Below, piece by piece: positions 1 through 64,000 of a stretch of DNA of 64,000 nucleotides. The DNA is from Candidatus Gastranaerophilales bacterium (GTDB lineage Bacteria; Cyanobacteriota; Vampirovibrionia; Gastranaerophilales; Gastranaerophilaceae): positions 15,062 to 79,061 of the forward strand of contig CALUUJ010000004.1 of NCBI GenBank assembly GCA_944323935.1, given 5' to 3'. The position numbers were made by a program, and so were the translations under genes. The notes beneath the pieces were generated by a model. It had not been told where the DNA came from and ran no database searches. It saw only the letters and a program-made list of their open reading frames with translations. Positions within the stretch are counted from its first letter, which is position 1. Each line of letters begins with the position of its first letter.

Positions 1-1
1 C

Positions 2-865
2 TTATCACAAGTTTCACTTGTAAGTGATATTGATTCTTATGTGGATGATACAAAAGCGCTAACACTTATGACTCTGCATAGCGCAAAAGGGCTTGAATTT
101 GATACCGTATTTCTGTCCGGGCTTGAAGAAGGAATTTTTCCTCATAGCCGCTCATTAGATGCACCTAGTGAAATGGAAGAAGAAAGAAGACTAATGTATG
201 TTGGTATTACAAGAGCTAAAAAAAACCTATATTTAAGCTGCGCAAAAAGACGTAAAATGTGGGGTGATTATAAATATTACAATCCTAGCAGATTTTTATC
301 GGAAATCCCACAAAATTTAATTGATTATTCTGAATCTGAATATTCAAATTCAAATAGCTCTTATAATCAAAATACTACCTTCAAAAATGCAGTAGAAACT
401 ATAAAATCAAGACACATAGAAGAAAATTTTGATGGAAGTATTAAAACTGCAACTTCATTTGGAAAAGGGTTTATTGCACCTCAAAAAAGATTTCAACACA
501 ATACTAGTTTTGTTGTAAAAAGCAAAAATAATCAAATAAATGCTGAAAAAAGAAAAAAACAAGAAGAAGAGAAAATGAAAGAACTTCTTGAAGATAACCC
601 TATAAAACGACTTCTATTGGAGAAAAAAAGAAAAGAGACCGAACAAAATTCTACTTCTTCTATTACTGAAGTAAATGAACTAAAACAAACATTTCAATCA
701 AAAACTGAATTTTCCACTGGAGATAGAGTTTTCCACTCTAAATTCGGAGTTGGCAAAGTTGTTGAAATAAAAGAAATTGGTTTTTCTTCTATGATTATTG
801 TTGATTTTGGAAAATTCGGTAAAAAGGCACTCGATGAAGCATTTGCACAACTAAAAAAGTTTTGA
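2..865 (+). CDS. pcrA: ATP-dependent DNA helicase PcrA/UvrD, C-terminal part (5' end outside window)
   Basis: The frame is open from base 2 ([13 protein letters not shown]...), so the listed GTG at 41 is internal. It has SF1 helicase motifs ([27 protein letters not shown]) and a C-terminal Tudor-like tail ([17 protein letters not shown]). Confidence 0.85.
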
Positions 866-898
866 TACTATTATTTTATCGCTCAAGAGGGAATTTAA

Positions 899-1297
899 AT
901 GAATTATAAATTAATTGACATGAAAGTTTTTGGAGATTCAAGAGGAAAACTGGTTTCTTTGGAAGGGAACAGAAATGTGCCGTTTGAAATAAAACGTGTT
1001 TATTACATTTTTGATACTCTCCCGGAACAAGCAAGAGGTCTTCATGCTCATAAAAATATGGAACAAATTATTATTGCTATGGATGGTGCTTGTCAATTCG
1101 TACTTGATGACGGTAATAATAGAGAAGAAGTATGGTTAAACAGACCAGATAAGGGATTATATATTGGAAAAAATATGTGGCGTGAAATGAGACATTTTAG
1201 TTATGGATGTAAATTAATGGTTTTAGCCTCTGATTATTATGATGAAAAAGAATATATAAGAAATTATGATGATTTTTTAAATGAGGTATTAAAATGA
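899..1297 (+). CDS. WxcM/FdtA-like cupin, probable dTDP-4-keto-6-deoxyhexose 3,4-ketoisomerase
   Basis: [31 protein letters not shown] and [21 protein letters not shown] match the FdtA/QdtA (WxcM C-terminal) family. An SD-like AGAGGGA lies upstream. FdtA cannot be separated from QdtA by eye. Confidence 0.75.
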
Positions 1298-1716
1298 TTC
1301 ATCCATTTTCAGATGTTAAAACTAACAATATTGGGGAAGATACAAATATTTGGCAGTTTTGTGTGATATTAAAAGGAGCTTACATAGGTAAAAGCTGTAA
1401 TATCTGCTCACATTGTTTCATAGAAAATGAAGTTAATATAGGCAACAACGTTACAATAAAAAATGGCGTTTCACTATATGACGGTATTACAATAGAAGAT
1501 AATGTTTTTATTGGACCTAATGCTACATTTTGTAATGATAGATATCCAAAATCCAAAAATAAAAATTTTAAATTAGAAAAGATTCTTATAAAAAAAGGTG
1601 CTTCAATTGGAGCAAATGCTACAATCCTTCCAGGTGTTACTATTGGAGAAAATGCTCTCATTGCTGCAGGTGCGGTTGTAACTAAAGATGTTGAACCAAA
1701 TACAATCTATAAATAA
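1294..1716 (+). CDS. Hexapeptide-repeat (left-handed beta-helix) N-acetyltransferase, FdtC/QdtC-like
   Basis: Has repeated [LIV]G-x4 hexapeptide pattern ([29 protein letters not shown]...[25 protein letters not shown]). There is a 4-nt ATGA overlap with the upstream isomerase gene. Confidence 0.75.
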
Positions 1717-1747
1717 GATAATCAATATTAATAGAGATTAGGGTAGT

Positions 1748-2833
1748 ATGATAAGTTTTTTAGATTTATACAAAGTTAATGAAAGATATAGGCAAGAAAT
1801 AGAGCAAAGAATAAAAAAAGTTCTCAATTCCGGCTGGTATATTCTTGGTAATGAATGTAAGACTTTTGAAGAAAATTTTGCAAAATATATAGGAGTAAAA
1901 CACTGCATTGGCTGCGCAAATGGACTTGACGCACTTAATCTGATAATAAAAGGTTATGGATTTAAGCAAGGAGATGAAATAATTGTACCTGCAAATACTT
2001 ATATTGCGTCAATTCTTGCTATTTCTGAAAATGGATGCTCACCTATTCTTGTTGAGCCTGATATAAATACTTATAATATTAATCCTGATTTAATTGAAGA
2101 AAAAATAACTAAAAAGACGAAGGCTATAATGGTTGTTCATTTATATGGACAAGCTGTTCAAATGAAGAGAATTTGGGAAATTGCAAAAAAATATAATTTA
2201 AAAATTATTGAAGATTCAGCGCAAGCTCATGGAGCTTATTATGAAAACAAAAGAACAGGTAATTTAGCTGATGCAGCAGGTTTTTCTTTTTATCCGGGGA
2301 AAAATCTTGGAGCTTTAGGTGACGGCGGTTGTATTACAACAAACGATGATGAATTAGCAGAAAAAGTACGCGCTATTGCAAATTACGGCTCAGACTACAA
2401 ATATCATCATATTTATAAAGGCATTAATTCAAGACTTGATGAACTTCAAGCTGCAATTTTAGATGTTAAACTCAAGTATTTAGATAAAGATAACAATAAA
2501 AGAAGTGAGATTGCAAAGTTCTACAGAAATAATATTATTAATCCTAAAATAATTTTACCTAAGACATACGCCGAAGCTTCACATGTTTGGCATATATTTG
2601 CCATAAGAGTTCAAGATAGAGATAAGTTTCAGAAATATTTAAAGCAGAATGGTGTTCAAACTGTCATACACTATCCAACTCCTCCTCATAAACAAGAGGC
2701 ATATAATGAATGGAAAAGTTTATCTTTCCCAATAACAGAAAAAATACATAATGAAATAATTTCTATGCCAATGTCGCCCGTAATGACAGATGATGAAGTT
2801 AATAAAGTTGTTGAGGTTTTAAATGATTGGTAG
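1748..2833 (+). CDS. DegT/DnrJ/EryC1/StrS-family PLP-dependent sugar aminotransferase (FdtB/QdtB-like)
   Basis: Has family motifs [24 protein letters not shown] and [16 protein letters not shown] (PLP lysine). It sits with the ketoisomerase and acetyltransferase genes. Confidence 0.85.
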
Positions 2834-3638
2834 CAAAAAAGATAAATTTGATTTTATCTGTTCTCTAGGTGGTAATTGCATGGTTTCTGCCCAATTAAAA
2901 CAGCGTAATTTAAGGATGTTCTCTCTTCCTTTTGATTGGCTTTATATGATAGATGACAAAGTACTGTATAATCTACCAAATTGTTTTAGAAATAAATTTG
3001 CTGATTTTATCCAAAAAGAAAATATGCGATATGTTCCTTTATCAGAAATACCTCAAACTACACATACTGATCGCGTTTTGTATCAGGATATGAAAACACA
3101 ATATTATTTTTTAAATCATTTTAACAAAAAGATTGATGAATCTTCTGAATATGATATTTTTAGAAAAAAAATGACAAAAAGAATTAATCGTTTTTTTAGT
3201 TGTATAAATAATTCAAAAAAAATTTTATTTTTACTAAGTCATTCTTTTTATATCTCTAATCAACCTTATATTGACATATATAATACTTTAAAACAACTGT
3301 ATCCTGATAAAGAATTTTTTATTAAAGTCATTCAATTTAATTCAGATGAACCTTCTTTTATAAGTAATGATGAAAAAATTGAAATAGATAGATATAAAAG
3401 AAAAGATAATTTATATGATTTTATAAAAACAAATATAGAATGGGAATTTCTAGATAACATAAAATGTGATTTTACAAAACTTGGAAATAACGTATTTATA
3501 TCTATTTACAAAATAAAAAAAGGTTTAAGTATAGTATTTTTTCCTTATATAAGCTCTTTAATAACTTTTAAAATGTACTTTTTGGGAATTAGATTTATAA
3601 TTTCTCTCGGGAAATTAAAAATTAATAGAGAGGTATGA
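2823..3638 (+). CDS. DUF1796-like protein (putative papain-like fold), glycan-cluster associated
   Basis: The N-terminus [31 protein letters not shown] resembles the DUF1796 signature as I recall it. The C-terminal tail is hydrophobic. It overlaps the aminotransferase stop by 11 nt. Confidence 0.45.
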
Positions 3639-3645
3639 AAATAAA

Positions 3646-4647
3646 ATGAATAATCTGGTTTCAGTTATTATCCCATCATATAATCATGAAAAATATGTTC
3701 AAGACACAATAAAATCAATAATTATGCAAACATATAAAAATATTGAACTTATAATTGTTGATGATGGTTCTACAGACTCTACTTTTCAGAAAATTGAAGA
3801 AATGAAAGATGAATGTGAAAAAAGATTTCAACATTTTTATTTTGAAACAAAGCAAAATGAAGGTACTATTGCAACTTTAAATAAATTATTTAGTTTAGCA
3901 AAAGGTGAATATATATATCTTATCGCTTCTGATGATATGGTTGCTGATGTGGATGCATTAAAAATTCAAGTTGAATTTTTAGATAAAAATCATAATTATA
4001 CTCTTGTTGTTGGCGATAACCAAATTATTGATGATAAAAATAAAAGATGTTTTTGGCTTGATGATCAAAGAAATATTACTTATGACGAAAATAATGCTAA
4101 ATATAAAACTTTTGTCGAATTTCTTTCAAAAAAAAATAATAATTTTAGAAATGAAAGTTTTGGCACATATAAATCTTTAAGACCTCATAATTATATCCCT
4201 AACGGATATTTAATAAGAAAATCAATATATGATAAAATTATACCCTTTTCGATAGAAGCACCTCTTGAAGATTGGTTTTTAATGCTACAACTTTCCAAAT
4301 ATGGAAAATTTAAGTTCTTTGATAAAATACTATTTTCATATCGCTGGCATGCTGCTAATACAATTAAGGATAGTAAAAAAATTTACCATTTGTCTGTCAA
4401 GACCTGTAATTATGAAAGACAATTAGTTAAAAATAATGATTTTTCAATGCTTGTGCCTAATATAAATGAGATAAATGAAATCGGGTTAATAAAGAGAACT
4501 ATAGGAATTAAAAATTTCTTTGAAATTTTAATATACAAAATACCATCAATTAAAACAATTATAATAAGAATATTTAATATTCAAATATATAAAAAAACAA
4601 AATTAAAAATAAATATAAATTATATAAAAAATATAGCACTTTTTTAA
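3646..4647 (+). CDS. Family 2 glycosyltransferase (GT-A)
   Basis: Has the canonical GT2 N-terminus VSVIIPSYNHEKYVQDTIKSIIMQTYKNIELIIVDDGSTDST and a later DD-containing motif (IASDDM). Confidence 0.85.
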   Translation: MNNLVSVIIPSYNHEKYVQDTIKSIIMQTYKNIELIIVDDGSTDSTFQKIEEMKDECEKRFQHFYFETKQNEGTIATLNKLFSLAKGEYIYLIASDDMVADVDALKIQVEFLDKNHNYTLVVGDNQIIDDKNKRCFWLDDQRNITYDENNAKYKTFVEFLSKKNNNFRNESFGTYKSLRPHNYIPNGYLIRKSIYDKIIPFSIEAPLEDWFLMLQLSKYGKFKFFDKILFSYRWHAANTIKDSKKIYHLSVKTCNYERQLVKNNDFSMLVPNINEINEIGLIKRTIGIKNFFEILIYKIPSIKTIIIRIFNIQIYKKTKLKININYIKNIALF

Positions 4648-4699
4648 GAACAAATGTTTTTATATAAGTAAGAGAAATATTTTTGAAAGAGGTTATATA

Positions 4700-4888
4700 A
4701 TGGCTAGAGTTTTAATTTCAATGCCCGAAGAATTTTTAAGCAAGATTGATGAAGTTGCTGAAGGGGAAAATAGAACAAGAAGTGAATTGATACGTGAAGC
4801 TTTAAGAACTTATATTCATAAACAGAGAGTTAAAGAAAATGCTATAGCAATGAGAAATGCAAGTATTTTAGAATCATTGCTTGACTAA
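4700..4888 (+). CDS. Ribbon-helix-helix (CopG/MetJ-type) DNA-binding protein, stand-alone
   Basis: Is 62 aa. The N-terminal beta-strand plus two helices pattern (RVLISMPEEFLSKIDEVAEGENRTRSELIREALRTYI) is typical of CopG-family RHH proteins. SD AGAGG lies 7 nt upstream. Confidence 0.7.
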   Translation: MARVLISMPEEFLSKIDEVAEGENRTRSELIREALRTYIHKQRVKENAIAMRNASILESLLD

Positions 4889-4918
4889 TACGACTACAGC
4901 TTTAGATTGGGAATGGGG

Positions 4919-4950
4919 AAAAAAGAAGCCTATAAAAAGGCTTCTTTTTG
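4919..4950. terminator. Bidirectional intrinsic terminator shared by the RHH gene and the convergent methyltransferase gene
   Basis: Has a 9-bp stem, aagaagcct (4923-4931) with aggcttctt (4938-4946), and a 6-nt loop. It is flanked by an A-run and a T-run. The right arm overlaps the last codons of the minus-strand CDS. Confidence 0.7.
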
Positions 4951-6309
4951 TACTCTTTCAAGCATTACAATTGTTTCAACGTGATATGTATTGGGAAACA
5001 TATCTACTGGTTGTATATAAATTGTTTTAAAGCCGTTTTCATTAAGTATTTTCATATCTCTTGCTAAAGTTGAAACATTACAGCTGACGTAAATAATATA
5101 TTTTTCTGTAATTCTTATCAAGTTATTTATTGAATTTAAACTGCAACCCTTTCGAGGCGGGTCTGTAATTGAAATATCAAATTTAATACCTTTTTTTATT
5201 AGTTTATCAAACTCAACTTCAGCATCTCCATTAATAATTTCAATATTTTTAATGTTATTTAATTTTACATTTGCTCTTGCATCTTCTGAGGCAGATTTAA
5301 CTTCTTCTATACAAACTACATTTGATGCAATTGAAGATAACCAAATACCGAAACTGGAAACACCTGAATATGCATCTAATATCGTTGGGTTAGTAATTTT
5401 TGAAAGTATTAATTCTTTTACCTTATTAAATATAAGTTCCGCACATAATGGATTTACTTGAAAGAAACTGTTTGCACTAATTTTATAATTAACTTCTGAC
5501 AGTTTCTCTATATAATAATCGGTTCCTATAATATTTTTAGTATTATTACTCATTATCACATTTGTTTTCTGTTCATTTAAATTAGCACATACTCCACTTA
5601 CTACAGGAAACTTCTCTATTATAGATTTAGACAATGCAGTTAATTTTTTATCAATATTATTAGAATTTATAACAAATATTATTAGAATTTGATTTAAATC
5701 AGATGAAATTCTATATACAATATGTCTTAATAGTCCTTTATGACTTTTTTCAGAGTATGCAGTTATTCCTAATTTTTGCGCTTCTGTTTTTATATATTCA
5801 TTGATTTCGTTTATGATTTGAGGCTGCATTGGACAATATTTTATGTTTATAAGCTCATGTGTATTCTTTTTATAATATCCGCTTAAAATTCTGCTTGAAA
5901 CTTTTGTTTGTGATACTGGCAATTGGATTTTACATCTATATTCTTTTATTTTGGGAGACGGTATTACATTTTGAACTTGAACATTATTTCCGGCTATTTT
6001 TTTTAAAGTTTCATCAATGATAATTCTTTTTTGATTGAGTTGCTCTTCATAAGAAATATGCAGCCAATCACAACTCCCGCATATATTATGAAAAGCGCAC
6101 TCGGGCTTAACTCTGTATGGCGAAGATTCTATTATCTTAACAATTTCTGCTGTTAAATAATTTTTGTTTATATGTGTGATTTTTATTTGCAATTTATCTT
6201 TAGGACAAGCACCTGATACAAATACGGGGATATTATTTAGTCTAGCAAGAGCTAAACCTTGATTTAGCATTTTTTCAATTTCTACAATATATTCTTCATC
6301 TGTAATCAT
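4930..6309 (-). CDS. 23S rRNA (uracil-C5)-methyltransferase, RumA/RlmD family
   Basis: Has an N-terminal TRAM-like segment, the Fe-S Cys cluster (CAFHNICGSCDWLH ... C), FFQVN, a SAM-binding region, DPPRKG and a catalytic Cys region (YVSCN). Confidence 0.85.
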   Translation of the reverse strand: MITDEEYIVEIEKMLNQGLALARLNNIPVFVSGACPKDKLQIKITHINKNYLTAEIVKIIESSPYRVKPECAFHNICGSCDWLHISYEEQLNQKRIIIDETLKKIAGNNVQVQNVIPSPKIKEYRCKIQLPVSQTKVSSRILSGYYKKNTHELINIKYCPMQPQIINEINEYIKTEAQKLGITAYSEKSHKGLLRHIVYRISSDLNQILIIFVINSNNIDKKLTALSKSIIEKFPVVSGVCANLNEQKTNVIMSNNTKNIIGTDYYIEKLSEVNYKISANSFFQVNPLCAELIFNKVKELILSKITNPTILDAYSGVSSFGIWLSSIASNVVCIEEVKSASEDARANVKLNNIKNIEIINGDAEVEFDKLIKKGIKFDISITDPPRKGCSLNSINNLIRITEKYIIYVSCNVSTLARDMKILNENGFKTIYIQPVDMFPNTYHVETIVMLERVQKEAFL

Positions 6310-8324
6310 ATTTCTTTGTATACTCTTTCAATAACTTCTTCCCAGTTATTTGTTTCCTTTTGTCTGAATATTTTTACACTATTATACCAAATTGTTTTAT
6401 CTTCATCATAAAACCAACGCCATTCGGCAGTTTTAGGCAAAAGCAAGAATGTTTTTATTCCTAAAGCTCCTGCTAAATGTGCAACAGAGGAATCAATTGT
6501 TATCATTAAATCCATATTTTTTAATAATGCTGCCGTATCAGAAAAGTCTTTAATATAGTTTTTTAATTTATGTATTTTTTCTGTCTCAATTTGACAATCT
6601 TCCATTTGAAAAGAATAGAAAGAACAATTTTCTTTTGTTAAAAGCTTTTCTATATCTTTGAAATTAACAGATCTATTTTTAAATATTTTCTTATTTCCCT
6701 GCCAGCACAAGCCAATTTTTTTATTTTTATTTTTAAATATATTTATTTTTTTATACTCACTTATCAGTTTTTGATTTGCGTTTAAATATGCTTCTTTATT
6801 TGATATTTGTGTAAAATCGAGATTTAAGGCATATTGTGTATCCATCAATGAAATCACAATGTCATAATTTGGTATTTGTTCTCCTTTTTTAATTATGTCT
6901 ATGTTAGGCATCGACTCTTTTAGCAGAGATATTAATTTCTTATCTGTCTGCAGCGTTAAATTTCTAACTTTTTGTTTTAAAATTGGAAGAAATCTTGAAT
7001 ACATAATCGTATCACCTAATCCGCAGTCAGAATAAACTAAAATGTCTTTGTCAAATAAATTAGCTTCTTTGACCCATATTTTGTCGTGGAATATTTCATT
7101 AAATTTGCTTTCTTTGCTTCTTAAAGTATATAATTTCATACCTTTCTCAAATTGTTTCTCAGACAAGTAAATCATTCCAAGGGTTATTTTACTTTGTATG
7201 GAACAATTTGGTTCTTCATTAATTTTTTCTAAAATTTCTTTTGATTTTATTACATTATTTAAATATTTGAGTGCAACGGCTTTTCCGTGCAAATAATTTA
7301 AATTTTTATTATTTAGCAGTATTGCTTTGTTGTAATTTTCAAGTGCTTTATCATATTCGCACAAATCCATATAATTTACGGCTAATTGTGAATATGCCTC
7401 AGCGGAATTTTTATTTAAATTAATTATTTTATTTAATACATCAATACTTTCGCTATTTTTATAAAGTAATCTGTAAGTTTGAGCAAGGCTTAAAAGTAAG
7501 TTCTCATCATTTTGCTTTATATTGTAGCCTTTTAGTAAATACTCCAAAGCTTTTGTATTGTCTTTATCTTTGTAAAGTGATGCAATATTTATATATGATT
7601 CTATATGTCTTTCATTTAATTCAATTGACTTAATATATGCAGCTTCTGCTTCTTGATATTTACCTGTTCTTGATAAAAGTACACCAAGGTTATAAAAGTA
7701 AATATATTTTTTATTATTAAGTAAAATAGCTCTTTTTAAACAAATAATTGCAGAATTATAATCTTTTATATCTTCATAATACCCTGATAGTAAAGCAAAA
7801 ATATCTTCATCATTATTTTTAATTTCTAAGCATTTGTTTGCATATAAAATCGCCTCTTGGATTTTATTTTGATCTTTATAGGCAAGTGACAAATTATATA
7901 ATGCAGAATAGTTTTGTGCGTTGAGTTCTATCGCTTTTTTATAATTTAATATAACGTTTTCATAATCATTGATTTTTTTGTATGCCAATGCTATAGAGTA
8001 GTATATATCATCATTCTCTCCATATAATAAAGCTTGTTCATACATTTTTATTGCTTTCTCAGGTTCTGAGTTAAAATAATAAGCTTTTGCTAAGTTAGAA
8101 GCAATATATGATGATTTTTTTAGTATAAATGCTCTGGATAGGTAATTTATTGCCTCTGGTGGATTTTGCTTTGATAAATACAGCAAACCTATAAGGTTTA
8201 AAATATTTACATCATCCTGTTTTATCTGTAATAGCTCTTTATATATTCTTTCGGCTTCATCAAATTTATCTTGCTGATGATATTTATATGCCTCATCAGT
8301 CTTTTCTTGATAGTTGTATTTCAT
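6306..8324 (-). CDS. TPR-repeat protein fused to a GT9 (heptosyltransferase-like, GT-B) domain
   Basis: The N-terminal ~400 aa are TPR repeats. The C-terminal part has GT9-type motifs (GLGDTIMYSRFLP, IGLCWQGN, DTAALLKNMDLMITIDSSVAHLAGALGIKTFLLLP, EWRW). It has a 4-nt overlap with the downstream methyltransferase gene. Confidence 0.75.
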   Translation of the reverse strand: MKYNYQEKTDEAYKYHQQDKFDEAERIYKELLQIKQDDVNILNLIGLLYLSKQNPPEAINYLSRAFILKKSSYIASNLAKAYYFNSEPEKAIKMYEQALLYGENDDIYYSIALAYKKINDYENVILNYKKAIELNAQNYSALYNLSLAYKDQNKIQEAILYANKCLEIKNNDEDIFALLSGYYEDIKDYNSAIICLKRAILLNNKKYIYFYNLGVLLSRTGKYQEAEAAYIKSIELNERHIESYINIASLYKDKDNTKALEYLLKGYNIKQNDENLLLSLAQTYRLLYKNSESIDVLNKIINLNKNSAEAYSQLAVNYMDLCEYDKALENYNKAILLNNKNLNYLHGKAVALKYLNNVIKSKEILEKINEEPNCSIQSKITLGMIYLSEKQFEKGMKLYTLRSKESKFNEIFHDKIWVKEANLFDKDILVYSDCGLGDTIMYSRFLPILKQKVRNLTLQTDKKLISLLKESMPNIDIIKKGEQIPNYDIVISLMDTQYALNLDFTQISNKEAYLNANQKLISEYKKINIFKNKNKKIGLCWQGNKKIFKNRSVNFKDIEKLLTKENCSFYSFQMEDCQIETEKIHKLKNYIKDFSDTAALLKNMDLMITIDSSVAHLAGALGIKTFLLLPKTAEWRWFYDEDKTIWYNSVKIFRQKETNNWEEVIERVYKEI

Positions 8325-10449
8325 CTTTAACTCTTTTTATTACTTCATTCCATTGATTTGGATTTTTTTGCTTAAATATTTTAATACTATCATACCATGG
8401 AGTTTTTTCTTCATCAGTAAACCATCTCCATTCGCTATCGTATGGAAGAAGTAAAAATGTTTTTATTCCCATAGCCCCAGCTAAATGTGCTATTGAGGTA
8501 TCAATTGTTATTAAAATGTCAATATTTTTTAGTAATGCTGCAGTGTCGTTATAATCTTTAATATATTCAGATAAATCAATTAAAGGTAAGGTATTTTTTA
8601 ATTTTTCAGACTCATCATCAATTTTGGATATTTGAAATGAAAATATTTGTATATCTGAAATATCAAATAATGGTAGTAACTCTTTTAATTTTACGCTACG
8701 ATTAAAAAATACTGTCGGATTTCCTTGCCAAAAAAGACCAATCTTTTTCTTATTTGTATTAAATACTTTTAATTTTGCTTTTTCTTTAACTGATTTTGGT
8801 GAAACTGTTAGATACCCTTTTGATGACGGAATATTATTTAAATCTGTGCCAGAACAACATATTGCATGCATTTCTGACATTGAATAATCATATAAATTTT
8901 CATCAATATTTTCCCCTTTTATATAAATTTTAAGTTTTGGAAAATTATATTTTACTAATCTTTTCAGGTTTTTTGGTATATATAGTAATACAGTATTGGA
9001 TTTTTCTTTTATGATATTAATATATCTGCAAAACATTAGGAAATCACCAATTCCGTGGGAGCAGTAGATCAGAATATTTTTATTTTCAGTTTTATCGTTA
9101 ATATTTATACTTTTCTTTGAAAATATCTGAAGAATATTTAAATTGTTGTCACTATCCTTACCAAATGATAAGAACTCTTCTTCGGATATACTAAATTTTT
9201 CCAAGATATTAAGTTTATTAAAAAATTTTCTTGCTTTATGCTCTATATAATTAATATCATGAATACGATTATAAAATTTAAAATATTCGTCAATAATACT
9301 TTTTAGCTCTTTTTGTTTTAATTTTATGACAGTATATGTATCATTAAAACAATTTATAGATTTTAAAATTTCCTCAGAAATATCAAGGTCACCATTAGAA
9401 CAATATGCATTTGCAAGACTTTCTTTAACAGATTTATTATCAGGAGAAATTTTTAATGCTTCTTTATAAGAATCTATTGCTCTAGTATACTCCATTAACT
9501 CTAGATAACAGTCACCTGCCATTATATAATATAGATATTCGTTAGAATTTCTATTAATTAACTCAAGAGCAATATTAAGCGCATTTTTATAATCAAACAT
9601 TTCATAATAAATCAAATATATATAAAATGGAATTGATAAATCATTAGGGAAAATTTTTTGTATATCATAATATATTTCTATTGCATTTTTCATATCGATA
9701 GATTTGTATGTTAATGCAATATTTAGCATTGCATTCTTGTTATTTGGATTTATATGTATGACCTTATCAAAAGATTCAACTGCTTTCTTATAATCCCCGC
9801 TTTTTTTATATAAAATACCAAGTTGATATAAAATTGATTCATCTTGATTATTCGCAGCAACTTTTTCCAAGAATATTATTGCATTACTATAATCTTTTAA
9901 TTCTTCATATAAATATGCAATATGTAAAAGTATATCTTTATCGTTATGATTAGTTTCAAAAGCCTTTAATGCATATTTCAATGAATCTTGTATATTATTT
10001 AAGTATTTATAACATAATGATATATTGTAATATAATTGAGAATTATCAGAAATTATTTTTGTCAATTCTTTGAAATAATAAATTGCTGTTTCATAATCTT
10101 TTTCGCCCATATATGAAAGAGCAAGAATATTTTTTGTGTTTTGGTCTTTTAAACCTGAGTTTTTTAATATATCAATAGCAGATTTATGCTTTTTTTTATA
10201 CATATATATCTGTGCAATATTTATTTTTATTTCTTCTAATTTTGTTTTATTATATATTTTTTTAAATATTTCCAATGCTAAATCATAATTTTTAAGAGAA
10301 ACATTTAATTGTGCATACAAATTCTGAACATTTAAATCATCAGGATTTATAGATAAAAGTTTATTATAGACATCTAACGCTTCATCTAATTTACCTGAAA
10401 CGTGCATATTGTAAGCAATATCAACTAGTTTTGAATAAGATTTATCCAT
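8296..10449 (-). CDS. TPR-repeat protein fused to a GT9-like domain (tandem paralog of 6306..8324)
   Basis: Has the same architecture and near-identical C-terminal motifs (GIGDFLMFCRYIN, IGLFWQGN, DTAALLKNIDILITIDTSIAHLAGAMGIKTFLLLP, EWRW). It overlaps the paralog by 29 nt. Confidence 0.75.
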   Translation of the reverse strand: MDKSYSKLVDIAYNMHVSGKLDEALDVYNKLLSINPDDLNVQNLYAQLNVSLKNYDLALEIFKKIYNKTKLEEIKINIAQIYMYKKKHKSAIDILKNSGLKDQNTKNILALSYMGEKDYETAIYYFKELTKIISDNSQLYYNISLCYKYLNNIQDSLKYALKAFETNHNDKDILLHIAYLYEELKDYSNAIIFLEKVAANNQDESILYQLGILYKKSGDYKKAVESFDKVIHINPNNKNAMLNIALTYKSIDMKNAIEIYYDIQKIFPNDLSIPFYIYLIYYEMFDYKNALNIALELINRNSNEYLYYIMAGDCYLELMEYTRAIDSYKEALKISPDNKSVKESLANAYCSNGDLDISEEILKSINCFNDTYTVIKLKQKELKSIIDEYFKFYNRIHDINYIEHKARKFFNKLNILEKFSISEEEFLSFGKDSDNNLNILQIFSKKSININDKTENKNILIYCSHGIGDFLMFCRYINIIKEKSNTVLLYIPKNLKRLVKYNFPKLKIYIKGENIDENLYDYSMSEMHAICCSGTDLNNIPSSKGYLTVSPKSVKEKAKLKVFNTNKKKIGLFWQGNPTVFFNRSVKLKELLPLFDISDIQIFSFQISKIDDESEKLKNTLPLIDLSEYIKDYNDTAALLKNIDILITIDTSIAHLAGAMGIKTFLLLPYDSEWRWFTDEEKTPWYDSIKIFKQKNPNQWNEVIKRVKDEIQLSRKD

Positions 10450-10487
10450 AACATTATGATAATTGATGTATTTTTTATTGGCAAGTA

Positions 10488-13166
10488 TTACATGATTTCA
10501 GGCAAAGTTGACTTGTCAATACCTAATTTTTCAAGATAATCAAAAATAGGACCTTGCTTACCTTTTCGAATCCAACTAAAGTCTTCACTCAATGAATCTT
10601 GAACCATCTTTTCGTATTGTTCGGGATTTTCAAAGTATATTTTTAAGCCTTCCTTCATTGCTTGATAAAAACCCTCAGCAGTTAATGGTTTCTTATTATC
10701 AGTTAGAATACCGTTTGTTTTTCCGTCTCTATTAACTGTATCAACAATACCGCCAACTGCACTTCCAATTACCGGTGTACCAAGTGCAAATGATTCACCT
10801 TGAGTTAAGCCGCAAGGTTCAAAAATACTCGGAAGCAAGAAGAAGTCAGAACTTGCAGTTAGTGCACTCATTGGCGCAAAACCATGTGCAAAAACAATTC
10901 TATTAGAATCTTCTTGAGATAGTTTTTTATTCTTTAAATCTTCAATATATTTCCTTTGTGTACCGTTCTCACCGTCTTGTCCTGCAATATAGAAAATTGG
11001 TTTATTCTTTCCTGGAAAATCTTTTTCCCAGTTTTCCATAAGCAATTTTATTGCTTCTGACATTATCCCTATTCCCTTTTGTGAAACTAAACGGCCGACA
11101 GATGTTATAATCGGAGTTTGTGCTAACTCATTATCTGATAATATTGGTAATTCGGTTTTTCTTTCTCCTTCAACAAATTCTAATTTGCTTGAAATTTTTC
11201 TAACTCTTTCAACATTTTCACCAGAATTAGACTTATCATTTTTGTGTGAAAATGGAAGCATATAATCATTATAAAAATTTATTTTGTTAACTAATCTTGC
11301 TGACATTATTTGAGAAATATCTGTTTCTCTGTTATATGTTTTTGGCAAGATACCGGTTTGTTGTTGAATTTGCGCTTTTTTCGCTTCTATGGACAAATTA
11401 TCAAAATCATTACCATTAATAATTCCAACTAAGGATCCTGATTTTGCTTTTTGGTTTAGAGCCCATCTTAATTCACCGGCTAATTCAGGATGATCGTCTG
11501 AGATTATCTCTTTTGCGTAGTTTTGCGAAACCGGATGAAAATAATTACTTAAGCAAATACCCATATTCAAAAGATTTGTATGATTTGCATACGGGTCTTG
11601 TATATTCATTATTAATACATTATCTAAATTCTTTAATCCGTGATCATTTGGATTTATATTTGAAGCATTTGTTTTTGAATTTAGAACTATATCATATGTA
11701 TAAGAGTCAAATAGAGTATTAAGAATGTTTGTTGTTGAATCTTTTCTTTGAGAATTATTATTATTATTTTGTGTTGATCCTTGATACATTGTATTGTGAC
11801 CAATAGTTATGATATTCATTTCAGATAATGTTTTTGAAGCTTCGTCTGATAGCTCTCCGTAAGCATTTTCCATAGGCGCCTTATATCTTGCTAAAGCAGC
11901 AATTGGAGAACTTTGCCAATCATTTAAAATTAGACCGTCCGGTGCTTTTATTGAGTTAAATGTCTCTTTATCAAATATTCTTAAATCTTTTATGCTATTT
12001 ATATCAGCTTTCGCTTTTGCCAGTTCATAAACAGCTTTCGAGAAAAATGCAAACTTCTCAGGTTCTTCAGTCTTCTCGCTTGTTTGATATATAGTGCCAT
12101 TAAAATAGTTATCATTTTTTATGAAAATTAATTGTTTTTCTCTACTATCACTATCTTTTGTTGTACTAACAAATATCTCAACATCTTCAGTTTTGGATTT
12201 TCCGCCTTGATAAGCGTCAACTTTAAAAGATGCAGCTTTTTTAAGTTTGAATTCTTTTCCTTTGTATGAATAAATGTAATCATCTCCATCTTGTCTAAAA
12301 GCAGCAATGCCCTTCTGTTGGTACATTGGAATAAATGTTGGTATATTTATACCAAGCTTTGTAACATTATTCTGGATTTCAACAGGAACAGAACCAAGAC
12401 CACCTTCTTTGATTGGGGCAAATTCTGAAGTAACAGACCATAATGTAGGATTGTCCTTTGTAATTGGTTTCGTACTTGGGTTTTCATATAGATATGTTGA
12501 AGCAGCATTTTGAATTTGTTTAATTGCTTGTGAATATTTTTGTTCATTTTTATTCAATGAATTTGAATTTTTTAATAATTGTATTCCATTTATGTCTACT
12601 ACATATTTTTTACTTAAACTATTTCCATTTAATCCTATTGCTTGTTCTGCCGAAGAAAGCGCTCTGGATGATTTTGAATCTATATCACTAACTTTTGCGG
12701 ATACTTTGTTTGGTAATTCTTGTTTTAAATCATCAGAAAGGTCACCGGCTTTATATGCTGTGCCAAGTCCTGCCAGTGCCAGTAATACTGACCAAATTTT
12801 AGCATTTTCTTTCTTTGAACTATTTACAATACTTTGTACATTTTGAGTAGATAATACAGCTCTTTGCTCAGCAACTGCTTGCATCTTTGCAATATCATCA
12901 CTTAAATTTCTAATTTGACCTTTTAACTCACTTATTATCGTATTATTTAATGCTGAAACTTTTTTTGTAGTTAGTTTTGTAGCAATAAGGGCTGTTACAG
13001 GAATAGCCGCAATTGATATTGCTATAGGTGCAACAGTCTTTGCTGTTTCAATAACTTTTTTCTTTTTTTCAGCTTGTATACTTGTTTTATTTGAAGTTGT
13101 TGAATCTGCAACATTTGAAATGTATACCGGATTTGTTCTAAATTCAGAAAACACACCTATGTTCAT
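10488..13166 (-). CDS. GT5 glycogen/starch-synthase-like glycosyltransferase with a long membrane-anchored N-terminal extension
   Basis: Has a GT5 start (WSVTSEFAPIKEGGLGSVP, compare the GGLGDV motif) and a C-terminal EPCGLTQGESFALGTPVIGSAVGGIVDTV. About 255 aa before the catalytic domain carry two hydrophobic helices and a coiled-coil-like stretch. The start is moved to ATG 13166 (MNIGVF) because AGGAG lies 6 nt upstream. Confidence 0.75.
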   Translation of the reverse strand: MNIGVFSEFRTNPVYISNVADSTTSNKTSIQAEKKKKVIETAKTVAPIAISIAAIPVTALIATKLTTKKVSALNNTIISELKGQIRNLSDDIAKMQAVAEQRAVLSTQNVQSIVNSSKKENAKIWSVLLALAGLGTAYKAGDLSDDLKQELPNKVSAKVSDIDSKSSRALSSAEQAIGLNGNSLSKKYVVDINGIQLLKNSNSLNKNEQKYSQAIKQIQNAASTYLYENPSTKPITKDNPTLWSVTSEFAPIKEGGLGSVPVEIQNNVTKLGINIPTFIPMYQQKGIAAFRQDGDDYIYSYKGKEFKLKKAASFKVDAYQGGKSKTEDVEIFVSTTKDSDSREKQLIFIKNDNYFNGTIYQTSEKTEEPEKFAFFSKAVYELAKAKADINSIKDLRIFDKETFNSIKAPDGLILNDWQSSPIAALARYKAPMENAYGELSDEASKTLSEMNIITIGHNTMYQGSTQNNNNNSQRKDSTTNILNTLFDSYTYDIVLNSKTNASNINPNDHGLKNLDNVLIMNIQDPYANHTNLLNMGICLSNYFHPVSQNYAKEIISDDHPELAGELRWALNQKAKSGSLVGIINGNDFDNLSIEAKKAQIQQQTGILPKTYNRETDISQIMSARLVNKINFYNDYMLPFSHKNDKSNSGENVERVRKISSKLEFVEGERKTELPILSDNELAQTPIITSVGRLVSQKGIGIMSEAIKLLMENWEKDFPGKNKPIFYIAGQDGENGTQRKYIEDLKNKKLSQEDSNRIVFAHGFAPMSALTASSDFFLLPSIFEPCGLTQGESFALGTPVIGSAVGGIVDTVNRDGKTNGILTDNKKPLTAEGFYQAMKEGLKIYFENPEQYEKMVQDSLSEDFSWIRKGKQGPIFDYLEKLGIDKSTLPEIM

Positions 13167-13253
13167 ACAAAACTCCTTTTCCACACAAATTTTAGAAGTT
13201 GCATAAATCAATGAAAATGCTTTTTTTAGCCTTTTTATGAAAAAATTGTTACA

Positions 13254-14342
13254 TTAAAAATAAAATTTTGAAATTACTAATTTGAAAAAATAATCACTTA
13301 TTGTCTTTTGTGGTTTATTTTTATCAAAAATAAAATTTATATCTATGGGAGAACAACTTTCTATAATATTATACCTTTTTATTAAATCTTCAATATGTGC
13401 CCATATTTGCCAATCAATATCAAATAAATTTGAAATTTTTATGAAATACTTTGTCAATTCAATTATTTCAAGCATTGTTTTTTTATCATCAAAATTTTGT
13501 CTTAACCAATGTAAATCTATATTTAAGATTACTCCTGATACATTTGCTTTCTTTGATTTTAAGATAAATTTTAAGATTTCCTTTTTGCTGTTGTTAACAT
13601 TAGGAATAATTATAAACTTTGTTCTGACTGAGTTATTGAAAATTTTAGAATTAATACCGCTTGAGTATTCTTTTATATTCTGCCATACAGTATTCCATAA
13701 ATTCTTTCTTTTTATAAATTCAAATTTCTTTGGTGTTCCTGAATCAATTGACGATATGACCGAAACTACACCTTTCTCTATGCCTTTTTTAATACTTTCT
13801 GAGAAAATCGTTGCATTAGTATTAATATTGATATCTTTAACTCCATTATCTATAAGCAATGATAGAAGCTCGTTAAAATTTCTATCTAATGTAGCTTCTC
13901 CGCCTGCAATATCTATTTTTGTATTTTTAGTTATTATCTTTTTCTCCAGCATGTCCTTTATTACTGGAATTAAGTTATATTCTTTAGTATTATTTATTAC
14001 ATTTTTATCTTTATGATTTGAACAATATATGCAAAAAAGATTACATTTTACCCAAACATTAAGTAAAATATAACGAAATTCTCTTTCTCTTTTGTCCCAA
14101 TTTGCATTCTTAATCCATAAGCAATCACTGCAAGCAGGCAAAGATGAACCTCTTTTCATAAGCTCTATATGCTCATCTCTTTTTTTAAAAAATTCGTCCC
14201 AATCAATTAATTCGCCAGTGTAGTTTTCATATAGTACAGGCTGACCTCCATTGGGCGTTAACATACAACAATAACCAATTTTGTTTAAATGATTAAAAAA
14301 TAATTCACCTTCTATTGAATGGCAGCTTCTATACGTATTCAT
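13254..14342 (-). CDS. Radical SAM enzyme with N-terminal Cys-rich module (paralog P1 of the 45463..48434 trio)
   Basis: Has CNLFCIYC (CxxxCxxC), IAGGEATL and IIPNVNN motifs. The N-terminal module has SC..IEG, YCC and ACSDC..W, which align with the other three paralogs. Confidence 0.8.
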   Translation of the reverse strand: MNTYRSCHSIEGELFFNHLNKIGYCCMLTPNGGQPVLYENYTGELIDWDEFFKKRDEHIELMKRGSSLPACSDCLWIKNANWDKREREFRYILLNVWVKCNLFCIYCSNHKDKNVINNTKEYNLIPVIKDMLEKKIITKNTKIDIAGGEATLDRNFNELLSLLIDNGVKDININTNATIFSESIKKGIEKGVVSVISSIDSGTPKKFEFIKRKNLWNTVWQNIKEYSSGINSKIFNNSVRTKFIIIPNVNNSKKEILKFILKSKKANVSGVILNIDLHWLRQNFDDKKTMLEIIELTKYFIKISNLFDIDWQIWAHIEDLIKRYNIIESCSPIDINFIFDKNKPQKTISDYFFKLVISKFYF

Positions 14343-14436
14343 AATTTTCTATTAATTTATGTTTCAAATTACAATCTTGCACCTATTCATTATACAATAT
14401 TAAAATAATATTTAGGAAGAAAATAAAAGGTTTATT

Positions 14437-16251
14437 ATGAAATTAAAAGAAACAGAAGCATTAACTTCATTTAAATATGGATGGCTATTAAAACGAATTT
14501 TTCCATATATTAGGCCATTTTTGGGAAAAGTAATACTTGGTTTTTTAATTGCTATTCCTGTTGGTTTGTTAGATGGAGTTGTATCTTTTGCTTTAAAACC
14601 ATACATGGATTATGTTATAGGCCAGCAAAATCTTATAATTTTCGGTATGGAAATACCATATATGACATTGGCGTACGGAATGCCCTTTGCTATAATTTTC
14701 TTTGCCATTTTTCAAGGAGTGCTCAGATATTTAAATTCTTACCTTACAGATTGGACAAGCTTAAAAATTACTAATGCTGTAAAAAATGATTTATTTGCAA
14801 GATTAGTTTTTATGGATACTTCCTTTTTTGATGAAAATTCATCCGGGTTGATTATTAACAGATATCTTACGGACCCTGATTCTGCATCGAAAGGTATTGT
14901 TGAGCAAATTAAAACATTTATAATAAGTTTATTTGGTGCTATGTCATTAATTGTTGTAATGTTGTATAGTTCTTGGAAACTTGCAATTGTTGGTGTTTTG
15001 GTTTTAGCTATTGCTTTTGTACCTGTTTTCTTTATTAGAAAAAAAATAAAATCAGTTTCTAATAAAAATACTGTTATTACTGGCGATATTATGACTACAA
15101 TTAATGAGACATACTCTGGGAACAAGGTTGTTACTGCATATAATTTGCAAGAAAGACAAAAAAAATTATTTACAGATGGTATAAACAAAAGCTTTAATGT
15201 CTCAATTTCACTTACAAAACGTGTAGGCTGGATGTCCCCAATTATGTATTTAATTGCATCATTTGGGATTGCATTCGTACTGTTTTACGGAACAAAACTT
15301 ATATACTCCGGTCAAATGACAGCAGGTTCTTTTGCTTCATTTGTAACTTCATTGTTACTTTTATATAAACCAATTAAAACATTAGGTAATACAATGACAA
15401 GCATACAAAATATCTTTGTTGCGATGGGGCGTGTTTTTGAGCTTTTCGATTATGTTCCCCTAATTAAAGATGCTGAAAATACAGTAAATTTACCTCCACT
15501 ACTAAACGGTGTTACTTTTGAAAATGTTAATTTTGAATATGTTGAAAATAAACCAATTTTAAAAAACATTAATTTGAAAATATCCAGAGGAGAAACTCTT
15601 GCTATTGTGGGTAATTCTGGCGGCGGGAAGTCTACTTTTGTTAATTTAATTCCTCGTTTTTACGATGTTAATTCTGGTTCAATAAAGTTTGATAATGTTG
15701 ATATAAGAAAATTTAAACTGAATGAATTAAGAAAGAATATTTCATTTGTTTTCCAAGATAATTTTTTATTCACAGGTACAATAAAAGAAAATATACTTCT
15801 AGCAAATCCAGAAGCAAGCCAAGATGAATTAAAAATGGCCTTGTCTGCATCACATCTTGATGAAGTAATAGATTCACTACCTGACGGCTTAGATACTATA
15901 TTGGGAGAAAGAGGGCTTACACTTTCTGGCGGTCAAAGACAACGAGTTGCTATTGCAAGAGCAATGATTAGAAATACACCTATTATAATATTAGATGAAG
16001 CCACTTCTGCATTAGATAACGAATCTGAAGCAATCGTTCAAAAGGCTCTGGATAATTTAATAAAAAATAAGACTGTATTTATAATTGCCCATAGACTTTC
16101 AACTATTAAAAATGCAGACAGGATTGCTGTAATAAATGATGGTGAATTAGTTGAACTCGGTACGCATGAAGAGTTACTTTCTATAGAAAACGGACAATAT
16201 AAACATTTATATGAAATGCAATTTAAAAATTCAGAGGAATTAGCTAAATGA
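14437..16251 (+). CDS. ABC exporter, fused permease/ATPase, MsbA-like (lipid/glycolipid flippase type)
   Basis: Has a six-TM N-terminal half, Walker [10 protein letters not shown], signature [14 protein letters not shown], Walker [13 protein letters not shown] and an H-loop IAHRLST. Confidence 0.85.
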
Positions 16252-17183
16252 AAAGAGTTTTAATAACAGGTGGTGCAGGTTTTATTGGATCACATTTATC
16301 GGAAAGATTATTAAATGAAGGTAATGATATAATTTGTTTGGACAATTTTTTTACTGGTTCAAAAGATAATATAAGACATTTAATCGGAAATAACAGATTT
16401 GAATTAGTCAGACACGATATTATTAATCAATATCTTGCCGAAGTTGATGAAATATATAATTTAGCTTGCCCTGCTTCTCCTGTTCATTACCAGTATAACC
16501 CCATAAAAACAATGAAAACTTCTGTAATAGGAATGATAAATATGCTGGGACTTGCGAAAAGATGTAAAGCAAAAATATTACAAGCAAGTACAAGTGAAAT
16601 TTATGGAGACCCACAAATTCATCCACAGATAGAATCGTACTGGGGAAATGTCAACCCGATAGGACTTAGAAGTTGTTATGATGAAGGAAAAAGATGTGCA
16701 GAAACCCTTATGATGGACTACCACAGACAAAATAATATTGATATTAGAATAGCTCGTATTTTTAATACATATGGACCAAGAATGGCATTGAATGACGGAA
16801 GAGTCGTATCTAATTTTATTATTCAGGCGTTAAAAAACGAACCTATAACTGTTTATGGCGACGGTTCTCAGACAAGAGCATTCTGCTATGTTTCTGATTT
16901 AGTTGATGCTTTAATTAAATTAATGAATTGTAATTATTCTCAACCCGTAAATTTAGGTAATCCGGATGAGCATACGATTATTGAATTTGCAAAATTGATT
17001 ATTGAGCTAACAAATTCAAAATCTGAAATAGTATTTAAAGAACTGCCTTCTGATGATCCTGTTCAGCGTGAACCAAATATTTCGCTTGCGAAACGGATTT
17101 TGAATTGGGAACCACAAATTCAACTAAAAGAAGGTCTTTTGAAAACCATTGAATATTTTGATAAAATAATCTTTCAGCAGTAG
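16248..17183 (+). CDS. UDP-glucuronate decarboxylase (UDP-xylose synthase)-like SDR
   Basis: Has a Rossmann motif [12 protein letters not shown], catalytic YDEGKR, and 311-aa length with overall UXS-like conservation ([28 protein letters not shown]). It has an ATGA overlap with the ABC exporter gene. Confidence 0.8.
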
Positions 17184-17187
17184 TGAA

Positions 17188-18324
17188 ATGCAGGTATTCT
17201 GTTTGAAAAAGATTTTTTTTCTATTATCATTCATAGTATTAAATTCTTCAGTAAATTGTTATGCAATTGAAGAAGTTGAACTAGAAAGCGAAAAACTTAA
17301 TCTTGATTATTTTTCTGACGTATATTACGGAAAAATTGAAAATAATGACAATGTTTCTCCAATATTAAGATTATTTTCCGAAAAAGGCTATGAATTTAAA
17401 AATTCTCCTGTAAATTCAGTTAAATTTTATTTTTTATATGATGGACAGCTTTCATTTACAAGTATTAATCATTATTCAACACACTTTAGGCATGATTTTA
17501 CAACTATTGAGCCAATGGTATCCGTAAGATTTAATGAAGGCCGTTCAGAACTTATGTTTGACTATAATCTTGCAAGAAATTTAGAGGGATATTCAAACTC
17601 TTTTACACAAAAAATTTCAGAGTTTTACATTTCACATAAAGTTACAGAACAACAAACAATATTGATTGGACAAGGAGCCAGACTTCCTAATTCATTCGAC
17701 GGTTCCAGAGGAACAATGGAAAGAGAAATGATTCTCAAGTCCCAGCTGGGTCGTACTTTTGGAGAAGCACGCTCTGTCGGACTTAGAAATATAGCCAATT
17801 ATAAATACTTAGAATATGACATTGGACTATATGATAGTACCAGGTATATGAAAGATTTTGGTAATGGTTTTGATTTTACGGGACATATAATGCTAAAACC
17901 ATTCTCTAACATTAAAGAGAAAACAGGTAATTTAAAAATTGGAACATCATATTCTATTGGAAAGAATAATATTAGCTATAATACATATTCTCTATTTTTG
18001 GGATATGATTATAAACGTTTACATTTTCACACAGAATATGCAAGTGCAGACGGATATAATGGTATATTTGAATCTAAAGATAATGCAGATGGTTTTTATG
18101 TTTTAATTTCATATGACATTACCCCCAAAGTATCAATACTTGGAAGATATGATTATTTCACTCCTAATAGAAATTTTTTAAATTCTTATTGTCAAGAATA
18201 TACAGCTGGAATTACATACAAATTGTTTAAAAATATGAAAATTATGCTTAACTATGTTAATAGAAATTATTCAAACAGACCTGATTCAAATATGATTCTA
18301 TTTGCTACCAGATTTATTATTTAG
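17188..18324 (+). CDS. Putative outer-membrane beta-barrel / porin-like protein
   Basis: Has an N-terminal signal-like segment (FFLLSFIVLNSSVNCYA) and alternating amphipathic beta-strand pattern rich in Y/G/N (GITYKLFKNMKIMLNYVNRNY). No specific family could be recognised with certainty. Confidence 0.5.
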   Translation: MQVFCLKKIFFLLSFIVLNSSVNCYAIEEVELESEKLNLDYFSDVYYGKIENNDNVSPILRLFSEKGYEFKNSPVNSVKFYFLYDGQLSFTSINHYSTHFRHDFTTIEPMVSVRFNEGRSELMFDYNLARNLEGYSNSFTQKISEFYISHKVTEQQTILIGQGARLPNSFDGSRGTMEREMILKSQLGRTFGEARSVGLRNIANYKYLEYDIGLYDSTRYMKDFGNGFDFTGHIMLKPFSNIKEKTGNLKIGTSYSIGKNNISYNTYSLFLGYDYKRLHFHTEYASADGYNGIFESKDNADGFYVLISYDITPKVSILGRYDYFTPNRNFLNSYCQEYTAGITYKLFKNMKIMLNYVNRNYSNRPDSNMILFATRFII

Positions 18325-18336
18325 TATAATTATTTT

Positions 18337-19404
18337 ATGAAAGAAATAGATATAGAAAAAATAGAAAAATTAATAGCAAAAATTGTAAACAATCCAAATG
18401 ATACTGATTCATATTTAGAATTAGCAAATTTATATTTGGAAGAAGACGAATATGATTTAGCTATAAATATATATGAAAGCTTGTTAAATATTGAACCACT
18501 AAATTTTGTTGCATTAACAAACTTAGGAAGTTTGTACTTTTATAAAAATGAATATTTGAAAGCTATAAATTACTACTCTCGCGCTGTTAGTTTAGGCATT
18601 GATAATTTTTCAATATTTTATAACCTTGGTAATGCATATGCTGAACTTGGTGAGTTTAAGCAAGCAATGTCAAATTATGTAAAAGCATTGAATATAGAAA
18701 AAAATAATTACCAGGTATATTCTGCAATCGCACTTTTATATCAAGATCAAAAAAATTATGAAGAGGCGTTAATATATTTTGACAAAGCTTTAAAATTAAA
18801 AAATGATATTCCTGAAAATTATCTTAATATTGCATTCGTCTTAATGAAGTTGGGACGCCCTCTTGAAGCCGCAAATTTATTTGAAAAAGCCCTTATAATT
18901 TCTCCGGATAATAATGCATTCTTGTTGTATTGTGCTAATGCCTATTCATCTGCAAAGTCCTATAATAAAGCAAATAAATTATTTGATGATGTTATAGAAA
19001 GAGATCCTTCTTTTTATCAGGCATATATTTGCTACGGAATTTCACTATATGATCAAAGCAATATTGAAGAGTCAATAAAGATGTATGAAAAAGCTATATC
19101 TATAAATCCATCAATTTCAAATAGTTATATGTTACTTGGTAATTTATATTGTTCTGAAAATGACTATGAGAGAGCTGTTGATTTATATAACAAAGTTATT
19201 CAAATTGAACCGACAAATAGCAATGCATATACACTTTTAGGAAATACATATGTTATGATGAAAGATTTAAGATCTGCAATATCTTCATATAAACAAGCAA
19301 TTGATATTGATACAGAAAATGATGAGCTTAAATTAATATATATAGAAACAATTCAAGAATTTATCCAAAATAGGAATAATGAAGGAGCAATTGATGCAGC
19401 ATAA
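18337..19404 (+). CDS. TPR-repeat protein
   Basis: Has about 9 consecutive 34-aa TPR units (e.g. AINYYSRAVSLGIDNFSIFYNLGNAYAELGEFKQA). Confidence 0.8.
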   Translation: MKEIDIEKIEKLIAKIVNNPNDTDSYLELANLYLEEDEYDLAINIYESLLNIEPLNFVALTNLGSLYFYKNEYLKAINYYSRAVSLGIDNFSIFYNLGNAYAELGEFKQAMSNYVKALNIEKNNYQVYSAIALLYQDQKNYEEALIYFDKALKLKNDIPENYLNIAFVLMKLGRPLEAANLFEKALIISPDNNAFLLYCANAYSSAKSYNKANKLFDDVIERDPSFYQAYICYGISLYDQSNIEESIKMYEKAISINPSISNSYMLLGNLYCSENDYERAVDLYNKVIQIEPTNSNAYTLLGNTYVMMKDLRSAISSYKQAIDIDTENDELKLIYIETIQEFIQNRNNEGAIDAA

Positions 19405-19831
19405 TTTTTTTAAAGTTTCTCCAATTGAAAAAATTATTTCTATTCTCTCATATATTACAATGGGAATCATAGGTTTAGTTTGGCTGTTAATTGCACATTT
19501 TTCAAAGAAAAAATTACGATATTTCTTAATGTTCAATATTGTACAATCAATGATAATAGCGATTTTTCTTGCTATTTTGAAACTTACACTAAACATAATA
19601 TTTTCGATTTTATCAATAGTTCCTTTTATAAATATTCTAGCTGCAAAGCTGAATTATATTATTTCCGTAAAAATATTAATATTTCCAATATTAAATTTAT
19701 CGTTCAATGTGATAGAAATTATTTTGTACATTTTGCTCATTTATATAATAATGGGAGTCTTAACAAGTAGAATATTCTATATTCCATATTTAACAAGTTT
19801 AATAAGTAAATTATTAAAGACATATAATTAG
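19394..19831 (+). CDS. Small 4-TM membrane protein, possibly Tic20/DUF4870-like
   Basis: Has four hydrophobic helices. The ILSYITMG...RYFLMFNIVQSMIIAI pattern resembles Tic20-like proteins. The start is set at ATG 19394 (GAAGGAG 6 nt upstream), overlapping the TPR stop. Confidence 0.5.
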   Translation: MQHNFFKVSPIEKIISILSYITMGIIGLVWLLIAHFSKKKLRYFLMFNIVQSMIIAIFLAILKLTLNIIFSILSIVPFINILAAKLNYIISVKILIFPILNLSFNVIEIILYILLIYIIMGVLTSRIFYIPYLTSLISKLLKTYN

Positions 19832-21342
19832 TTTTTTAATACATATGAAATTAAACTTTTTACAGTTTTTATATTTCCACTTTGTTTTAAAGTCTTAATT
19901 TTTTCTGATTGATTATTAGCAGTACTTGATTTGTCTTTTTCAGATTGCTGTCTTTGAGCCAGTTTTGCATTTCGATCACATCTTTCTTTTAAAGTTTTTA
20001 GGAAATTGAAATCAAGCTCATTTGGAACTTTTCCCTCAAAACCCAGCGCATTTATTGTAAGAAAAGTTTTTTCTCGTTTTGAATGAGGAGGGATTCTACG
20101 TTGAGCTAAATATAAAGCATATGTATAAGCTTCAAATGCATCTTTTGTTTCATCATTATAATAAGTTTTAAAGTGTGTTTTGAATGGCTTATATTCAGCA
20201 CGTATGGCGTTTTTATCATCTTTTAATTTATAGCATAGGTCTTCTATATCTTTTAATTGTTCAACATCGGAACCAATTATTTGGATTTCACCGCTATATC
20301 CATCAAAGACCCCATTATAGCAAGAGAAAATTGGATTTGATAAATCAACATTTATATGAATTGCCATATATCCTGATTGAGATTTATTTCTTATTAATTC
20401 TGCACTTGCTGCTTTCGCAAGGGTCCTTAATTGCGAATCATTGGCATAAGCATAATCAGAAATATCTGTACCTTTAGGAAGTTTTTTGGGATCAGGAAGG
20501 TTGTTTTCTATCGATGTTATTCTAAGAACACCATCGTTGACTGCTTGTTTTAGCGCTGCAAGTACAAATCCTGTATATTTAGGATCGGATTCTTTCATTG
20601 TAATTCTGGCTCCAATTATATCATTAGCATAATGTTTAACACCATTTATACTTGTTGGTTGAATATATACAGAGCCCTCACAATGAGGTGATTTCGGCAT
20701 TTCTTCAAGACTATCTGCTATTTTAGAAAAGATTTGTTTCTTTTTTTCATCAGAATAATCAGAAAACGTTAAACGATTTTTCTTTTCAAGTTCAGACGCA
20801 ATACTGTAAAAATAATAAGAAGAAAATTCACCTGGGGGAACAGCCTTCGCCAAACATTTTTTAGCTTCAAGTAAAATTTGTTCTTTTGTGATGCCGTTTT
20901 GAAGTTTAAAATATTTTAAAAGTTCTGATACAACTCTACTTGCAAACTCATTTGCTTCCATACTATATATTTTGGAATACTTGGAAATTACTTTTTCTCT
21001 AATACTAGTAGATTTTTTAATTCTTGTAGTATATTCCAAAACAGGAAATTTTTTAGAATCTGAAGCTGAATTAATTTGTTTTAAAGGTTTTAAGTATTTA
21101 TCCAGAACTAATTCCAAGTAGTAACGTGCAGGTTCAGCATTTATTTCTGCCTGTTTGCAAGTTCTTTCTGTAGGTGCATCTACCATATTTTCTGATAAAA
21201 GTTTTCCTCTTCCGGAAAATGATACAGTATCTTTTTGTAAAGGAACCAAGTTTGGGTATCTAAAAGAAGGCTGTCTATTTTTTGCAGTCAATGGATTAAG
21301 TAGATTAAATTTATTTATATTTATCAACATAATTTTAAACAT
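19828..21342 (-). CDS. RelA/SpoT-fold (small alarmone synthetase-like) nucleotidyl/pyrophosphotransferase with long N- and C-terminal extensions
   Basis: Has synthetase-domain motifs in order: TTRIKKSTSIREK (RxKxxxSxxxK), NDIIGARIT (DxxGxR), SGYMAIHIN (GYxxxH) and GEIQIIGSD in place of the canonical EIQIRT. The exact start (M1 or M5) is uncertain. Confidence 0.7.
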   Translation of the reverse strand: MFKIMLININKFNLLNPLTAKNRQPSFRYPNLVPLQKDTVSFSGRGKLLSENMVDAPTERTCKQAEINAEPARYYLELVLDKYLKPLKQINSASDSKKFPVLEYTTRIKKSTSIREKVISKYSKIYSMEANEFASRVVSELLKYFKLQNGITKEQILLEAKKCLAKAVPPGEFSSYYFYSIASELEKKNRLTFSDYSDEKKKQIFSKIADSLEEMPKSPHCEGSVYIQPTSINGVKHYANDIIGARITMKESDPKYTGFVLAALKQAVNDGVLRITSIENNLPDPKKLPKGTDISDYAYANDSQLRTLAKAASAELIRNKSQSGYMAIHINVDLSNPIFSCYNGVFDGYSGEIQIIGSDVEQLKDIEDLCYKLKDDKNAIRAEYKPFKTHFKTYYNDETKDAFEAYTYALYLAQRRIPPHSKREKTFLTINALGFEGKVPNELDFNFLKTLKERCDRNAKLAQRQQSEKDKSSTANNQSEKIKTLKQSGNIKTVKSLISYVLKN

Positions 21343-21402
21343 ATAAAAACATAATAAAAAATTTTTTTACTATATACAAAATAATATTTACAGAAATTTA
21401 AA

Positions 21403-22488
21403 CTATCTTACTATTTTTGACAAACCTTCTGGTTTATCAACATCGCGGCCTAAAATTACAGCTGATTCAAATGCAATTAGCTGTAATATAATCAAAGTTG
21501 AGAATAAAAAGTCAATATCAGTGGATGCTGGTATTGAAATAATAATATTTTTACCAATATTTGGAAGAGGAAACGCAGAAATTATGAGAGAATCAGTTTT
21601 ATAATCTGTATTAATTTTATTAAGGACATCCAATGTAAATTGGATATTATGATTATTTACTATAGATATTACTGCGCATTTTTTATTTAGTATGGCAATA
21701 TGACCATGTAAAAACTCGCCTGTAGGGTAAGCAGTTGTATTAATATAAGAAGTTTCTTTTATTTTTAATGCTCCTTCTTTAGCTAGCGGATAAAACATGC
21801 CGGATGCAAGAATTGCAGCATTTTCATAATCAGATAAAATTTTAGAATAATGTCTGATTTCATCTCTTTTTGAAAGAGTTTCTTTTATGTACTCAGGAAC
21901 ACTGAGCAATTCTTCTACAAAAGTACGAGCCGGAAGTTCTTTTTGCTGCATAATTTTTGCGGCAATTAAGAATAAGCAATATAATTGTGCACTCATAGCC
22001 TTTGTTGAAGCAATAGATTTTTCAACGCCGGCATAAGTTAATATTTTATACTTAGTATTATTGTATAAAGTAGAGCCTTTTGTATTCGTGACAGAAAGAG
22101 TTTTATCTGTTTTAATTTTAATTTTTTCTAAAGCTTTGTTTGTATCAGCAGTTTCTCCGGATTGTGATATAAAAATGTATAAAGTATTACTATCAACATC
22201 AAAACTTTCTGCAAGTGAGACTTCACTTGCATAATATGACTGAGCATCACAGTGTACTTTTTCTCTTAAAAAATTTGCAGCAATTGTTGCACTATGGTAT
22301 GATGAGCCACTGGCAACAAGTGCTATTTTAGATGTATTTTCAGGTATTTCAATATTTATAGAATAATCTTTTTTTACATATTTTCTTATTAAATCAAATA
22401 TAATATCTGATTGTTGAAATATTTCTTTTTTCATATTAGACTTTTTAATTTTAAAAAAGCTCGTGATAAATTTCTTCAAAATATTCAT
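21403..22488 (-). CDS. Double-SIS-domain sugar-phosphate isomerase/deaminase (GlmS isomerase half only; AgaS/GlmD/FrlB-like)
   Basis: Has SGSSYHSA and ISQSGETADT motifs, a second SIS repeat and a GlmS-like C-terminus (DKPEGLSKIV). There is no N-terminal glutaminase domain. The start could instead be the ATG at 22434. Confidence 0.7.
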   Translation of the reverse strand: MNILKKFITSFFKIKKSNMKKEIFQQSDIIFDLIRKYVKKDYSINIEIPENTSKIALVASGSSYHSATIAANFLREKVHCDAQSYYASEVSLAESFDVDSNTLYIFISQSGETADTNKALEKIKIKTDKTLSVTNTKGSTLYNNTKYKILTYAGVEKSIASTKAMSAQLYCLFLIAAKIMQQKELPARTFVEELLSVPEYIKETLSKRDEIRHYSKILSDYENAAILASGMFYPLAKEGALKIKETSYINTTAYPTGEFLHGHIAILNKKCAVISIVNNHNIQFTLDVLNKINTDYKTDSLIISAFPLPNIGKNIIISIPASTDIDFLFSTLIILQLIAFESAVILGRDVDKPEGLSKIVR

Positions 22489-22528
22489 ATTTCTCTTCCA
22501 ATTAAACGCTAAAGTTTTATTTATCGTA

Positions 22529-24028
22529 TTAGTAAAATTTAGGCTTATAGTCCTTTAAGACATTTTTTGGAGATATAAGACCAATGTCAAACAACAATTT
22601 TGTCTGAGCCTTATTATATTCTATCATATTTTTAATCAAATTTATGTTTGCTTTAACTTTTAGATTTTGAGACGAAATTACATCAATAAATGTAGCTTCA
22701 CCAGCTTTCATATTAGCTAAAGATAAGTCTAAACTGACATTTGCTGTTTCTACTTCAACTTTTGAAGCTTCTATTTTTTTTATTGCGTTTAGGGAGTCGT
22801 AGTATGAATTTAGAATATCTTCTTTTATATTTCTTTTTAGGTTAATCAGTTCAAGTTTTTTTTGTTTGACGACTGCTGAATCAGCTTTTATCTGAGTAAT
22901 TGTACCAAGCAGCATATTTTTACCAAGGGAAGCTCTGACATCTAGAGTTATTCTATTATTTGGATACATGCCTGCTCTTTTAGTACCAACATAACCATTT
23001 TGATAAGACATAGTAATTGCAGGTATTATATCCGTATAGTTTGAACTTCTTTGTGCTCTATAAGCGTTTATTTCTGCCTCTTTTGCTTTTATATCTTCTC
23101 TTGCTTTCAGTGCAATTTCATATAAATCTTCTATATCAATATTAGAGTCTATTAGTTCTCTGCTATCTACTTCGAATTCAAACGGATATACAGCTGATAA
23201 GATATCGATACCAAGTATATTTGCAAGATTTGCTTGTGACAACCTTAATGAGTTAAGCGTTGTTGTATATTCAAGCTGAGCGCCAGCCAGTTCTGCTTGT
23301 GCTCTTTTTACATCATATAATGTGCCTAATCCTGCATCGAACCGTGCTTGAGTGTACTTTAGTTGTTCTAATCTATCATATAAATTAACCTTCTGTACTT
23401 CAATCTCCATCTTCATACCCAATACATCATAATATGCTAAGACAGTATTAAGTAGAATTTCATCTTTCGTATACTCTAAAGAATATGAAGACGATTTTAA
23501 TAAATTTTTTGTTTGTGCTAAATAGAAAAAATATTTCCCTTGATTAATAGTAGACCATTCAACACCAAATATACTTTGAATAGGTACTTCGTGAACTGTT
23601 GTTGCAAGTATGCCGCCAACAAGAAAACTTCCACCTAAGTTGCTTATATTAAAATTATAATAAGCATCTGGTAATAGCTGGAAATATGCGTTTTTATTTA
23701 TCCAAAATGACTCAAGTCTATTAGCATCACTAATTTGTATTTCATAGTTTTTATCTAATGCAATTTTTATACACTCTTCTAAATCTGTATATATAAAAGG
23801 AGAATTTAATTCTTCTGATATTTCCTTATCTAAAATCATTTGTTTTTCTATATCAGAGATAGAAGCATTGCCTTTTATAAATTCTGAAAAAGATTTATAA
23901 CTTTCATTTTCACTACATTGCTTTGCGTAAGAATCAATGTACTCGGCAACATTTGCGGATGCTGAGATTTGAAGAACTAAGATAAAAAACAATAATAACA
24001 AAATCCTCATAAAAAGATTATGTTTCAT
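22529..24028 (-). CDS. TolC-family outer membrane efflux protein
   Basis: Has a signal peptide (LLLLFFILVLQISASA) and two internal repeats of OEP-type coiled-coil/beta segments (LEYTKDEILLNTVLAYYDVL..., YDVKRAQAELAGAQLEY). Confidence 0.8.
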   Translation of the reverse strand: MKHNLFMRILLLLFFILVLQISASANVAEYIDSYAKQCSENESYKSFSEFIKGNASISDIEKQMILDKEISEELNSPFIYTDLEECIKIALDKNYEIQISDANRLESFWINKNAYFQLLPDAYYNFNISNLGGSFLVGGILATTVHEVPIQSIFGVEWSTINQGKYFFYLAQTKNLLKSSSYSLEYTKDEILLNTVLAYYDVLGMKMEIEVQKVNLYDRLEQLKYTQARFDAGLGTLYDVKRAQAELAGAQLEYTTTLNSLRLSQANLANILGIDILSAVYPFEFEVDSRELIDSNIDIEDLYEIALKAREDIKAKEAEINAYRAQRSSNYTDIIPAITMSYQNGYVGTKRAGMYPNNRITLDVRASLGKNMLLGTITQIKADSAVVKQKKLELINLKRNIKEDILNSYYDSLNAIKKIEASKVEVETANVSLDLSLANMKAGEATFIDVISSQNLKVKANINLIKNMIEYNKAQTKLLFDIGLISPKNVLKDYKPKFY

Positions 24029-24071
24029 TTTAATAAAAAATTATCTTAGTCTATATTCCAGTACAATATGG

Positions 24072-25010
24072 CTATTTGTTTTCCATCTTTTTGACTCTGA
24101 CTTGAACATCTTCTATGAGTTTTCTGTTTATAGCTAATAAATCAGACAAAACGCCAAAAATAATTATTTGTATACCTGTAATTACGAGAATTGAAGAAAT
24201 AATCAAAGATTGAATATGTCCATTTCCATCATCCAATACGTATAGAAACAAAAATCTGGAAAGTAATATAAGACCAACCAAAGAGATAAAAGAACCAATT
24301 GCGGCAAAAAACCTAAAAGGTCTATAAATAATAAACATTCTTAGTATTGTAAAGGAATTTTTTTGAACATAAGTAAATATATTTTTAACTAATCGTGATT
24401 TTCGATAACACGAATTAACTCTAATAGGAACAGATAATATGTGTAAGCCCTTTATTTTTGATTGAATAACTGTTTCAATTGTATAAGTATAATTATCAAA
24501 CACATTTATTGATAAGGCAGCATCCCTAGAAAAAGCTCTAAATCCACTTGGAGCATCATCTGTTGCTGTTGAACTTAACAATCTCACAACCTTTGACCCC
24601 AGAAACTGTAAAAACTTTTTAAAAAGAGAAAATTCTTTTATTTGTTTAATCGGGCGAGTACCAATAACAATATCAGCCTTTTTTTCTATGATAGGTCTTA
24701 CGAGTTTTTCGATATCATCAGCACAATATTGATTATCAGCATCAGTATTAACTATTATATCTGCACCTTCTGAAAGTGCACGTTGAAGACCAGATAAGAA
24801 TGTTTTTGCTAAACCTCTATGATGAGTTGACGTAACAATATGATTAACACCATATGATTTTGCTATTTCAATTGTTCTATCTGTACTGCCATCATCGGAA
24901 ATTAATACTTCAATCTCATCAATACCATCAATATGCTTTGGCAATTGAGATAATGTAACCGGTAATGCAACTTCTTCATTATAACAAGGTATTTGAATTA
25001 TTAATTTCAT
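24072..25010 (-). CDS. GT2 polyprenyl-phosphate sugar synthase-like glycosyltransferase (DPM1/ArnC-like) with C-terminal TM helices
   Basis: Has IQIPCYNEE, ISDDGSTDRT and NTDADNQY motifs plus two C-terminal hydrophobic helices. The start is set at ATG 25010 (MKLIIQ), which has a GGAGAG SD. The upstream 17 codons in the ORF track lack support. Confidence 0.8.
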   Translation of the reverse strand: MKLIIQIPCYNEEVALPVTLSQLPKHIDGIDEIEVLISDDGSTDRTIEIAKSYGVNHIVTSTHHRGLAKTFLSGLQRALSEGADIIVNTDADNQYCADDIEKLVRPIIEKKADIVIGTRPIKQIKEFSLFKKFLQFLGSKVVRLLSSTATDDAPSGFRAFSRDAALSINVFDNYTYTIETVIQSKIKGLHILSVPIRVNSCYRKSRLVKNIFTYVQKNSFTILRMFIIYRPFRFFAAIGSFISLVGLILLSRFLFLYVLDDGNGHIQSLIISSILVITGIQIIIFGVLSDLLAINRKLIEDVQVRVKKMENK

Positions 25011-25052
25011 ACTCTCCAAACAGATATATGATAAAATTATATAACAATATAC

Positions 25053-26762
25053 ATGAAACAAAAAATAAGAATGAAAAACAATACTTTTTTTAAACTATTT
25101 ATTATTTTTTTAATTGCATTTTTATTAAGATTTTGGTTTTTAGAGAAACCGGAAGGTCTATGGAATGATGAATATGTCAGCTGGTTTATTGCCTCTCAAA
25201 ATTCTTTTAGCGATTTTCTTACAGAAATGTTTCGTAATTGTCATGCACCACTATATTATATTTATTTAAAATTATGGATGTTTTTATTTAACGACTCTGA
25301 CATTTCTTTAAGAATATCTTCTGTAATTCCATCTTTATTAACTGTAATAGTAATGTTTCTAATTGGCAAAGAGGTAAAAAATATAAAATTAGGTTTATTA
25401 TGCTGTTTTTTTACAGCAATAAATTCTTTTAATATATACTTTGCACAAGAAGTAAGACTATATAGTTTACTTATTCTTTTTAGTTCATTATCATTATTAT
25501 TTTTTATACATCTTGAAAAGAAACAAAATACCCAAAATTATATTTTATTTTTTATAATTAATGCATTAATATGCGCAACACATACACTGGGAATAATTTT
25601 CTCTTTCTTTAATATTTCAACATTATTTTTTCTATTACATAGAGAAAATAAAATTTTTATAAAAAAATCTCAAAATATTATTTCATTAATTAAGTATATA
25701 TCACCATTTATATTTGTAGTTCTTCTTATTTCGCCTTTTTTATTTACGGTTGCATTTTCAAATTCGTTGTCTCAGTTTTGGTCTGATTTCTCAATTTCAA
25801 AAATAATTTTTAATTTTATAGATTATTTTTCACCAATACAGACTAATATTGTCAATGTACCGGACACAATTTTTGCATATATTATCAAAGATAATAAAAT
25901 AAATTACATATTTATTTTATTTGCAATTGTTCCTGCATTGATAGCTTTAATTGGTATTATTAGAGGTATAAAAGAAAAAAATATAGCGATAAATTATTAT
26001 TTAATATCTTCAGCACTATATTTTCTAACATTAATAATATTGTCTATTCTAGGTAAGATAATACTTATAACTAAATACAGCTGTGAAGTATATCCAATTT
26101 TAATTTTGGTATTTGCACTTGGTTTATTTTCTATAAAAAAGGAAGTAATTAAAAAAAGTTTTGTAGTAATTTTTATTATAATTAACATATTTTACCTAAT
26201 TACATCATTGGATTCTGCGCCAAGAAGAACAAGAAGTGAGGGGCATTTAGCAGTCGTCAAGCTATTAGAAAATTCAAGACTAAAGAATAACGATTTTGTT
26301 ATACTCACATATTATGATAAAGATAAATTTGAAAGATATTTAAATAAAAATATCAATTACAATTTTTACTCAATAAATAAATTCAATTTTAACTATTTTA
26401 TGTTTAACAATAATGATTATTATGAAACAATACATCACGGCAAAACTATATATAGAAATTATTTTAAGGAATTTCCAAATAAAATTGTTATAAAATATGT
26501 AAATGACAACTTTATTTCAAAAATGAAAAAAGGTGACAGAATTGGTATTATATTTTTAAATACAGTTTCTTTTTTATCAAATGATAAAATTCAAAATATT
26601 ATTAAGGATAATAAAGAATATGAAAGAACTCCATTTATTTTTCTAACATTTTCAGCATTAAAAAATAGTTTGTTATACTCATTTAAAGACAAATATAAAA
26701 TAGACAGTATAACTCAAGCAGGTGATTGGACATTATTTGTATTTAAAAAAATTGAAAACTAG
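25053..26762 (+). CDS. GT-C fold glycosyltransferase, ArnT/PMT (GT39/GT83)-like integral membrane protein
   Basis: Has more than 10 predicted TM helices and the characteristic first-loop motif (LRFWFLEKPEGLWNDEYVSW, with D/E in loop 1), followed by a soluble C-terminal domain. It is divergent from the GT2 gene. Confidence 0.7.
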   Translation: MKQKIRMKNNTFFKLFIIFLIAFLLRFWFLEKPEGLWNDEYVSWFIASQNSFSDFLTEMFRNCHAPLYYIYLKLWMFLFNDSDISLRISSVIPSLLTVIVMFLIGKEVKNIKLGLLCCFFTAINSFNIYFAQEVRLYSLLILFSSLSLLFFIHLEKKQNTQNYILFFIINALICATHTLGIIFSFFNISTLFFLLHRENKIFIKKSQNIISLIKYISPFIFVVLLISPFLFTVAFSNSLSQFWSDFSISKIIFNFIDYFSPIQTNIVNVPDTIFAYIIKDNKINYIFILFAIVPALIALIGIIRGIKEKNIAINYYLISSALYFLTLIILSILGKIILITKYSCEVYPILILVFALGLFSIKKEVIKKSFVVIFIIINIFYLITSLDSAPRRTRSEGHLAVVKLLENSRLKNNDFVILTYYDKDKFERYLNKNINYNFYSINKFNFNYFMFNNNDYYETIHHGKTIYRNYFKEFPNKIVIKYVNDNFISKMKKGDRIGIIFLNTVSFLSNDKIQNIIKDNKEYERTPFIFLTFSALKNSLLYSFKDKYKIDSITQAGDWTLFVFKKIEN

Positions 26763-27007
26763 TAAGATCTAATTTTATTTTTAAATAAAAACTGTCGGAA
26801 TATTATTTTGTTTTATGAAATCGAATTCGATGAAAAAAGAAGAAAAGAAGTAACACAAGATTAAAATTCAGTGGATTATATAATGAGCGACGAGAATAAG
26901 AATATAGAAAATAAACAAGAAGAAAATCAAAATAGACAAGAATGCAATAAAAGCTGGTGGGAAAATGTTGAGTTAAAACCCAACCTAAAATATTTTATAA
27001 CAAAAAA

Positions 27008-27601
27008 TTATATTGTTAAATCTGCTTGTTTTTCAACATATCCATTATTTTTTGTTGTGTAATTATTATATATAATTCTTTTTAATCTTCCTTCATCGTT
27101 CATTTCAAACCTTAAATACGTATCCGGTTTATAGATTGTATCCCCGTCTTCAACCATAGCAAGCATTTTTTTATCACGCCTTAAAAGAATATTTTGTCTG
27201 TATATTCTGTGCAAAGATTCGCTTTCAAGCTCTACTTGTTCTGATAAAGGCATTGAACTGTTTGCGCCTTTTGAATATCTTGCTTCTAATTCTTCCATTT
27301 CTTTTCTTGCTTCTTCGTTTATTTTTCTTGCCTTTTTAGCTTCTTCACCTGTAAAAATATAAGGGTAGCCTTCTATTCTTCTTGCATATATTCCTGTTTT
27401 GTTGTCGTAATCGCCCAATTGCGCACGAAGAAAGCTTCCAATTTTTCTTGATGTCTCTTTGTCATAAATTGAAGAATTATATCCTTTTTTCATTGTGTTT
27501 ATAACTTCCATGGTTGAAGGATCAACTTTGTGGTCTTTATAATTTGTGTAAGGGTTTGTTGTTGAATCTATTTTTATTGCTCTTTGAAATGATATTTCCA
27601 T
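27008..27601 (-). CDS. Hypothetical protein (197 aa), no recognisable family
   Basis: Is a long ORF with coding-like composition. The start is set at ATG 27601 (MEISFQRAIK), preceded by a purine-rich GAGAGAGA. The 73-codon N-terminal extension in the ORF track is hydrophobic/low-complexity and unsupported. Confidence 0.55.
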   Translation of the reverse strand: MEISFQRAIKIDSTTNPYTNYKDHKVDPSTMEVINTMKKGYNSSIYDKETSRKIGSFLRAQLGDYDNKTGIYARRIEGYPYIFTGEEAKKARKINEEARKEMEELEARYSKGANSSMPLSEQVELESESLHRIYRQNILLRRDKKMLAMVEDGDTIYKPDTYLRFEMNDEGRLKRIIYNNYTTKNNGYVEKQADLTI

Positions 27602-27950
27602 TTTTTCTCTCTCTTTTTTCTTGTTTAAAACTTGTAAATAAATTATTTGAATAAAACTTAACTTTACTATAAACTTATTTGAAAGTCTATAGGTTGGGTT
27701 TGAGTGCTTTTTCCAAAATCTTTGATTTTGTGAAAAATGTCTGGTTTCCCATAACCCAACAGAAACAATAAAAATAGAAGAAAAAAGAATTTTAAATAGA
27801 TACCATCGTATTATTTCCAAACCATATACATATGATAATTCAACAACAAAACTAATCAGCGGTTGGTATTTCGTTCATTATACTTAAACTATATTTTTAA
27901 TAATATATTAAAAGTATAAAACACAACCAAGTAGTAAAATAAAGCAAAAT

Positions 27951-27988
27951 ATAAAATAGATACTTTAATAATAAAGTATCTATTTTAT
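27951..27988 (-). terminator. Hairpin downstream of tRNA-Ser (probable intrinsic terminator)
   Basis: Has a perfect 17-bp inverted repeat, ataaaatagatacttta (27951-27967) with taaagtatctattttat (27972-27988), and a 4-nt loop. It lies 28 nt past the tRNA 3' end. Confidence 0.55.
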
Positions 27989-28016
27989 ATTTAAAATATT
28001 TATATAATATACAAAA

Positions 28017-28106
28017 CGGAGAAGGTGGGATTCGAACCCACGGTGCAGATTACTCCACACAACACCTTAGCAGGGTGCCGCCTTAAACCTACTCGGCCAC
28101 TTCTCC
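28017..28106 (-). tRNA. tRNA-Ser (anticodon GCU), type II with long variable arm, CCA not encoded
   Basis: The reverse complement folds as acceptor GGAGAAG/CTTCTCC+G, D-arm GCCGAG..., anticodon stem-loop GCACC-CTGCTAA-GGTGT, a long variable arm, and T-arm GTGGG-TTCGAAT-CCCAC. Confidence 0.93.
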
Positions 28107-28120
28107 AAGACGCTATAACA

Positions 28121-28149
28121 ATATTATCAAAAGATAATATTTTATTCAA
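28121..28149 (-). promoter_or_regulatory. Candidate sigma70-type promoter for tRNA-Ser
   Basis: Read on the minus strand it is TTGAAT (28149-28144), a 17-nt spacer, then TAATAT (28126-28121). It lies about 14 nt upstream of the mature tRNA 5' end. The AT-rich background makes chance matches likely. Confidence 0.35.
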
Positions 28150-28235
28150 GTATTAAAAATCCTAAATTTCTTGTATTTACAATAACAAAAAATATTTTGT
28201 TTATTTTTTATCCATTCTGTAAGAGGATTTTTAAA

Positions 28236-29684
28236 TTGAAAATATCACAAAATCATATATATCAACCCTGTTTTGGATATGATAAACAACTAAATGAGGA
28301 TTTAAAACAATCCTTAAGCACATATCCAGACAGACAATGGGCTAATACCTTATTATCTATGAATAGCTATTGCAATAGGTTAGAAAGTAATATAAGAAAA
28401 GAAGCAAGTAAAGAAAATAAATCAAAATCTAAAATACAAGATTATTTAGATATTTTTCTTTCATGCAAACAAATACTTGCTGGTTTTGTTTCTATAACTT
28501 TCGAAAGCCTTAACTATGCAGACAGAGAATACAAACATTACAATGATGAATTTATAAAAAACGGATCAAAAGAAAATGACTGGAGAAAAGATGCTTGTGA
28601 AAGCTTAAAGGAATGGCTGTCTTCGAAATTTTCAGAAGAACTCTCTGGTTCAAAAATACAAAAAAAGCAACAAGAAGATTCTCAAATAACAGAAAATAAA
28701 GACACAACAACTCAATCTGGTAGTAATAATACTTCAAATCCAACTTCAACAACAAACTCTTCTGATGCTTCCAGTGCTTCAAAAAATCCCTTAGCAAAAT
28801 TATCAAAATCTTTTTTGGAAGAATTTAAACCTGATTCTTCCACTCCGAAGGGATTTTCTGATGTAGCAGGCATGTGTGAACTTAAAAGAGATTTAGAAGA
28901 AGGAATTATTGAATTAATTCAAAATCCCCAACAAGCAAAACTTGACTTTGAAGAATATGGAAAAACTATTCCAAATACAATTCTTTTGTATGGTCCTCCT
29001 GGTTGCGGAAAGACCTATATAACTCAAGCATTAGCGTCTGAAATAGATGTTCCTTTATATTTATTGAACATTAGTAATGTCGGTTCACATTATATAAATT
29101 TAACAGCAAAAAATTTAAAGGCTGCATTTGACAAAGCAATTGAAATAGCTCAAAAAACAGAGAAACCTTGTCTTCTTTTCATGGACGAAATTGATTCACT
29201 GGCTTTTGACAGAGACTCACGAATGGAGCCCGATGACCTAAAACAAGTTGCAACAATGTTACAAGCTATTGATACCGCAAAAAAATCAAATGTAATAATA
29301 ATAGGTGCTACAAATAAATATAATTTGCTTGACCCTGCTATAAGAAGAAGATTTGAATCAAAAGTATTTGTCGATATACCAGATTTTGATTCAAGAAAAG
29401 CCTTAGTGATAAAAAATCTATTATCACTAAAAAAAGGAAAAAAATTATTGGAATCACCCGAAGATATAGACAATATTGCAAAGAGGCTAGAAGGCTATTC
29501 TAATAGTTCTATATGTATTATTTCTAAACAAGCTGCAATAAATGCCATGAGAAGAGATAGAGCCGATATTTCTGTCGAAGATTTTATAAAAGCAATTGAA
29601 TCAACAACAGAAGAAAAACCAAATAGAAATTTATATAAATCAGAATCTGGTCTATTAAAAAAACAAATTGGTTTCACAACTTAA
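28236..29684 (+). CDS. Classical-clade AAA+ ATPase (Vps4/spastin/katanin-like second region of homology) with novel helical N-domain and S/T-rich linker
   Basis: Has Walker A LLYGPPGCGKTY, Walker B LLFMDEIDSL, and SRH IIGATNKYNLLDPAIRRRFESKVFVDIPD. The start is set at TTG 28236 (AAGAGGA SD 8 nt upstream). The N-terminal 225 aa have no recognisable family. Confidence 0.75.
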   Translation: MKISQNHIYQPCFGYDKQLNEDLKQSLSTYPDRQWANTLLSMNSYCNRLESNIRKEASKENKSKSKIQDYLDIFLSCKQILAGFVSITFESLNYADREYKHYNDEFIKNGSKENDWRKDACESLKEWLSSKFSEELSGSKIQKKQQEDSQITENKDTTTQSGSNNTSNPTSTTNSSDASSASKNPLAKLSKSFLEEFKPDSSTPKGFSDVAGMCELKRDLEEGIIELIQNPQQAKLDFEEYGKTIPNTILLYGPPGCGKTYITQALASEIDVPLYLLNISNVGSHYINLTAKNLKAAFDKAIEIAQKTEKPCLLFMDEIDSLAFDRDSRMEPDDLKQVATMLQAIDTAKKSNVIIIGATNKYNLLDPAIRRRFESKVFVDIPDFDSRKALVIKNLLSLKKGKKLLESPEDIDNIAKRLEGYSNSSICIISKQAAINAMRRDRADISVEDFIKAIESTTEEKPNRNLYKSESGLLKKQIGFTT

Positions 29685-29708
29685 ATAAAGTGTTATTCTT
29701 TAATTATT

Positions 29709-30617
29709 CTATACTTGGAGATGTTTTTTTATTGATAACAGGCTTCCGCTTGCACTGAAAAAGATTGCCATTATGAATAAGCAGAATACTACAACATTCA
29801 TTGCAAATTCTGATGGCTGTACATTCAAAAAATTATGAAGTCTTAACAACCAATTTTGAACTGTATTTAATGGTATTAGAGAAATTATTGCACCTAAAAA
29901 GCCATAAATTGCACCCTGTAGTATGAGCGGAATTTTTATATACCAATTACTAACTCCCATTAATCTCATAATTTCAATTTCTTCTTTCTTAGATTGAATT
30001 ACTAGCTGAATAGTACAATTTATTATTATTATAGTTAACATTGCAACGGCAATCAGCACTAATATAGTAACTGTATTAAATACAGTTGTAATTGTTTGCA
30101 ATTTTTTAGCAATTTCTTGAGCATATGACATATTCTCAATTCCAGAAACTTTTTTCATATTTTCACAAACTAAAGTAATATTTGAAGGATCATCAACTGT
30201 AACATGTAAAGTATCAGGAAGAGGATTTTCCATTCCTCTAACATCAATGTCTTTATTCATTTCTTCCCAAGCTTGTTCTTTTGTAATAATTGTTATCTTT
30301 TTTACATGCTCAATTTCTCTTATTCTTGATGACATATAAACAGGATCAACATTTGGTTTTAAGTAAACTGAAATCTCGAATGCATCCCCTAACTTATCAA
30401 CGAAAGTACTTAGAGAAAAACTTGTACGAAATAAAGCGCCAAAAATAGTTAAAATAGCCGCCATTGCAGCAATTATAGCAATATTAATCAATCCGGTTCT
30501 TTTTATTCCGTATATTGTTTCCATAGCAATTCTGTACATAATTCTGACAGAAGATAAGTGACGTTGGGGAATATGCTTTTTTACAGTTTCTTTTATTATT
30601 TTTTTTCTGTTATTCAT
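29709..30617 (-). CDS. ftsX: Cell-division ABC transporter permease FtsX
   Basis: Has a 4-TM topology with a large first periplasmic loop and sits immediately downstream of ftsE. The start is set at ATG 30617, in an ATGAATAA overlap with the ftsE stop. Confidence 0.8.
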   Translation of the reverse strand: MNNRKKIIKETVKKHIPQRHLSSVRIMYRIAMETIYGIKRTGLINIAIIAAMAAILTIFGALFRTSFSLSTFVDKLGDAFEISVYLKPNVDPVYMSSRIREIEHVKKITIITKEQAWEEMNKDIDVRGMENPLPDTLHVTVDDPSNITLVCENMKKVSGIENMSYAQEIAKKLQTITTVFNTVTILVLIAVAMLTIIIINCTIQLVIQSKKEEIEIMRLMGVSNWYIKIPLILQGAIYGFLGAIISLIPLNTVQNWLLRLHNFLNVQPSEFAMNVVVFCLFIMAIFFSASGSLLSIKKHLQV

Positions 30618-31284
30618 AAGTACCTGCCTGAACATCTCTGATAATTTGACCTTGATCCATTGTTATTACTCTTTTTCTAAAATAATCAACAATATCTCTG
30701 TCATGAGTTGAAACTATAACAGTTATACCTTTTTCGTTAATTTGTTCCAAAATTTGCATAATTTCCATTGAATTCTTGGGGTCCAAATTTCCTGTAGGTT
30801 CATCAGCAATCAAAAGAGGAGGTCCATTTACTATTGCTCTGGCGATACTAACTCTCTGCTGCTCCCCACCGGATAATTCACAAGGTTTAGCATTCATTTT
30901 GTTCAAAAGACCAACAACTTTTAATGCACCGGTAACCCTATCTTGAATTTCTTTAGATCGCATACCCAATGTTCTGATAACTAATGCAATATTATCATAT
31001 ACACTTATATTCTGTAATAATTTATAATCCTGAAATACAATTCCCATACATCTTCTTATATTGGGCACTCTATCATTGGGAAGTTTCGCAATATTAATAT
31101 TACCAATCATCACAGTACCAGAGGTAGGAACTTCTTCCCTATATAACAATTTCATCAATGTAGATTTACCTGCACCTGATGACCCTGTTAAAAAAACAAA
31201 CTCACTTGACATAATATCAAGATTTATATTTTGTAATGCATAATTATTTTTATATTTCTTATATACGTTTCTAAGTTGAATCAT
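30610..31284 (-). CDS. ftsE: Cell-division ATP-binding protein FtsE
   Basis: Is 224 aa, with Walker A GSSGAGKST, signature LSGGEQQRVSIARA and Walker B LLIADEPTGNLD. It is paired with ftsX. Confidence 0.85.
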   Translation of the reverse strand: MIQLRNVYKKYKNNYALQNINLDIMSSEFVFLTGSSGAGKSTLMKLLYREEVPTSGTVMIGNINIAKLPNDRVPNIRRCMGIVFQDYKLLQNISVYDNIALVIRTLGMRSKEIQDRVTGALKVVGLLNKMNAKPCELSGGEQQRVSIARAIVNGPPLLIADEPTGNLDPKNSMEIMQILEQINEKGITVIVSTHDRDIVDYFRKRVITMDQGQIIRDVQAGTYE

Positions 31285-32216
31285 TTAACTAATCCCATTA
31301 TATTTTCTGCTAATTTTTCAGCATTTAATCCATAAAAAGCCATTAATTCTTTTGCTGTACCACTTTGCCCGAATTCATCATTTATACCAATTCTTTTAAC
31401 TATAGTTGGATATCTTTCACTTAAGAACTCACATACAGCGCTTCCAAGTCCACCTATAACTGAATGATTTTCTATTGTTATAACTTTATTTGTTTTCTTA
31501 GCCGATTTTAATATTGATACTCCATCTAATGGTTTTACAACAGGCATATTTATAATTTCAGCATCTATACCTTTTTCTGATAATATTTTAGCACAATCAA
31601 TTGTTTCTACCAATGTTTCCCCATTAGTAATAAGAGTGACATCTTTGCCTTCCTGAATAACATTTGCCAATTTGTAATTAAATTTATAAGATGAATCAAA
31701 TACATCAGGAAGATTTGTTCTTGCTATTCTTATATATACAGGACCATAATATTCAGCTGCGAATTCAATTGCTTGCCTAGTTTCTTCAGCATCAGCCGGA
31801 ACTATTACCATCATATTGGGAATACTTCTCATTAATGAGATATCTTCAAGTGCTTGATGACTTGCTCCATCTTCACCAACAGTTATCCCGCCATGAGTTG
31901 CAGCAATTTTTACATTCAAATTTGAATAACAAATTGTATTTCTTATTTGTTCCCAAGCTCTTCCTGTTGCAAACATGGCAAAAGTTGATACAAATGGGAT
32001 TTTACCTGTACAAGCAAGTCCAGCGGCAGTAGTCATCAAATCTTGTTCTGAAATTCCAACATTAAAAAACCTATCTGGAAATTCATTTGCAAACAGCTTA
32101 GTTTGAGTCGAACAAGATAAATCTGCATCAAGTACAACTATATTCTTATTCTTTTTGCCAAGATCAACAAGAGTTTTTCCATATTCACTTCTAACTGATT
32201 TACATTCTCTATTCAT
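31281..32216 (-). CDS. Transketolase, C-terminal (pyrimidine-binding) subunit
   Basis: Has the typical split-transketolase B subunit sequence (GISEQDLMTTAAGLA, HGGITVGEDGASHQALEDI). It has a 4-nt overlap with ftsE. Confidence 0.85.
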   Translation of the reverse strand: MNRECKSVRSEYGKTLVDLGKKNKNIVVLDADLSCSTQTKLFANEFPDRFFNVGISEQDLMTTAAGLACTGKIPFVSTFAMFATGRAWEQIRNTICYSNLNVKIAATHGGITVGEDGASHQALEDISLMRSIPNMMVIVPADAEETRQAIEFAAEYYGPVYIRIARTNLPDVFDSSYKFNYKLANVIQEGKDVTLITNGETLVETIDCAKILSEKGIDAEIINMPVVKPLDGVSILKSAKKTNKVITIENHSVIGGLGSAVCEFLSERYPTIVKRIGINDEFGQSGTAKELMAFYGLNAEKLAENIMGLVK

Positions 32217-32224
32217 AAAAACCC

Positions 32225-33061
32225 CTATTTCAACTCAAGTAATGCTTTTTGAAGTTCTTCATCATTAGGTGCTTTACCATGCCAGCCCGCATTGTTTTCC
32301 ATAAAAGATACGCCCTTACCTTTGATAGTATTTGCAATAATTACACAAGGTTTTTTGGACATTTTAGCTTTTACAATTGAATTATAAATTTCCTTTATAT
32401 TATGACCGTCTATTTCTATTGCATCCCATCCAAATGCTTCAAACTTTGCCTTAACATTGCCAATTGATTTTACTTTTTCTGTTGAACCGTCAATTTGTAA
32501 CATATTTCTATCAACAAAGGCAATGAGATTATCAAGATTATTGTGAGAAGCATTCATAGCAGCTTCCCATACACTTCCTTCTTCAATTTCACCATCACCC
32601 ATATATACAAACACTTTGCTGTTTAATTTATCTAATTTTAAACCTAATGCCATGCCACAAGCTATTGATAAGCCTTGCCCTAATGAACCGGTAGAAACTT
32701 CAACACCATTCAATAGTTTACTGCAAGGATGTCCTTGTAATCTTGAACCAAATTTTCTAAATGTTAATAGTTCTTCTTCATTGAAGTACCCACAATGCGC
32801 CATTATTGCGTATAATGCCGCAGATGCATGACCTTTTGACAATATAAATCTATCTCTTTTTTCATAATCAGAATTCATATCACATTCAGGATAATAATTC
32901 ATACACTTTGTAAAAAGTACATTTAAAATATCAATACAAGAAAGAGAACCGCCAGGATGTCCTGATTTTGCATTATGAATCATAATTAAAATTAAGCGTC
33001 TTAATTTTTTTGAAACATTTTCTATATTTTTTATTTCTAACTCAGAGATTTGATTTATCAT
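32225..33061 (-). CDS. Transketolase, N-terminal (TPP-binding) subunit
   Basis: Has [25 protein letters not shown] and [13 protein letters not shown] (TPP/Mg motif GDG...E). Confidence 0.85.
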
Positions 33062-33082
33062 TTATTTTTCCTTAACATCAAT

Positions 33083-33823
33083 TTAGTCTTTTTTTCTGAT
33101 AGCTTCTATTATAGCCTTAAAAAGAAACATAGGTAATGTTTTATATATACGTTTTATGCGCTCAGGCTGTTTATACGTTCTATATATCCATTCACAGCCC
33201 ATAATTCTAAAAAATTCGGGAGCTCTTTCAACTTCACCGGCCCAAACATCAAAAGAACCTCCAACACCAATAAAAACAGCTTCCGGTATTTTTTTTCTGC
33301 ATTTATTTATAAATATTTCTTGCTTTGGAGCACCCAATGCAACTAATACTAATTGCGGATCAGATTCTGCCAATGCATTTATAATTTCATCTTCTTTTGA
33401 TGAGGCAAAATATCCATTTTTATAATAACAAATATCAATTCCCTCAAACTCTGATTTTAATCTTTTTACAGTTGTTTGAAGCACACTTTCTTTAGCTCCA
33501 ATGAGCGCAACTGAATATTTGAAAATTTCACAGGATGTTATTAATTCATGCGCCAAATCAATACCTGGAATCTGTTCTTGTTCTATTCCTTTGAGTTTTA
33601 AAGCAAGCTTTATACCTGAACCATCAGGAACGACCAAATCAGCATTTCTTAATATAGAAGAAAAAACCTTACTTTTACCTGCAAGTTCTATCATTTCAGG
33701 ATTAATAGTAACAACTTGCATTCCTTTCTTTTCTTTTATTCTTTCCAAAATAACTTTTACTGCTTCATCAAAAGTCAGTAAATCGACATCATATCCCAAT
33801 ACTTTATGCGTTTTTCTTTCCAT
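33083..33823 (-). CDS. WecG/TagA/CpsF-family (GT26) glycosyltransferase
   Basis: Is 246 aa with a family-typical sequence (VTINPEMI, DLVVPDGSGI, FIGVGGSFDVWAGEVERAP, EWIYR). Confidence 0.8.
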   Translation of the reverse strand: MERKTHKVLGYDVDLLTFDEAVKVILERIKEKKGMQVVTINPEMIELAGKSKVFSSILRNADLVVPDGSGIKLALKLKGIEQEQIPGIDLAHELITSCEIFKYSVALIGAKESVLQTTVKRLKSEFEGIDICYYKNGYFASSKEDEIINALAESDPQLVLVALGAPKQEIFINKCRKKIPEAVFIGVGGSFDVWAGEVERAPEFFRIMGCEWIYRTYKQPERIKRIYKTLPMFLFKAIIEAIRKKD

Positions 33824-33863
33824 AAAAATAATTCTATCATACAGAAATAAATTTGTTAAAATA

Positions 33864-35261
33864 TTACAATTTTATTTTGTTATTTAATTTTTCATTCAGC
33901 TCATGAGCTGAGTCTTCATAGCCAACTCTACCCATCAAAGCATACGTATAATTTTTAGATTGTTCAACACCCGGCTGATTAAATGCATCTATATTATATA
34001 GTGCACCAGTGATAGCTGTTTGAACTTCAAACATGTACAAAAGCTGACCAAGATAATATGGAGTAACTTTCGGTATTGTTATAGTTACATTTGGTCTTTT
34101 ATAATCAATTAATGAAGCCATTGTAGAATCAGCTTCTGCATTAAACAACTGATTCATTGTTTTTCCGCCTAAATAACTAATTCCGGTATATTCAAATATA
34201 TTTGGAATTTCTAATGTAGTATCAAAGTCTTTAACTCTTAAGAAATTTATAATTTTATCATTTGGGCCTTCATTATATAACTGTATTTGTGAATGTTGAT
34301 CTGTAACCCCTATTGCTTTTACAGGCGTTTGTCCTGTATTAACAATATTATTATTTTTATCTCTTTCTTTACCTAAAGATTCAGCCCATAATTGGCAATA
34401 CCAGTCGGCAACATATCTTAATCGGTTTGAATATGGCATCATAACAGAAATTTTCTTACCGCGTTTTATATCCATAAGGAAATGAATCAAAGCATTCTGA
34501 GCGGCAATATTATAATTAATATCTGTGTTTTTTAGTGCTAAATCCATATCCTTAATACCTTGGGTAATTTCTTCTATGTTTATACCAACTAACGCAAAAG
34601 GTAATAAACCAACAGCTGAAAAAACAGAAAATCTTCCTTCTACATCATCTGGAATATAAAATGTTTTATAGCCTTCTTGATCAGATAATTGTTTTAATAT
34701 ACCAACATTCTTATCAGTTGTTGCTATAACATTTTTTCTGTAGTCATCGCCAAGCTCTTTTTCCATTAAGTCTTTTAGCACCATATATTGAGCCATTACT
34801 TCTGCAGTAGAACCTGATTTTGTTATGACATTTACCAATGTTTTCTTTAAATCCAGAATCTTTAATATTGAATTCATTTGATCAGGATCTATATTATCTA
34901 AGAAAAAAATACGAGGATAATTATTTCTTTGCTCTTTTGTTAAAAAGTTCCAATAAGGTGGCAAAAGGGCTTCACATACAGCTTTTCCTCCCAAAGCAGA
35001 ACCACCGAGACCTAAAATTAAAATATCATCAAAACGGTTCTCAACCATCGCTGCAAATTCACGAACATACCAACTTGTTTCTTCATTATATCCAAGATTC
35101 ATCCATTGTAATTTTTGTCCTGGCTTATCTTTATTTGAATTTAAATCTGCTATTATTTTATGAATAATATCTCTGTAGTTATCGAACTCAGCATTAATAT
35201 TTAAACCGTTTTCTTCGCCAATTACTTCTTGCAATATATTACGATAGTCAAATTCTATCAT
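33864..35261 (-). CDS. pgi: Glucose-6-phosphate isomerase (short bacterial type)
   Basis: Has PGI motifs (LGLGGSALG, VITKSGSTAE, GRFSVFSAVGLLP, DQHSQIQLYNEGP). The start is set at ATG 35261 (MIEFDY), which has a GAGG SD. Confidence 0.88.
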   Translation of the reverse strand: MIEFDYRNILQEVIGEENGLNINAEFDNYRDIIHKIIADLNSNKDKPGQKLQWMNLGYNEETSWYVREFAAMVENRFDDILILGLGGSALGGKAVCEALLPPYWNFLTKEQRNNYPRIFFLDNIDPDQMNSILKILDLKKTLVNVITKSGSTAEVMAQYMVLKDLMEKELGDDYRKNVIATTDKNVGILKQLSDQEGYKTFYIPDDVEGRFSVFSAVGLLPFALVGINIEEITQGIKDMDLALKNTDINYNIAAQNALIHFLMDIKRGKKISVMMPYSNRLRYVADWYCQLWAESLGKERDKNNNIVNTGQTPVKAIGVTDQHSQIQLYNEGPNDKIINFLRVKDFDTTLEIPNIFEYTGISYLGGKTMNQLFNAEADSTMASLIDYKRPNVTITIPKVTPYYLGQLLYMFEVQTAITGALYNIDAFNQPGVEQSKNYTYALMGRVGYEDSAHELNEKLNNKIKL

Positions 35262-35400
35262 TTTACCTCGCTTAATTTTATTACGTTCGGGTCGTGCACT
35301 ATAAAGAACCAAATATTATTGTACATGCTTACAAGATATTTTAAAGATATTTTGAAGTTATATGTTACATATTTTTTACTTTTAATGTTACAATTCAAAT

Positions 35401-36357
35401 ATGAGAGAATTAGAATTTTTAAAAATAATAGAAAAAACATTGGATTCATCATCTTTTTTAGGTGATGATTGTGCTTTTTTAGATGATTTTGATATTTTTG
35501 TTACACAAGATACACTTGTAGAGAATGTACATTTTTCTCTATATACTACTACCCCATATTTATTAGGAAGGAAAGCAGTAAGTGTCAATTTGAGTGATTT
35601 AGCGGCAGCATTGTCTATTCCAAAATACATTTTAGTTTCATTATCAATACCTAAAAATACGAAAGATTCTTTTGTCTCGGAACTATATAAAGGAATTAAT
35701 GATGTATGCAAAGAATTTGGAGTTAAAGTTGTCGGTGGTGACATTACAGGAAGCGAAAAAGTTGTTATTTCTATATCAGCAATTGGTAAAAAAAGTTCTT
35801 TATATTTATCATCTCGCTCGAACGCAAAGAAAAATGACTATATTCTTGTAACAGGGCAGTTTGGTTCAAGTTCTGCAGGTTTATATGCACTTTCGAATTT
35901 TTTACAAGCTGATAATAAGCTTATAAATTCGCACCTTAATCCTACTCCGAAGGTAAATGAAGCATTAAAATTGGCTACATTGATTGATAGTGATATTGCT
36001 GTAATGGACTGTTCCGATGGACTTATTGATGCTCTTTATAAAATTTCTTTAGAAAGTATGCATAGCATTAAAGTCGATTTAAATATGGTACCCGTAAGTG
36101 ATGAATTAAAAAACTTTTGCAGTCAAAACAATATAGATTATAAAAAATTTGTAAAATGGGGTGGGGAAGACTACGAACTTTTAATTTGTGTTCCGGAACA
36201 AACATTTCTAAAATTGGATAAGAATATATTTACTTTAATTGGCAGAGTACAAAATAAAGATAATAAACCAGCTGTAATAATTAAGAATGATAAAAGTATT
36301 GAAAAAATAACTTATGATACATTTAAAGAAAATAGCTTTGATCATTTTTCTTTTTGA
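35401..36357 (+). CDS. thiL: Thiamine-monophosphate kinase
   Basis: Has the AIR-synthase-related fold signature GDDCAFL...VTQDTLVENVHF, NLSDLAA and GGDIT. Confidence 0.8.
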   Translation: MRELEFLKIIEKTLDSSSFLGDDCAFLDDFDIFVTQDTLVENVHFSLYTTTPYLLGRKAVSVNLSDLAAALSIPKYILVSLSIPKNTKDSFVSELYKGINDVCKEFGVKVVGGDITGSEKVVISISAIGKKSSLYLSSRSNAKKNDYILVTGQFGSSSAGLYALSNFLQADNKLINSHLNPTPKVNEALKLATLIDSDIAVMDCSDGLIDALYKISLESMHSIKVDLNMVPVSDELKNFCSQNNIDYKKFVKWGGEDYELLICVPEQTFLKLDKNIFTLIGRVQNKDNKPAVIIKNDKSIEKITYDTFKENSFDHFSF

Positions 36358-36445
36358 TTTGTAAATAAAAATAAATTTTACTTGAAATTAACGCAAAAAT
36401 TTCTTTTATAGTTTTTGTTCCAATTGTATAGAAAAATGGTTTTTT

Positions 36446-38023
36446 ATGAATATTCTAGCCCAAAAACTTTCTCAACAATCGTTGCCGCAATATATTTATA
36501 ATTCAGGACCGTATGGTTTAAGTCCTAATAATTCAAATGTCAAAGTTCAAAACAATAAAGCTAAAACCTCTATATTTTATATAAATGACATACATGGACA
36601 AGTCCCCAAAATGCAAAGACTCGTTTCTGCCTCTCATCACGCAGGTCTAAATGCAACAAATAATGGTTCAGATATTCTAAAAGTCTGCGCAGGAGATACT
36701 TTTATAGGTACAGATGAGAAAAGGAACCTTGCTGCAGCAAGGTTTTTAGATACAGCAGGTATACATGCCCATGCTTTAGGTAATCACGAATTTGACATAA
36801 CAGCATCAATTTGCGGAAATTTACTAAAAAATTCAAATGTCAAAACACTTGGTATGAACTTAAATTTTCCAAATAATAACACTCCATTAGCTAAAAATGT
36901 TTTACGCTCCACTGTAATTTACGGCACAAGTGGTGAAAAATATGGTCTAATTGGTGTTCAGCCTTCAGATTTAGCTTCAAGAATAAAGAAAAAAGAAATT
37001 CTCGAAGGTATTACTACAGATGACAAAGAACAAACAATTATTGAACTCCAAGAAGAAGTTAATAAATTAAAACAACAGGGCATAAATAAAATAATATTAC
37101 TATCACATGAAGGTTATTCAGTAGAAAAAGAAATTGCCCAGCGTGTAAGCGGTATTGATGTAATTATAGGAGGACATTCTCACGATCTAATTGAAGGTGT
37201 TACAGAAGGTGAAAATCTTGTATATTCTCCAACAGGAGAACCTGTCATTATAACACAAGCCGGAAGAGACGGGAATCATTATGGAATTTTAAACCTCGAA
37301 TTTAATGACAAAGGACAAGTCACATACGTACAAAATAATGTAATGGATACAAACTTACATAATCCAAACATGGTTATGACAAAAATTGTTGATTCTATTT
37401 TAGGAAGCTCTCCAGAAATAGGTGTATTAAATCACGTTGACCCAATTCCCAAAAATAACTTACTTGAAGAAAATCCTTGGGCTGATTTTGTTGCTGATGC
37501 TATAAGAACAAATCTTGATGCTGATATCGTTTTAATTAACTCAGCTAATTTCAGAGGAAGCGTTGACCACGGTGTTGTAACAGAACGAGATATTACAAGT
37601 ATTTTCCCATTTAATAATAAATTATTTAAAGTAAGACTCAACGAAGAAGATTTGGTTGATGCAATAAAAAAATGTGGTAAATCATTAACTTCTAAAAATT
37701 CAAAGCCAGGAATTATGCAAGTTTCTGGTCTTACTTATTCATTAGATGCTCAAGGTAATTTGACATCTTTATACTATATTGATAAACAAGGTAATAAAAA
37801 ACAAATAGATATTAATCATCCTGATGAAGATAAAATTTACACAGCTGTTTATGATGAGTTTTTAGTTGGTGGTGGTGATGATCTTGAAATGTTAGAACGT
37901 GATGATGATGAAATTATTGAACGTTATTCATTTGATAAAGATAAAGTTACTATTGATTATATTAAATCTTTATCTCAGCCGTTTGATGTCCGTAAAGACG
38001 GAAGAATTCAAATAACTCAGTAG
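36446..38023 (+). CDS. Bifunctional metallophosphatase / 5'-nucleotidase (UshA/YfkN-like)
   Basis: Has calcineurin-like motifs in order (INDIHGQ, GDTFIG, GNHEFD, LSHEG, GGHSH) followed by a 5'-nucleotidase C-terminal domain. The N-terminus is polar, with no obvious hydrophobic signal peptide. Confidence 0.8.
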   Translation: MNILAQKLSQQSLPQYIYNSGPYGLSPNNSNVKVQNNKAKTSIFYINDIHGQVPKMQRLVSASHHAGLNATNNGSDILKVCAGDTFIGTDEKRNLAAARFLDTAGIHAHALGNHEFDITASICGNLLKNSNVKTLGMNLNFPNNNTPLAKNVLRSTVIYGTSGEKYGLIGVQPSDLASRIKKKEILEGITTDDKEQTIIELQEEVNKLKQQGINKIILLSHEGYSVEKEIAQRVSGIDVIIGGHSHDLIEGVTEGENLVYSPTGEPVIITQAGRDGNHYGILNLEFNDKGQVTYVQNNVMDTNLHNPNMVMTKIVDSILGSSPEIGVLNHVDPIPKNNLLEENPWADFVADAIRTNLDADIVLINSANFRGSVDHGVVTERDITSIFPFNNKLFKVRLNEEDLVDAIKKCGKSLTSKNSKPGIMQVSGLTYSLDAQGNLTSLYYIDKQGNKKQIDINHPDEDKIYTAVYDEFLVGGGDDLEMLERDDDEIIERYSFDKDKVTIDYIKSLSQPFDVRKDGRIQITQ

Positions 38024-38049
38024 ATTTATTATCTTTATAAATATTTAAT

Positions 38050-38078
38050 TTGACCTTTTTTTGCTTATTTTTTAAAAT
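38050..38078 (+). promoter_or_regulatory. Candidate sigma70-type promoter upstream of the oxidoreductase gene
   Basis: Has TTGACC (38050-38055), a 17-nt spacer, then TAAAAT (38073-38078), about 48 nt upstream of the ATG. AT-rich context, so confidence is modest. Confidence 0.35.
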
Positions 38079-38125
38079 TATATATATTAGTATATTTACA
38101 TGTTATAGATAGTATATTCCGGAGT

Positions 38126-39130
38126 ATGAAAATGAAAACTCATAATGTGGCAGTTATTGGTTGTGGTATTTGGGGTAAGAATGTTGTAAGAAACTTTTAT
38201 AACCTTAATGCTCTTCACACTGTATGTGATTTAGATGAAGAAAACAGAAAAAATTTAAAGAATCAATATCCGGACGTAAACATAATTGCAGACTCTAATG
38301 AGGTATTTAATAATCCTGATATAGAAGCAGTAGCTGTTGTTACACCAAGCCACACACATTATAAAATAGTAAAAAAAGCAATAGAATCAGGTAAACATGT
38401 TTATGTAGAAAAACCAATTTCAACCGTTTCGGCAGAAGCAAAAGCATTAACTGATTTGGCAGATAAAAACAATATGGTTCTAATGGTCGGACACTTATTA
38501 ATGTACCATCCAGCAGTTAACAGATTAAAAATGCTAATTAATGAAGGAGTGCTTGGTGAAATCAGATATGTACAAAGTGACAGATTAAATATTAATCACT
38601 TCAAAAATGACAGAAGTGTTATGTGGGATTTAGCACCTCATGATGTTTCAATGACCAGCTATATATTAGGGAAAGAACCTGTCAGAGTAATAAGTGCAGT
38701 TGGGGCATCTTCAGATAACAATGATATTATGGATGTAACACACGTAACAATTGAATATGAGGGCGGAATTATAGCTCATTTATCAGACAGTTGGATACAT
38801 CCGCAAAAAAGAGTTAATTTACTTGTAAGAGGAACAAAAGCTACAGCTATTTTTGATGATACCGTTGCTGAGAATAAACTTCAAATTTTTGAAAGTTCTT
38901 CCCCCAAAGTTTCTAAAAATGAAATACTGGATTATATTGAGATTGAACCTTTAAAATTAGAATGTCAACATTTTCTGACTTGTATTGAACAAGGAAAACA
39001 AGCAAGAAGTGACGGACATAACGGATTTAATGTAGTAAAAGTTTTGGAAGAAGCTGAAAAAATTATGCTGGGTGAGAAAGTTAAGGCGTTAGATTCAGTT
39101 AATTTTGCTCTTTCAAGAAGTAAAAAATAA
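38126..39130 (+). CDS. Gfo/Idh/MocA-family NAD(P)-dependent oxidoreductase
   Basis: Has an N-terminal Rossmann motif VAVIGCGIWGKN and the family EKP motif (VYVEKP), with a C-terminal alpha/beta domain. Confidence 0.8.
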   Translation: MKMKTHNVAVIGCGIWGKNVVRNFYNLNALHTVCDLDEENRKNLKNQYPDVNIIADSNEVFNNPDIEAVAVVTPSHTHYKIVKKAIESGKHVYVEKPISTVSAEAKALTDLADKNNMVLMVGHLLMYHPAVNRLKMLINEGVLGEIRYVQSDRLNINHFKNDRSVMWDLAPHDVSMTSYILGKEPVRVISAVGASSDNNDIMDVTHVTIEYEGGIIAHLSDSWIHPQKRVNLLVRGTKATAIFDDTVAENKLQIFESSSPKVSKNEILDYIEIEPLKLECQHFLTCIEQGKQARSDGHNGFNVVKVLEEAEKIMLGEKVKALDSVNFALSRSKK

Positions 39131-39149
39131 TAGTATTGGGGACATTATA

Positions 39150-39791
39150 ATGGCAAATTTATTAACAATTTTAAGAATGATACTTACAGTTTTTGCTATC
39201 GAACTCTTATTTTCAGGCAGACCTGATTTTGCTATCACTTCAGTTTTTTTAACATTGTTTGTAATTATACTTGATGGGCTGGATGGAGTTGTTGCTCGTG
39301 CTTTAAATGAACAATCAAAGTTCGGATCTGTTTTTGATATTTTAGGCGATAGAGTTGTTGAAAATCTTTATTGGATTGCCTTTGCCGTAATTGGCTGGGT
39401 TGGGGCTTGGGTACCAATGGTTGTAGTGGCAAGAGGTATTCTTACTGACGGTCTTAGAAGCATTGCTTTAGCTCAAGGATATACAGCTTTCGGTTCTTCT
39501 ACAATGATGCAGAACAAATTTTTTCACTTCTTAACAGCATCAAGGTTTTCTCGCGCTGTTTATGGTTTTGCGAAAACACTTGTATTTATTATGCTAATTG
39601 TTGCAAACATTCCTAATATGGAGTATTTTGACGGAATGACCGTTAATTCTTTCTTATTTTATAATGATATTCAGCCTTGTTTAATTAAAATTGCAGATAT
39701 TCTTGTTTATATAACTGTTGCAATGTGTATTATAAGAGGTGTACCTGTCTTAATAGAAAGTAAAAGATTTATTAATAATGATAAAGAGTAA
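39150..39791 (+). CDS. CDP-alcohol phosphatidyltransferase family membrane protein
   Basis: Has the signature DGLDGVVARALNEQSKFGSVFDILGDRVVE (D-x2-DG-x2-AR...G-x3-D-x3-D) and multiple TM helices. The start is set at ATG 39150 (MANLL). Confidence 0.8.
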   Translation: MANLLTILRMILTVFAIELLFSGRPDFAITSVFLTLFVIILDGLDGVVARALNEQSKFGSVFDILGDRVVENLYWIAFAVIGWVGAWVPMVVVARGILTDGLRSIALAQGYTAFGSSTMMQNKFFHFLTASRFSRAVYGFAKTLVFIMLIVANIPNMEYFDGMTVNSFLFYNDIQPCLIKIADILVYITVAMCIIRGVPVLIESKRFINNDKE

Positions 39792-40236
39792 ATTCAATAT
39801 TGTATTAATAGAACCTGAAATACCACAAAACACAGGAAATATTGCAAGACTTTGTGCTTGTACGGGTTCAGATTTATTTTTAGTTGGGAAGTTAGGTTTT
39901 TCTTTGACAGAAAAGCATCTAAAAAGAGCAGGATTAGATTATTGGAATAGCGTAAAAATATATAAATATGATTGTCTTGCTGATTTAAAAGTGAAATTCC
40001 CTAATTCAAAATTTTATTATCTTACAACAAAATCTAAAAATTTATATACAAAAAAATATTTTAATCCGGAAGATTTTTTTGTTTTTGGTCCTGAAACAAG
40101 AGGCATACCGGAATCAATTCTTAATGAAAATAAAGATGATTCAATTACAATTCCAATGATTGAAGGACAAAGGAGTTTAAATCTTGCAAATTCAGTAGCG
40201 ATTGTTTTATATGAGGCAATAAGACAAAATGGTTAA
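39778..40236 (+). CDS. trmL: tRNA (cytidine/uridine-34 2'-O)-methyltransferase, SpoU/TrmL family
   Basis: Is 152 aa, with IVLIEPEIPQNTGNIARLCA, FGPETRGIP and SLNLANSVAIVLYEA (SPOUT knot motifs). Confidence 0.85.
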   Translation: MIKSKFNIVLIEPEIPQNTGNIARLCACTGSDLFLVGKLGFSLTEKHLKRAGLDYWNSVKIYKYDCLADLKVKFPNSKFYYLTTKSKNLYTKKYFNPEDFFVFGPETRGIPESILNENKDDSITIPMIEGQRSLNLANSVAIVLYEAIRQNG

Positions 40237-41098
40237 ATTGATTGATAATAAATTAGTTTATGGAAAACTTCCCAAAAGACCGGAGGACTCAAATAAAGGA
40301 ACTTTCGGGAAAGTATTAAATGTGGCAGGTTCAAAATCATTTATAGGAGCAGCTTTTCTTTCTTCTATCTCGGCCTTAAAAATCGGTGCAGGATATGTTT
40401 CGCTTGCTTGCCCGTCAGAGATCGTTCCCATAATTGCACCTATGGCTCCGGAACTCACATATATTCATTTAAAAACAGATAAAAACGGGCTTATTTCCGC
40501 TGAAAATTCTATTGAAAATTTATATTCATATAATGTTCTTTCAATGGGTTGCGGTATATCAGTAAGTGATGATATAAAGAAATTTGTATGTTATCTGCTA
40601 AATAATATAAATAAGACTCAAAAAGTTGTAATTGATGCGGACGGAATTAATGTTCTTTCAAACCACAAAGGTGAAATTTCTTTAAAAAACACAGTTATAA
40701 CTCCACATCCAAGAGAGCTTTCTAGATTATTGAATGTTTCTGTTGAAGAAATTCTTGAAAATAGAGAAAAATACGCACGCATAACATCACAAACATATGA
40801 ATGTATCACTGTATTAAAAGGGCATCACAGCATAGTAACAAACGGAGAAAAAATATTCATTAATCAATCCGGTTCTTCCGCTCTGGCAAAAGCAGGTACC
40901 GGAGATGTGTTAACAGGCATTATTGCCGGTTTGCTTGCACAAAAACTAGCACCTCTAGATGCTGCAATAATTGGTACATATTTACACGGATTAGCAGGAG
41001 ATATTGCAGCAGCAGATTTGACGAAATACTCCGTTTTAGCGACAGACATAATTGACTATTTGCCATTTGCACTGAAAATGGTATTATCAGAAGAATAG
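40229..41098 (+). CDS. nnrD: ADP-dependent NAD(P)H-hydrate dehydratase (YjeF C-terminal domain)
   Basis: Has KGTFGKVLNVAGS, GAAFLSSISALKIGAGYV, ITPHPRE and GTGDVLTGIIAGL. Confidence 0.85.
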   Translation: MVKLIDNKLVYGKLPKRPEDSNKGTFGKVLNVAGSKSFIGAAFLSSISALKIGAGYVSLACPSEIVPIIAPMAPELTYIHLKTDKNGLISAENSIENLYSYNVLSMGCGISVSDDIKKFVCYLLNNINKTQKVVIDADGINVLSNHKGEISLKNTVITPHPRELSRLLNVSVEEILENREKYARITSQTYECITVLKGHHSIVTNGEKIFINQSGSSALAKAGTGDVLTGIIAGLLAQKLAPLDAAIIGTYLHGLAGDIAAADLTKYSVLATDIIDYLPFALKMVLSEE

Positions 41099-41108
41099 GT
41101 TCTTTTCT

Positions 41109-42035
41109 ATGTCAAGTGATTCAATAAACGAAATAAAAGATAAACTAAAACAGAATCCAAACGATGTTAAATTAATTGAAGAATATGCTATAGCATTATC
41201 CGATACTGGAGAAAATCAAGAAGCATTAAAAAATTTCATATATCTAAAAAAAGTTTCTCCTGATAATCCTCATGTTTACTATAATATTGGTATTATATTG
41301 GAAAAGCTGGGAAAGAACGATGACGCAATTATTTCTTATGAAAAAGCTCTATCGATTGCGCCAAATGACACTGATATTATGTATAACCTTGCAAATGTAT
41401 ATATAAAAACCGAATTATACGATGAAGCAGAAAATCTTTTATTAAAAGTTGTTGATATTGATAAGAATGACGAAAATTGTTATTTTCATTTGGGAGAAAT
41501 ATATACAAGAAAAAAAAATTTTGAAAAATCAATCATATATTTAAAAAAAGCACTTGAATTAAAAAGTGATGATATTTTTGCAAAATTTTATCTTGCATAT
41601 GCAAATAAACAAATCGGTAACATTGAATTGGCAATAAAATATTATGAAGACGTTATATCTCAGAATCAAGATTATAGTTGGGCGTATTATAATTTAGCAT
41701 CTATATATTTGGAACAAAGCAACGAAGAACAAGCTATATTATATTTAGAAAAAACAATTAAGACTAATCCTCATGATTTAAAAGCTATAAAAATGATTGT
41801 AAAATTATTTTCAAAACATAAAAAATACTCGGCAGCAGAAAAAATATTAAGACAAGCAATGCAGACTATGCCTGACGAAGCAGATATATACTATTTTCTG
41901 GCTAGAGTATACAAAGAATTAAAAAGCCGAATTAATTATGTAAAATATTTAAAAATGACATTAAAAAAACAGATAACTTTTTCCGGAGATATAAATACTT
42001 TAAAAGAGGAAATAAAAGAAGCTGAAAAGAGATAA
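41109..42035 (+). CDS. TPR-repeat protein
   Basis: Has consecutive 34-aa TPR units (AIISYEKALSIAPNDTDIMYNLANVYIKTELYDEA, and others). Confidence 0.8.
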   Translation: MSSDSINEIKDKLKQNPNDVKLIEEYAIALSDTGENQEALKNFIYLKKVSPDNPHVYYNIGIILEKLGKNDDAIISYEKALSIAPNDTDIMYNLANVYIKTELYDEAENLLLKVVDIDKNDENCYFHLGEIYTRKKNFEKSIIYLKKALELKSDDIFAKFYLAYANKQIGNIELAIKYYEDVISQNQDYSWAYYNLASIYLEQSNEEQAILYLEKTIKTNPHDLKAIKMIVKLFSKHKKYSAAEKILRQAMQTMPDEADIYYFLARVYKELKSRINYVKYLKMTLKKQITFSGDINTLKEEIKEAEKR

Positions 42036-42070
42036 CAAAAATGAGAGTTCAGAATAGAACTCTCATTTTT
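42036..42070. terminator. Bidirectional intrinsic terminator (TPR gene on +, SRP RNA on -)
   Basis: Has a 10-bp perfect stem, atgagagttc (42041-42050) with gaactctcat (42057-42066), and a 6-nt loop. An A-run precedes it and a T-run follows. Confidence 0.8.
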
Positions 42071-42327
42071 GCCGTGCCACTATCTATCGGCAAATACAAA
42101 TACAGTTTTCGTTATATATACCTACTTCGAAAATAAATACACCCATAGTTTACACCTTAGTGCTGCTACGTTCCCGTCCTGACACGGTTCGATGGACTAT
42201 GCCATAAATACCTGCGCTATCAACAATATATATAAAGTCTGCCGTATTCATACAGGCCTCACAATAGGCTCTGCACCCCGCTATGCGTTCGGGTCAAGGG
42301 ATCCGCAATGTCCCCGTGGAGCACGGC
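42071..42327 (-). ncRNA. ffs: Signal recognition particle RNA, long (Alu-domain-containing) form
   Basis: The minus strand contains the conserved helix-8 core GUGUCAGGACGGGAACGUAGCAGCACUAAGG (compare GUCAGGUCCGGAAGGAAGCAGC, with an apical GGAA tetraloop). The termini GCCGUGC...GCACGGC pair to close the molecule. GC content is locally elevated. A promoter lies directly upstream and a terminator directly downstream. Confidence 0.85.
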
Positions 42328-42333
42328 TTTATA

Positions 42334-42362
42334 ATTATAAAATAAAAATATTTACATCGCAA
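42334..42362 (-). promoter_or_regulatory. Near-consensus sigma70 promoter for the SRP RNA
   Basis: Read on the minus strand it is TTGCGA (42362-42357), a 17-nt spacer, TATAAT (42339-42334), then 6 nt to the G at 42327. It abuts the enolase stop codon. Confidence 0.65.
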
Positions 42363-42363
42363 A

Positions 42364-43611
42364 TTAATTATTACGTGCTATTTCTTCTTCAATTCTAATT
42401 AATTGATTATATTTGACTGTTCTTTCACTTCTTGCAATTGCACCTGCTTTTATTTGTCCGGCATTTACCCCTACTGCCAAATCAGAAATAAATGTATCTT
42501 CTGTTTCTCCGCTCCTATGAGAAATAATTGTTTTATAGTTATTCTTCTTGGCAAGCTGAATTGTATCTAATGTTTCAGTTAATGTTCCTGTTTGATTTGG
42601 CTTAATTAATATTGCATTTGCCATTTTTTCCTCAATACCTTTTTCCAATTTCTTATAATTTGTTACAAATAAATCATCTCCAACAAACTGACATTTTTGA
42701 CCCAGTTGTTCTGTTAGTTTTTTCCATCCTATGTAGTCTTCTTGATTTAAACCATCTTCAATTGAGTGGATAGGATAGTTCTTTACAAGCTCAGATATGT
42801 AGATAATCATTTCATCACTATTTAACTCTTTTTCCTCACTTTCTAACAAGTATTTCCCATCTTTATAAAACTCTGAAGCAGCAATATCCAGACAAATTTT
42901 TATCTCATTAGTGGTATATCCTGCATTATTTATTGCTTGAATTATCAAATCTAAAGCTTCTTTATTTGTGTTTATATTAGGAGCGAACCCTCCTTCATCT
43001 CCAACTGAAGTAGAAAAACCCTCATCATTTATTATTTTTTTTAATGCATAATATGTCTCGGCACAAATTTTTATACTTTGTTTTATTGAGTCACTGCATA
43101 TCGGCTGAATCATAAACTCTTGAAAATCCAGCTTATTATTGGCATGTCTTCCACCATTTATTATATTCATCATTGGTACAGGAATAATATTTCCGAATAT
43201 ACCTCCTATATATTTATATAGAGGAATATCAATTTCTTTTGCTGCAGCTCTAGCAACCGCAAATGACACACTTAAAATAGCATTTGCACCATAATTTGAC
43301 TTATTGTCTGTCCCATCGCATTCACACATTAATAAATCAATTTTTTTTTGATTAAATACATTTTGTCCTAATAAAATTGGTCTAATTAAATGTTCTATAT
43401 TGCTGATTGCTTTATATACACTTTTTCCACAGAACACATTTTTGTCACTATCTCTTAATTCTACTGCTTCGAATTTTCCTGTAGAAGCGCCTGATGGAAC
43501 TGATGCTCTGCCAAAGACACCACTATCTAAAATTACATCTGTCTCTATTGTAGGATTGCCCCTAGAATCTATTATTTGTCTTGACTTAATATCTTTTATT
43601 TTTGATTTCAC
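42364..43611 (-). CDS. eno: Enolase (phosphopyruvate hydratase)
   Basis: The N-terminus IKDIKSRQIIDSRGNPTIETDV, SVPSGASTGKFEA, DVAASEF-like IAASEFY, IEDGL and SHRSGETEDTFISDLAV are diagnostic. Confidence 0.93.
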   Translation of the reverse strand: MKSKIKDIKSRQIIDSRGNPTIETDVILDSGVFGRASVPSGASTGKFEAVELRDSDKNVFCGKSVYKAISNIEHLIRPILLGQNVFNQKKIDLLMCECDGTDNKSNYGANAILSVSFAVARAAAKEIDIPLYKYIGGIFGNIIPVPMMNIINGGRHANNKLDFQEFMIQPICSDSIKQSIKICAETYYALKKIINDEGFSTSVGDEGGFAPNINTNKEALDLIIQAINNAGYTTNEIKICLDIAASEFYKDGKYLLESEEKELNSDEMIIYISELVKNYPIHSIEDGLNQEDYIGWKKLTEQLGQKCQFVGDDLFVTNYKKLEKGIEEKMANAILIKPNQTGTLTETLDTIQLAKKNNYKTIISHRSGETEDTFISDLAVGVNAGQIKAGAIARSERTVKYNQLIRIEEEIARNN

Positions 43612-43691
43612 AAATTATCCCCTTTTTTTGAATATTCTCATATTCTTATGAAATATGGTATAATCTACATGTATATTTCTTTGGAGGAAAA

Positions 43692-44429
43692 ATGAAAAGT
43701 ACAAATCCTATTTTTAATGAAAGTGTTTATGAACAAGCATATGCTTTGACGGAAAAGCCTATGACCGTTGCCGGTACAATGAATAAACTTTTGATTTTAT
43801 CACTTATAATGATAGTTTCTGCGGCGGCTGTATATTATCAGTTTTCAATGGGACGTTATGATTTTGTTAATATTCTCATGTGGATAGGTCTTATAGTAGG
43901 ACTGGTTCTTGGTATAGCAATTCCTTTTATGAAAGATAAATCACCGTATTTGGCTCCAATATATGCTTTTGCGGAAGGGGCTTTAATTTCAGGTGTTTCT
44001 TGTTTCTTTGAAAAAATGTACGAAGGTATTGTTACACAAGCAATTTCGGTTACTTTTTTAGTTGTATTCTCAATGGCTATATTGTATAGAACAGGTATAA
44101 TCAAGGCTACTCAAAAATTTAGGGCTATAATTCTAACTGCTACACTAGCTGTTGGTTTATTCTATTTAATAGCAATTATTTTATTATTGTTTAAGGTAAA
44201 TGTTCCATATTTTTACAACAATTCTAATCTTGCAATTGGAGTTAATGTTGTTATTGCACTTATTGCTGCATTAAATTTAATTATTGACTTCGATAATATT
44301 GATAATGGTGTTAAGGCTAATTTACCTTCTTATTTTGAATGGTATTGTTCTTTTGGTCTGTTAGTAACAATTGTATGGCTTTATATTGAAATATTAAGGT
44401 TATTGGCAAGAACAAGAAGTCGCAATTAA
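43692..44429 (+). CDS. Bax-inhibitor-1/YccA-like integral membrane protein
   Basis: Is 245 aa with about 7 TM helices and the N-terminal STNPIF motif seen in BI-1-like bacterial proteins. Confidence 0.6.
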   Translation: MKSTNPIFNESVYEQAYALTEKPMTVAGTMNKLLILSLIMIVSAAAVYYQFSMGRYDFVNILMWIGLIVGLVLGIAIPFMKDKSPYLAPIYAFAEGALISGVSCFFEKMYEGIVTQAISVTFLVVFSMAILYRTGIIKATQKFRAIILTATLAVGLFYLIAIILLLFKVNVPYFYNNSNLAIGVNVVIALIAALNLIIDFDNIDNGVKANLPSYFEWYCSFGLLVTIVWLYIEILRLLARTRSRN

Positions 44430-44456
44430 TAACTCAAATCTTTATTTAATAAAAAA

Positions 44457-44482
44457 AGACCGATATAAACTCGGTCTTTTTT
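44457..44482. terminator. Bidirectional intrinsic terminator between convergent genes
   Basis: Has stem agaccga (44457-44463) with tcggtct (44471-44477) and a 7-nt loop, between an A-run and a T-run. Confidence 0.65.
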
Positions 44483-45461
44483 ATAATTCATTTCTACATG
44501 TTCCTGTATTATAAAAATCCAGCAGATTATTTAAACTATTTATAATCATTTCATTAACAGCTGAATCTGTAAAAAATGCCATATGCTGTGTAAGAATTAC
44601 ATTTGGAAATTGTCTTAGATATGCCATATCTCTATTTTTTATTATATCTGTTGAGAAGTAATGATGATATATTTCATCTTCATTATCAAATACATCCAAA
44701 GCAAGTGCACCAATTTTTTGTGTTTCAATACCTTCAATTAAATCTTGTATGTTTGTCAACTCACTTCTTGCTGTATTTACAATTATAACTCCATCTTTCA
44801 TTTTTGATATGCTTTTTTTATTTATTATTTCTTTGTTTTCAGGGGTTAATGGTACGTGTATTGTAATAATATCTGATTCTTTCAAAAGTTTATCAAAATC
44901 AACATATTCAGCAAACTCTTTTACTGAATTATTTTGATATTTGTCATATGCAAGAATTTTACATCCAAAGCCTGATAGATTTTTAATTACTGTATATCCT
45001 ATTCTGCCTGTACCGATGACGCCCACGGTCATATGTCTCATTTCTTTTCCCATAAGACCATTTAGAGTGTAGTCATTTACATTTTGTCTCCACATTGCAG
45101 GTTTATATTTTCTTATTGTAAGTAGCATTAACATTATTGTAAAATCTGCGACTCCGTTTGGAGCATATGTTACATTACAAACTTTAAACCCAAGTTCTTT
45201 TGCGTACTCTAAGTCATAATGATTATAACCAATAGTTCTCGTAGAAATGTATTTTACACCGTAGCTTTTTATTTTATCCAGCAGTTCTTTATCTAATTTA
45301 CTGAATCCAAGCGTTGTAATAGCATCTGCATTTTTACATAATGATATTGTTTTATCATCTAAAATTTCATCAGTACTAACAATTTCAACTCCTGTCTGTT
45401 TTTGAAATTCATTAATTATTTTTTCTTCGTATGGCCTTTTTTCAAAAACTACTATTTTCAT
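44481..45461 (-). CDS. D-isomer-specific 2-hydroxyacid dehydrogenase (D-lactate dehydrogenase-like)
   Basis: Has NAD-binding GVIGTGRIGYTV and the catalytic region ARSELT...ALDVF...LTQHMAFFT (Arg/Glu/His triad pattern). Its start lies 1 nt after the stop of the upstream radical SAM gene. Confidence 0.8.
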   Translation of the reverse strand: MKIVVFEKRPYEEKIINEFQKQTGVEIVSTDEILDDKTISLCKNADAITTLGFSKLDKELLDKIKSYGVKYISTRTIGYNHYDLEYAKELGFKVCNVTYAPNGVADFTIMLMLLTIRKYKPAMWRQNVNDYTLNGLMGKEMRHMTVGVIGTGRIGYTVIKNLSGFGCKILAYDKYQNNSVKEFAEYVDFDKLLKESDIITIHVPLTPENKEIINKKSISKMKDGVIIVNTARSELTNIQDLIEGIETQKIGALALDVFDNEDEIYHHYFSTDIIKNRDMAYLRQFPNVILTQHMAFFTDSAVNEMIINSLNNLLDFYNTGTCRNEL

Positions 45462-45462
45462 T

Positions 45463-46458
45463 TTAAAATCCTGCTATATTTTCTTCTCTTGACTTTTCTA
45501 CTTCACATTTTACTTGAAAAATTTGTCCATATAACTCACAATTCATATCCATTTCTTTTGCTTTGGCTTGTGTATAATTCATTAAATTATATATTGGAAT
45601 TAAGTCATTATCTACATTTTTCATAATCCAGTTAAAGTCGAGGTTTAATACTACACTCTTTATATTTATATTTTTGCATTTTTCGAGCCAAAGTTTTATT
45701 TCTTCTTCTGTATCGTTTAAGCCAGGTACTATTATATATTTCGCCTTGACATAATCTGCACCTATAGGCTGGTTCTTTGCATATTCTTTTAGGTTTTTCC
45801 ACACTTTATCATATGATTTGACCTGCTTTACTTTCTCATGTACCTCTTTTGTTCCAGCATCTATTGATACTAAAACACGAACCACACCTTTTCTCAATCC
45901 TTTGATTATAGAATTACTTTTTTTAATCGCATTAGTATGTATTATTATTTTGGTAAAATCGTATTTTATAAATTCATTTAATAGAGCTTCAAATTCTCTG
46001 TATATTGTAGGTTCTCCGCCTGCAAAATCTATAGTGCCATCTTTTTTTAAGATGTTGTTTTTTATCATATCTTTTATTAAAGGAAGAACTTTATAAACTT
46101 TAGTTTTTTCCAGCACTTCTTTATCTCTAGGTGCTTGGCAATATATACAATTAGAATTACAAGGAACCCATGGAGTAAGTAGCAAGTAATCAATATAATC
46201 GTCATCATCCCAATTCTTAAATGATGTATTTACACAATTTTTACAAAGTTCAGGACTAGTCTTCTCTCTATATTTTTTTCTCAATTCTCTTTTTATACCA
46301 AAAAATTCTTTCCAGTCTATTTTTTGTCCTTGATAATTCTCATATATAATTGGTCTTCCGCCATATCTCGGATTAAAGTTATTACAAGAACGTATACGAT
46401 TACAATGGTCAAGAACCATTCCGTGTTCTATATAACTACAACTTTCAAAGCCTTCCAA
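45463..46458 (-). CDS. Radical SAM enzyme with N-terminal Cys-rich module (paralog P2)
   Basis: Has CNSNCIYC (CxxxCxxC), FAGGEPTI, IHTNA, SIDAGTKEVHEKVKQVKSYDKVWKNLKEYA and IVPGLNDTEEE. The N-terminal module has SC.YIEHG and CKNC...W. Confidence 0.8.
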   Translation of the reverse strand: MEGFESCSYIEHGMVLDHCNRIRSCNNFNPRYGGRPIIYENYQGQKIDWKEFFGIKRELRKKYREKTSPELCKNCVNTSFKNWDDDDYIDYLLLTPWVPCNSNCIYCQAPRDKEVLEKTKVYKVLPLIKDMIKNNILKKDGTIDFAGGEPTIYREFEALLNEFIKYDFTKIIIHTNAIKKSNSIIKGLRKGVVRVLVSIDAGTKEVHEKVKQVKSYDKVWKNLKEYAKNQPIGADYVKAKYIIVPGLNDTEEEIKLWLEKCKNINIKSVVLNLDFNWIMKNVDNDLIPIYNLMNYTQAKAKEMDMNCELYGQIFQVKCEVEKSREENIAGF

Positions 46459-46469
46459 TTTTTATTCCT

Positions 46470-47456
46470 TTACATCAAATTATATTCTGTCACTAAATAT
46501 CTAAAATTATTATATTCTACCAAATTTAAATCAAGCTCTTTTGCTCTTAGTATTATATAATTGCAGAGATCTATAAGATATTTTGGTTTTTCTTCGTTTT
46601 TAGCTCTTAGTTCTTTGCAGTAATCATTTTCAATATCAATAACAATTGAATTTATTCCTGATTTTATAGTTAAATCCATCCATTTATCAATTTCATTTTT
46701 ATTTGTATTTACATTAGGAATTAATATAAATTTTGATTCGACAAAAACTTTATTATCAATATCTTTTTGAGCTTTTGCATATTTTTTTGCATTTTCCCAA
46801 AATTTATCAAACTTATCAACTCTTTTTACTGCTTTGTATGTTTCTTTTGTACCAGAATCCGCAGACAAACACACAGACAACTTCTTTTCTTTAATACCTC
46901 TTTCAATTGCTTTCGAATATTTTATTCCAGAAGAATGAACCGTTATACGCTCGGCTCCATTTTTTAATAAAAAAGTGACTAATTCTTCAAATTCATTCAA
47001 AATAGTCGGTTCACCACCTGCAAAAGTTATTTCACCATCTGGTTTAAATAATTTTTTCTTAAATAAATCTTTAATAATAGGCAATACTTTGTAGTGTGGT
47101 CTGGAATTAAATGCTTTTTTGTCCCATTTTGTATAACAATATATACAGTCACTATTACAATGAGTCCAATGATTAAAATGGATATAGTTTATATATGGTA
47201 TTGATTCTTCCCACCCTCTATAAACTAAATTAAAACAGCCTTCACATCTTGGATCAATAATTCCGTTTTTATTGTCACTAATAAATTTTTCTTTTAGCTT
47301 TAATATGTCGTCCCAAGTAACACCTTTACCATTATAACTTTCCTTTATATAAAGCCTGCCACCACCTTTATGACAACACAAACAGCACATCTCTATATGA
47401 TCATTTTCAAAACTTAAACCGTGTTGGAGCCAATGACAACTTGTATATTCTTGCAT
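46470..47456 (-). CDS. Radical SAM enzyme with N-terminal Cys-rich module (paralog P3)
   Basis: Has CNSDCIYC, FAGGEPTI, VHSSGIKYSKAIERG and LIPNVNTNKNE. The N-terminal module has SCHWLQHG, MCCLCC and CEGC...W. Confidence 0.8.
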   Translation of the reverse strand: MQEYTSCHWLQHGLSFENDHIEMCCLCCHKGGGRLYIKESYNGKGVTWDDILKLKEKFISDNKNGIIDPRCEGCFNLVYRGWEESIPYINYIHFNHWTHCNSDCIYCYTKWDKKAFNSRPHYKVLPIIKDLFKKKLFKPDGEITFAGGEPTILNEFEELVTFLLKNGAERITVHSSGIKYSKAIERGIKEKKLSVCLSADSGTKETYKAVKRVDKFDKFWENAKKYAKAQKDIDNKVFVESKFILIPNVNTNKNEIDKWMDLTIKSGINSIVIDIENDYCKELRAKNEEKPKYLIDLCNYIILRAKELDLNLVEYNNFRYLVTEYNLM

Positions 47457-48434
47457 TTAATTTGCTCCTTTTTTTTCACTTTTGAATTTCATCATATGCT
47501 CTGCTCTCTCATATAATTCGTACTTTAAACCTAAACTTTCCGCTTTTTCTTTTGCAAAATTAAAAAATTCAATGATATTATCAGGAACATTTTCTCTTCG
47601 TGCATAAAACCATTTTGATTCAATCTCGTGCAAAACACAATTAATCCCGTTATCTTTTGCTTTTTTTAACCAAAGTTCAATTTCTTCTTTACTGTCATTG
47701 ACTCCTGGAATTAAGATATATTTAACCTTAACAGCAAAAGGATCTTTCTGGTGAGAAGCATACCTTTTTAAGTTTTTCCATACTTTATCATAAGACTTAA
47801 CTTGTTTTACTTCTTCATGCATTTGTTTTGAACCTGCATCAACAGAAACTATAAGATCAACACGACCATTTTTTAAGCCTTTTTCTATTGCTCTCGAATA
47901 TTTTATACAAGAAGAATGTATACGTGTAAGCGGGAATCCAGCTTCCATAAATATATGCAATAATTTATCAAATTCTTTTAATAAAGTTACTTCTCCACCC
48001 CCAAAACTAACGTGTCCATTTGGTCTTAAAATATCTCTTTTTATCATATCTTTTAGTATCGGAAGAAAATTATAATTTTTAAAACGATTATAGGCATCTT
48101 TATCTGCCATAGTATGGCAATATGAGCATCTGGAATTACACTTTGTCCAATAATCAAGATTTATCATACTAATCTTTGTATGATCATCCGGCCAATCCCT
48201 TTCTTCTAAGAATATGCACCCATCACATTTAGGATAAACTTTTCCGCTCTTATGAATATCTTTCATTTGTTTTTTAAAAGAAAAAAATTCATCCCAATCT
48301 ACAGGCTCGCCTTTGTAATTATCTTTTACAATTGTATTTCCGCCACCTTTTGCGCTATATAAACAACATACTTTATATGCATCTCTATCAAAATTTATTC
48401 CGGATTCTATCCAATAACAACTCTTATAACGCAA
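47457..48434 (-). CDS. Radical SAM enzyme with N-terminal Cys-rich module (paralog P4)
   Basis: Has CNSRCSYC at residues 99-106, FGGGEVTL, IHSSCIKYSRAIEKG and LIPGVNDSKEE. N-terminal Cys are at 6, 23, 24, 70 and 73. It uses a TTG start with an AAGAGGGA SD and abuts P3 with no gap. Confidence 0.8.
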   Translation of the reverse strand: MRYKSCYWIESGINFDRDAYKVCCLYSAKGGGNTIVKDNYKGEPVDWDEFFSFKKQMKDIHKSGKVYPKCDGCIFLEERDWPDDHTKISMINLDYWTKCNSRCSYCHTMADKDAYNRFKNYNFLPILKDMIKRDILRPNGHVSFGGGEVTLLKEFDKLLHIFMEAGFPLTRIHSSCIKYSRAIEKGLKNGRVDLIVSVDAGSKQMHEEVKQVKSYDKVWKNLKRYASHQKDPFAVKVKYILIPGVNDSKEEIELWLKKAKDNGINCVLHEIESKWFYARRENVPDNIIEFFNFAKEKAESLGLKYELYERAEHMMKFKSEKKGAN

Positions 48435-48484
48435 AATAAATCCCTCTTATAATTATAATTTTATCATAAGCGATTTAAAATGTG

Positions 48485-48509
48485 AAAGGCATTCTTATTG
48501 AATGCCTTT
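48485..48509 (-). terminator. Hairpin spanning the stop codon of the 449-aa gene (possible weak terminator/attenuator before the radical SAM trio)
   Basis: Has a 10-bp stem, aaaggcattc (48485-48494) with gaatgccttt (48500-48509), and a 5-nt loop containing the TAA. The downstream U-tract on the minus strand is interrupted (CACAUUUU). Confidence 0.4.
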
Positions 48510-49844
48510 TTTCTTATATTTTTTAATGTCTTCTGCAACGTGGAATTTTGTTGTTCCTGTTTTAATTTCTCTGTATTTGTAAACAGCTTTTGGGATAAGG
48601 TAGCCTAAAATTACGCAAGATATGCCAATATTTGCCATTACAGATGCTACTTTTAAACCTTTTGCTTTGTTTAAAAAGTTTTTAACTGGAATATTTGCTG
48701 TTTTATAAGATTCTTCCATTAATGTCATATTCTGAGCAAGACTATTCAAAGCTTTCATATCAATGAATTTTGATGTATCAACAACAGCATTCCCTGCCTT
48801 ATCTTTTACGGTAGAAACTATTTTGGATTTTTTTGCAGCCTGAACTAGAGAATTATCTGGATTTTCTATTATAAAGTTCAGTTTTTCTGTAAGAGATTTT
48901 GTTAGTGGTGCTTTTGCTACATCAGCTGAAATTTTACCATTTTTTAATGCTTCCGTAAATTGTCCATCCATTAATACATCTATTGGCAAATCTATTGGTG
49001 TTTTTAATACTTTTGATGAAAACTTATTTATTCCATCTTCAATCATTCCACCAAATTTATATAAAAAGAATAAAAAGCTCCCTTCTTTTATTGCATGTTC
49101 GAAGAATTCTGTTTTATTTCTTGAACAAGCAAGTCTTTCGGTTGTAATACCTGCATCAATAATTTTCATATTATGAACAGGATTAAACATTATTGCATCA
49201 GAAACATTTTTTACAACACCTTTGAATGATGGTGCTTTTTCATTTTGTTTGCTATTTGAGGTAAAATCCTTAAATGAAGAAAATACACCTGAATCATCTT
49301 TAGGAGAACTGATAAAGGTATCTTTCATTTCTTTCTTCATGTCATTTATTACAGTATTTTTAGTATTCTTTTGTTTAGTTTTTGTAAGCAAAAAGAAAGT
49401 CGCTAAAGTTAAGGCTGTAGCAGCAATTATTTTCCCTTTATAGAGATTTTTTGCTTTTGTACCACCATCTTTCAAACAATCTGAAAGTGCTTGCTTTACA
49501 GTTTGAGTTTTAGAGTTTGACATTATCCCTTTAGCATTTTCTAACGCCCAAGTTGAATACTCTTTATCTGCAATGATTCTCGGATCTACTGCGGGATTTA
49601 TTTTTGCAGCTTTATATGCAGTCCATTCAATTAATTTTTTATAGAAAGGAATCCCGCCAATCCAAATAGCTTGAGTTCCAAACTCATCAATGGCTCTGTC
49701 GATCCCTTCAACTTTACCGCCTTCTTTAAATGATTTGTATGTAAGACTTGTGCTGTCCACACCGTCTTTTACCATAATAGGTATTAATGAATCTTTATTT
49801 CCTAGTGTTGATATAACTTTTGTAGTAATAGCTTGTATGGTCAT
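48495..49844 (-). CDS. Hypothetical membrane-associated protein (449 aa), no recognisable family
   Basis: Is a long ORF with an AGGA SD. It has at least two strongly hydrophobic helices (IIAATALTLATFFLL, VASVMANIGISCVILGYLIP). I recognise no catalytic motifs. Confidence 0.6.
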   Translation of the reverse strand: MTIQAITTKVISTLGNKDSLIPIMVKDGVDSTSLTYKSFKEGGKVEGIDRAIDEFGTQAIWIGGIPFYKKLIEWTAYKAAKINPAVDPRIIADKEYSTWALENAKGIMSNSKTQTVKQALSDCLKDGGTKAKNLYKGKIIAATALTLATFFLLTKTKQKNTKNTVINDMKKEMKDTFISSPKDDSGVFSSFKDFTSNSKQNEKAPSFKGVVKNVSDAIMFNPVHNMKIIDAGITTERLACSRNKTEFFEHAIKEGSFLFFLYKFGGMIEDGINKFSSKVLKTPIDLPIDVLMDGQFTEALKNGKISADVAKAPLTKSLTEKLNFIIENPDNSLVQAAKKSKIVSTVKDKAGNAVVDTSKFIDMKALNSLAQNMTLMEESYKTANIPVKNFLNKAKGLKVASVMANIGISCVILGYLIPKAVYKYREIKTGTTKFHVAEDIKKYKKKGIQ

Positions 49845-49868
49845 CTTTTTTCCTTTTTATTTATCTAA

Positions 49869-49952
49869 TTACAAGCCCCAAATTAAATTTCTCAATTTGA
49901 CAAACGGGGTATTTGCCTTTTTGTATTTTTCTGCTCGTCGTAAATTTTTCAA
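49869..49952 (-). CDS. Candidate small ORF (27 aa, MKNLRRAEKYKKANTPFVKLRNLIWGL), unverified
   Basis: Has a TTG start preceded by AAAGGAG with 7-nt spacing. It lies between the upstream terminator and the 449-aa gene. It is too short for compositional support. Confidence 0.25.
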   Translation of the reverse strand: MKNLRRAEKYKKANTPFVKLRNLIWGL

Positions 49953-49973
49953 TTTTCTTCTCCTTTAATCAAT

Positions 49974-50005
49974 AAAAAGCCTTCTTTTGAACAAGAAGGC
50001 TTTTT
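49974..50005. terminator. Intrinsic terminator hairpin (bidirectional geometry)
   Basis: Has stem gccttctt (49979-49986) with aagaaggc (49993-50000) and a 6-nt loop, flanked by AAAAA and TTTTT. Confidence 0.7.
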
Positions 50006-50033
50006 AAATATTGTCATAACAAAATCGTTACGA

Positions 50034-50087
50034 TTATCTCGTAAAGCCTCCTAATCTATAGCTGCGTCGATTTTGTATGAATTTCAT
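50034..50087 (-). CDS. Candidate micro-ORF / leader peptide (17 aa, MKFIQNRRSYRLGGFTR), unverified
   Basis: Has an ATG with an AGAGG SD at 7-nt spacing. An extended -10 box TGtTATAAT (50113-50105) lies upstream, and the terminator at 49974-50005 follows about 30 nt after the stop. Confidence 0.3.
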   Translation of the reverse strand: MKFIQNRRSYRLGGFTR

Positions 50088-50154
50088 GTTTTTACCTCTA
50101 TCATATTATAACATATAAAACATAAAAATAATTTTTTTGCTATTTAATCTAATT

Positions 50155-50649
50155 TTATTCTGAAACTTCTACAGTTTCTTCAATTTCTTCTTTTAATACT
50201 TCAGAAGCTGTAACATTAACACCAAGTGTAACTTTTACTTTAGATGTTAATTTAATTGTCATGTTAAAACTTCCTAATTTATTAATTGGAGCATCTAAAG
50301 AAATTGTTTTTCTGTCTATATCTAAATTTGTTTTAGCTTTGATTTCTTCTGCTAATCTTTTTGTAGTAATAGCACCAAATAATTTTCCGGATTCTCCTGC
50401 TTTTGCTGAAAATTCAATTAAACCAAGTTCTTCTATTTTCTTTGCCATTTCTAAAGCTTCAGCATGTAATTTTTCTTGTTTTGCTTTTATTCTTGCTAAA
50501 TTTTTCTCTCTATTTTCTTTAGCACCTTTTGTTGCTATTTCAGCAAAATTTTGTGGTAATAAGAAGTTTCTTGCATAACCATCTTTTACGTTTACAATAT
50601 CACCTGCTTCACCAATATTTTGCACGTCTTTTTTAAGAATTACTTCCAT
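50155..50649 (-). CDS. rplI: 50S ribosomal protein L9
   Basis: The N-terminus MEVILKKDVQNIGEAGDIVNVKDGYARNFLLPQ is diagnostic. It also has a long central helix and a C-terminal domain. Confidence 0.92.
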   Translation of the reverse strand: MEVILKKDVQNIGEAGDIVNVKDGYARNFLLPQNFAEIATKGAKENREKNLARIKAKQEKLHAEALEMAKKIEELGLIEFSAKAGESGKLFGAITTKRLAEEIKAKTNLDIDRKTISLDAPINKLGSFNMTIKLTSKVKVTLGVNVTASEVLKEEIEETVEVSE

Positions 50650-50767
50650 TTTATATCTCCTTAACTGTATTTTGTCGAATAAGTATTAAAATCATAATAA
50701 AAACATAACATTTTGTCACGTTTATATTAATAAATTTAACTGTAGTTAATGTTTTAGCTTTTATATT

Positions 50768-50968
50768 TTATTCAACAATTGCAGCATTAAGGTCCTCAAC
50801 CATTTTATCTGGATCAATACCATGAACTTTTGCACCTGCTTCTAAATTTTCAAATCTTGCAGCTGCACAACCAATACAACCGAACCCATATTTTTGAAAG
50901 ACTTCTATTGTTTCGGGATGTGCTTGTAATACTTCTATAATACCCATATCTTTCGTAATTTTTGTCAT
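50768..50968 (-). CDS. DUF1858 / hybrid-cluster-protein-associated redox disulfide protein
   Basis: Is 66 aa. ITKDMGIIEVLQAHPETIEVFQKYGFGCIGCAAARFENLEAGAKVHGIDPDKMVEDLN matches the family pattern, including the CxxC. Confidence 0.75.
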   Translation of the reverse strand: MTKITKDMGIIEVLQAHPETIEVFQKYGFGCIGCAAARFENLEAGAKVHGIDPDKMVEDLNAAIVE

Positions 50969-51139
50969 TTAAGTATCCTTTCCTTGCTTTTTTTTTCTTT
51001 ATCATTAAAAATTATACATCAAAAGTATTGGAAAGGTGTATATGGTCAAGTTTATTATTGATATTTTTTGTAAAGATACTATTATTGGTTTATCTCAATT
51101 TGATGATATTCGTAAAAATCGCCTATATAAAAATAAATA

Positions 51140-51167
51140 TTCTCCACTTTTTAAAAAAGTGAAGAAT
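51140..51167 (-). terminator. Imperfect hairpin downstream of the nuclease gene (probable terminator)
   Basis: Has stem ttctccactttt with aaaagtgaagaa (one G-U equivalent) followed by a U-rich tract on the minus strand. Confidence 0.45.
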
Positions 51168-51192
51168 ACTAAAATAAATTTTAATCCTCTTT

Positions 51193-51702
51193 TTATTGAT
51201 CAGACTGTTTGTCATCCTTAAGTAATTTCTCAAAATCTGATGGTTTTATACTCTGAATAAAATTTCTAAATTCTTGAGACTCGGCTTCATCTTTTTCACT
51301 ATCACAAGATACGCTACCATCTGCTAAAACTTTGGCTGAAACAAAAATTGGCGCATCGACTCTTATTGCTACAGCAATAGCATCTGATGGTCTGGAATCT
51401 ATGGTAACTTCTTTTCCTTCATCATTTATTAAATATATTGTTGAGAAATAAGTTTCTTTTTCTACATCGTTAATTTCTATTCTATCAACACTATAACCTG
51501 TTTTATCTATAACATCAATTATCAAATCGTGCGTCATTGGCCGCAGTACTTTTATATTTTCGATTTTTCTTATAATAGCACTTGCTTCTGCGCTTCCTAT
51601 CCATATCGGAAGCGCTTTTCTATTATCTTTATCATTTAAAACTATTATAGGTGAACCGCTTGCTGTATCGATTGCTATACCCATAACCTTCATTTCTATC
51701 AT
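51193..51702 (-). CDS. Bifunctional nuclease (BFN/DUF151) family protein
   Basis: Has VMGIAIDTASGSPIIVLNDKDNRKALPIWIGSAEASAI and RPMTHDL, typical of the BFN domain, plus an acidic C-terminal tail. Confidence 0.75.
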   Translation of the reverse strand: MIEMKVMGIAIDTASGSPIIVLNDKDNRKALPIWIGSAEASAIIRKIENIKVLRPMTHDLIIDVIDKTGYSVDRIEINDVEKETYFSTIYLINDEGKEVTIDSRPSDAIAVAIRVDAPIFVSAKVLADGSVSCDSEKDEAESQEFRNFIQSIKPSDFEKLLKDDKQSDQ

Positions 51703-51713
51703 GTCTTTTATCC

Positions 51714-52466
51714 TTATAGTAATTTTGTTAGTATTTCCGGCCCATCATCTGTTACATGTACTGTATGTTCAAAATGAGCTGAAGCTTTTTTATCTTTAGT
51801 TACAACAGTCCATTCATCATCAAGAACTATTACATCATCACAGCCCAGATTTAGCATTGGTTCTATTGCTATTGTCATTCCTTTTTGTAAAATCAGTTTA
51901 TTGTTAGTTCTGTAATTGAATACAAACGGATCTTCATGCATTTCTCGACCTACACCGTGACCGCCATATTGTCTTACTATTCCCAAATTATATTTTTTTG
52001 CAACATCTTCTATTGCACCTGCAACATTTTCGAGTCTGTCATTACTTTTCATATGCTCTAAGCCGGAAAATAATGATTCTTCAGTAGCTTTTAACAACAT
52101 CTTTTTTTCTTCTGAAATTTCTCCTACAGCATATGTCCAAGCACTATCTCCGACAAAACCTTTATATGTTGCACCTATATCTATACTTATTATATCTCCG
52201 TTTTTTAATACTACATCATTAGATGGAATCCCATGTACAACTTGTTCATTTATTGAGGCACATATTGTTCCTGGGAAACCATGATACCCAAGAAATGTAG
52301 GGTCAGCTTTATTGCTTTTAATTATTTTATATGCTATTTCATCAAGTTCTTTTGTAGTTACACCTTCTTTTACAGCTTCTTTCATTGCTACATGTACTAA
52401 TGCCACAATATTTCCTGCTTGTTTCATTAGATTAACTTCAAATTTTGATTTTCTATGTATAGACAT
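51714..52466 (-). CDS. map: Methionine aminopeptidase, type I
   Basis: Has a 250-aa pita-bread fold with metal ligands in context (DIGATYKGFVGDSAWTY, GHGVGREMHE, IEPM, FEHTV). Confidence 0.9.
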   Translation of the reverse strand: MSIHRKSKFEVNLMKQAGNIVALVHVAMKEAVKEGVTTKELDEIAYKIIKSNKADPTFLGYHGFPGTICASINEQVVHGIPSNDVVLKNGDIISIDIGATYKGFVGDSAWTYAVGEISEEKKMLLKATEESLFSGLEHMKSNDRLENVAGAIEDVAKKYNLGIVRQYGGHGVGREMHEDPFVFNYRTNNKLILQKGMTIAIEPMLNLGCDDVIVLDDEWTVVTKDKKASAHFEHTVHVTDDGPEILTKLL

Positions 52467-52467
52467 T

Positions 52468-53124
52468 TTATTTTATTGCTCCTGTAAGATTTTTATATAT
52501 TGTATCTATATCTAAGCTTGCATCTAACTTGGTTAATAGCCCTCTATCAGCATATAATTTGATTAATGGTTCTGTTTGTTCAAAATATGTTGCGAATCTT
52601 TTTGTTGCAACTTCTTCTGTATCATCATCTCTTCTTATTAAAGCCCCACCACATTTCTCACACTTTGTTTCCTCTTTTAATTTCATCGTTTTTAAATTAT
52701 ATATTGCACCACATTTGCTGCAAGAACGTCTATTTACAAGCCTTTCTACCAATTTTTCTTGTGCTACCTCAAAGTAAAATACTTGTGGATTTATATTATT
52801 ATCTTTATCTATTTCAGCTAAAATATCATCCAAAGCATAGGCTTGTTCTAAACTTCTTGGGTATCCGTCTAAAATAAAACCATTAACACAATCTTCTTTT
52901 AATAATCTATTCTTTATTATTTTTGAAACCAACTCAATTGGAACAAGCTGTCCTTTTTCCATATAACTGTTAGCTAGTTTTCCTTCTTCACTCCCAGACG
53001 CTACAGCCTCTCTCAATAATGAACCTGTGTCTATATGCGGAAGATTATATTCTTTTGATAAAATTTTTGTTTGTGTGCCTTTACCGCTTCCCGGTGGTCC
53101 AATAAATATAAATTCTTTTTTCAT
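52468..53124 (-). CDS. adk: Adenylate kinase (long form with Zn-binding lid)
   Basis: Has P-loop GPPGSGKGTQ and lid CSKCGAIYN...CEKCGGALIRRDDD. Confidence 0.92.
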   Translation of the reverse strand: MKKEFIFIGPPGSGKGTQTKILSKEYNLPHIDTGSLLREAVASGSEEGKLANSYMEKGQLVPIELVSKIIKNRLLKEDCVNGFILDGYPRSLEQAYALDDILAEIDKDNNINPQVFYFEVAQEKLVERLVNRRSCSKCGAIYNLKTMKLKEETKCEKCGGALIRRDDDTEEVATKRFATYFEQTEPLIKLYADRGLLTKLDASLDIDTIYKNLTGAIK

Positions 53125-53188
53125 ATTTTTGTCCTCGTGTCTTATATGTCTATCTAGTTAATTATATCACATCAAATTTTTTTGAATT

Positions 53189-53228
53189 AAAAAAGATGAA
53201 CCCTTTCAGGTTCATCTTTTGTTTTTTT
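53189..53228 (-). terminator. Intrinsic terminator between secY and adk
   Basis: Has an 11-bp stem, aaagatgaacc (53192-53202) with ggttcatcttt (53209-53219), and a 6-nt loop. On the minus strand it is followed by a U-run. Confidence 0.65.
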
Positions 53229-53233
53229 ATTTT

Positions 53234-54577
53234 TTATTGTTTCAGAAAACTTTCATAATTTTTGGGTAGTAAGTTAGTTCTGACTTGATTTATAAAATCT
53301 AAAGCAACACCAACCATAATTATTAATGAAGTAGCTCCAATACCTTGAAGTGTTGTTATTCCTGTAATATTACATGCGATTGAAGGTATTAATGCAATTG
53401 TTGCAAGAGCTAATGCTCCAATAAAAGTAGTTTTACTTAAAATTTTATCCAACGCTTCTGCAGTTGGCTTTCCTGGTTTAATTCCGGGTATTGAAGAACC
53501 ATATTTCTTCAAATTCGTTGCAATTTCTTTAGGTTGTAAATTGGGAATTATTGATGCATAGAAAAATGTTAATCCAAATATAAGCAAAAAGTATATAATA
53601 TTGTATGTTATCTTTGATGGACTTAAAAAATTAGACAATGATATTATAATATTTCTCAATACTTCATTACTTATATTAGCTTGACCAAATAATCCCAATA
53701 TTGTTGTAGGGAACAACAAAATTGCAATAGCAAAGATTATTGGCATAACACCACCCGGATTTAATTTAAACGGAATATAAGTATTTGTTCCGCCATATAC
53801 TTTATTTCCGACCTGTCTTCTAGGATTAACAATGATTACTTTTCTTGCAGATTCTTGCATTATTACAATGAAAACCATTGTTGCAAAGAAAATAAGCAAT
53901 AATAACAATAATCCCGGCTGTAATGAAGAATTACCGCTTACAAGTGTTGCTGTTTGGCCGGCATAAAAAGGTATTTTTGAAATAATACCACAGAAAATTA
54001 GCATTGATGCACCATTTCCGATACCACGTTCTGTCATCAATTCGGCCATCCACATTGTAAAAGCAGAACCAGCTGTTAATATCACTATAGAACCAATAGC
54101 AAACGATATTATATTTACATCAGGCATTATTGCACCGCGAGCAGTTTTTGTAAGATAAGCTACAAATATTAAAGCCTGAATAGCCGCAATTATTATGGTA
54201 AAAATACGAGTGTACTGTGATAATTTTCTTCTTCCAGCTTCACCCTCTTCTTTCTGCAACTGTTCTAAGTGTGGTATTACTACAGCTAATAACTGCATAA
54301 TAATTGATGCTGTTATATATGGACCAATACCAAGTGCTATTATAGATACATTCCCAAGCGCACCGCCTGAGAACATATCCAAAAAGCCAATAAGATTATT
54401 TGTAGCAGCAAGATTTGCAAAGTTTTGACCATCAATTCCAAATAGCGGCAATTGTGCACAAAGTCTGAAAATCATAATCATTACTAAAGTAAAGATTATT
54501 TTTGTTCTCAAACCTGCAATATTTAAATTTGATAACATTGCCTGCAAATTTTGCTGATTTGGCGTATATTGTTGCAT
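53234..54577 (-). CDS. secY: Preprotein translocase subunit SecY
   Basis: Is a 447-aa 10-TM protein with SecY signatures (LGIGPYITASIIMQLL, GRRKLSQYTR, NPGGVMPIIFA) at the spc-operon position after rplO. Confidence 0.92.
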   Translation of the reverse strand: MQQYTPNQQNLQAMLSNLNIAGLRTKIIFTLVMIMIFRLCAQLPLFGIDGQNFANLAATNNLIGFLDMFSGGALGNVSIIALGIGPYITASIIMQLLAVVIPHLEQLQKEEGEAGRRKLSQYTRIFTIIIAAIQALIFVAYLTKTARGAIMPDVNIISFAIGSIVILTAGSAFTMWMAELMTERGIGNGASMLIFCGIISKIPFYAGQTATLVSGNSSLQPGLLLLLLIFFATMVFIVIMQESARKVIIVNPRRQVGNKVYGGTNTYIPFKLNPGGVMPIIFAIAILLFPTTILGLFGQANISNEVLRNIIISLSNFLSPSKITYNIIYFLLIFGLTFFYASIIPNLQPKEIATNLKKYGSSIPGIKPGKPTAEALDKILSKTTFIGALALATIALIPSIACNITGITTLQGIGATSLIIMVGVALDFINQVRTNLLPKNYESFLKQ

Positions 54578-55038
54578 TATACTAACTGAGCCTTTCCACC
54601 TGCTTTTTCAATTTTTTCTTTTGCTGATTCTGTAAAATATCTAGCGCTAACTTTAACAGCTTTAGTTAATTCTCCGTTACCTAATACTCTTAACGCTTCA
54701 GCCTTTGAACTAACTTTTCCTTCTGCTTTTAATGATTCTAATGTGATTTCGTCAGCTTGTACATTAGCCAACTCACTTACATTGATTGCAGCGTAACATA
54801 TTGCATTAAAGTTCTTAAAGCCTTTTAATTTCGGCATTTGTCTGTAACCGGGCATTTGACCGCCTTCAAATCCTCTTTTAGAAGATCTTCCGGCTCTTTG
54901 ACCTTCACCATTATTTCCGCGACAAGATGTTTTTCCCCAGCCTGATGATCTTCCTCGACCTACTCTTTTTATTTTTCCGGTAGAACCTTCAGCCGGTCTT
55001 AAGTCTTCTATTTTTATTCTGTCTGTCATTTCATTCAC
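54577..55038 (-). CDS. rplO: 50S ribosomal protein L15
   Basis: Has LRPAEGS..KRVGRGRSSGWGKTSCRGNNGEGQRAG, typical of L15. It has a 1-nt overlap with secY. Confidence 0.9.
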   Translation of the reverse strand: MNEMTDRIKIEDLRPAEGSTGKIKRVGRGRSSGWGKTSCRGNNGEGQRAGRSSKRGFEGGQMPGYRQMPKLKGFKNFNAICYAAINVSELANVQADEITLESLKAEGKVSSKAEALRVLGNGELTKAVKVSARYFTESAKEKIEKAGGKAQLV

Positions 55039-55046
55039 CTTTCCTA

Positions 55047-55229
55047 CTACTCAGCTACTTTTAATAAATGAGGAATAGCATTTACCATACCCATAATTAC
55101 AGCTGAATTTTCGTGTTCTACTGTTTGATCTTTTTTCGTTAAGCCTAGAGCTTTTGCAACTCTTCTTTGCTTTTCTGTTGAACCTATCAGGCTCTTTACT
55201 AATGTTATTTTTACTTTTTTATTTGCCAT
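55047..55229 (-). CDS. rpmD: 50S ribosomal protein L30
   Basis: Is 60 aa. KITLVKSLIGSTEKQRRVAKALGL matches L30. It sits between rpsE and rplO. Confidence 0.88.
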   Translation of the reverse strand: MANKKVKITLVKSLIGSTEKQRRVAKALGLTKKDQTVEHENSAVIMGMVNAIPHLLKVAE

Positions 55230-55242
55230 TATTCAATTCCTC

Positions 55243-55782
55243 TTAGTTAAGCATATCTTTTAATGATAGACCACGTCTTTTTGCAACTACATCAAATGGT
55301 TTTAATGCTTTTAATGCATCTAATGTTGCATGTGCTGCATTTAATGGTGACTTAGAACCTAATGATTTACTCAAAATATTTTCTACTCCTGCCAATTCTA
55401 ATACAGCACGAACTGCACCACCTGCAATAACCCCGGTACCTTGTGAAGCTGGTTTCAACATTACACTACCTGCTCCTGAACGTCCTGTTATCGGATGTGG
55501 TATTGTTGTTTTATATATAGGTACATTAATAAGATTTTTTCTTCCGTCTGCAACAGCTTTTTGTATGGCAATAATTACTTCAGAAGCTTTGGCACAACCA
55601 ACACCAACTTGTCCGTTCTTATTTCCAACAACAACTATTGCTCTAAAACTTAATTTCTTACCACCCTTAACAACTTTGGTAACTCTTCTTACTTGAATTA
55701 CTTGTTCTTTCCATTCTGTCTGTTGTGGTTCAGAAGTTGTTTCAATTTTTCTTTTTTTAGATTTTACTTTTGTTTCTTCCAC
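55243..55782 (-). CDS. rpsE: 30S ribosomal protein S5
   Basis: Has [34 protein letters not shown] and [18 protein letters not shown]. It uses a GTG start. Confidence 0.92.
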
Positions 55783-55950
55783 TTTAATAACCTTTCTCTA
55801 AGTTTTAAATTTATCCTTAAAAATAAAAAAACATGACCAAAAGGCTTTGACTTATCTTAGCATAAGAACCTTTTTAACATGTTATATGTTGGATTTTGTT
55901 TTTTCTGACATAATTTATCTTATTATAAAAATTTTTTTTTGCAATACTTT

Positions 55951-56787
55951 TTATTTCATTTTTAAGTATTTTGAATCTTTCCAAGATAAATCTATATATT
56001 TTATTTTATCAGACATCTGTTTTATTTCAGGTAAAATATAGTGAATAACTTTTATTCTATCAAAGACTGAAACATCTATTTCGCCAAGTCTCAATTTTGC
56101 AGACTCTAGTTGTGCAAAAGCATTATGTTTTATCCGTAAATCTATATATTCCAATTTTTCTCCGGAATATTCTTCAATAAGGCTTCCCAATTTATACAAA
56201 TCACTTATTTTTTCTACATCCCATTTTTCATAATCATCATTTGTACCATATGTCAATATTTTCACAACATCATATTTATCGGATAAAGGTAAATATTCTC
56301 TCCCAATTAATTCCCCGGTTATTGAAAGAGCAGCTACTGCCGGTGCTTCTTCAGACGGTGATATTACTATTACGGGAGTAACTTCTTCTAACATAACAAC
56401 AAATCTTGCAGGTAACCAAAATCTTCTTACGTATGCTCTTTTTACAGGAGATAATTGCTCTATTTGGTTAGCTATTTCTGCCGGATTTACTTGATATATT
56501 GGCTTCTTTTCTATTGGAAATTTTTTCATTTCCTCTATTACTTTTTTTTCGGATACTATATCATTTCCTATAATTTCAAGCTGTTTCCCAATTCCTTTTT
56601 CATATAAATCATTTGGCAAAAACCAATAATGGCAAATAGCTAATCTGTATGTTGCATAAAAAATAAAAAGAATAAATGAAAATCTCACAAACTTATATAT
56701 TCTTCTTATTGCAATTTCACCACGACGCGCTTTTCTTCGCAGTTTCTGTTGTTTTATTCTTCTCTGTACAACATATTCATCTGACAT
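55951..56787 (-). CDS. ftsQ: Cell division protein FtsQ/DivIB
   Basis: Has a basic cytoplasmic N-terminus, a single TM helix (FSFILFIFYATYRL), then a POTRA-like domain. It sits immediately after ddl. Confidence 0.7.
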   Translation of the reverse strand: MSDEYVVQRRIKQQKLRRKARRGEIAIRRIYKFVRFSFILFIFYATYRLAICHYWFLPNDLYEKGIGKQLEIIGNDIVSEKKVIEEMKKFPIEKKPIYQVNPAEIANQIEQLSPVKRAYVRRFWLPARFVVMLEEVTPVIVISPSEEAPAVAALSITGELIGREYLPLSDKYDVVKILTYGTNDDYEKWDVEKISDLYKLGSLIEEYSGEKLEYIDLRIKHNAFAQLESAKLRLGEIDVSVFDRIKVIHYILPEIKQMSDKIKYIDLSWKDSKYLKMK

Positions 56788-57734
56788 TATCTGTTTAGCC
56801 CTGCATTATTTAATATCATTAATACTAAATTATCATAAGTAATACCCATTACAGCTGCTTGGGCAGGTAAATCGCTTGTATCTGTCATTCCCGGACTTGT
56901 GTTAATTTCTAATATGTATGGAATTCCATCTGAAATTAAAAAATCAACTCTGCTCACACCACTGCAATTACATGCTTTATATGCCTCTATAGCCTTTTCT
57001 TTTACAGATTTTGTCATTTCTGCAGATAATTCGGCGGGGAGAATAAACTCTGTCATTCCCTTTGTATATTTCGCTTCATAATCATACCATTCATTCTTTG
57101 GTCTTAATTCAAGTATTTCTGTTGCAAAAGTTTCCCCATTATTATCCAAGACGCCAACAGTCGCACAAACTCCAACTAAATATTCCTCTATTAAAATATC
57201 TTGATTGCATTGTGAAGATTTTTTATATAATTCTTCTAGTTCCTCCGGTTTATTTACTTTATACATACCAATACTGGAACCTTCACATACAGGTTTAAGC
57301 ATCAGAGGATATTTTAAGTCTTTTATTGCATCTTTTACTTCTTCACCTTTTCTAACAAATACTGAATTTATTAATGGTAAACCATATTTTCTTAAAACTG
57401 TTTTTGTATACTCTTTATTTATGCACGTTGCACTTGCAAATACTCCACAGCCAGTATATTCAATTCCTAATAATTCTAATGCACCTTGTATACAACCATC
57501 TTCTCCATATTTTCCATGCAATGCATTATACGCAACGTCAATACCTTTATCTATTAATGTTTTTCCTATATTCTTATCAACATCTATGAGTTCTGCATTT
57601 TTATAACCAAGTCTTTTTAATGCTTCATATACATTTCTGCCTGAACGAAGTGAAATTTCTCTTTCACTTGAAAATCCTCCGCACAGTACTGCTATTTTTG
57701 TGTCATTTGAATATTTCCTGTAATTATTTCCCAT
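56787..57734 (-). CDS. ddl: D-alanine--D-alanine ligase
   Basis: Has IAVLCGGFSSEREISLRSG, HGKYGEDGCIQGALELLGI, an ATP-grasp core and EINTSPGMT. It overlaps the murB 3' end by 43 nt, and no alternative in-frame ATG is available. Confidence 0.9.
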   Translation of the reverse strand: MGNNYRKYSNDTKIAVLCGGFSSEREISLRSGRNVYEALKRLGYKNAELIDVDKNIGKTLIDKGIDVAYNALHGKYGEDGCIQGALELLGIEYTGCGVFASATCINKEYTKTVLRKYGLPLINSVFVRKGEEVKDAIKDLKYPLMLKPVCEGSSIGMYKVNKPEELEELYKKSSQCNQDILIEEYLVGVCATVGVLDNNGETFATEILELRPKNEWYDYEAKYTKGMTEFILPAELSAEMTKSVKEKAIEAYKACNCSGVSRVDFLISDGIPYILEINTSPGMTDTSDLPAQAAVMGITYDNLVLMILNNAGLNR

Positions 57735-58612
57735 AATTTATACTCTTTCGTTCCCTTATCACCTATATATTTTATTTCAGGTTTTAATTCTATTGTATAT
57801 TTTTCTTTGACATTTGAATACATTTTGTACATTAAAGATAATACATCTTCTGCAGTTGCATTATCATAATTCAAGATAAAATTGGCATGATTTTCAAAAA
57901 TTTTTGCACCACCTGATTTTTCACCTTTCATTTTACATAAATCTAAAAGTCTTCCGGCAGAATCATTCTCGGGATTTTTAAATATACTCCCTGCATTACC
58001 ATACATTAGCGATGGTTGATGTTTTTTTCTGAATTCCATATTTCTGGTCATTAGTTCTTCTATTTGTTCAGATGTACCATCTTTCAATTCAAATTCTGCA
58101 TCTAGCACTATGTAATTTGAATTTAATATCTTAGACTTTCTATATGAAAATTCCATAAACTCTTTATTGAATGTTAATATTTCTTTTTTTGCCAAATCAA
58201 ATACTCTTGCTGAAATAAATGTATCTGATATAGATTGGTTATGTGCGGAGGCATTCATACATATCATTCCGCCAAAACTGCCGGGAAAACCAATTAAAAA
58301 TTCAAAACCGCTCAAACATCTGTTCTTACACTCTTTTGAGACAACCGGTCCTCTGGCTCCGCATTCTACATATAACTTTTTTCTTTCAAAATTAAATTTA
58401 TTTATATTTTTAGTTATAATTATTTTTTTATTTATATCTTTGGAACTGAATAACACATTAGAACAATTACCCAAAATATATTCATATTCATCTTTATTGA
58501 GCAATTCTATAAGCTCATCAACAGACTTCGGAAAAGCAACCTTTTTAACTTTACCGCCTATTCGAAATGTTGATTCATTTTTTATTTCGTAATTTTCAAA
58601 TATTTCAACCAC
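57692..58612 (-). CDS. murB: UDP-N-acetylenolpyruvoylglucosamine reductase
   Basis: Has an FAD-binding N-terminal region (FRIGGKVK..., LGNCSNVLF), GFEFLIGFPGSFGGMICMNA and AGSIFKNP. Confidence 0.88.
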   Translation of the reverse strand: MVEIFENYEIKNESTFRIGGKVKKVAFPKSVDELIELLNKDEYEYILGNCSNVLFSSKDINKKIIITKNINKFNFERKKLYVECGARGPVVSKECKNRCLSGFEFLIGFPGSFGGMICMNASAHNQSISDTFISARVFDLAKKEILTFNKEFMEFSYRKSKILNSNYIVLDAEFELKDGTSEQIEELMTRNMEFRKKHQPSLMYGNAGSIFKNPENDSAGRLLDLCKMKGEKSGGAKIFENHANFILNYDNATAEDVLSLMYKMYSNVKEKYTIELKPEIKYIGDKGTKEYKLWEIITGNIQMTQK

Positions 58613-60022
58613 TTATTTTGCCTTTTTATAACATTCGTCTAAAAGACTTCCGAGTTTTGTTATTGTTCCTGCTCCGAGAGTAATTACTATATCATTTTCT
58701 TTTAACTCTTGAATTACTTTATTTGATATATCTTCAACAGAACCTGAAATATATGTACAATCCTTATGCCCTAGTTCTTTTACAAAGAGTTCTGATGTAA
58801 CTCCTTCAATTTTTTCTTCCCCGGCCGAATACACATCTGTAACAATCAATTTATCAGCATCATCAAATGCTTTTTTAAATTCGTTCCACAAGCTTTGAAG
58901 TCTTGAATATCTGTGTGGTTGGAAAATCGCAACAATTCTTTGATTTTCTTTTTTACCTTTTTTTGCACTTTCAAGTGTTGTTTTTATTTCGCTTGGGTGG
59001 TGTGCGTAATCATCATATACTGTTATATCATTAAATTCTGCAACTTTTTGAAAACGTCTGCCCATTCCTGTAAAGCTATAAAAGTATTTACTTATTTCTT
59101 TTACATTAACTTTTGCTGTTTTTAATGAAACATATACCGCTAATGCATTATATACATTGTGTACTCCCGGAACTGATAATTTTATAGTATCAATTTTATT
59201 TTCGGCATTGTATATATCAAATTCTGAGCCAAATCCATTATATTTTATATTTTTTGCGATGTAATCAGCAGATTCTAATCCAAAAGTTATATAATTATAT
59301 TTTGGATATAGTTTCATGAACTTTTTATTACCATCATTATCATTATTAATTATTACTATTTGATTTGGATTATTTGAAAGGTATTTATCAAATGTTTTTG
59401 CAATATCTTCAAATCCATTTTTATAGTAGTCAAGATGATCTTCTTCCATATTATTTATTACAGCAATATCGGTTGAATATTTTTGTATTGTACCATCAGA
59501 CTCATCTAACTCTGCAATAAAGTATTTATTACCGGCATATGTTCCATTTGTTTTAATATCAGGAATTATCCCGCCAACAACATATGACGGATTTAAACCA
59601 GCTTTTGATAATATATATGAAGCTAAACCGCTTGTAGTTGTTTTACCATGAGAACCTGAGTAGCCTATAAAATAAGAATTTTCTCTTGATGCGAACTCAT
59701 CAGATATCATTTTTAATATGTCTGAACGATGATAAATATTTAATCCAAGTTCTTTTGATTTTACAATTTCAACATTTGATGGTTTAATTGCGCTACTTGC
59801 AACTACTATCATATTTTTTTTTATTAAATTCGGATTATGTCCAATAGTAACTTTTACACCTTTATCTTGAATCAAATGAGTATATTTACTTTCTTGAACA
59901 TCCGAACCTGTAACTTCGGCTCCTCTTTCAACCAGATATTTCGCCAAAGCACTCATTCCAACTCCACCTATTGCAACAAAATGAAAACATTTATTTTCAA
60001 TATCCATGAATATATCTTTCAA
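58613..60022 (-). CDS. murC: UDP-N-acetylmuramate--L-alanine ligase
   Basis: Has HFVAIGGVGMSALA, GSHGKTTTSGL and DDYAHHPSEI. The start is ambiguous: TTG at 60022 or ATG at 60007. Confidence 0.9.
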   Translation of the reverse strand: MKDIFMDIENKCFHFVAIGGVGMSALAKYLVERGAEVTGSDVQESKYTHLIQDKGVKVTIGHNPNLIKKNMIVVASSAIKPSNVEIVKSKELGLNIYHRSDILKMISDEFASRENSYFIGYSGSHGKTTTSGLASYILSKAGLNPSYVVGGIIPDIKTNGTYAGNKYFIAELDESDGTIQKYSTDIAVINNMEEDHLDYYKNGFEDIAKTFDKYLSNNPNQIVIINNDNDGNKKFMKLYPKYNYITFGLESADYIAKNIKYNGFGSEFDIYNAENKIDTIKLSVPGVHNVYNALAVYVSLKTAKVNVKEISKYFYSFTGMGRRFQKVAEFNDITVYDDYAHHPSEIKTTLESAKKGKKENQRIVAIFQPHRYSRLQSLWNEFKKAFDDADKLIVTDVYSAGEEKIEGVTSELFVKELGHKDCTYISGSVEDISNKVIQELKENDIVITLGAGTITKLGSLLDECYKKAK

Positions 60023-60082
60023 CTAATCTACTTATTCTATATTTTATTATAAAAATAAATCATAAAAAGCATATTCTATATG

Positions 60083-60748
60083 TTATTTTTTTTCTTTTTC
60101 CATCTGCCTTTTATATTCAAGCCTGTTTATTCTAACCTGCTCATCCTGAATAGTTCTGTTAATTTCTCTCTTAACTATATCTTTAATACAAATATCAAAA
60201 TCTTTTGGATAATATGTTTTGCACATATTATATCCGCTTTGAAAATTATATCTTCTTAAATACCAATATTCATATAAAGGTACTATTTCATTCTTATATC
60301 TCGGGCTCACACTTGAAGTTATATTTTCAGGAAGTGGAGAAGTATATGCCATATTTATTGGTACTATTTGTTTCCAATATATATCAAAAACTTTATCTTC
60401 AATCTCTTTTTCATAACAACATTTTCGTCTTACATCATATGTGTATTTTTTTCCATTATACTTTGTGACTAATGTAACTATTGTACCTTCTCTTCCACTA
60501 AGCAAATTATATATTTGATCTTCATATAGGTATTTTGTTTTCTTTTTGTCTATAGAAACTATTTCACTGCCAAGTGGAATTTTTCTTTCTTGCGTAGGCG
60601 AACCAGGTAAAAACTCTTGTATAAAAGTTTTATTATTTATATGATCTTTAAATAATTTGATACCTATTCCGCAAGTATTATAAGCACTAGAAGATATTCC
60701 TGTAATATAGATTATAAATGCAATTAATAAAACTAATTTTTTTATCAT
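60083..60748 (-). CDS. Hypothetical exported protein, possible PDZ-like segment
   Basis: Has an N-terminal signal-like helix (MIKKLVLLIAFIIYITGISSSA). The start at ATG 60748 has a GAGGAG SD 6 nt upstream. FLPGSPTQERKIPLGSEIVSID is weakly PDZ-like. Confidence 0.5.
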   Translation of the reverse strand: MIKKLVLLIAFIIYITGISSSAYNTCGIGIKLFKDHINNKTFIQEFLPGSPTQERKIPLGSEIVSIDKKKTKYLYEDQIYNLLSGREGTIVTLVTKYNGKKYTYDVRRKCCYEKEIEDKVFDIYWKQIVPINMAYTSPLPENITSSVSPRYKNEIVPLYEYWYLRRYNFQSGYNMCKTYYPKDFDICIKDIVKREINRTIQDEQVRINRLEYKRQMEKEKK

Positions 60749-60901
60749 AAATTTCTCCTCAGTTACAATTATAATTGTATTTATCTCTTTATACAAATTA
60801 TAACATTTTGTTTTAATTAATATTTTTCAATTTGTTAAATGGTTGAATTATTCTTTAAATAATTGTACAATTAGGGCACTTTAGTATGATAAGAGGTATT
60901 T

Positions 60902-62233
60902 ATGAAATTACATGTTCAAACTTTATTTGTTGCTATAGGATTAGGCATAAAACGTAATTGGCATATATTCATTGCTATTATAGCCGGTATTTTATTTGGC
61001 AATTTTATCCACGAAAATCCGACAATATTTACACCACTGGTTAAAATACTTAATATAGTCGGTCAAGCTTTTATAAGAATTATTCAAATGGTTGTTATTC
61101 CGCTTGTTTGTAGTGCTATTGTTGTTGGCATATCTAGTATCGGTGACAGCAAACAAATTGGTAAATTCGGAAAGAAAATGATTCTATATTATGGATTAAT
61201 TACCGTTCTTGCTGTTATTATTGGTGCAGTTTTAGTAATGGTATTTAAACCCGGTGTTGGCGTTCAAGAATATATTAGTCAGACCTCTGCAGCTGAAATT
61301 CAAAATCAGGTTAATAGTGTAATTGCACAACAAAAAGGACAAATCGGTAATTTATTTCTTAACATGATTCCGCAAAATCCTTTAGAGTCACTTGCAAAAG
61401 GTGAAATGATTCCAATTATTTTCTTTGCATTAATTTTCTCATTAGCTTTATCTAAAGTCGGAGAAATAAATAGACCCATAGTTTCATTCTTTGAGTCTGT
61501 ATTCGCTGCTACTATGAAAATTACAGATTGGATTATGATATTTGCGGCGCCCGGTATATTTGCATTAACAACTGTTGCTGTTTCTTCTTTCGGATTAAGC
61601 ATTTTCTCTACTATATCAAAATTCTTTGCTGTAGTTTTTCTGGGCTTTTGTATTCAGTTCTTTATCGTATACCCTTTAATATTAAGGTTATTCAGCAAAG
61701 TTCCATTTAGTACCTTCTACACGGCAATTATTGAAGCTTTGCTTGTTGCTTTTGGTACAGCAAGCAGTAGTGCTACATTACCTTTAACAATTGCTTGTTG
61801 TGAAAAAAGGGGAATATCTCATAAAGTTTGCAGCTTTGTTCTTCCTTTAGGCGCTACTTTAAACATGGATGGAACAGCCTTATTTCAAACTGTTGCGGTT
61901 ATATTCTTAACACAAGCTTATGGAGTTACATTGGAGCCAATACAAATCATTCAAATTATGATTTTGGCAATAATAGCCTCCAGTACTTGTGCAGGTATTC
62001 CGGGTGCAGGTTTAATTACTATTGCACTTGTATTAAACGGTTTAGGTTTAACACCTCAACAACTTGTAGAAGGTTTTGCTTTCTTATTTGCAATCGACCG
62101 TGTTGTTGATATGATTAGAACAACTGTAAATGTTGCAAGTGATGCCGTTGTCGCTGCTGTTATTGCAGATAATGAAAATGAAATTGATTATGATCTGTTA
62201 AATAATACAGAACAATATAAAGAAATCATTTAA
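60902..62233 (+). CDS. Dicarboxylate/amino acid:cation (Na+/H+) symporter, DAACS family
   Basis: Has the GltP/SstT-like topology and motifs (SSATLPLT, GATLNMDGTALFQ, AIDRVVDMIRTTVNVASDAV). Confidence 0.85.
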   Translation: MKLHVQTLFVAIGLGIKRNWHIFIAIIAGILFGNFIHENPTIFTPLVKILNIVGQAFIRIIQMVVIPLVCSAIVVGISSIGDSKQIGKFGKKMILYYGLITVLAVIIGAVLVMVFKPGVGVQEYISQTSAAEIQNQVNSVIAQQKGQIGNLFLNMIPQNPLESLAKGEMIPIIFFALIFSLALSKVGEINRPIVSFFESVFAATMKITDWIMIFAAPGIFALTTVAVSSFGLSIFSTISKFFAVVFLGFCIQFFIVYPLILRLFSKVPFSTFYTAIIEALLVAFGTASSSATLPLTIACCEKRGISHKVCSFVLPLGATLNMDGTALFQTVAVIFLTQAYGVTLEPIQIIQIMILAIIASSTCAGIPGAGLITIALVLNGLGLTPQQLVEGFAFLFAIDRVVDMIRTTVNVASDAVVAAVIADNENEIDYDLLNNTEQYKEII

Positions 62234-62257
62234 TTGATTTCTTTATATTTTAAAAAG

Positions 62258-62288
62258 AAAAGCTCCCAAATGGGAGCTTATTTTTTTA
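62258..62288. terminator. Bidirectional intrinsic terminator between convergent genes
   Basis: Has stem agctccc (62261-62267) with gggagct (62272-62278) and a 4-nt loop. It is flanked by an A-rich run upstream and a T-run downstream. Confidence 0.7.
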
Positions 62289-62298
62289 TCTATTTAAA

Positions 62299-62517
62299 TT
62301 AATCTACCAAAACTTGTTGAATTTCAACATTTGGCTTTCCCAATACTCTCACAAGTTCTAACACAGACGCCTTCATTTGACAACGTTGTGATGTCCCATT
62401 AAAAAAGTCTGTGTAAAAACAACCTTCACAAACACAACCCCTTTTGTAACATTCTAAAGCCGTGTTTGTCCATCTTCTAACTGCGATGGATCTACCCATA
62501 TCTCTGCTTCTTAGCAC
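62299..62517 (-). CDS. Small Cys-rich protein (72 aa), unknown family
   Basis: Has a GTG start with a strong AAGGAGG SD (62527-62533) and five Cys in a 25-residue span (CYKRGCVCEGC...C), possibly binding Zn or Fe-S. The C-terminal part is helical (VLELVRVLG). Confidence 0.6.
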   Translation of the reverse strand: MLRSRDMGRSIAVRRWTNTALECYKRGCVCEGCFYTDFFNGTSQRCQMKASVLELVRVLGKPNVEIQQVLVD

Positions 62518-62755
62518 TAGATTTTCCTCCTTGAAATAATCCCCAATGATTTAGCAATGTAGTATTCTGTTAGCATGTACATTCCCTAATATCTAATAAT
62601 ATTATTATATATATTTAGATATCTATTTCAAGAAAACTATACTCAATTATTACGTTATGATACAAAAATTAATAATATAAGAGATTGTGTATTATATTTA
62701 TTTGTTGAATAACAAATTTTTCTTTTTTTTTAATTACTTAATATTAGGAGAAATT

Positions 62756-64000
62756 ATGAAAATAATCAGCAACAATGAATATTATGTTTTTAATTCTAAT
62801 ATAAGAAAAGATAAAATAACAAATCAAAATTCTAAAAATAATTCTATAAACTTCAAAAATTATAGTTCCAATAATACAAGTTATTTAAGTTTTAAAGGCT
62901 CTCAAAGGGTTCCTTTTACAGATGAAGATTATAATAATGCAAAAAAAAATATTCCATCATTAATTCTAGAAGCAAAGAAGAAAAAACCTGGCCATAACTA
63001 CTTTAATTTATATGAGTTAGATAATTTAGAAAAAATCAATGGCATACAAAAAGGAATTAAAGTTTTTGACGGCTTAACTATTAACGAAATAGCATTTATA
63101 TTAAAATCGCCTAAGGTTTTACTTAACAGGTGTTGTCCAAATAACTGTATTCACTGTGCATATATGGCAACTCCAAGTTCAGATAAAACATTAGATAAAA
63201 TATCCTATGAAGATTTTGTAAGTCTAATTGATGGGATTTCTGAATTACAAAATAGAGTCGGAGAAAATATTATAATTGCAGACTCTATTGGTACTTTTTT
63301 CGATTCAGATTGCATGGAAATTGAATTAAAAGATAGAAACGGAAATGTTTATGATTACATTGACTGTATTGAACTATTAAATTCTAAAAAGCTTGCACCA
63401 CCAATTTTTGACACATCAGGTTGGAATCCAAAATCGAAGAAACACCAAAAAAGAGCAGAAAAATTTGTTGAATACTTACAAAAACCTCAAAATTCGAAAA
63501 AAATCAGTCAACTTAACATATCAATTAATCCATTTCACATAATTTTTGCAAAAGCAATGGAATTAAAATCAAAATTCAGATTCATTAAAGCTAAAAAGAT
63601 GGAAGAAAATTATGTTGATAGAATGGCAAATATGCTTTTCACTTTTACACCATTACAAGATACTGATGTTCATTGGGGTGTACTTGCAAGAGCAATTCCT
63701 GAGAATAAAACAAAAACAAAATATAACTACAATGCTCTATATAGACTTCAAATAAAAATCATTGATGCCTTAGCTAAACGCTATAAACAAGATTTAATGG
63801 GAGAAAATAAGTTTATTAAAAATAGCAATGACTTAAACAGATATCTTGAATTTTATAAGAGAATAATAATGGGGACAGAAGAATACCCGTCAATTGATCC
63901 AATTGGAAGAGCAGAATCCCTTTTTAATGATAGTGAAATAGAAAATCCTTTAGAAGAAAGAAAAAAATCTATGATAAAGGGTTTGGATAATGATAATATA
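62756..64000 (+). CDS. Radical-SAM-like protein with ~125-aa polar N-terminal extension (3' end outside window)
   Basis: Is an open frame of 415 codons from ATG 62756 (TAGGAG SD 5 nt upstream) to the window edge. It is not in the supplied ORF track because it has no stop. It contains CCPNNCIHCAY (CxxxCxxC). It is not alignable by eye with paralogs P1-P4. Confidence 0.65.
   Translation, partial: MKIISNNEYYVFNSNIRKDKITNQNSKNNSINFKNYSSNNTSYLSFKGSQRVPFTDEDYNNAKKNIPSLILEAKKKKPGHNYFNLYELDNLEKINGIQKGIKVFDGLTINEIAFILKSPKVLLNRCCPNNCIHCAYMATPSSDKTLDKISYEDFVSLIDGISELQNRVGENIIIADSIGTFFDSDCMEIELKDRNGNVYDYIDCIELLNSKKLAPPIFDTSGWNPKSKKHQKRAEKFVEYLQKPQNSKKISQLNISINPFHIIFAKAMELKSKFRFIKAKKMEENYVDRMANMLFTFTPLQDTDVHWGVLARAIPENKTKTKYNYNALYRLQIKIIDALAKRYKQDLMGENKFIKNSNDLNRYLEFYKRIIMGTEEYPSIDPIGRAESLFNDSEIENPLEERKKSMIKGLDNDNI

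Follow-up and report, generated by a model that had tools for sequence, protein, structure and literature searches.

The window, that is, the whole stretch of 64,000 nucleotides analysed here, originates from a Candidatus Gastranaerophilales (Melainabacteria) bacterium. We have focused on a run of five minus-strand ORFs (13254-14342, 10488-13211, 8296-10449, 6306-8324 and 4930-6309) and on its surroundings, where the following features were identified:

14437-19404, plus strand: divergent neighbours, namely an msbA-like ABC exporter, a UXS/ArnA-C-like SDR, a porin-like gene and a 355-aa TPR protein
14343-14436, no strand: divergent intergenic region of 94 bp separating P1 from msbA
13254-14342, minus strand: radical SAM gene P1, 362 aa (Pfam Radical_SAM, 48 bits)
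10488-13166, minus strand: GT5, a GlgA/starch-synthase-like glycosyltransferase (PF08323 and PF00534), 892 aa when started at the ATG at 13166
8296-10449, minus strand: TPR-GT9-like protein A, 717 aa, N-terminal TPR array and C-terminal GT9-like GT-B domain (about nt 8299-9237)
6306-8324, minus strand: TPR-GT9-like protein B, 672 aa, N-terminal TPR array and C-terminal GT9-like GT-B domain (residues 371-672, nt 6309-7214)
4930-6309, minus strand: rlmD, 23S rRNA m5U1939 methyltransferase, 459 aa (TIGR00479, 373.7 bits, cut-off 183.6)
4920-4949, no strand: terminator-like hairpin with a stem of 12 bp and a T run, located between the rlmD 3' end and a convergent GT2 gene

P1 and GT5 are separated by 87 nt as read from the sequence (the GT5 ORF reaches 13211 by a TTG codon, and the ATG at 13166 is preceded by a GGAG box), GT5 and the gene of TPR-GT A by 38 nt, the two TPR-GT genes overlap by 29 nt, and the second of them overlaps rlmD, the final gene of the same-strand run, by 4 nt (ATGA). 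These ORFs, spacings and overlaps, as well as the 94-bp divergent region, agree with the original prediction when checked against the ORF list and the sequence, and the single terminator-like hairpin, which had been placed at 4919-4950 and which we located at 4920-4949, is the only such site within 4500-14600. The rRNA methyltransferase said to end the run is RlmD by TIGR00479, and the msbA-like, UXS-like (UXS/ArnA-like) and porin-like neighbours were recovered by domain searches: the exporter scored 513 bits against TIGR02203 (MsbA), under the cut-off of 602, the SDR was matched by PF16363 and PF01370, and the porin matches were weak. Many envelope and glycan genes are found nearby (msbA, UXS/ArnA-like, porin, GT2, PMT_2/ArnT-like and an FdtA/DegT sugar cassette). 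The 94-bp region is presumably a bidirectional promoter region; a promoter scan returned 70 sites with 71 expected, the AT-rich DNA making such a scan uninformative. It is plausible that neighbouring genes of the block are co-transcribed, and rlmD, a housekeeping gene, would then share their transcription unit. A 38-nt gap, overlaps of 29 and 4 nt and one terminator make an operon-like arrangement, and operons often encode one pathway, an observation that runs against the reading favoured below.

The GT5 protein is matched by PF08323 (Glyco_transf_5, 78.6 bits) and PF00534 (Glycos_transf_1, 64 bits) and reaches 171 bits against TIGR02095, under the curated GlgA cut-off of 328. It had been described as membrane-anchored, and it does carry a single strong hydrophobic, N-terminal transmembrane segment (residues 44-62, nt 12981-13037, Kyte-Doolittle 2.1), the position of which is kept in distant homologues as judged by hydropathy, along with a predicted helical linker and a further hydrophobic motif, also conserved, at residues ~125-140. 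The catalytic GT-B domain contains the motifs KEGGL (residues 253-257, nt 12396-12410), GRLVSQKG and FEPCGL; KxGGL, RxxxxK and FEPCGL are invariant in the alignment, and the GlgA motifs are intact. Among solved structures, Arabidopsis SS4 (6gne, E 1.8e-13), GBSS, SSI and E. coli GlgA are the best relatives of GT5. Homologues of ~890 aa form more than 120 clusters, some of them named glycogen or starch synthase from Gastranaerophilales, and the gene occurs across the genomes of this order. GT5 would be the order's long GlgA/starch-synthase-type alpha-glucan synthase, the cytoplasmic GT-B domain of which would be kept at the inner membrane by the helical linker and an N-terminal hairpin or anchor in the membrane, and it would most likely extend an alpha-1,4-glucan (glycogen) with ADP-glucose provided by GlgC. 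Intestinal Melainabacteria have an active GlgC, one GlgA and a GH57 GlgB (bioRxiv 10.1101/2021.06.18.448987). The N-terminal Rossmann half of GT5 is strongly diverged and has large insertions, and because of this and of the sub-cut-off GlgA score GT5 may make something other than glycogen.

The two proteins encoded after GT5 are paralogues (33% identity) that had been taken for TPR-GT9 fusions. The TPR matches in Pfam are strong for both, and the C-terminal domain is GT9-like by fold and motifs, but the match to PF01075 (GT9) is itself weak, with 21.8 bits for full-length B against a cut-off of 22 and 23.6 bits for its C-domain alone; PF01075 matches 17 of the 21 TPR-GT C-domains. The AF2 model of B (pLDDT 95.9) had only GT9 structures as top Foldseek matches, i.e., 3tov (E 1.8e-8, TM 0.61), WaaF, WaaC and TibC, the last a protein heptosyltransferase. 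With hhalign, the TPR-GTs aligned with a relative's canonical GT9 at 95% probability (E 3.6e-8) over the DTxxxHLA region; the TPR-GT profile gave a marginal match to the 3tov sequence (E 0.23). Protein A retains the family-invariant GxGD, R, DTA, D, H, RW and WY positions. A Kyte-Doolittle scan found no hydrophobic segment in A or B, and both would be soluble cytoplasmic enzymes. We recovered 2041 homologues (E <= 1e-3) spread over different phyla; their gene contexts vary and are mostly of the housekeeping kind, and we found no characterised member among this family. The most interesting parts of the block are, in our opinion, these two members of a very large and unstudied family of TPR-guided sugar transferases.

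The TPR array of ~370-400 residues would dock an acceptor, a macromolecule and most likely a protein, to which the GT9-type GT-B domain (catalytic Asp in GxGD; nucleotide-sugar motif D-T-x-x-x-H-L-A-G) would transfer one sugar from a nucleotide sugar, and the duplication into A and B would yield two acceptor or donor specificities. Such an action would resemble that of FlmG, OGT and TibC, and there is precedent for TPRs as acceptor docks in FlmG and Maf-1 (PMC7591256; bioRxiv 10.1101/2023.12.03.569772). A protein-directed role is plausible; our analysis identified no acceptor protein. These GT9-like enzymes may also have an envelope role, which is kept in play by the richness of the neighbourhood in envelope and glycan genes.

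P1 has the CxxxCxxC motif at residues 100-107 (nt 14022-14045), an N-terminal four-Cys region (C7, C25/26, C71 and C74, the invariant Cys being taken from the alignment) and a C-terminal helix that is P1-specific. Its AF2 model (pLDDT 93.3) retrieved generic radical SAM matches alone in Foldseek (SuiB, BlsE, SkfB, PFL-AE, DesII), with TM values of at most 0.5. As anticipated, it is a fourth paralogue of the three radical SAM genes at 45463-48434, to which it is 30-35% identical. P1 paralogues occur in varied gene contexts, mainly housekeeping, and P1 would be an accessory paralogue within a large family, that of the ~330-aa radical SAM enzymes bearing a four-cysteine domain at the N-terminus.

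We compared the locus with 77 related gut Melainabacteria genomes, which provided 77 species-level loci. About 36 of these, all from one Gastranaerophilales clade (34 complete and 2 truncated), are syntenic and keep the tightly packed order GT5, TPR-GT (B, with or without A) and rlmD. One or two TPR-GT copies follow GT5 in 34-36 loci; B is the conserved copy of the pair, with an orthologue in 30 of the 31 clade loci over which per-gene colinearity was counted, and about half of the syntenic relatives (17-18 loci) also have an orthologue of the A type. The same 31 loci keep rlmD after the TPR-GT (29), UXS, a 150-aa ORF and a SIS protein (31 each), the msbA-like (28), TolC-like (27) and porin-like (23) genes and the 355-aa TPR protein (25). 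GT2b/PMT_2 is present wherever the flank extends far enough, and colinearity covers at least 22 kb, from rlmD to the GT2/PMT_2 pair, spanning functionally unrelated genes (TolC-like, GlmS-like). Only 1-3 of the 31 retain the sugar cassette located beyond rlmD. Conservation of gene order, proposed as a test of the block, was thus found in part: GT5, TPR-GT and rlmD stay together within one clade, but P1 is present in 8 of about 36 loci (L001-L004, L015, L027, L035, L055) and the order is not specific to the block. Outside this clade, the sister and basal clades have GT5 (~850-890 aa) beside Met gamma-lyase, an SLH protein, an M16 peptidase, ClpB and PSP1, with no TPR-GT within 10 kb of GT5 and no TPR-GT C-domain in loci L039-L064, and in about half of the order GT5 lies without a nearby TPR-GT.

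Every P1 orthologue found at the syntenic loci sits between msbA and GT5; where P1 is missing, msbA adjoins GT5 with a gap of 146-347 nt. The P1-positive lineages are scattered across the GT5 tree, and P1 and GT5 identities move together (92/93, 79/82, 71/62, 58/64 and 55/59%), which is consistent with vertical descent with several losses. P1 would have been inherited at the msbA-GT5 site and lost by most lineages. Its absence from most syntenic loci indicates that it is dispensable and uncoupled from the glycosyltransferases, and no evidence for P1 acting on GT5 or TPR-GT products emerged from the analysis. P1 is nevertheless confined to this exact site, with a TPR-GT alongside at all P1-positive loci with enough flank, and this too runs against the reading that we favour.

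The idea of a dedicated radical SAM, GT5 and TPR-GT9 pathway is left unsupported by the rarity of P1, the unrelated neighbours of GT5 elsewhere, the non-specific colinearity and the varied contexts of paralogues and homologues. The block probably consists of co-oriented, likely co-transcribed genes on a long colinear Gastranaerophilales stretch, with three independent parts and no single pathway. The four genes could instead form one envelope or protein-glycosylation module, with GT5 building a membrane glucan or primer, the TPR-GT9 enzymes attaching or decorating it on an acceptor (protein or envelope), and P1 carrying out a radical modification of sugar or acceptor. Such a module would fit genes that overlap or follow at short distance on one strand with a single terminator, the repeated GT5 to TPR-GT order, the restriction of P1 to this site (many of its orthologues share contigs with GT5 orthologues) and the sugar-modifying BlsE and DesII among its structural neighbours. 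However, we regard it as improbable, since about 28 of 36 syntenic loci do without P1, GT5 and the TPR-GTs part company in the other clades, the conserved order takes in rlmD and other unrelated genes, P1 paralogues and distant TPR-GT homologues lie amid housekeeping genes, and the block strand has no flippase, polymerase or export gene.

Two other explanations concern the TPR-GTs themselves. They might be heptosyltransferase-like enzymes of LPS-core or lipid-linked glycans working with msbA, UXS (ArnA-like) and porin, their TPRs serving inner-membrane assembly or regulation as in LapB instead of acceptor docking. Among solved structures, the closest folds are indeed those of WaaC and WaaF, both LPS heptosyltransferases, and of a GT9 whose function is unknown, the GT9 motifs are retained, the genes lie 2.7-6 kb from msbA with UXS/ArnA-like, GT2/AglJ-ArnC-like and PMT_2/ArnT-like genes nearby, and a shorter Gastranaerophilales paralogue closes a sugar-biosynthesis cluster (L082). 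Yet this remains unlikely, as the proteins have no membrane segment by the hydropathy scan, the sequence similarity to WaaC/WaaF is marginal (the profile match to 3tov), the lineage has a separate canonical 338-aa heptosyltransferase-like GT9 (L013), the sister clades are LPS-type genomes in which the GT5 locus has no TPR-GT, and in other phyla the homologues mostly stand alone amid housekeeping genes. Besides, the typical ligands of TPR arrays longer than 350 residues are proteins. The position of the TPR-GTs directly downstream of GT5 would in turn be explained if they glycosylated or recruited the membrane-tethered GT5 in a glycogenin-like priming or regulation of storage-glucan initiation. 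Adjacency and likely co-transcription point in this direction, as does the match of GT5 to SS4-type synthases, which in plants serve granule initiation by means of N-terminal coiled coils and partner proteins. We consider it very improbable, because about half of the order has GT5 without an adjacent TPR-GT, and TPR-GT homologues frequently occur in phyla and contexts where no GT5 lies next to them. GT9 enzymes are inverting and handle heptose-type sugars, a chemistry unlikely for alpha-glucan priming.

The block under study occupies the minus strand and consists, as had been described, of five consecutive open reading frames between 14342 and 4930:

13254-14342, minus strand: P1, a radical SAM gene (362 aa)
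10488-13211, minus strand: GT5, a gene similar to GlgA and starch synthases, as a mechanical ORF; likely ATG start at 13166 (892 aa from this ATG)
8296-10449, minus strand: TPR-GT A, a TPR array followed by a GT9-like C-terminal domain (717 aa)
6306-8324, minus strand: TPR-GT B, with the same architecture (672 aa)
4930-6309, minus strand: rlmD (459 aa; 374 bits with the RlmD model)

As called mechanically, the GT5 ORF begins at a TTG, 45 nt ahead of the ATG at 13166 (13167-13211, minus strand). The shorter form is likely the real product, since the alignments of homologues begin at this ATG (MxIGxFS...), which has a GGAG box in front of it. The junctions given in the original prediction can all be read from the sequence: 87 nt between P1 and GT5, 38 nt between GT5 and TPR-GT A, an overlap of 29 nt between A and B, a 4-nt overlap (ATGA) of TPR-GT B with rlmD, and a divergent region of 94 bp up to the gene at 14437. 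In 4500-14600, one terminator-like hairpin only (4920-4949) was detected by consensus, again as anticipated; the promoter scan was uninformative in this DNA of 26-30% GC (70 sites vs. 71 expected in shuffles). The domain calls were also borne out. P1 matches Radical_SAM (PF04055, 48 bits, cut-off 29.5), GT5 matches Glyco_transf_5 (PF08323, 78.6 bits, gathering score 22.7, residues 259-573) plus Glycos_transf_1, and the two middle genes give strong matches to TPR arrays and a weak one to GT9 at the C-terminus. On the divergent side are an MsbA-like protein, an SDR similar to UXS and the C-terminal part of ArnA, a porin-like protein and a TPR protein (TPR355).

It had been proposed that P1, GT5 and the two TPR-GTs form a single envelope or protein-glycosylation system. 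We examined the conservation of the gene order by tblastn of the window proteins against 77 loci, together with an HMM of the TPR-GT C-terminal domain run against all their ORFs. The order GT5, TPR-GT, RlmD is kept in one clade but not in the sister and basal clades. Within that clade (GT5 52-93% identical), MsbA, UXS, porin and TPR355 are read in one direction and, divergently, GT5, TPR-GT and RlmD in the other. In 34 complete and 2 contig-truncated loci GT5 is followed by a TPR-GT, which in 17-18 of them is present in two copies, first the A-type and then the B-type; the B-type is the constant one. Only 8 loci (L001-L004, L015, L027, L035, L055) have a P1 orthologue (55-92% identical) between msbA and GT5, and in ca. 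28 other syntenic loci the gap between msbA and GT5 is 146-347 nt long and devoid of P1. The P1 identities parallel those of GT5, and the P1-positive lineages are scattered over a neighbour-joining tree of GT5. These two observations led us to reject a recent insertion, and suggest that P1 was probably ancestral at this site and has been lost many times, i.e., that it is dispensable. Many P1 orthologues in the protein database come from contigs equal in size to those listed for GT5 orthologues.

In the sister and basal clades (L039-L064, L070) GT5 has a similar length (ca. 850-890 aa) but other, unrelated neighbours (methionine gamma-lyase, an SLH protein, an M16 peptidase, ClpB, PSP1), and the HMM found no TPR-GT C-domain within 10 kb of GT5. 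The TPR-only proteins preceding rlmD in L049 and L067 were considered as diverged TPR-GTs and discarded, as the HMM detected no C-domain in them. When the query set was widened to 20 window genes and compared with 31 loci of the clade, colinearity was seen to extend well beyond the block. On the msbA side a 150-aa ORF and a SIS protein resembling the GlmS isomerase are kept in 31/31 loci, a TolC-like OEP in 27/31 and a 504-aa unknown in 26/31, and GT2b and PMT_2 are there in all loci whose 10-kb flank extends to them. The colinear stretch thus has a length of at least 22 kb (4930 to ca. 26762). Past rlmD it breaks off sharply, with the sugar cassette at 899-4647 present in only 1-3 of the 31 loci. 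Judged from these genomes, the adjacency of GT5 and TPR-GT is conserved no better than those involving rlmD, msbA or the SIS gene, which makes synteny weaker evidence for a shared function. Here tight packing on one strand and conserved order would reflect a long-range colinearity within the clade and not a functional module.

P1 is indeed a fourth paralog: its identity to the radical SAM trio at 45463-48434 (minus strand) is 30-35%. The trio has as its neighbours a 2-hydroxyacid dehydrogenase and a 449-aa protein without family match. The core of P1 (C100-N-L-F-C104-I-Y-C107) is the CxxxCxxC also present in MoaA, SkfB, SuiB, BlsE, DesII and N_Twi_rSAM, and is invariant in the alignment. The N-terminal region common to P1 and its paralogues has additional conserved cysteines (C7, C25/26, C71, C74), which suggests a putative auxiliary metal site. 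Unlike in SPASM/twitch enzymes, these four are N-terminal and there is no SPASM domain (no Pfam match in P1). The P1 orthologues add a C-terminal tail of ca. 40 residues ending in a predicted helix. None of the curated families reached its cut-off (MoaA 61.6 vs. 284; N_Twi_rSAM, NF033640, 50.1 vs. 170); the best hits of the PDB profile search were MoaA and SkfB (E ca. 1e-8), i.e., generic radical SAM, and Foldseek retrieved SuiB, BlsE, SkfB, PFL-AE and DesII with TM ≤0.5. An exhaustive profile search at E ≤1e-30 gave 839 clusters at 50% identity, double-length fusions included. Among the latter, P0287-P0291 are proteins of ca. 645 and 993 aa with two matched stretches, in other words fused tandem paralogues. 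The only named entry among those sampled is called just “radical SAM protein.” Elsewhere, two paralogues have ribosomal and other housekeeping genes as neighbours, and no tie of the family to glycan metabolism was found.

The homologues of GT5 are ca. 860-910 aa long; those with a name are entered as “glycogen/starch synthase” from Candidatus Gastranaerophilales or “Cyanobacteria bacterium SIG29.” Our scan covered one genome per GTDB species, and its 77 loci were nearly all from Gastranaerophilales or Melainabacteria MAGs, so that by this count GT5 is a standard gene of the order Gastranaerophilales. One locus (L068:174-10329) apparently carries two GT5-like copies (ca. 3953-6727 and 8239-10329) plus, on the opposite strand, a radical SAM paralogue from the P1 family. 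Like GlgA and the SSIII-SSIV synthases (CAZy GT5), GT5 has a GT-B fold with Glyco_transf_5 and Glycos_transf_1 halves and the KxGGL, RxxxxK and E-P-C-G-L motifs; in GT5 these are K253-E-G-G-L, G-R692-L-V-S-Q-K697-G and F-E783-P-C-G-L, invariant across an alignment of 12 diverse homologues. The best solved relatives are the catalytic domain of Arabidopsis SS4 (E 1.8e-13), GBSS, SSI and E. coli GlgA. Most of the score comes from the C-terminal half, which aligns to AtSS4 across the motifs, and the N-terminal Rossmann half contains large insertions. GT5 remains below the cut-off of the curated GlgA models (TIGR02095, 171.4 bits vs. 328.45; all NF0019xx models far below theirs).

Compared with GlgA, GT5 is much longer (ca. 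890 aa instead of ca. 480), with ca. 170 extra residues in and after the N-terminal Rossmann half and an N-terminal transmembrane segment followed by a second hydrophobic motif, and it has no glg genes in its vicinity. A long non-catalytic and partly helical N-terminal extension is a further point of likeness to SS4. The membrane anchor that had been predicted is there, as one strong hydrophobic segment (residues 44-62) whose position is conserved in distant homologues; the second motif conserved in the latter is W-x-A-L-L-A-L-A-G-x-x-G-Y. Together they fit a hairpin, in which case the catalytic domain would lie on the cytoplasmic side. With its anchor in the membrane, GT5 would be a variation on the known GlgA theme. 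For intestinal Melainabacteria, an ADP-glucose pyrophosphorylase that is active, one GlgA only and a branching enzyme of family GH57 have been described (bioRxiv 10.1101/2021.06.18.448987). Should that GlgA be GT5, its being single is consistent with GT5 acting as the glycogen synthase, and we predict that this membrane-tethered, SS4-like protein serves as glycogen-type synthase in apparently all gut Melainabacteria. It is of interest for the organisation of storage-glucan synthesis in non-photosynthetic relatives of cyanobacteria and for the ancestry of the SSIII/SSIV-type starch synthases.

No hydrophobic segment was detected in P1 or in either TPR-GT. In TPR-GT B the TPR matches span residues ca. 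10-370 and the GT-B domain 371-672. A search with its C-terminal 300 residues returned at least 2041 homologues at E ≤1e-3, most of them with an N-terminal TPR array of variable length. The named ones, which include Pseudomonadota and Thiotrichales, are called “tetratricopeptide repeat protein” or “TPR-containing glycosyltransferase family protein.” Invariant in the C-domain are G65, G67, D68, R74, R181, D226-T-A, D235, D241, H246, A-G-A, R266-W and W276-Y, among which GxGD (G65, G67, D68) and D241...H246-L-A-G-A are the GT9 motifs. The fold assignment came from structure prediction and Foldseek, since a leftover TPR helix at the beginning of the domain swamped the PDB profile search. An AlphaFold2 model of the C-domain of B, built from 99 sequences, had a pLDDT of 95.9, and GT9-type chains occupied ranks 1-16 and 19-29 of its Foldseek search (E 1.8e-8 to 1e-4). 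WaaF, WaaC and TibC were all represented, and the top chains were 3tov (E 1.8e-8, TM 0.61), 1psw, 2h1h/2gt1 and TibC (4rb4/4rap).

The GT-B fold of WaaC, WaaF, 3tov and TibC/AAH is thus the nearest to the C-terminal ca. 250 residues of both TPR proteins, and GT9 enzymes and TPR-GTs have in common the N-terminal GxGD and a C-terminal D(T/S)xxxHLAxA nucleotide-sugar motif. In sequence, the similarity to GT9 heptosyltransferases is marginal. The PDB profile search gave designed TPR proteins and 3tov at E 0.23 and nothing significant to GT9, and the PF01075 (Glyco_transf_9) scores are ca. 22-24 bits (full-length B 21.8 vs. gathering 22; its C-domain alone 23.6). Across the family 17/21 C-domains match PF01075 at E ≤0.01 (best 1.2e-6), and full-length A gave no such match among the best 25 of its 27 families. 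By hhalign, the C-domain and a canonical GT9 of L013 were related with 95% probability over the C-terminal half only, DTSvAHLAGA being aligned to DTSCMHLAIA. The TPR-GT catalytic domain is more compact than that of WaaC and is fused to a TPR array of ca. 370-400 residues that WaaC, WaaF and TibC do not have; an iron-finger or dodecamer signature is absent from the TPR-GTs. TibC is proof that a GT9-type fold can glycosylate proteins in the cytoplasm.

The same order of parts, an acceptor-binding TPR and then a GT-B domain in a soluble cytoplasmic protein, is found in OGT (GT41) and in FlmG, the flagellin pseudaminyl/legionaminyl transferase of Caulobacter. Membership in GT41/OGT was rejected, as PF13844 is not among the Pfam matches at E ≤0.01 (for A, among the best 25 of 27 families) and the structural neighbours are GT9. 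In FlmG, flagellin is bound by the N-terminal TPR and, still in the cytoplasm, receives pseudaminic acid from the C-terminal GT-B (PMC7591256), which makes FlmG, by architecture and published description, the nearest functional paradigm. FlmG is reported to be confined to Caulobacterales (10.1101/2023.12.03.569772), whereas the TPR-GT family occurs in many phyla. No flagellin, flagellar or nonulosonic (pseudaminic/legionaminic) acid genes were detected in the window (Pfam, ORFs ≥120 aa), nor in five homologue contexts examined. A literature search found nothing on TPR-GT9 fusions, and broader searches returned only FlmG and Maf. The TPR-plus-GT-B logic is known, and a GT9-type catalytic domain within it would be a new combination.

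Across five distant or paralogous contexts no recurrent partner gene of TPR-GT9 was apparent. In L078 the homologue is beside a separate GT9 fragment and housekeeping genes, and in L081 and L084 it also lies among housekeeping genes. In a Thiotrichales contig (L080:1-9380) a homologue of 459 aa is found 54 nt downstream of an ORF of 14,827 aa, and it is possible that this giant protein is a glycosylation substrate. A shorter Gastranaerophilales paralogue (465 aa, L082:1-9398) is the last gene of a sugar-biosynthesis cluster (aminotransferase, two epimerases, HpcH aldolase, SDR, DHQ-synthase-like enzyme, TPP enzyme and GT2) that looks like an unusual sugar pathway.

How, then, should the block be read? 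We think it fairly probable that its genes are co-oriented and probably co-transcribed neighbours on a colinear chromosome segment. The parts would be an accessory radical SAM gene, the membrane-tethered GlgA/SS4-like alpha-glucan synthase of the order, two cytoplasmic TPR-targeted GT9-like transferases (one of them ancestral, the other duplicated), and rlmD. For the single module of the original prediction speak the common orientation and the order GT5, TPR-GT, rlmD in one clade, but this order is not specific to the block and P1 can be missing. The genes and junctions of that prediction are thus confirmed and its interpretation is supported in part, and we regard the single module as quite improbable. 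A glycogen-priming partnership would suit the presence of a predicted glycogen-type synthase next to the transferases; we give this idea hardly any credence.

A rival reading of the TPR-GTs, a role in LPS or lipid-linked glycans, would be in line with WaaC and WaaF as fold relatives. No ADP-heptose pathway genes were seen in the window, and ordinary GT9 enzymes exist separately in the lineage, as indicated by the canonical GT9 of L013, a Gastranaerophilales MAG:

L013:1368-2384: canonical GT9, heptosyltransferase II/III-like (338 aa, TIGR02201 104 bits), 8.6 kb upstream of GT5

We consider such a role rather unlikely. We tentatively propose, as something possible and not probable, that the TPR-GT9 proteins make up a large and so far uncharacterised class of glycosyltransferases, found in many phyla, which act on proteins in the cytoplasm and are targeted by their TPR arrays; they would correspond to FlmG and OGT, but with a GT9 fold. 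In Gastranaerophilales the tandem pair A and B would then glycosylate specific cellular proteins, with each TPR array setting the acceptor specificity. As translational coupling with rlmD is constant and msbA is close by, the target might be a translation-related or an envelope-bound protein. If TPR-GT9 does glycosylate proteins, it would be a third repeat-guided cytoplasmic architecture in bacteria, and a widespread one, beside OGT/GT41 and FlmG, with >2000 candidate enzymes already in the databases.

The surroundings of the block deserve some comments. The cassette at 899-4647 (plus strand) contains a FdtA/WxcM-like isomerase, a hexapeptide acyltransferase, a DegT aminotransferase, a DUF1796 protein and a GT2, and would be of the 3-acetamido-3,6-dideoxyhexose type. 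Its rarity among otherwise colinear relatives marks it as a hypervariable glycan locus starting right after the rlmD terminator. The genes of 14437-26762 have an order conserved in the clade (msbA, UXS/ArnA-like, porin, TPR355, 150-aa ORF, 504-aa unknown, SIS protein, TolC-like OEP), and so does a pair formed by a divergent GT2 (AglJ/ArnC-like) and a PMT_2/ArnT-like gene; together with DegT they are reminiscent of scattered pieces of a lipid A modification of the aminoarabinose type. The 361-aa SIS protein (21403-22488, minus strand) matches the isomerase half of GlmS only, with two SIS domains (model residues 252-604) and no glutaminase domain. Only two RNA genes were detected in the window, the bacterial large SRP RNA (42072-42326, minus strand, 79 bits) and a tRNA-Ser(GCU) (28016-28107, minus strand). 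Finally, five of the contigs compared (L009, L025, L068, L075, L060) are titled “uncultured Muribaculaceae bacterium” or “Gammaproteobacteria bacterium” yet have typical Gastranaerophilales genes and synteny, and are probably mislabelled or mis-binned MAGs.

Follow-up and report, generated by a model that had tools for sequence, protein, structure and literature searches.

Three tandem genes, rS1, rS2 and rS3, lie in the window (the whole stretch of 64,000 nucleotides analysed here), which comes from a gut Melainabacteria genome. They are members of a radical SAM family that is large, unnamed and widespread (438 clusters at 50% identity, E ≤ 1e-30) and has never been characterised. Our best explanation, to which we give about an even chance, is that the three proteins are radical SAM enzymes with two metal sites that tailor sugars or glycans, and that they are encoded in a self-contained operon carrying a passenger dehydrogenase gene. 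Sugar tailoring is the most likely function because members of the family elsewhere are fused or adjacent to sugar-transferring enzymes.

Three tandem paralogues

The three genes and their N-terminal modules (N-modules) are as follows.

47457-48434, reverse strand: rS1, radical SAM paralogue 1, 325 amino acids, orthogroup OG1, TTG start
46470-47456, reverse strand: rS2, radical SAM paralogue 2, 328 amino acids, orthogroup OG2, ATG start
45463-46458, reverse strand: rS3, radical SAM paralogue 3, 331 amino acids, orthogroup OG3, TTG start
48150-48434, reverse strand: N-module of rS1, residues 1-95, with C6, C23, C70 and C73
47169-47456, reverse strand: N-module of rS2
46168-46458, reverse strand: N-module of rS3

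Coordinates and alignment agree with a preliminary description of this DNA, which had proposed three tandem paralogous radical SAM reading frames of 325-331 amino acids with gaps of 0, 11 and 1 nt. The first base of rS2 directly follows the stop codon of rS1, 11 nt separate rS2 from rS3, and 1 nt separates rS3 from a dehydrogenase gene. The proteins are 37-39% identical in pairwise comparisons. Each N-module, compact, of about 95 amino acids and with the cysteine spacing C-x16-C-x46-CxxC, precedes a radical SAM core, which in rS1 carries C99xxxC103xxC106 and G146-G147-E148. Identical in all three copies are C6, C23, C70, C73, W81, C99, C103, C106 and G146-G147-E148, together with H173, I177-K178, P243 and N246. 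The CxxxCxxC motif varies across the trio (CNSRCSYC, CNSDCIYC and CNSNCIYC), and a cysteine pair at positions 23-24 is found in rS1 and rS2 only. The alignment contains motifs described earlier (the N-module cysteine pattern, CC in two copies, CxxxCxxC and GGE). The tryptophan that had been called invariant is identical in rS1-rS3 but is the majority residue, and not an invariant one, in the wider family.

Because each copy has orthologues with 72-98% identity in many metagenomes (76-98% for rS1 and 73-88% for rS2), the three-gene observation is far beyond chance. The rS3 orthogroup is placed in another array in other Melainabacteria lineages. Array composition is reshuffled among relatives, and the trio is no fixed three-step unit; three successive radical steps had been one option raised earlier.

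A canonical core outside known families

The sole Pfam match of rS1-rS3 is PF04055, on residues ~95-255 (55.1, 60.1 and 73.5 bits; cut-off, 29.5). All three proteins have a canonical SAM-cleaving CxxxCxxC site in a core confidently predicted to be a partial TIM-barrel, and the AF2 model of full-length rS1 has a pLDDT of 97. Foldseek aligned this model with PFL-AE, NifB, viperin and QueE at probability 1.00, and DesII, BlsE and Tes were also among the matches; only cores were aligned, with a query TM-score of at most 0.53. The full family profile likewise retrieved only cores from PDB sequences (Tes, BlsE and SkfB), with Tes as the best match (E 2e-6).

Of the solved folds, PFL-AE (PDB 3c8f/3cb8) comes nearest to the core (E 1.5e-9, target TM-score 0.63-0.66), and it is also the best NCBIfam match for rS1 and rS3. 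However, the match spans only about 233 core residues, with a query TM-score of 0.49, and PFL-AE itself, unlike rS1-rS3, has no N-terminal Cys4 domain. Assignment as a glycyl-radical enzyme activase (TIGR02493/TIGR02494) was rejected, with TIGR02493 at 39-51 bits against a cut-off of 232; in related loci, none of the genes called over 8-10 kb encodes a glycyl-radical enzyme. DesII and BlsE rank high among the matches of the core in both structure and sequence (8hzy, E 1.3e-7; 7vob), and their substrates are nucleotide-linked sugars, the class proposed here for rS1-rS3. This likeness is again confined to the core, DesII and BlsE have nothing equivalent to the four-cysteine N-module, and TIGR04466 scores 26 bits against a cut-off of 400.

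Across the trio and 114 relatives, Pfam and NCBIfam gave generic radical SAM core matches alone, with no family model at its cut-off. The weak best family matches among the 114 members were MoaA (108/114), viperin (92/114) and Tes (77/114), and all three equivalogs were rejected (at most 50 bits versus a cut-off of 284, 57 versus 180 and 42 versus 450, respectively). We also rejected NF033640, an N-terminal twitch radical SAM subfamily: rS2 and rS3 score 27-31 bits, and a fourth copy in the window 50, against a cut-off of 170, with these matches confined to core positions 97-303 of the model. The same model matches 37 of the 114 relatives (best E 1.8e-13), over the core only and at no more than 57 bits. 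The full-length HMM searches that had been suggested returned the PF04055 core and no match of the full architecture to a characterised family, in line with the earlier view that the proteins fit neither the usual RiPP maturases nor any housekeeping radical SAM enzyme that could be named. As also claimed, Pfam shows no C-terminal SPASM/twitch, B12 or RRE domain in the trio; PF13186 matches none of the three, and no cysteine C-terminal to the core is conserved (Pfam, alignment and 114 relatives).

A four-cysteine N-terminal module

Among 114 diverse family members, C6, C23, C73, C99 and C106 are invariant columns, C70 and C103 are kept in at least 90%, and C99/C103/C106 and G146-G147-E148 are conserved in at least 90%. 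In 56 isolated N-modules, the four cysteines are the sole invariant residues. AF2 modelled the N-module alone with a pLDDT of 94.9. A Pfam scan of residues 1-95 of rS1-rS3 gave no match; the module is spanned by none of the models in Pfam and NCBIfam and by no structure in the PDB, and its profile retrieved nothing meaningful from PDB sequences. The proposed Foldseek search with the module model alone found no match in the PDB (best E 3.5), and the module remains uncatalogued.

Pfam matched SPASM (PF13186) weakly in one of the 56 modules (E 0.094) and DUF7830 weakly in five (best E 0.0075); a literature search on DUF7830 found nothing published. When aligned by hhalign with four N-terminal SPASM sequences, C6 and CC23 fell in register, but at 10% probability. 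The order and spacing of the cysteines are like those of a twitch domain, with no significant homology by hhalign, Foldseek or Pfam, and on these values we do not consider the module an established twitch/SPASM homologue. The lack of detectable similarity to SPASM/twitch domains counts against our best explanation.

BtrN, anSME, SkfB and NF033640 proteins also combine a radical SAM core with a separate cysteine-rich domain expected to hold an auxiliary Fe-S cluster, although in twitch/SPASM enzymes the extra domain is C-terminal and in rS1-rS3 it is N-terminal. The auxiliary ligands of BtrN, which oxidises an aminocyclitol, are C169, C188, C232 and C235, with a spacing similar to that of the four-cysteine module. 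We infer that the four cysteines of rS1-rS3 would bind metal at a putative second site, where an auxiliary [4Fe-4S] cluster is most likely. A 5'-deoxyadenosyl radical would abstract hydrogen from the substrate, and the putative cluster would then donate an electron to the substrate radical or accept one from it, by analogy with twitch/SPASM enzymes. The N-terminal domain would represent a new type of auxiliary-cluster domain.

The family and its expansion in Melainabacteria

We defined the family by the pattern C-x14-22-C(C)-x35-60-CxxC-x15-40-CxxxCxxC together with a full-length match to the family profile. The family HMM gives 404, 385 and 372 bits for rS1, rS2 and rS3, all of which are in its seed alignment, and 134-250 bits for independent members over the same span of the profile. 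The family is strongly expanded in Melainabacteria, where each MAG has 4-16 copies and arrays reach nine genes; 289 family genes were counted in 89 loci. Some paralogues are repeatedly found fused as two-domain proteins, one such fusion being kept at 80% identity between independent sources, and in one locus (L046) family members alternate with genes for an N-terminal SPASM domain plus a radical SAM core. No full-length homologue was found by tblastn in plasmids and phages. Literature searches on radical SAM enzymes of Melainabacteria or Gastranaerophilales, on N-terminal twitch/SPASM domains and on glycosyltransferase-radical SAM fusions found nothing on this four-cysteine family.

Links to glycosyltransferases

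Outside Melainabacteria, at least 120 protein clusters, some of them from cultured Proteobacteria, combine the N-module and core with a GT2 domain in a single protein, and hundreds of family members carry such a glycosyltransferase fusion. The Melainabacteria-derived family HMM recognises all 120 listed fusions (202 hits at E ≤ 1e-20), with scores of 134-198 bits, and in every one an N-module-only HMM matches directly after the GT2 domain, with the full cysteine pattern kept. In the Proteobacterial proteins, the same four-cysteine module, with its spacing preserved, directly precedes the same core; the difference is that a GT2 domain stands in front of module and core, and that a C2185-like_N domain is often present at the C-terminus. 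These fusions are single-copy genes in flagellin-glycan or O-antigen loci, whereas rS1-rS3 form a multi-copy array. For example, a 786-amino-acid fusion of Paraglaciecola mesophila (P0367, 'putative glycosyltransferase EpsJ') lies within a flagellin-glycosylation island and one of 770 amino acids from Vibrio cidicii (P0410) within an LPS/NeuB region; Pseudoalteromonas luteoviolacea encodes another (P0418).

Family members also overlap or abut separate GT2 genes within nonulosonic-acid, O-antigen and flagellin-glycan loci. On four marine contigs, a single-copy member does so among genes for NeuB, CMP-sugar synthetase, DegT, a PseB-like protein and UDP-Glc dehydrogenase. The orthologous operon of one MAG (JAFUEV, locus L032) reads rS1-rS2-GT2. 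The window holds a further member, next to a glycosyltransferase gene of another type.

13254-14342, reverse strand: fourth family member, 362 amino acids, OG28, same cysteine pattern, family HMM 318 bits
10488-13211: GT5/GT1 glycosyltransferase gene, starting 43 nt downstream of the fourth copy

This fourth copy, which adjoins a GT5/GT1 and not a GT2 gene, is divergent from genes for an MsbA-type ABC exporter and UDP-glucuronate decarboxylase.

Other observations weigh against the sugar reading. The trio itself has no glycosyltransferase neighbour, and the genes conserved around it have housekeeping roles (ribosomal proteins, SecY and enolase), as do most genes in a neighbourhood clustering around Melainabacteria arrays. 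The GT2-linked members are only about 25-35% identical to rS1-rS3, none of the fusions is characterised, and members of one radical SAM family can diverge in function.

Operon structure and the adjoining dehydrogenase

The array is flanked by the following features.

49869-49952, reverse strand: 27-amino-acid ORF ending ...PFVKLRNLIWGL, 1.4 kb upstream of the array
48495-49844, reverse strand: gene for a 449-amino-acid protein with predicted membrane segments, present in 29 loci
48484-48510: hairpin overlapping the stop codon of the gene upstream of rS1
48452-48486, reverse strand: two overlapping sigma-70-like promoter matches (consensus match only) in the 60-nt gap upstream of rS1
44481-45461, reverse strand: D-isomer-specific 2-hydroxyacid dehydrogenase, 326 amino acids, D-lactate dehydrogenase/VanH-like, PF02826 and PF00389
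44451-44480, reverse strand: intrinsic-terminator-like hairpin, AAAAGACCGA-GTTTATA-TCGGTCTTTT and then a T run, directly after the dehydrogenase stop

The promoter-like pair scores best in the region (10/12, by consensus match). The terminator-like hairpin was read from the sequence; pairing of its T run with an upstream A run hid it from an automatic scan. An Rfam scan of the window returned SRP RNA and one tRNA only, and nothing near the operon. The co-transcription put forward in the preliminary description is consistent with the tight spacing, the promoter-like site upstream and the terminator after the dehydrogenase gene, which on this arrangement is probably transcribed with the trio. 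We picture an operon in which three paralogous radical SAM enzymes would have their own promoter, with the terminator after the passenger gene.

PF00389 and PF02826 match the dehydrogenase well above cut-off, and the VanH and D-LDH models of NCBIfam give 213-305 bits, in no case reaching the cut-off. A survey of gene neighbourhoods, also suggested earlier, showed that its linkage varies. It comes next in 19 loci with orthologous arrays and is missing in at least nine loci with the same upstream gene; a MATE exporter occupies its slot in about eight deeper-branching loci and a GT2 glycosyltransferase in one. Other genomes carry a homologous dehydrogenase far from any array. Judged from gene order, the dehydrogenase is probably a lineage-specific passenger and no conserved part of the unit; it may be a fermentative housekeeping gene that rides the transcript in the close clade only. 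Because linkage varies, the dehydrogenase, enolase and BaxI genes were rejected as functional partners. In deeper clades, the MATE exporter behind the array would suit a small molecule destined for export just as well, which counts against the sugar reading.

Alternative explanations

The dehydrogenase had led to the proposal of a small-molecule hydroxy/keto-acid pathway, with three radical steps coupled to the dehydrogenase. The 1-nt gap, the common terminator and an arrangement kept in 19 related loci all speak for it, but the dehydrogenase is lacking from at least nine loci where the same three orthologues and upstream gene persist, other genes take its slot, its homologues elsewhere are distant from arrays, and its best matches, D-lactate dehydrogenase/VanH-type models, fit ordinary fermentation. 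We regard such a pathway as very improbable. It is unlikely, too, that the trio acts on some other common metabolite, either a nucleotide (as do MoaA and viperin) or a membrane lipid (as does Tes), with the product retained or exported through MATE. That idea draws on the weak best matches to these three enzymes, with Tes first among PDB sequences, on arrays that are self-contained operons without dedicated partner enzymes, and on the MATE exporter linked in some clades. However, those matches span only the generic radical SAM core, far below family cut-offs, and the genes that recur next to family members are for glycosyltransferases and sugar-nucleotide enzymes, not for lipid or nucleotide metabolism.

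The trio might instead be RiPP-like maturases of a small peptide or a neighbouring protein (the 27-amino-acid ORF or the 449-amino-acid membrane protein), with MATE exporting the product. The ORF is retained in 24 syntenic loci, where the DNA encoding its C-terminal motif shows synonymous changes, and gene order runs from it through the 449-amino-acid gene to the three radical SAM genes. In the close clade, that gene is always upstream of the array, and deeper clades have a CHAP-domain protein there. Neither the 449-amino-acid protein (Pfam, NCBIfam and PDB) nor a 461-amino-acid protein beside other arrays (Pfam and PDB) has a match. Papain-fold proteins beside other arrays (CHAP-domain, DUF1796 and a Cys/His protein without a Pfam match), the MATE exporter, which is fused in one case (P0134), and the closest solved fold, a protein-modifying activase, are also compatible with maturation. 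Yet Pfam finds no RRE or SPASM domain in rS1-rS3, and the short ORF lies 1.4 kb off, behind another gene, a hairpin and a promoter-like site. Other array types have no comparable short ORF, and the short ORF and the 449-amino-acid gene accompany the array only in loci that are syntenic throughout the region, so that this association weighs little. Sugars are indicated by the GT2 partners, fused or adjacent, that family members have elsewhere, and we think maturation distinctly unlikely.

Tailoring of sugars or glycans is the reading that we prefer. The substrate would be a sugar, either linked to a nucleotide or a lipid or forming part of a cell-surface glycan, and the enzyme may work alongside a GT2-type glycosyltransferase. 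The three paralogues, which might assemble into a hetero-oligomer, could have related substrates or modify related positions.

Implications

More tentatively, and with the chances against it, the module and core may constitute a new class of carbohydrate-tailoring radical enzyme paired with GT2, which was uncoupled from the transferase in gut Melainabacteria and multiplied there to 7-16 conserved paralogues. Such enzymes would act on a sugar that has just been transferred or is about to be, by radical epimerisation, oxidation or C-C/C-X bond formation, for example. To our knowledge, there has been hardly any work on radical SAM chemistry that acts on the surface polysaccharides of bacteria, and almost all of the sugar-acting radical SAM enzymes that we know of come from antibiotic pathways. 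Hosts of the fusions include culturable marine and plant-associated Proteobacteria, so the chemistry is directly testable. Melainabacteria are essentially uncultured. With about ten conserved paralogues in a genome of about 2 Mb, they show in this family one of their larger lineage-specific enzyme expansions. This expansion should mark something distinctive of the Melainabacteria cell envelope, the glycans of which would, if the proposal is true, carry an unusually heavy load of radical modifications.

Operon architecture and motifs

Three radical SAM paralogues (rS1, rS2 and rS3) lie in tandem on the minus strand of the window and run directly into a 2-hydroxyacid dehydrogenase gene.

Features of the operon (window positions)
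48434-47457, minus strand: rS1, 325 aa, TTG start
47456-46470, minus strand: rS2, 328 aa
46458-45463, minus strand: rS3, 331 aa
45461-44481, minus strand: dehydrogenase ORF, 326 aa, directly after rS3
44451-44480: terminator (A-tract, hairpin, T-tract), directly after the dehydrogenase, the fourth gene of the operon

The gaps rS1/rS2, rS2/rS3 and rS3/dehydrogenase are 0, 11 and 1 nt, so close that the packing of the four genes is operon-like. The TTG start of rS1 has a Shine–Dalgarno-like sequence, AAGAGGGA, in front of it, and within the 60-nt gap upstream of this gene are the two highest-scoring promoter-like sites of the region. The ORFs, gaps, end-to-end alignment, and Cys and GGE motifs of the preliminary description were all confirmed by coordinates, alignment, and Pfam and NCBIfam scans.

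The three proteins are 37–39% identical, can be aligned from end to end and share C6, C23, C70, C73 and W81, followed by C99xxxC103xxC106, G146-G147-E148, H173, I177-K178, P243 and N246. Their only Pfam match is PF04055 (residues ~95–255), and their NCBIfam matches (PFL-AE, MoaA, viperin, Tes and others) are sub-threshold and confined to the core. Residues 1–95, a Cys-rich N-terminal part that we call the N-module, had no match in these scans of the three proteins. The dehydrogenase carries both Pfam domains of D-isomer 2-hydroxyacid dehydrogenases and has sub-threshold NCBIfam matches to VanH/D-lactate dehydrogenase.

A separately folding four-cysteine domain

AlphaFold2, given the family alignment as input, modelled rS1 with a pLDDT of 97 and a pTM of 0.93, and the N-module alone with a pLDDT of 94.9; the N-terminal domain, with its four invariant extra Cys, folds separately. 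Foldseek searches of the PDB with the rS1 model recovered the radical SAM core only, led by PFL-AE (3c8f; E = 1.5e-9; ~233 aligned columns; query TM-score, 0.49) and followed by SkfB, DesII, SuiB, Tes, Mmp10, BlsE, NifB and viperin. The N-module alone, a confidently predicted fold, had no PDB counterpart by Foldseek (best E = 3.5), and a profile of it found nothing among PDB sequences.

The elements of the N-module run Cys, β-hairpin, Cys, helix, CxxC, an order that we take to resemble the twitch-domain pattern of BtrN. At one relative's locus (L046), family members interleave with genes that combine a radical SAM core with a true SPASM domain at the N terminus (PF13186, residues 8–69); hhalign placed the N-module in register with such N-terminal SPASM domains, with a probability of only 10%. 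PF13186 touched 1 of 56 isolated N-modules and DUF7830 weakly touched 5 of them. A twitch-like nature is thus unproven. Because the four Cys are invariant (the only invariant columns across the 56 N-modules), we infer from sequence that the N-module is an auxiliary Fe–S domain, in which these residues would hold a second cluster that serves electron transfer.

A large family conserved beyond the window

The nearest database proteins bear the labels Candidatus Gastranaerophilales or Avigastranaerophilus, both non-photosynthetic Melainabacteria of the gut, and the G+C of the window (~29%) agrees with such an origin. The best 120 matches split cleanly into orthologues of rS1 (76–98% identity), rS2 (73–88%) and rS3 (80–98%); each paralogue is thus conserved on its own under purifying selection. 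A family profile searched against 1.84 billion cluster representatives gave 4,075 matches at E ≤ 1e-3, of which 438 reached E ≤ 1e-30. Almost all of the top 150 are 310–365 aa long and align from profile position 2–6 onward, and therefore include the N-module. When 114 diverse members (24–56% identical to rS1) were aligned, C6, C23, C73, C99, Y105, C106, G147, K210 and Y225 proved invariant, and C70, C103, G146, E148, S197, D199, N221, K238 and N246 at least 90% conserved. None of the 114 reached an NCBIfam cut-off.

Expanded and reshuffled arrays in Melainabacteria

Scanning a single genome for each GTDB species returned 322 loci, the best 80 of which are all from Melainabacteria-type MAGs. 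Across 89 loci examined, the family HMM identified 289 genes, in arrays of three (63), four (7), two (5) or five (2) and as singletons (52); the largest array has nine copies in 15 kb at one locus. Lower-bound counts per MAG are 4–16. The window itself contains a further copy:

13254-14342: fourth family copy, identified by the family HMM

Four more copies occur on another contig (L052) of the same species (CALUPV, 97% identical), bringing the count for this genome to at least eight.

Grouping at ≥50% identity (rS1, OG1; rS2, OG2; rS3, OG3) indicates that the arrays are modular: deeper lineages have the array OG0-OG1-OG2, and OG3 occurs in an array of OG0, OG0, OG3 and OG7. Fusions of two family domains have arisen repeatedly, one being kept at 80% identity between independent sources, which suggests that neighbouring paralogues work together.

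Locus L046 (1-15325; MAG JAEZSO) has nine family genes, including a two-domain fusion, in ~15 kb; interspersed among them are four N-terminal SPASM and radical SAM genes and a membrane-TPR protein.

A variable 3′ slot

The preliminary description took the dehydrogenase as a hint of function. Tandem radical SAM arrays proved to be conserved, and the dehydrogenase follows the orthologous array in 19 loci. It is absent from at least nine with the same upstream gene, in which a convergent BaxI-like gene comes directly after the array, and in about eight deeper loci a MATE transporter occupies its place. MAG JAFUEV has an operon of the form rS1-rS2-GT2, where a glycosyltransferase family 2 gene (HMM, 116 bits; PDB match to GalT1, 5e-32) starts 12 nt after rS2. 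As homologous dehydrogenases are located elsewhere in other genomes, the radical SAM genes form the conserved unit and the occupant of the 3′ slot varies. Partnership with the dehydrogenase is not conserved, and this gene would be a passenger.

Recurrent coupling to glycosyltransferases

Family members outside Melainabacteria retain the full Cys pattern. Four low-GC marine contigs each carry one member of 430–439 aa, with a GT2 gene upstream that it overlaps or adjoins. Their neighbours include NeuB, a CMP-sugar cytidylyltransferase, DegT aminotransferase, a PseB/CapD-like dehydratase, UDP-glucose dehydrogenase, a GHMP kinase with SIS isomerase, an AMP-ligase with carrier protein, acetyltransferases, an ABC exporter and a SPASM radical SAM protein.

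On contig L105, the two are fused in a 794-aa protein (GT2, residues 21–258; family domain, residues 368–639), which as a query gave 202 clusters at E ≤ 1e-20. Among the 120 listed, nearly all are 750–810 aa long and 119 have both PF00535 and PF04055. The Melainabacteria-derived family HMM matches all 120 (134–198 bits), as does the module-only HMM, directly after the GT2 domain (median, 28.7 bits), and every one contains C-x14-22-C(C)-x35-60-CxxC-x15-40-CxxxCxxC. Carriers include Paraglaciecola mesophila, Vibrio cidicii, Pseudoalteromonas luteoviolacea, a Pectobacteriaceae isolate, Undibacterium, Methylotenera and Candidatus Accumulibacter. The P. mesophila gene (CP047656.1, ~4.469–4.472 Mb) is part of a flagellin-glycosylation island that also holds Maf, flagellin, DegT, GFO/IDH/MocA, ATP-grasp and several glycosyltransferases, and that of V. 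cidicii has LPS-core genes on one side and a NeuB-type nonulosonic-acid cluster on the other. The same module and core are thus recurrently fused or adjacent to GT2 in glycan loci. In the window, the fourth family copy has a GT5/GT1 glycosyltransferase 43 nt downstream and faces an MsbA-type exporter and UDP-glucuronate decarboxylase.

GT2-radical SAM genes on four contigs (L177, L178, L103 and L105) adjoin the same trio of DegT aminotransferase, GFO/IDH/MocA oxidoreductase and ATP-grasp ligase, a grouping suggestive of a conserved module for the synthesis of an amide-decorated amino sugar. Two tandem ~700-aa paralogues with long TPR arrays (6306-10449, minus strand), one with a weak C-terminal GT9 (heptosyltransferase-like) signal, are located downstream of the window's GT5/GT1 gene.

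Small ORFs and other neighbours

Two small ORFs upstream of rS1 are each kept in 24 syntenic loci, and two RNA genes and three kinds of recurrent neighbour were also recorded.

Small ORFs, RNA genes and papain-type-fold neighbours
50034-50087, minus strand: 17-aa ORF, MKFIQNRRSYRLGGFTR, consensus M..IQNRR....KGGFTI*
49869-49952, minus strand: 27-aa ORF, MKNLRRAEKYKKANTPFVKLRNLIWGL
48495-49844, minus strand: 449-aa protein
42072-42326, minus strand: bacterial large SRP RNA gene, ordinary housekeeping RNA
28016-28107, minus strand: tRNA-Ser(GCT) gene, ordinary housekeeping RNA
L052, 11065-12450: 461-aa Cys/His protein
L062, 8138-8887: DUF1796 protein
L038, 7161-8840: CHAP-domain protein

The 17-aa ORF comes just after rplI, has a Shine–Dalgarno site and is directly followed by a strong GC hairpin (~49990-50020) and T run. 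Its tandem CGA-CGN arginine codons would be expected to be uncommon at the G+C of the window (~29%). Possible identities are an attenuator leader peptide and a truncated prepilin-like G|FT motif. The 27-aa ORF, just upstream of the 449-aa gene, is probably translated, because its C-terminal motif (...PFV[KR]L[RM]NL[IV]WGL) is constant as protein while the DNA changes are synonymous; its product may be a small peptide that is secreted or sits in the membrane.

The 449-aa protein has predicted membrane segments and no match in Pfam, NCBIfam or PDB. Throughout the close clade it precedes the array; in deeper Melainabacteria a coiled-coil CHAP-domain protein replaces it. Three unrelated proteins of known or likely papain-type fold recur beside Melainabacteria arrays. 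Among them, the 461-aa protein has no Pfam match and in 24 loci comes after a single OG0 copy.

Possible function

Given the glycan loci of distant relatives, the substrate of rS1–rS3 would be a sugar or glycan, on which the three enzymes would cooperate. The main weakness of this reading is that the window trio lacks a neighbouring glycosyltransferase gene and that its relationship to the GT2-linked members is only distant. Other readings are possible and have less support. As RiPP or protein maturases, rS1–rS3 could act on the 27-aa ORF, itself a possible RiPP precursor, or on the 449-aa neighbour. A place in a hydroxy-acid pathway could be read from the dehydrogenase, the linkage of which varies among relatives, and a nucleotide, lipid or exported metabolite could also be the substrate.

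The architecture of N-module and core has no counterpart among characterised enzymes, curated family models or solved structures, yet rS1–rS3 are still radical SAM enzymes with an added Cys-rich domain. The family is of interest because its coupling to GT2 was previously unrecognised, its N-terminal domain was undescribed and its expansion in Melainabacteria is large.
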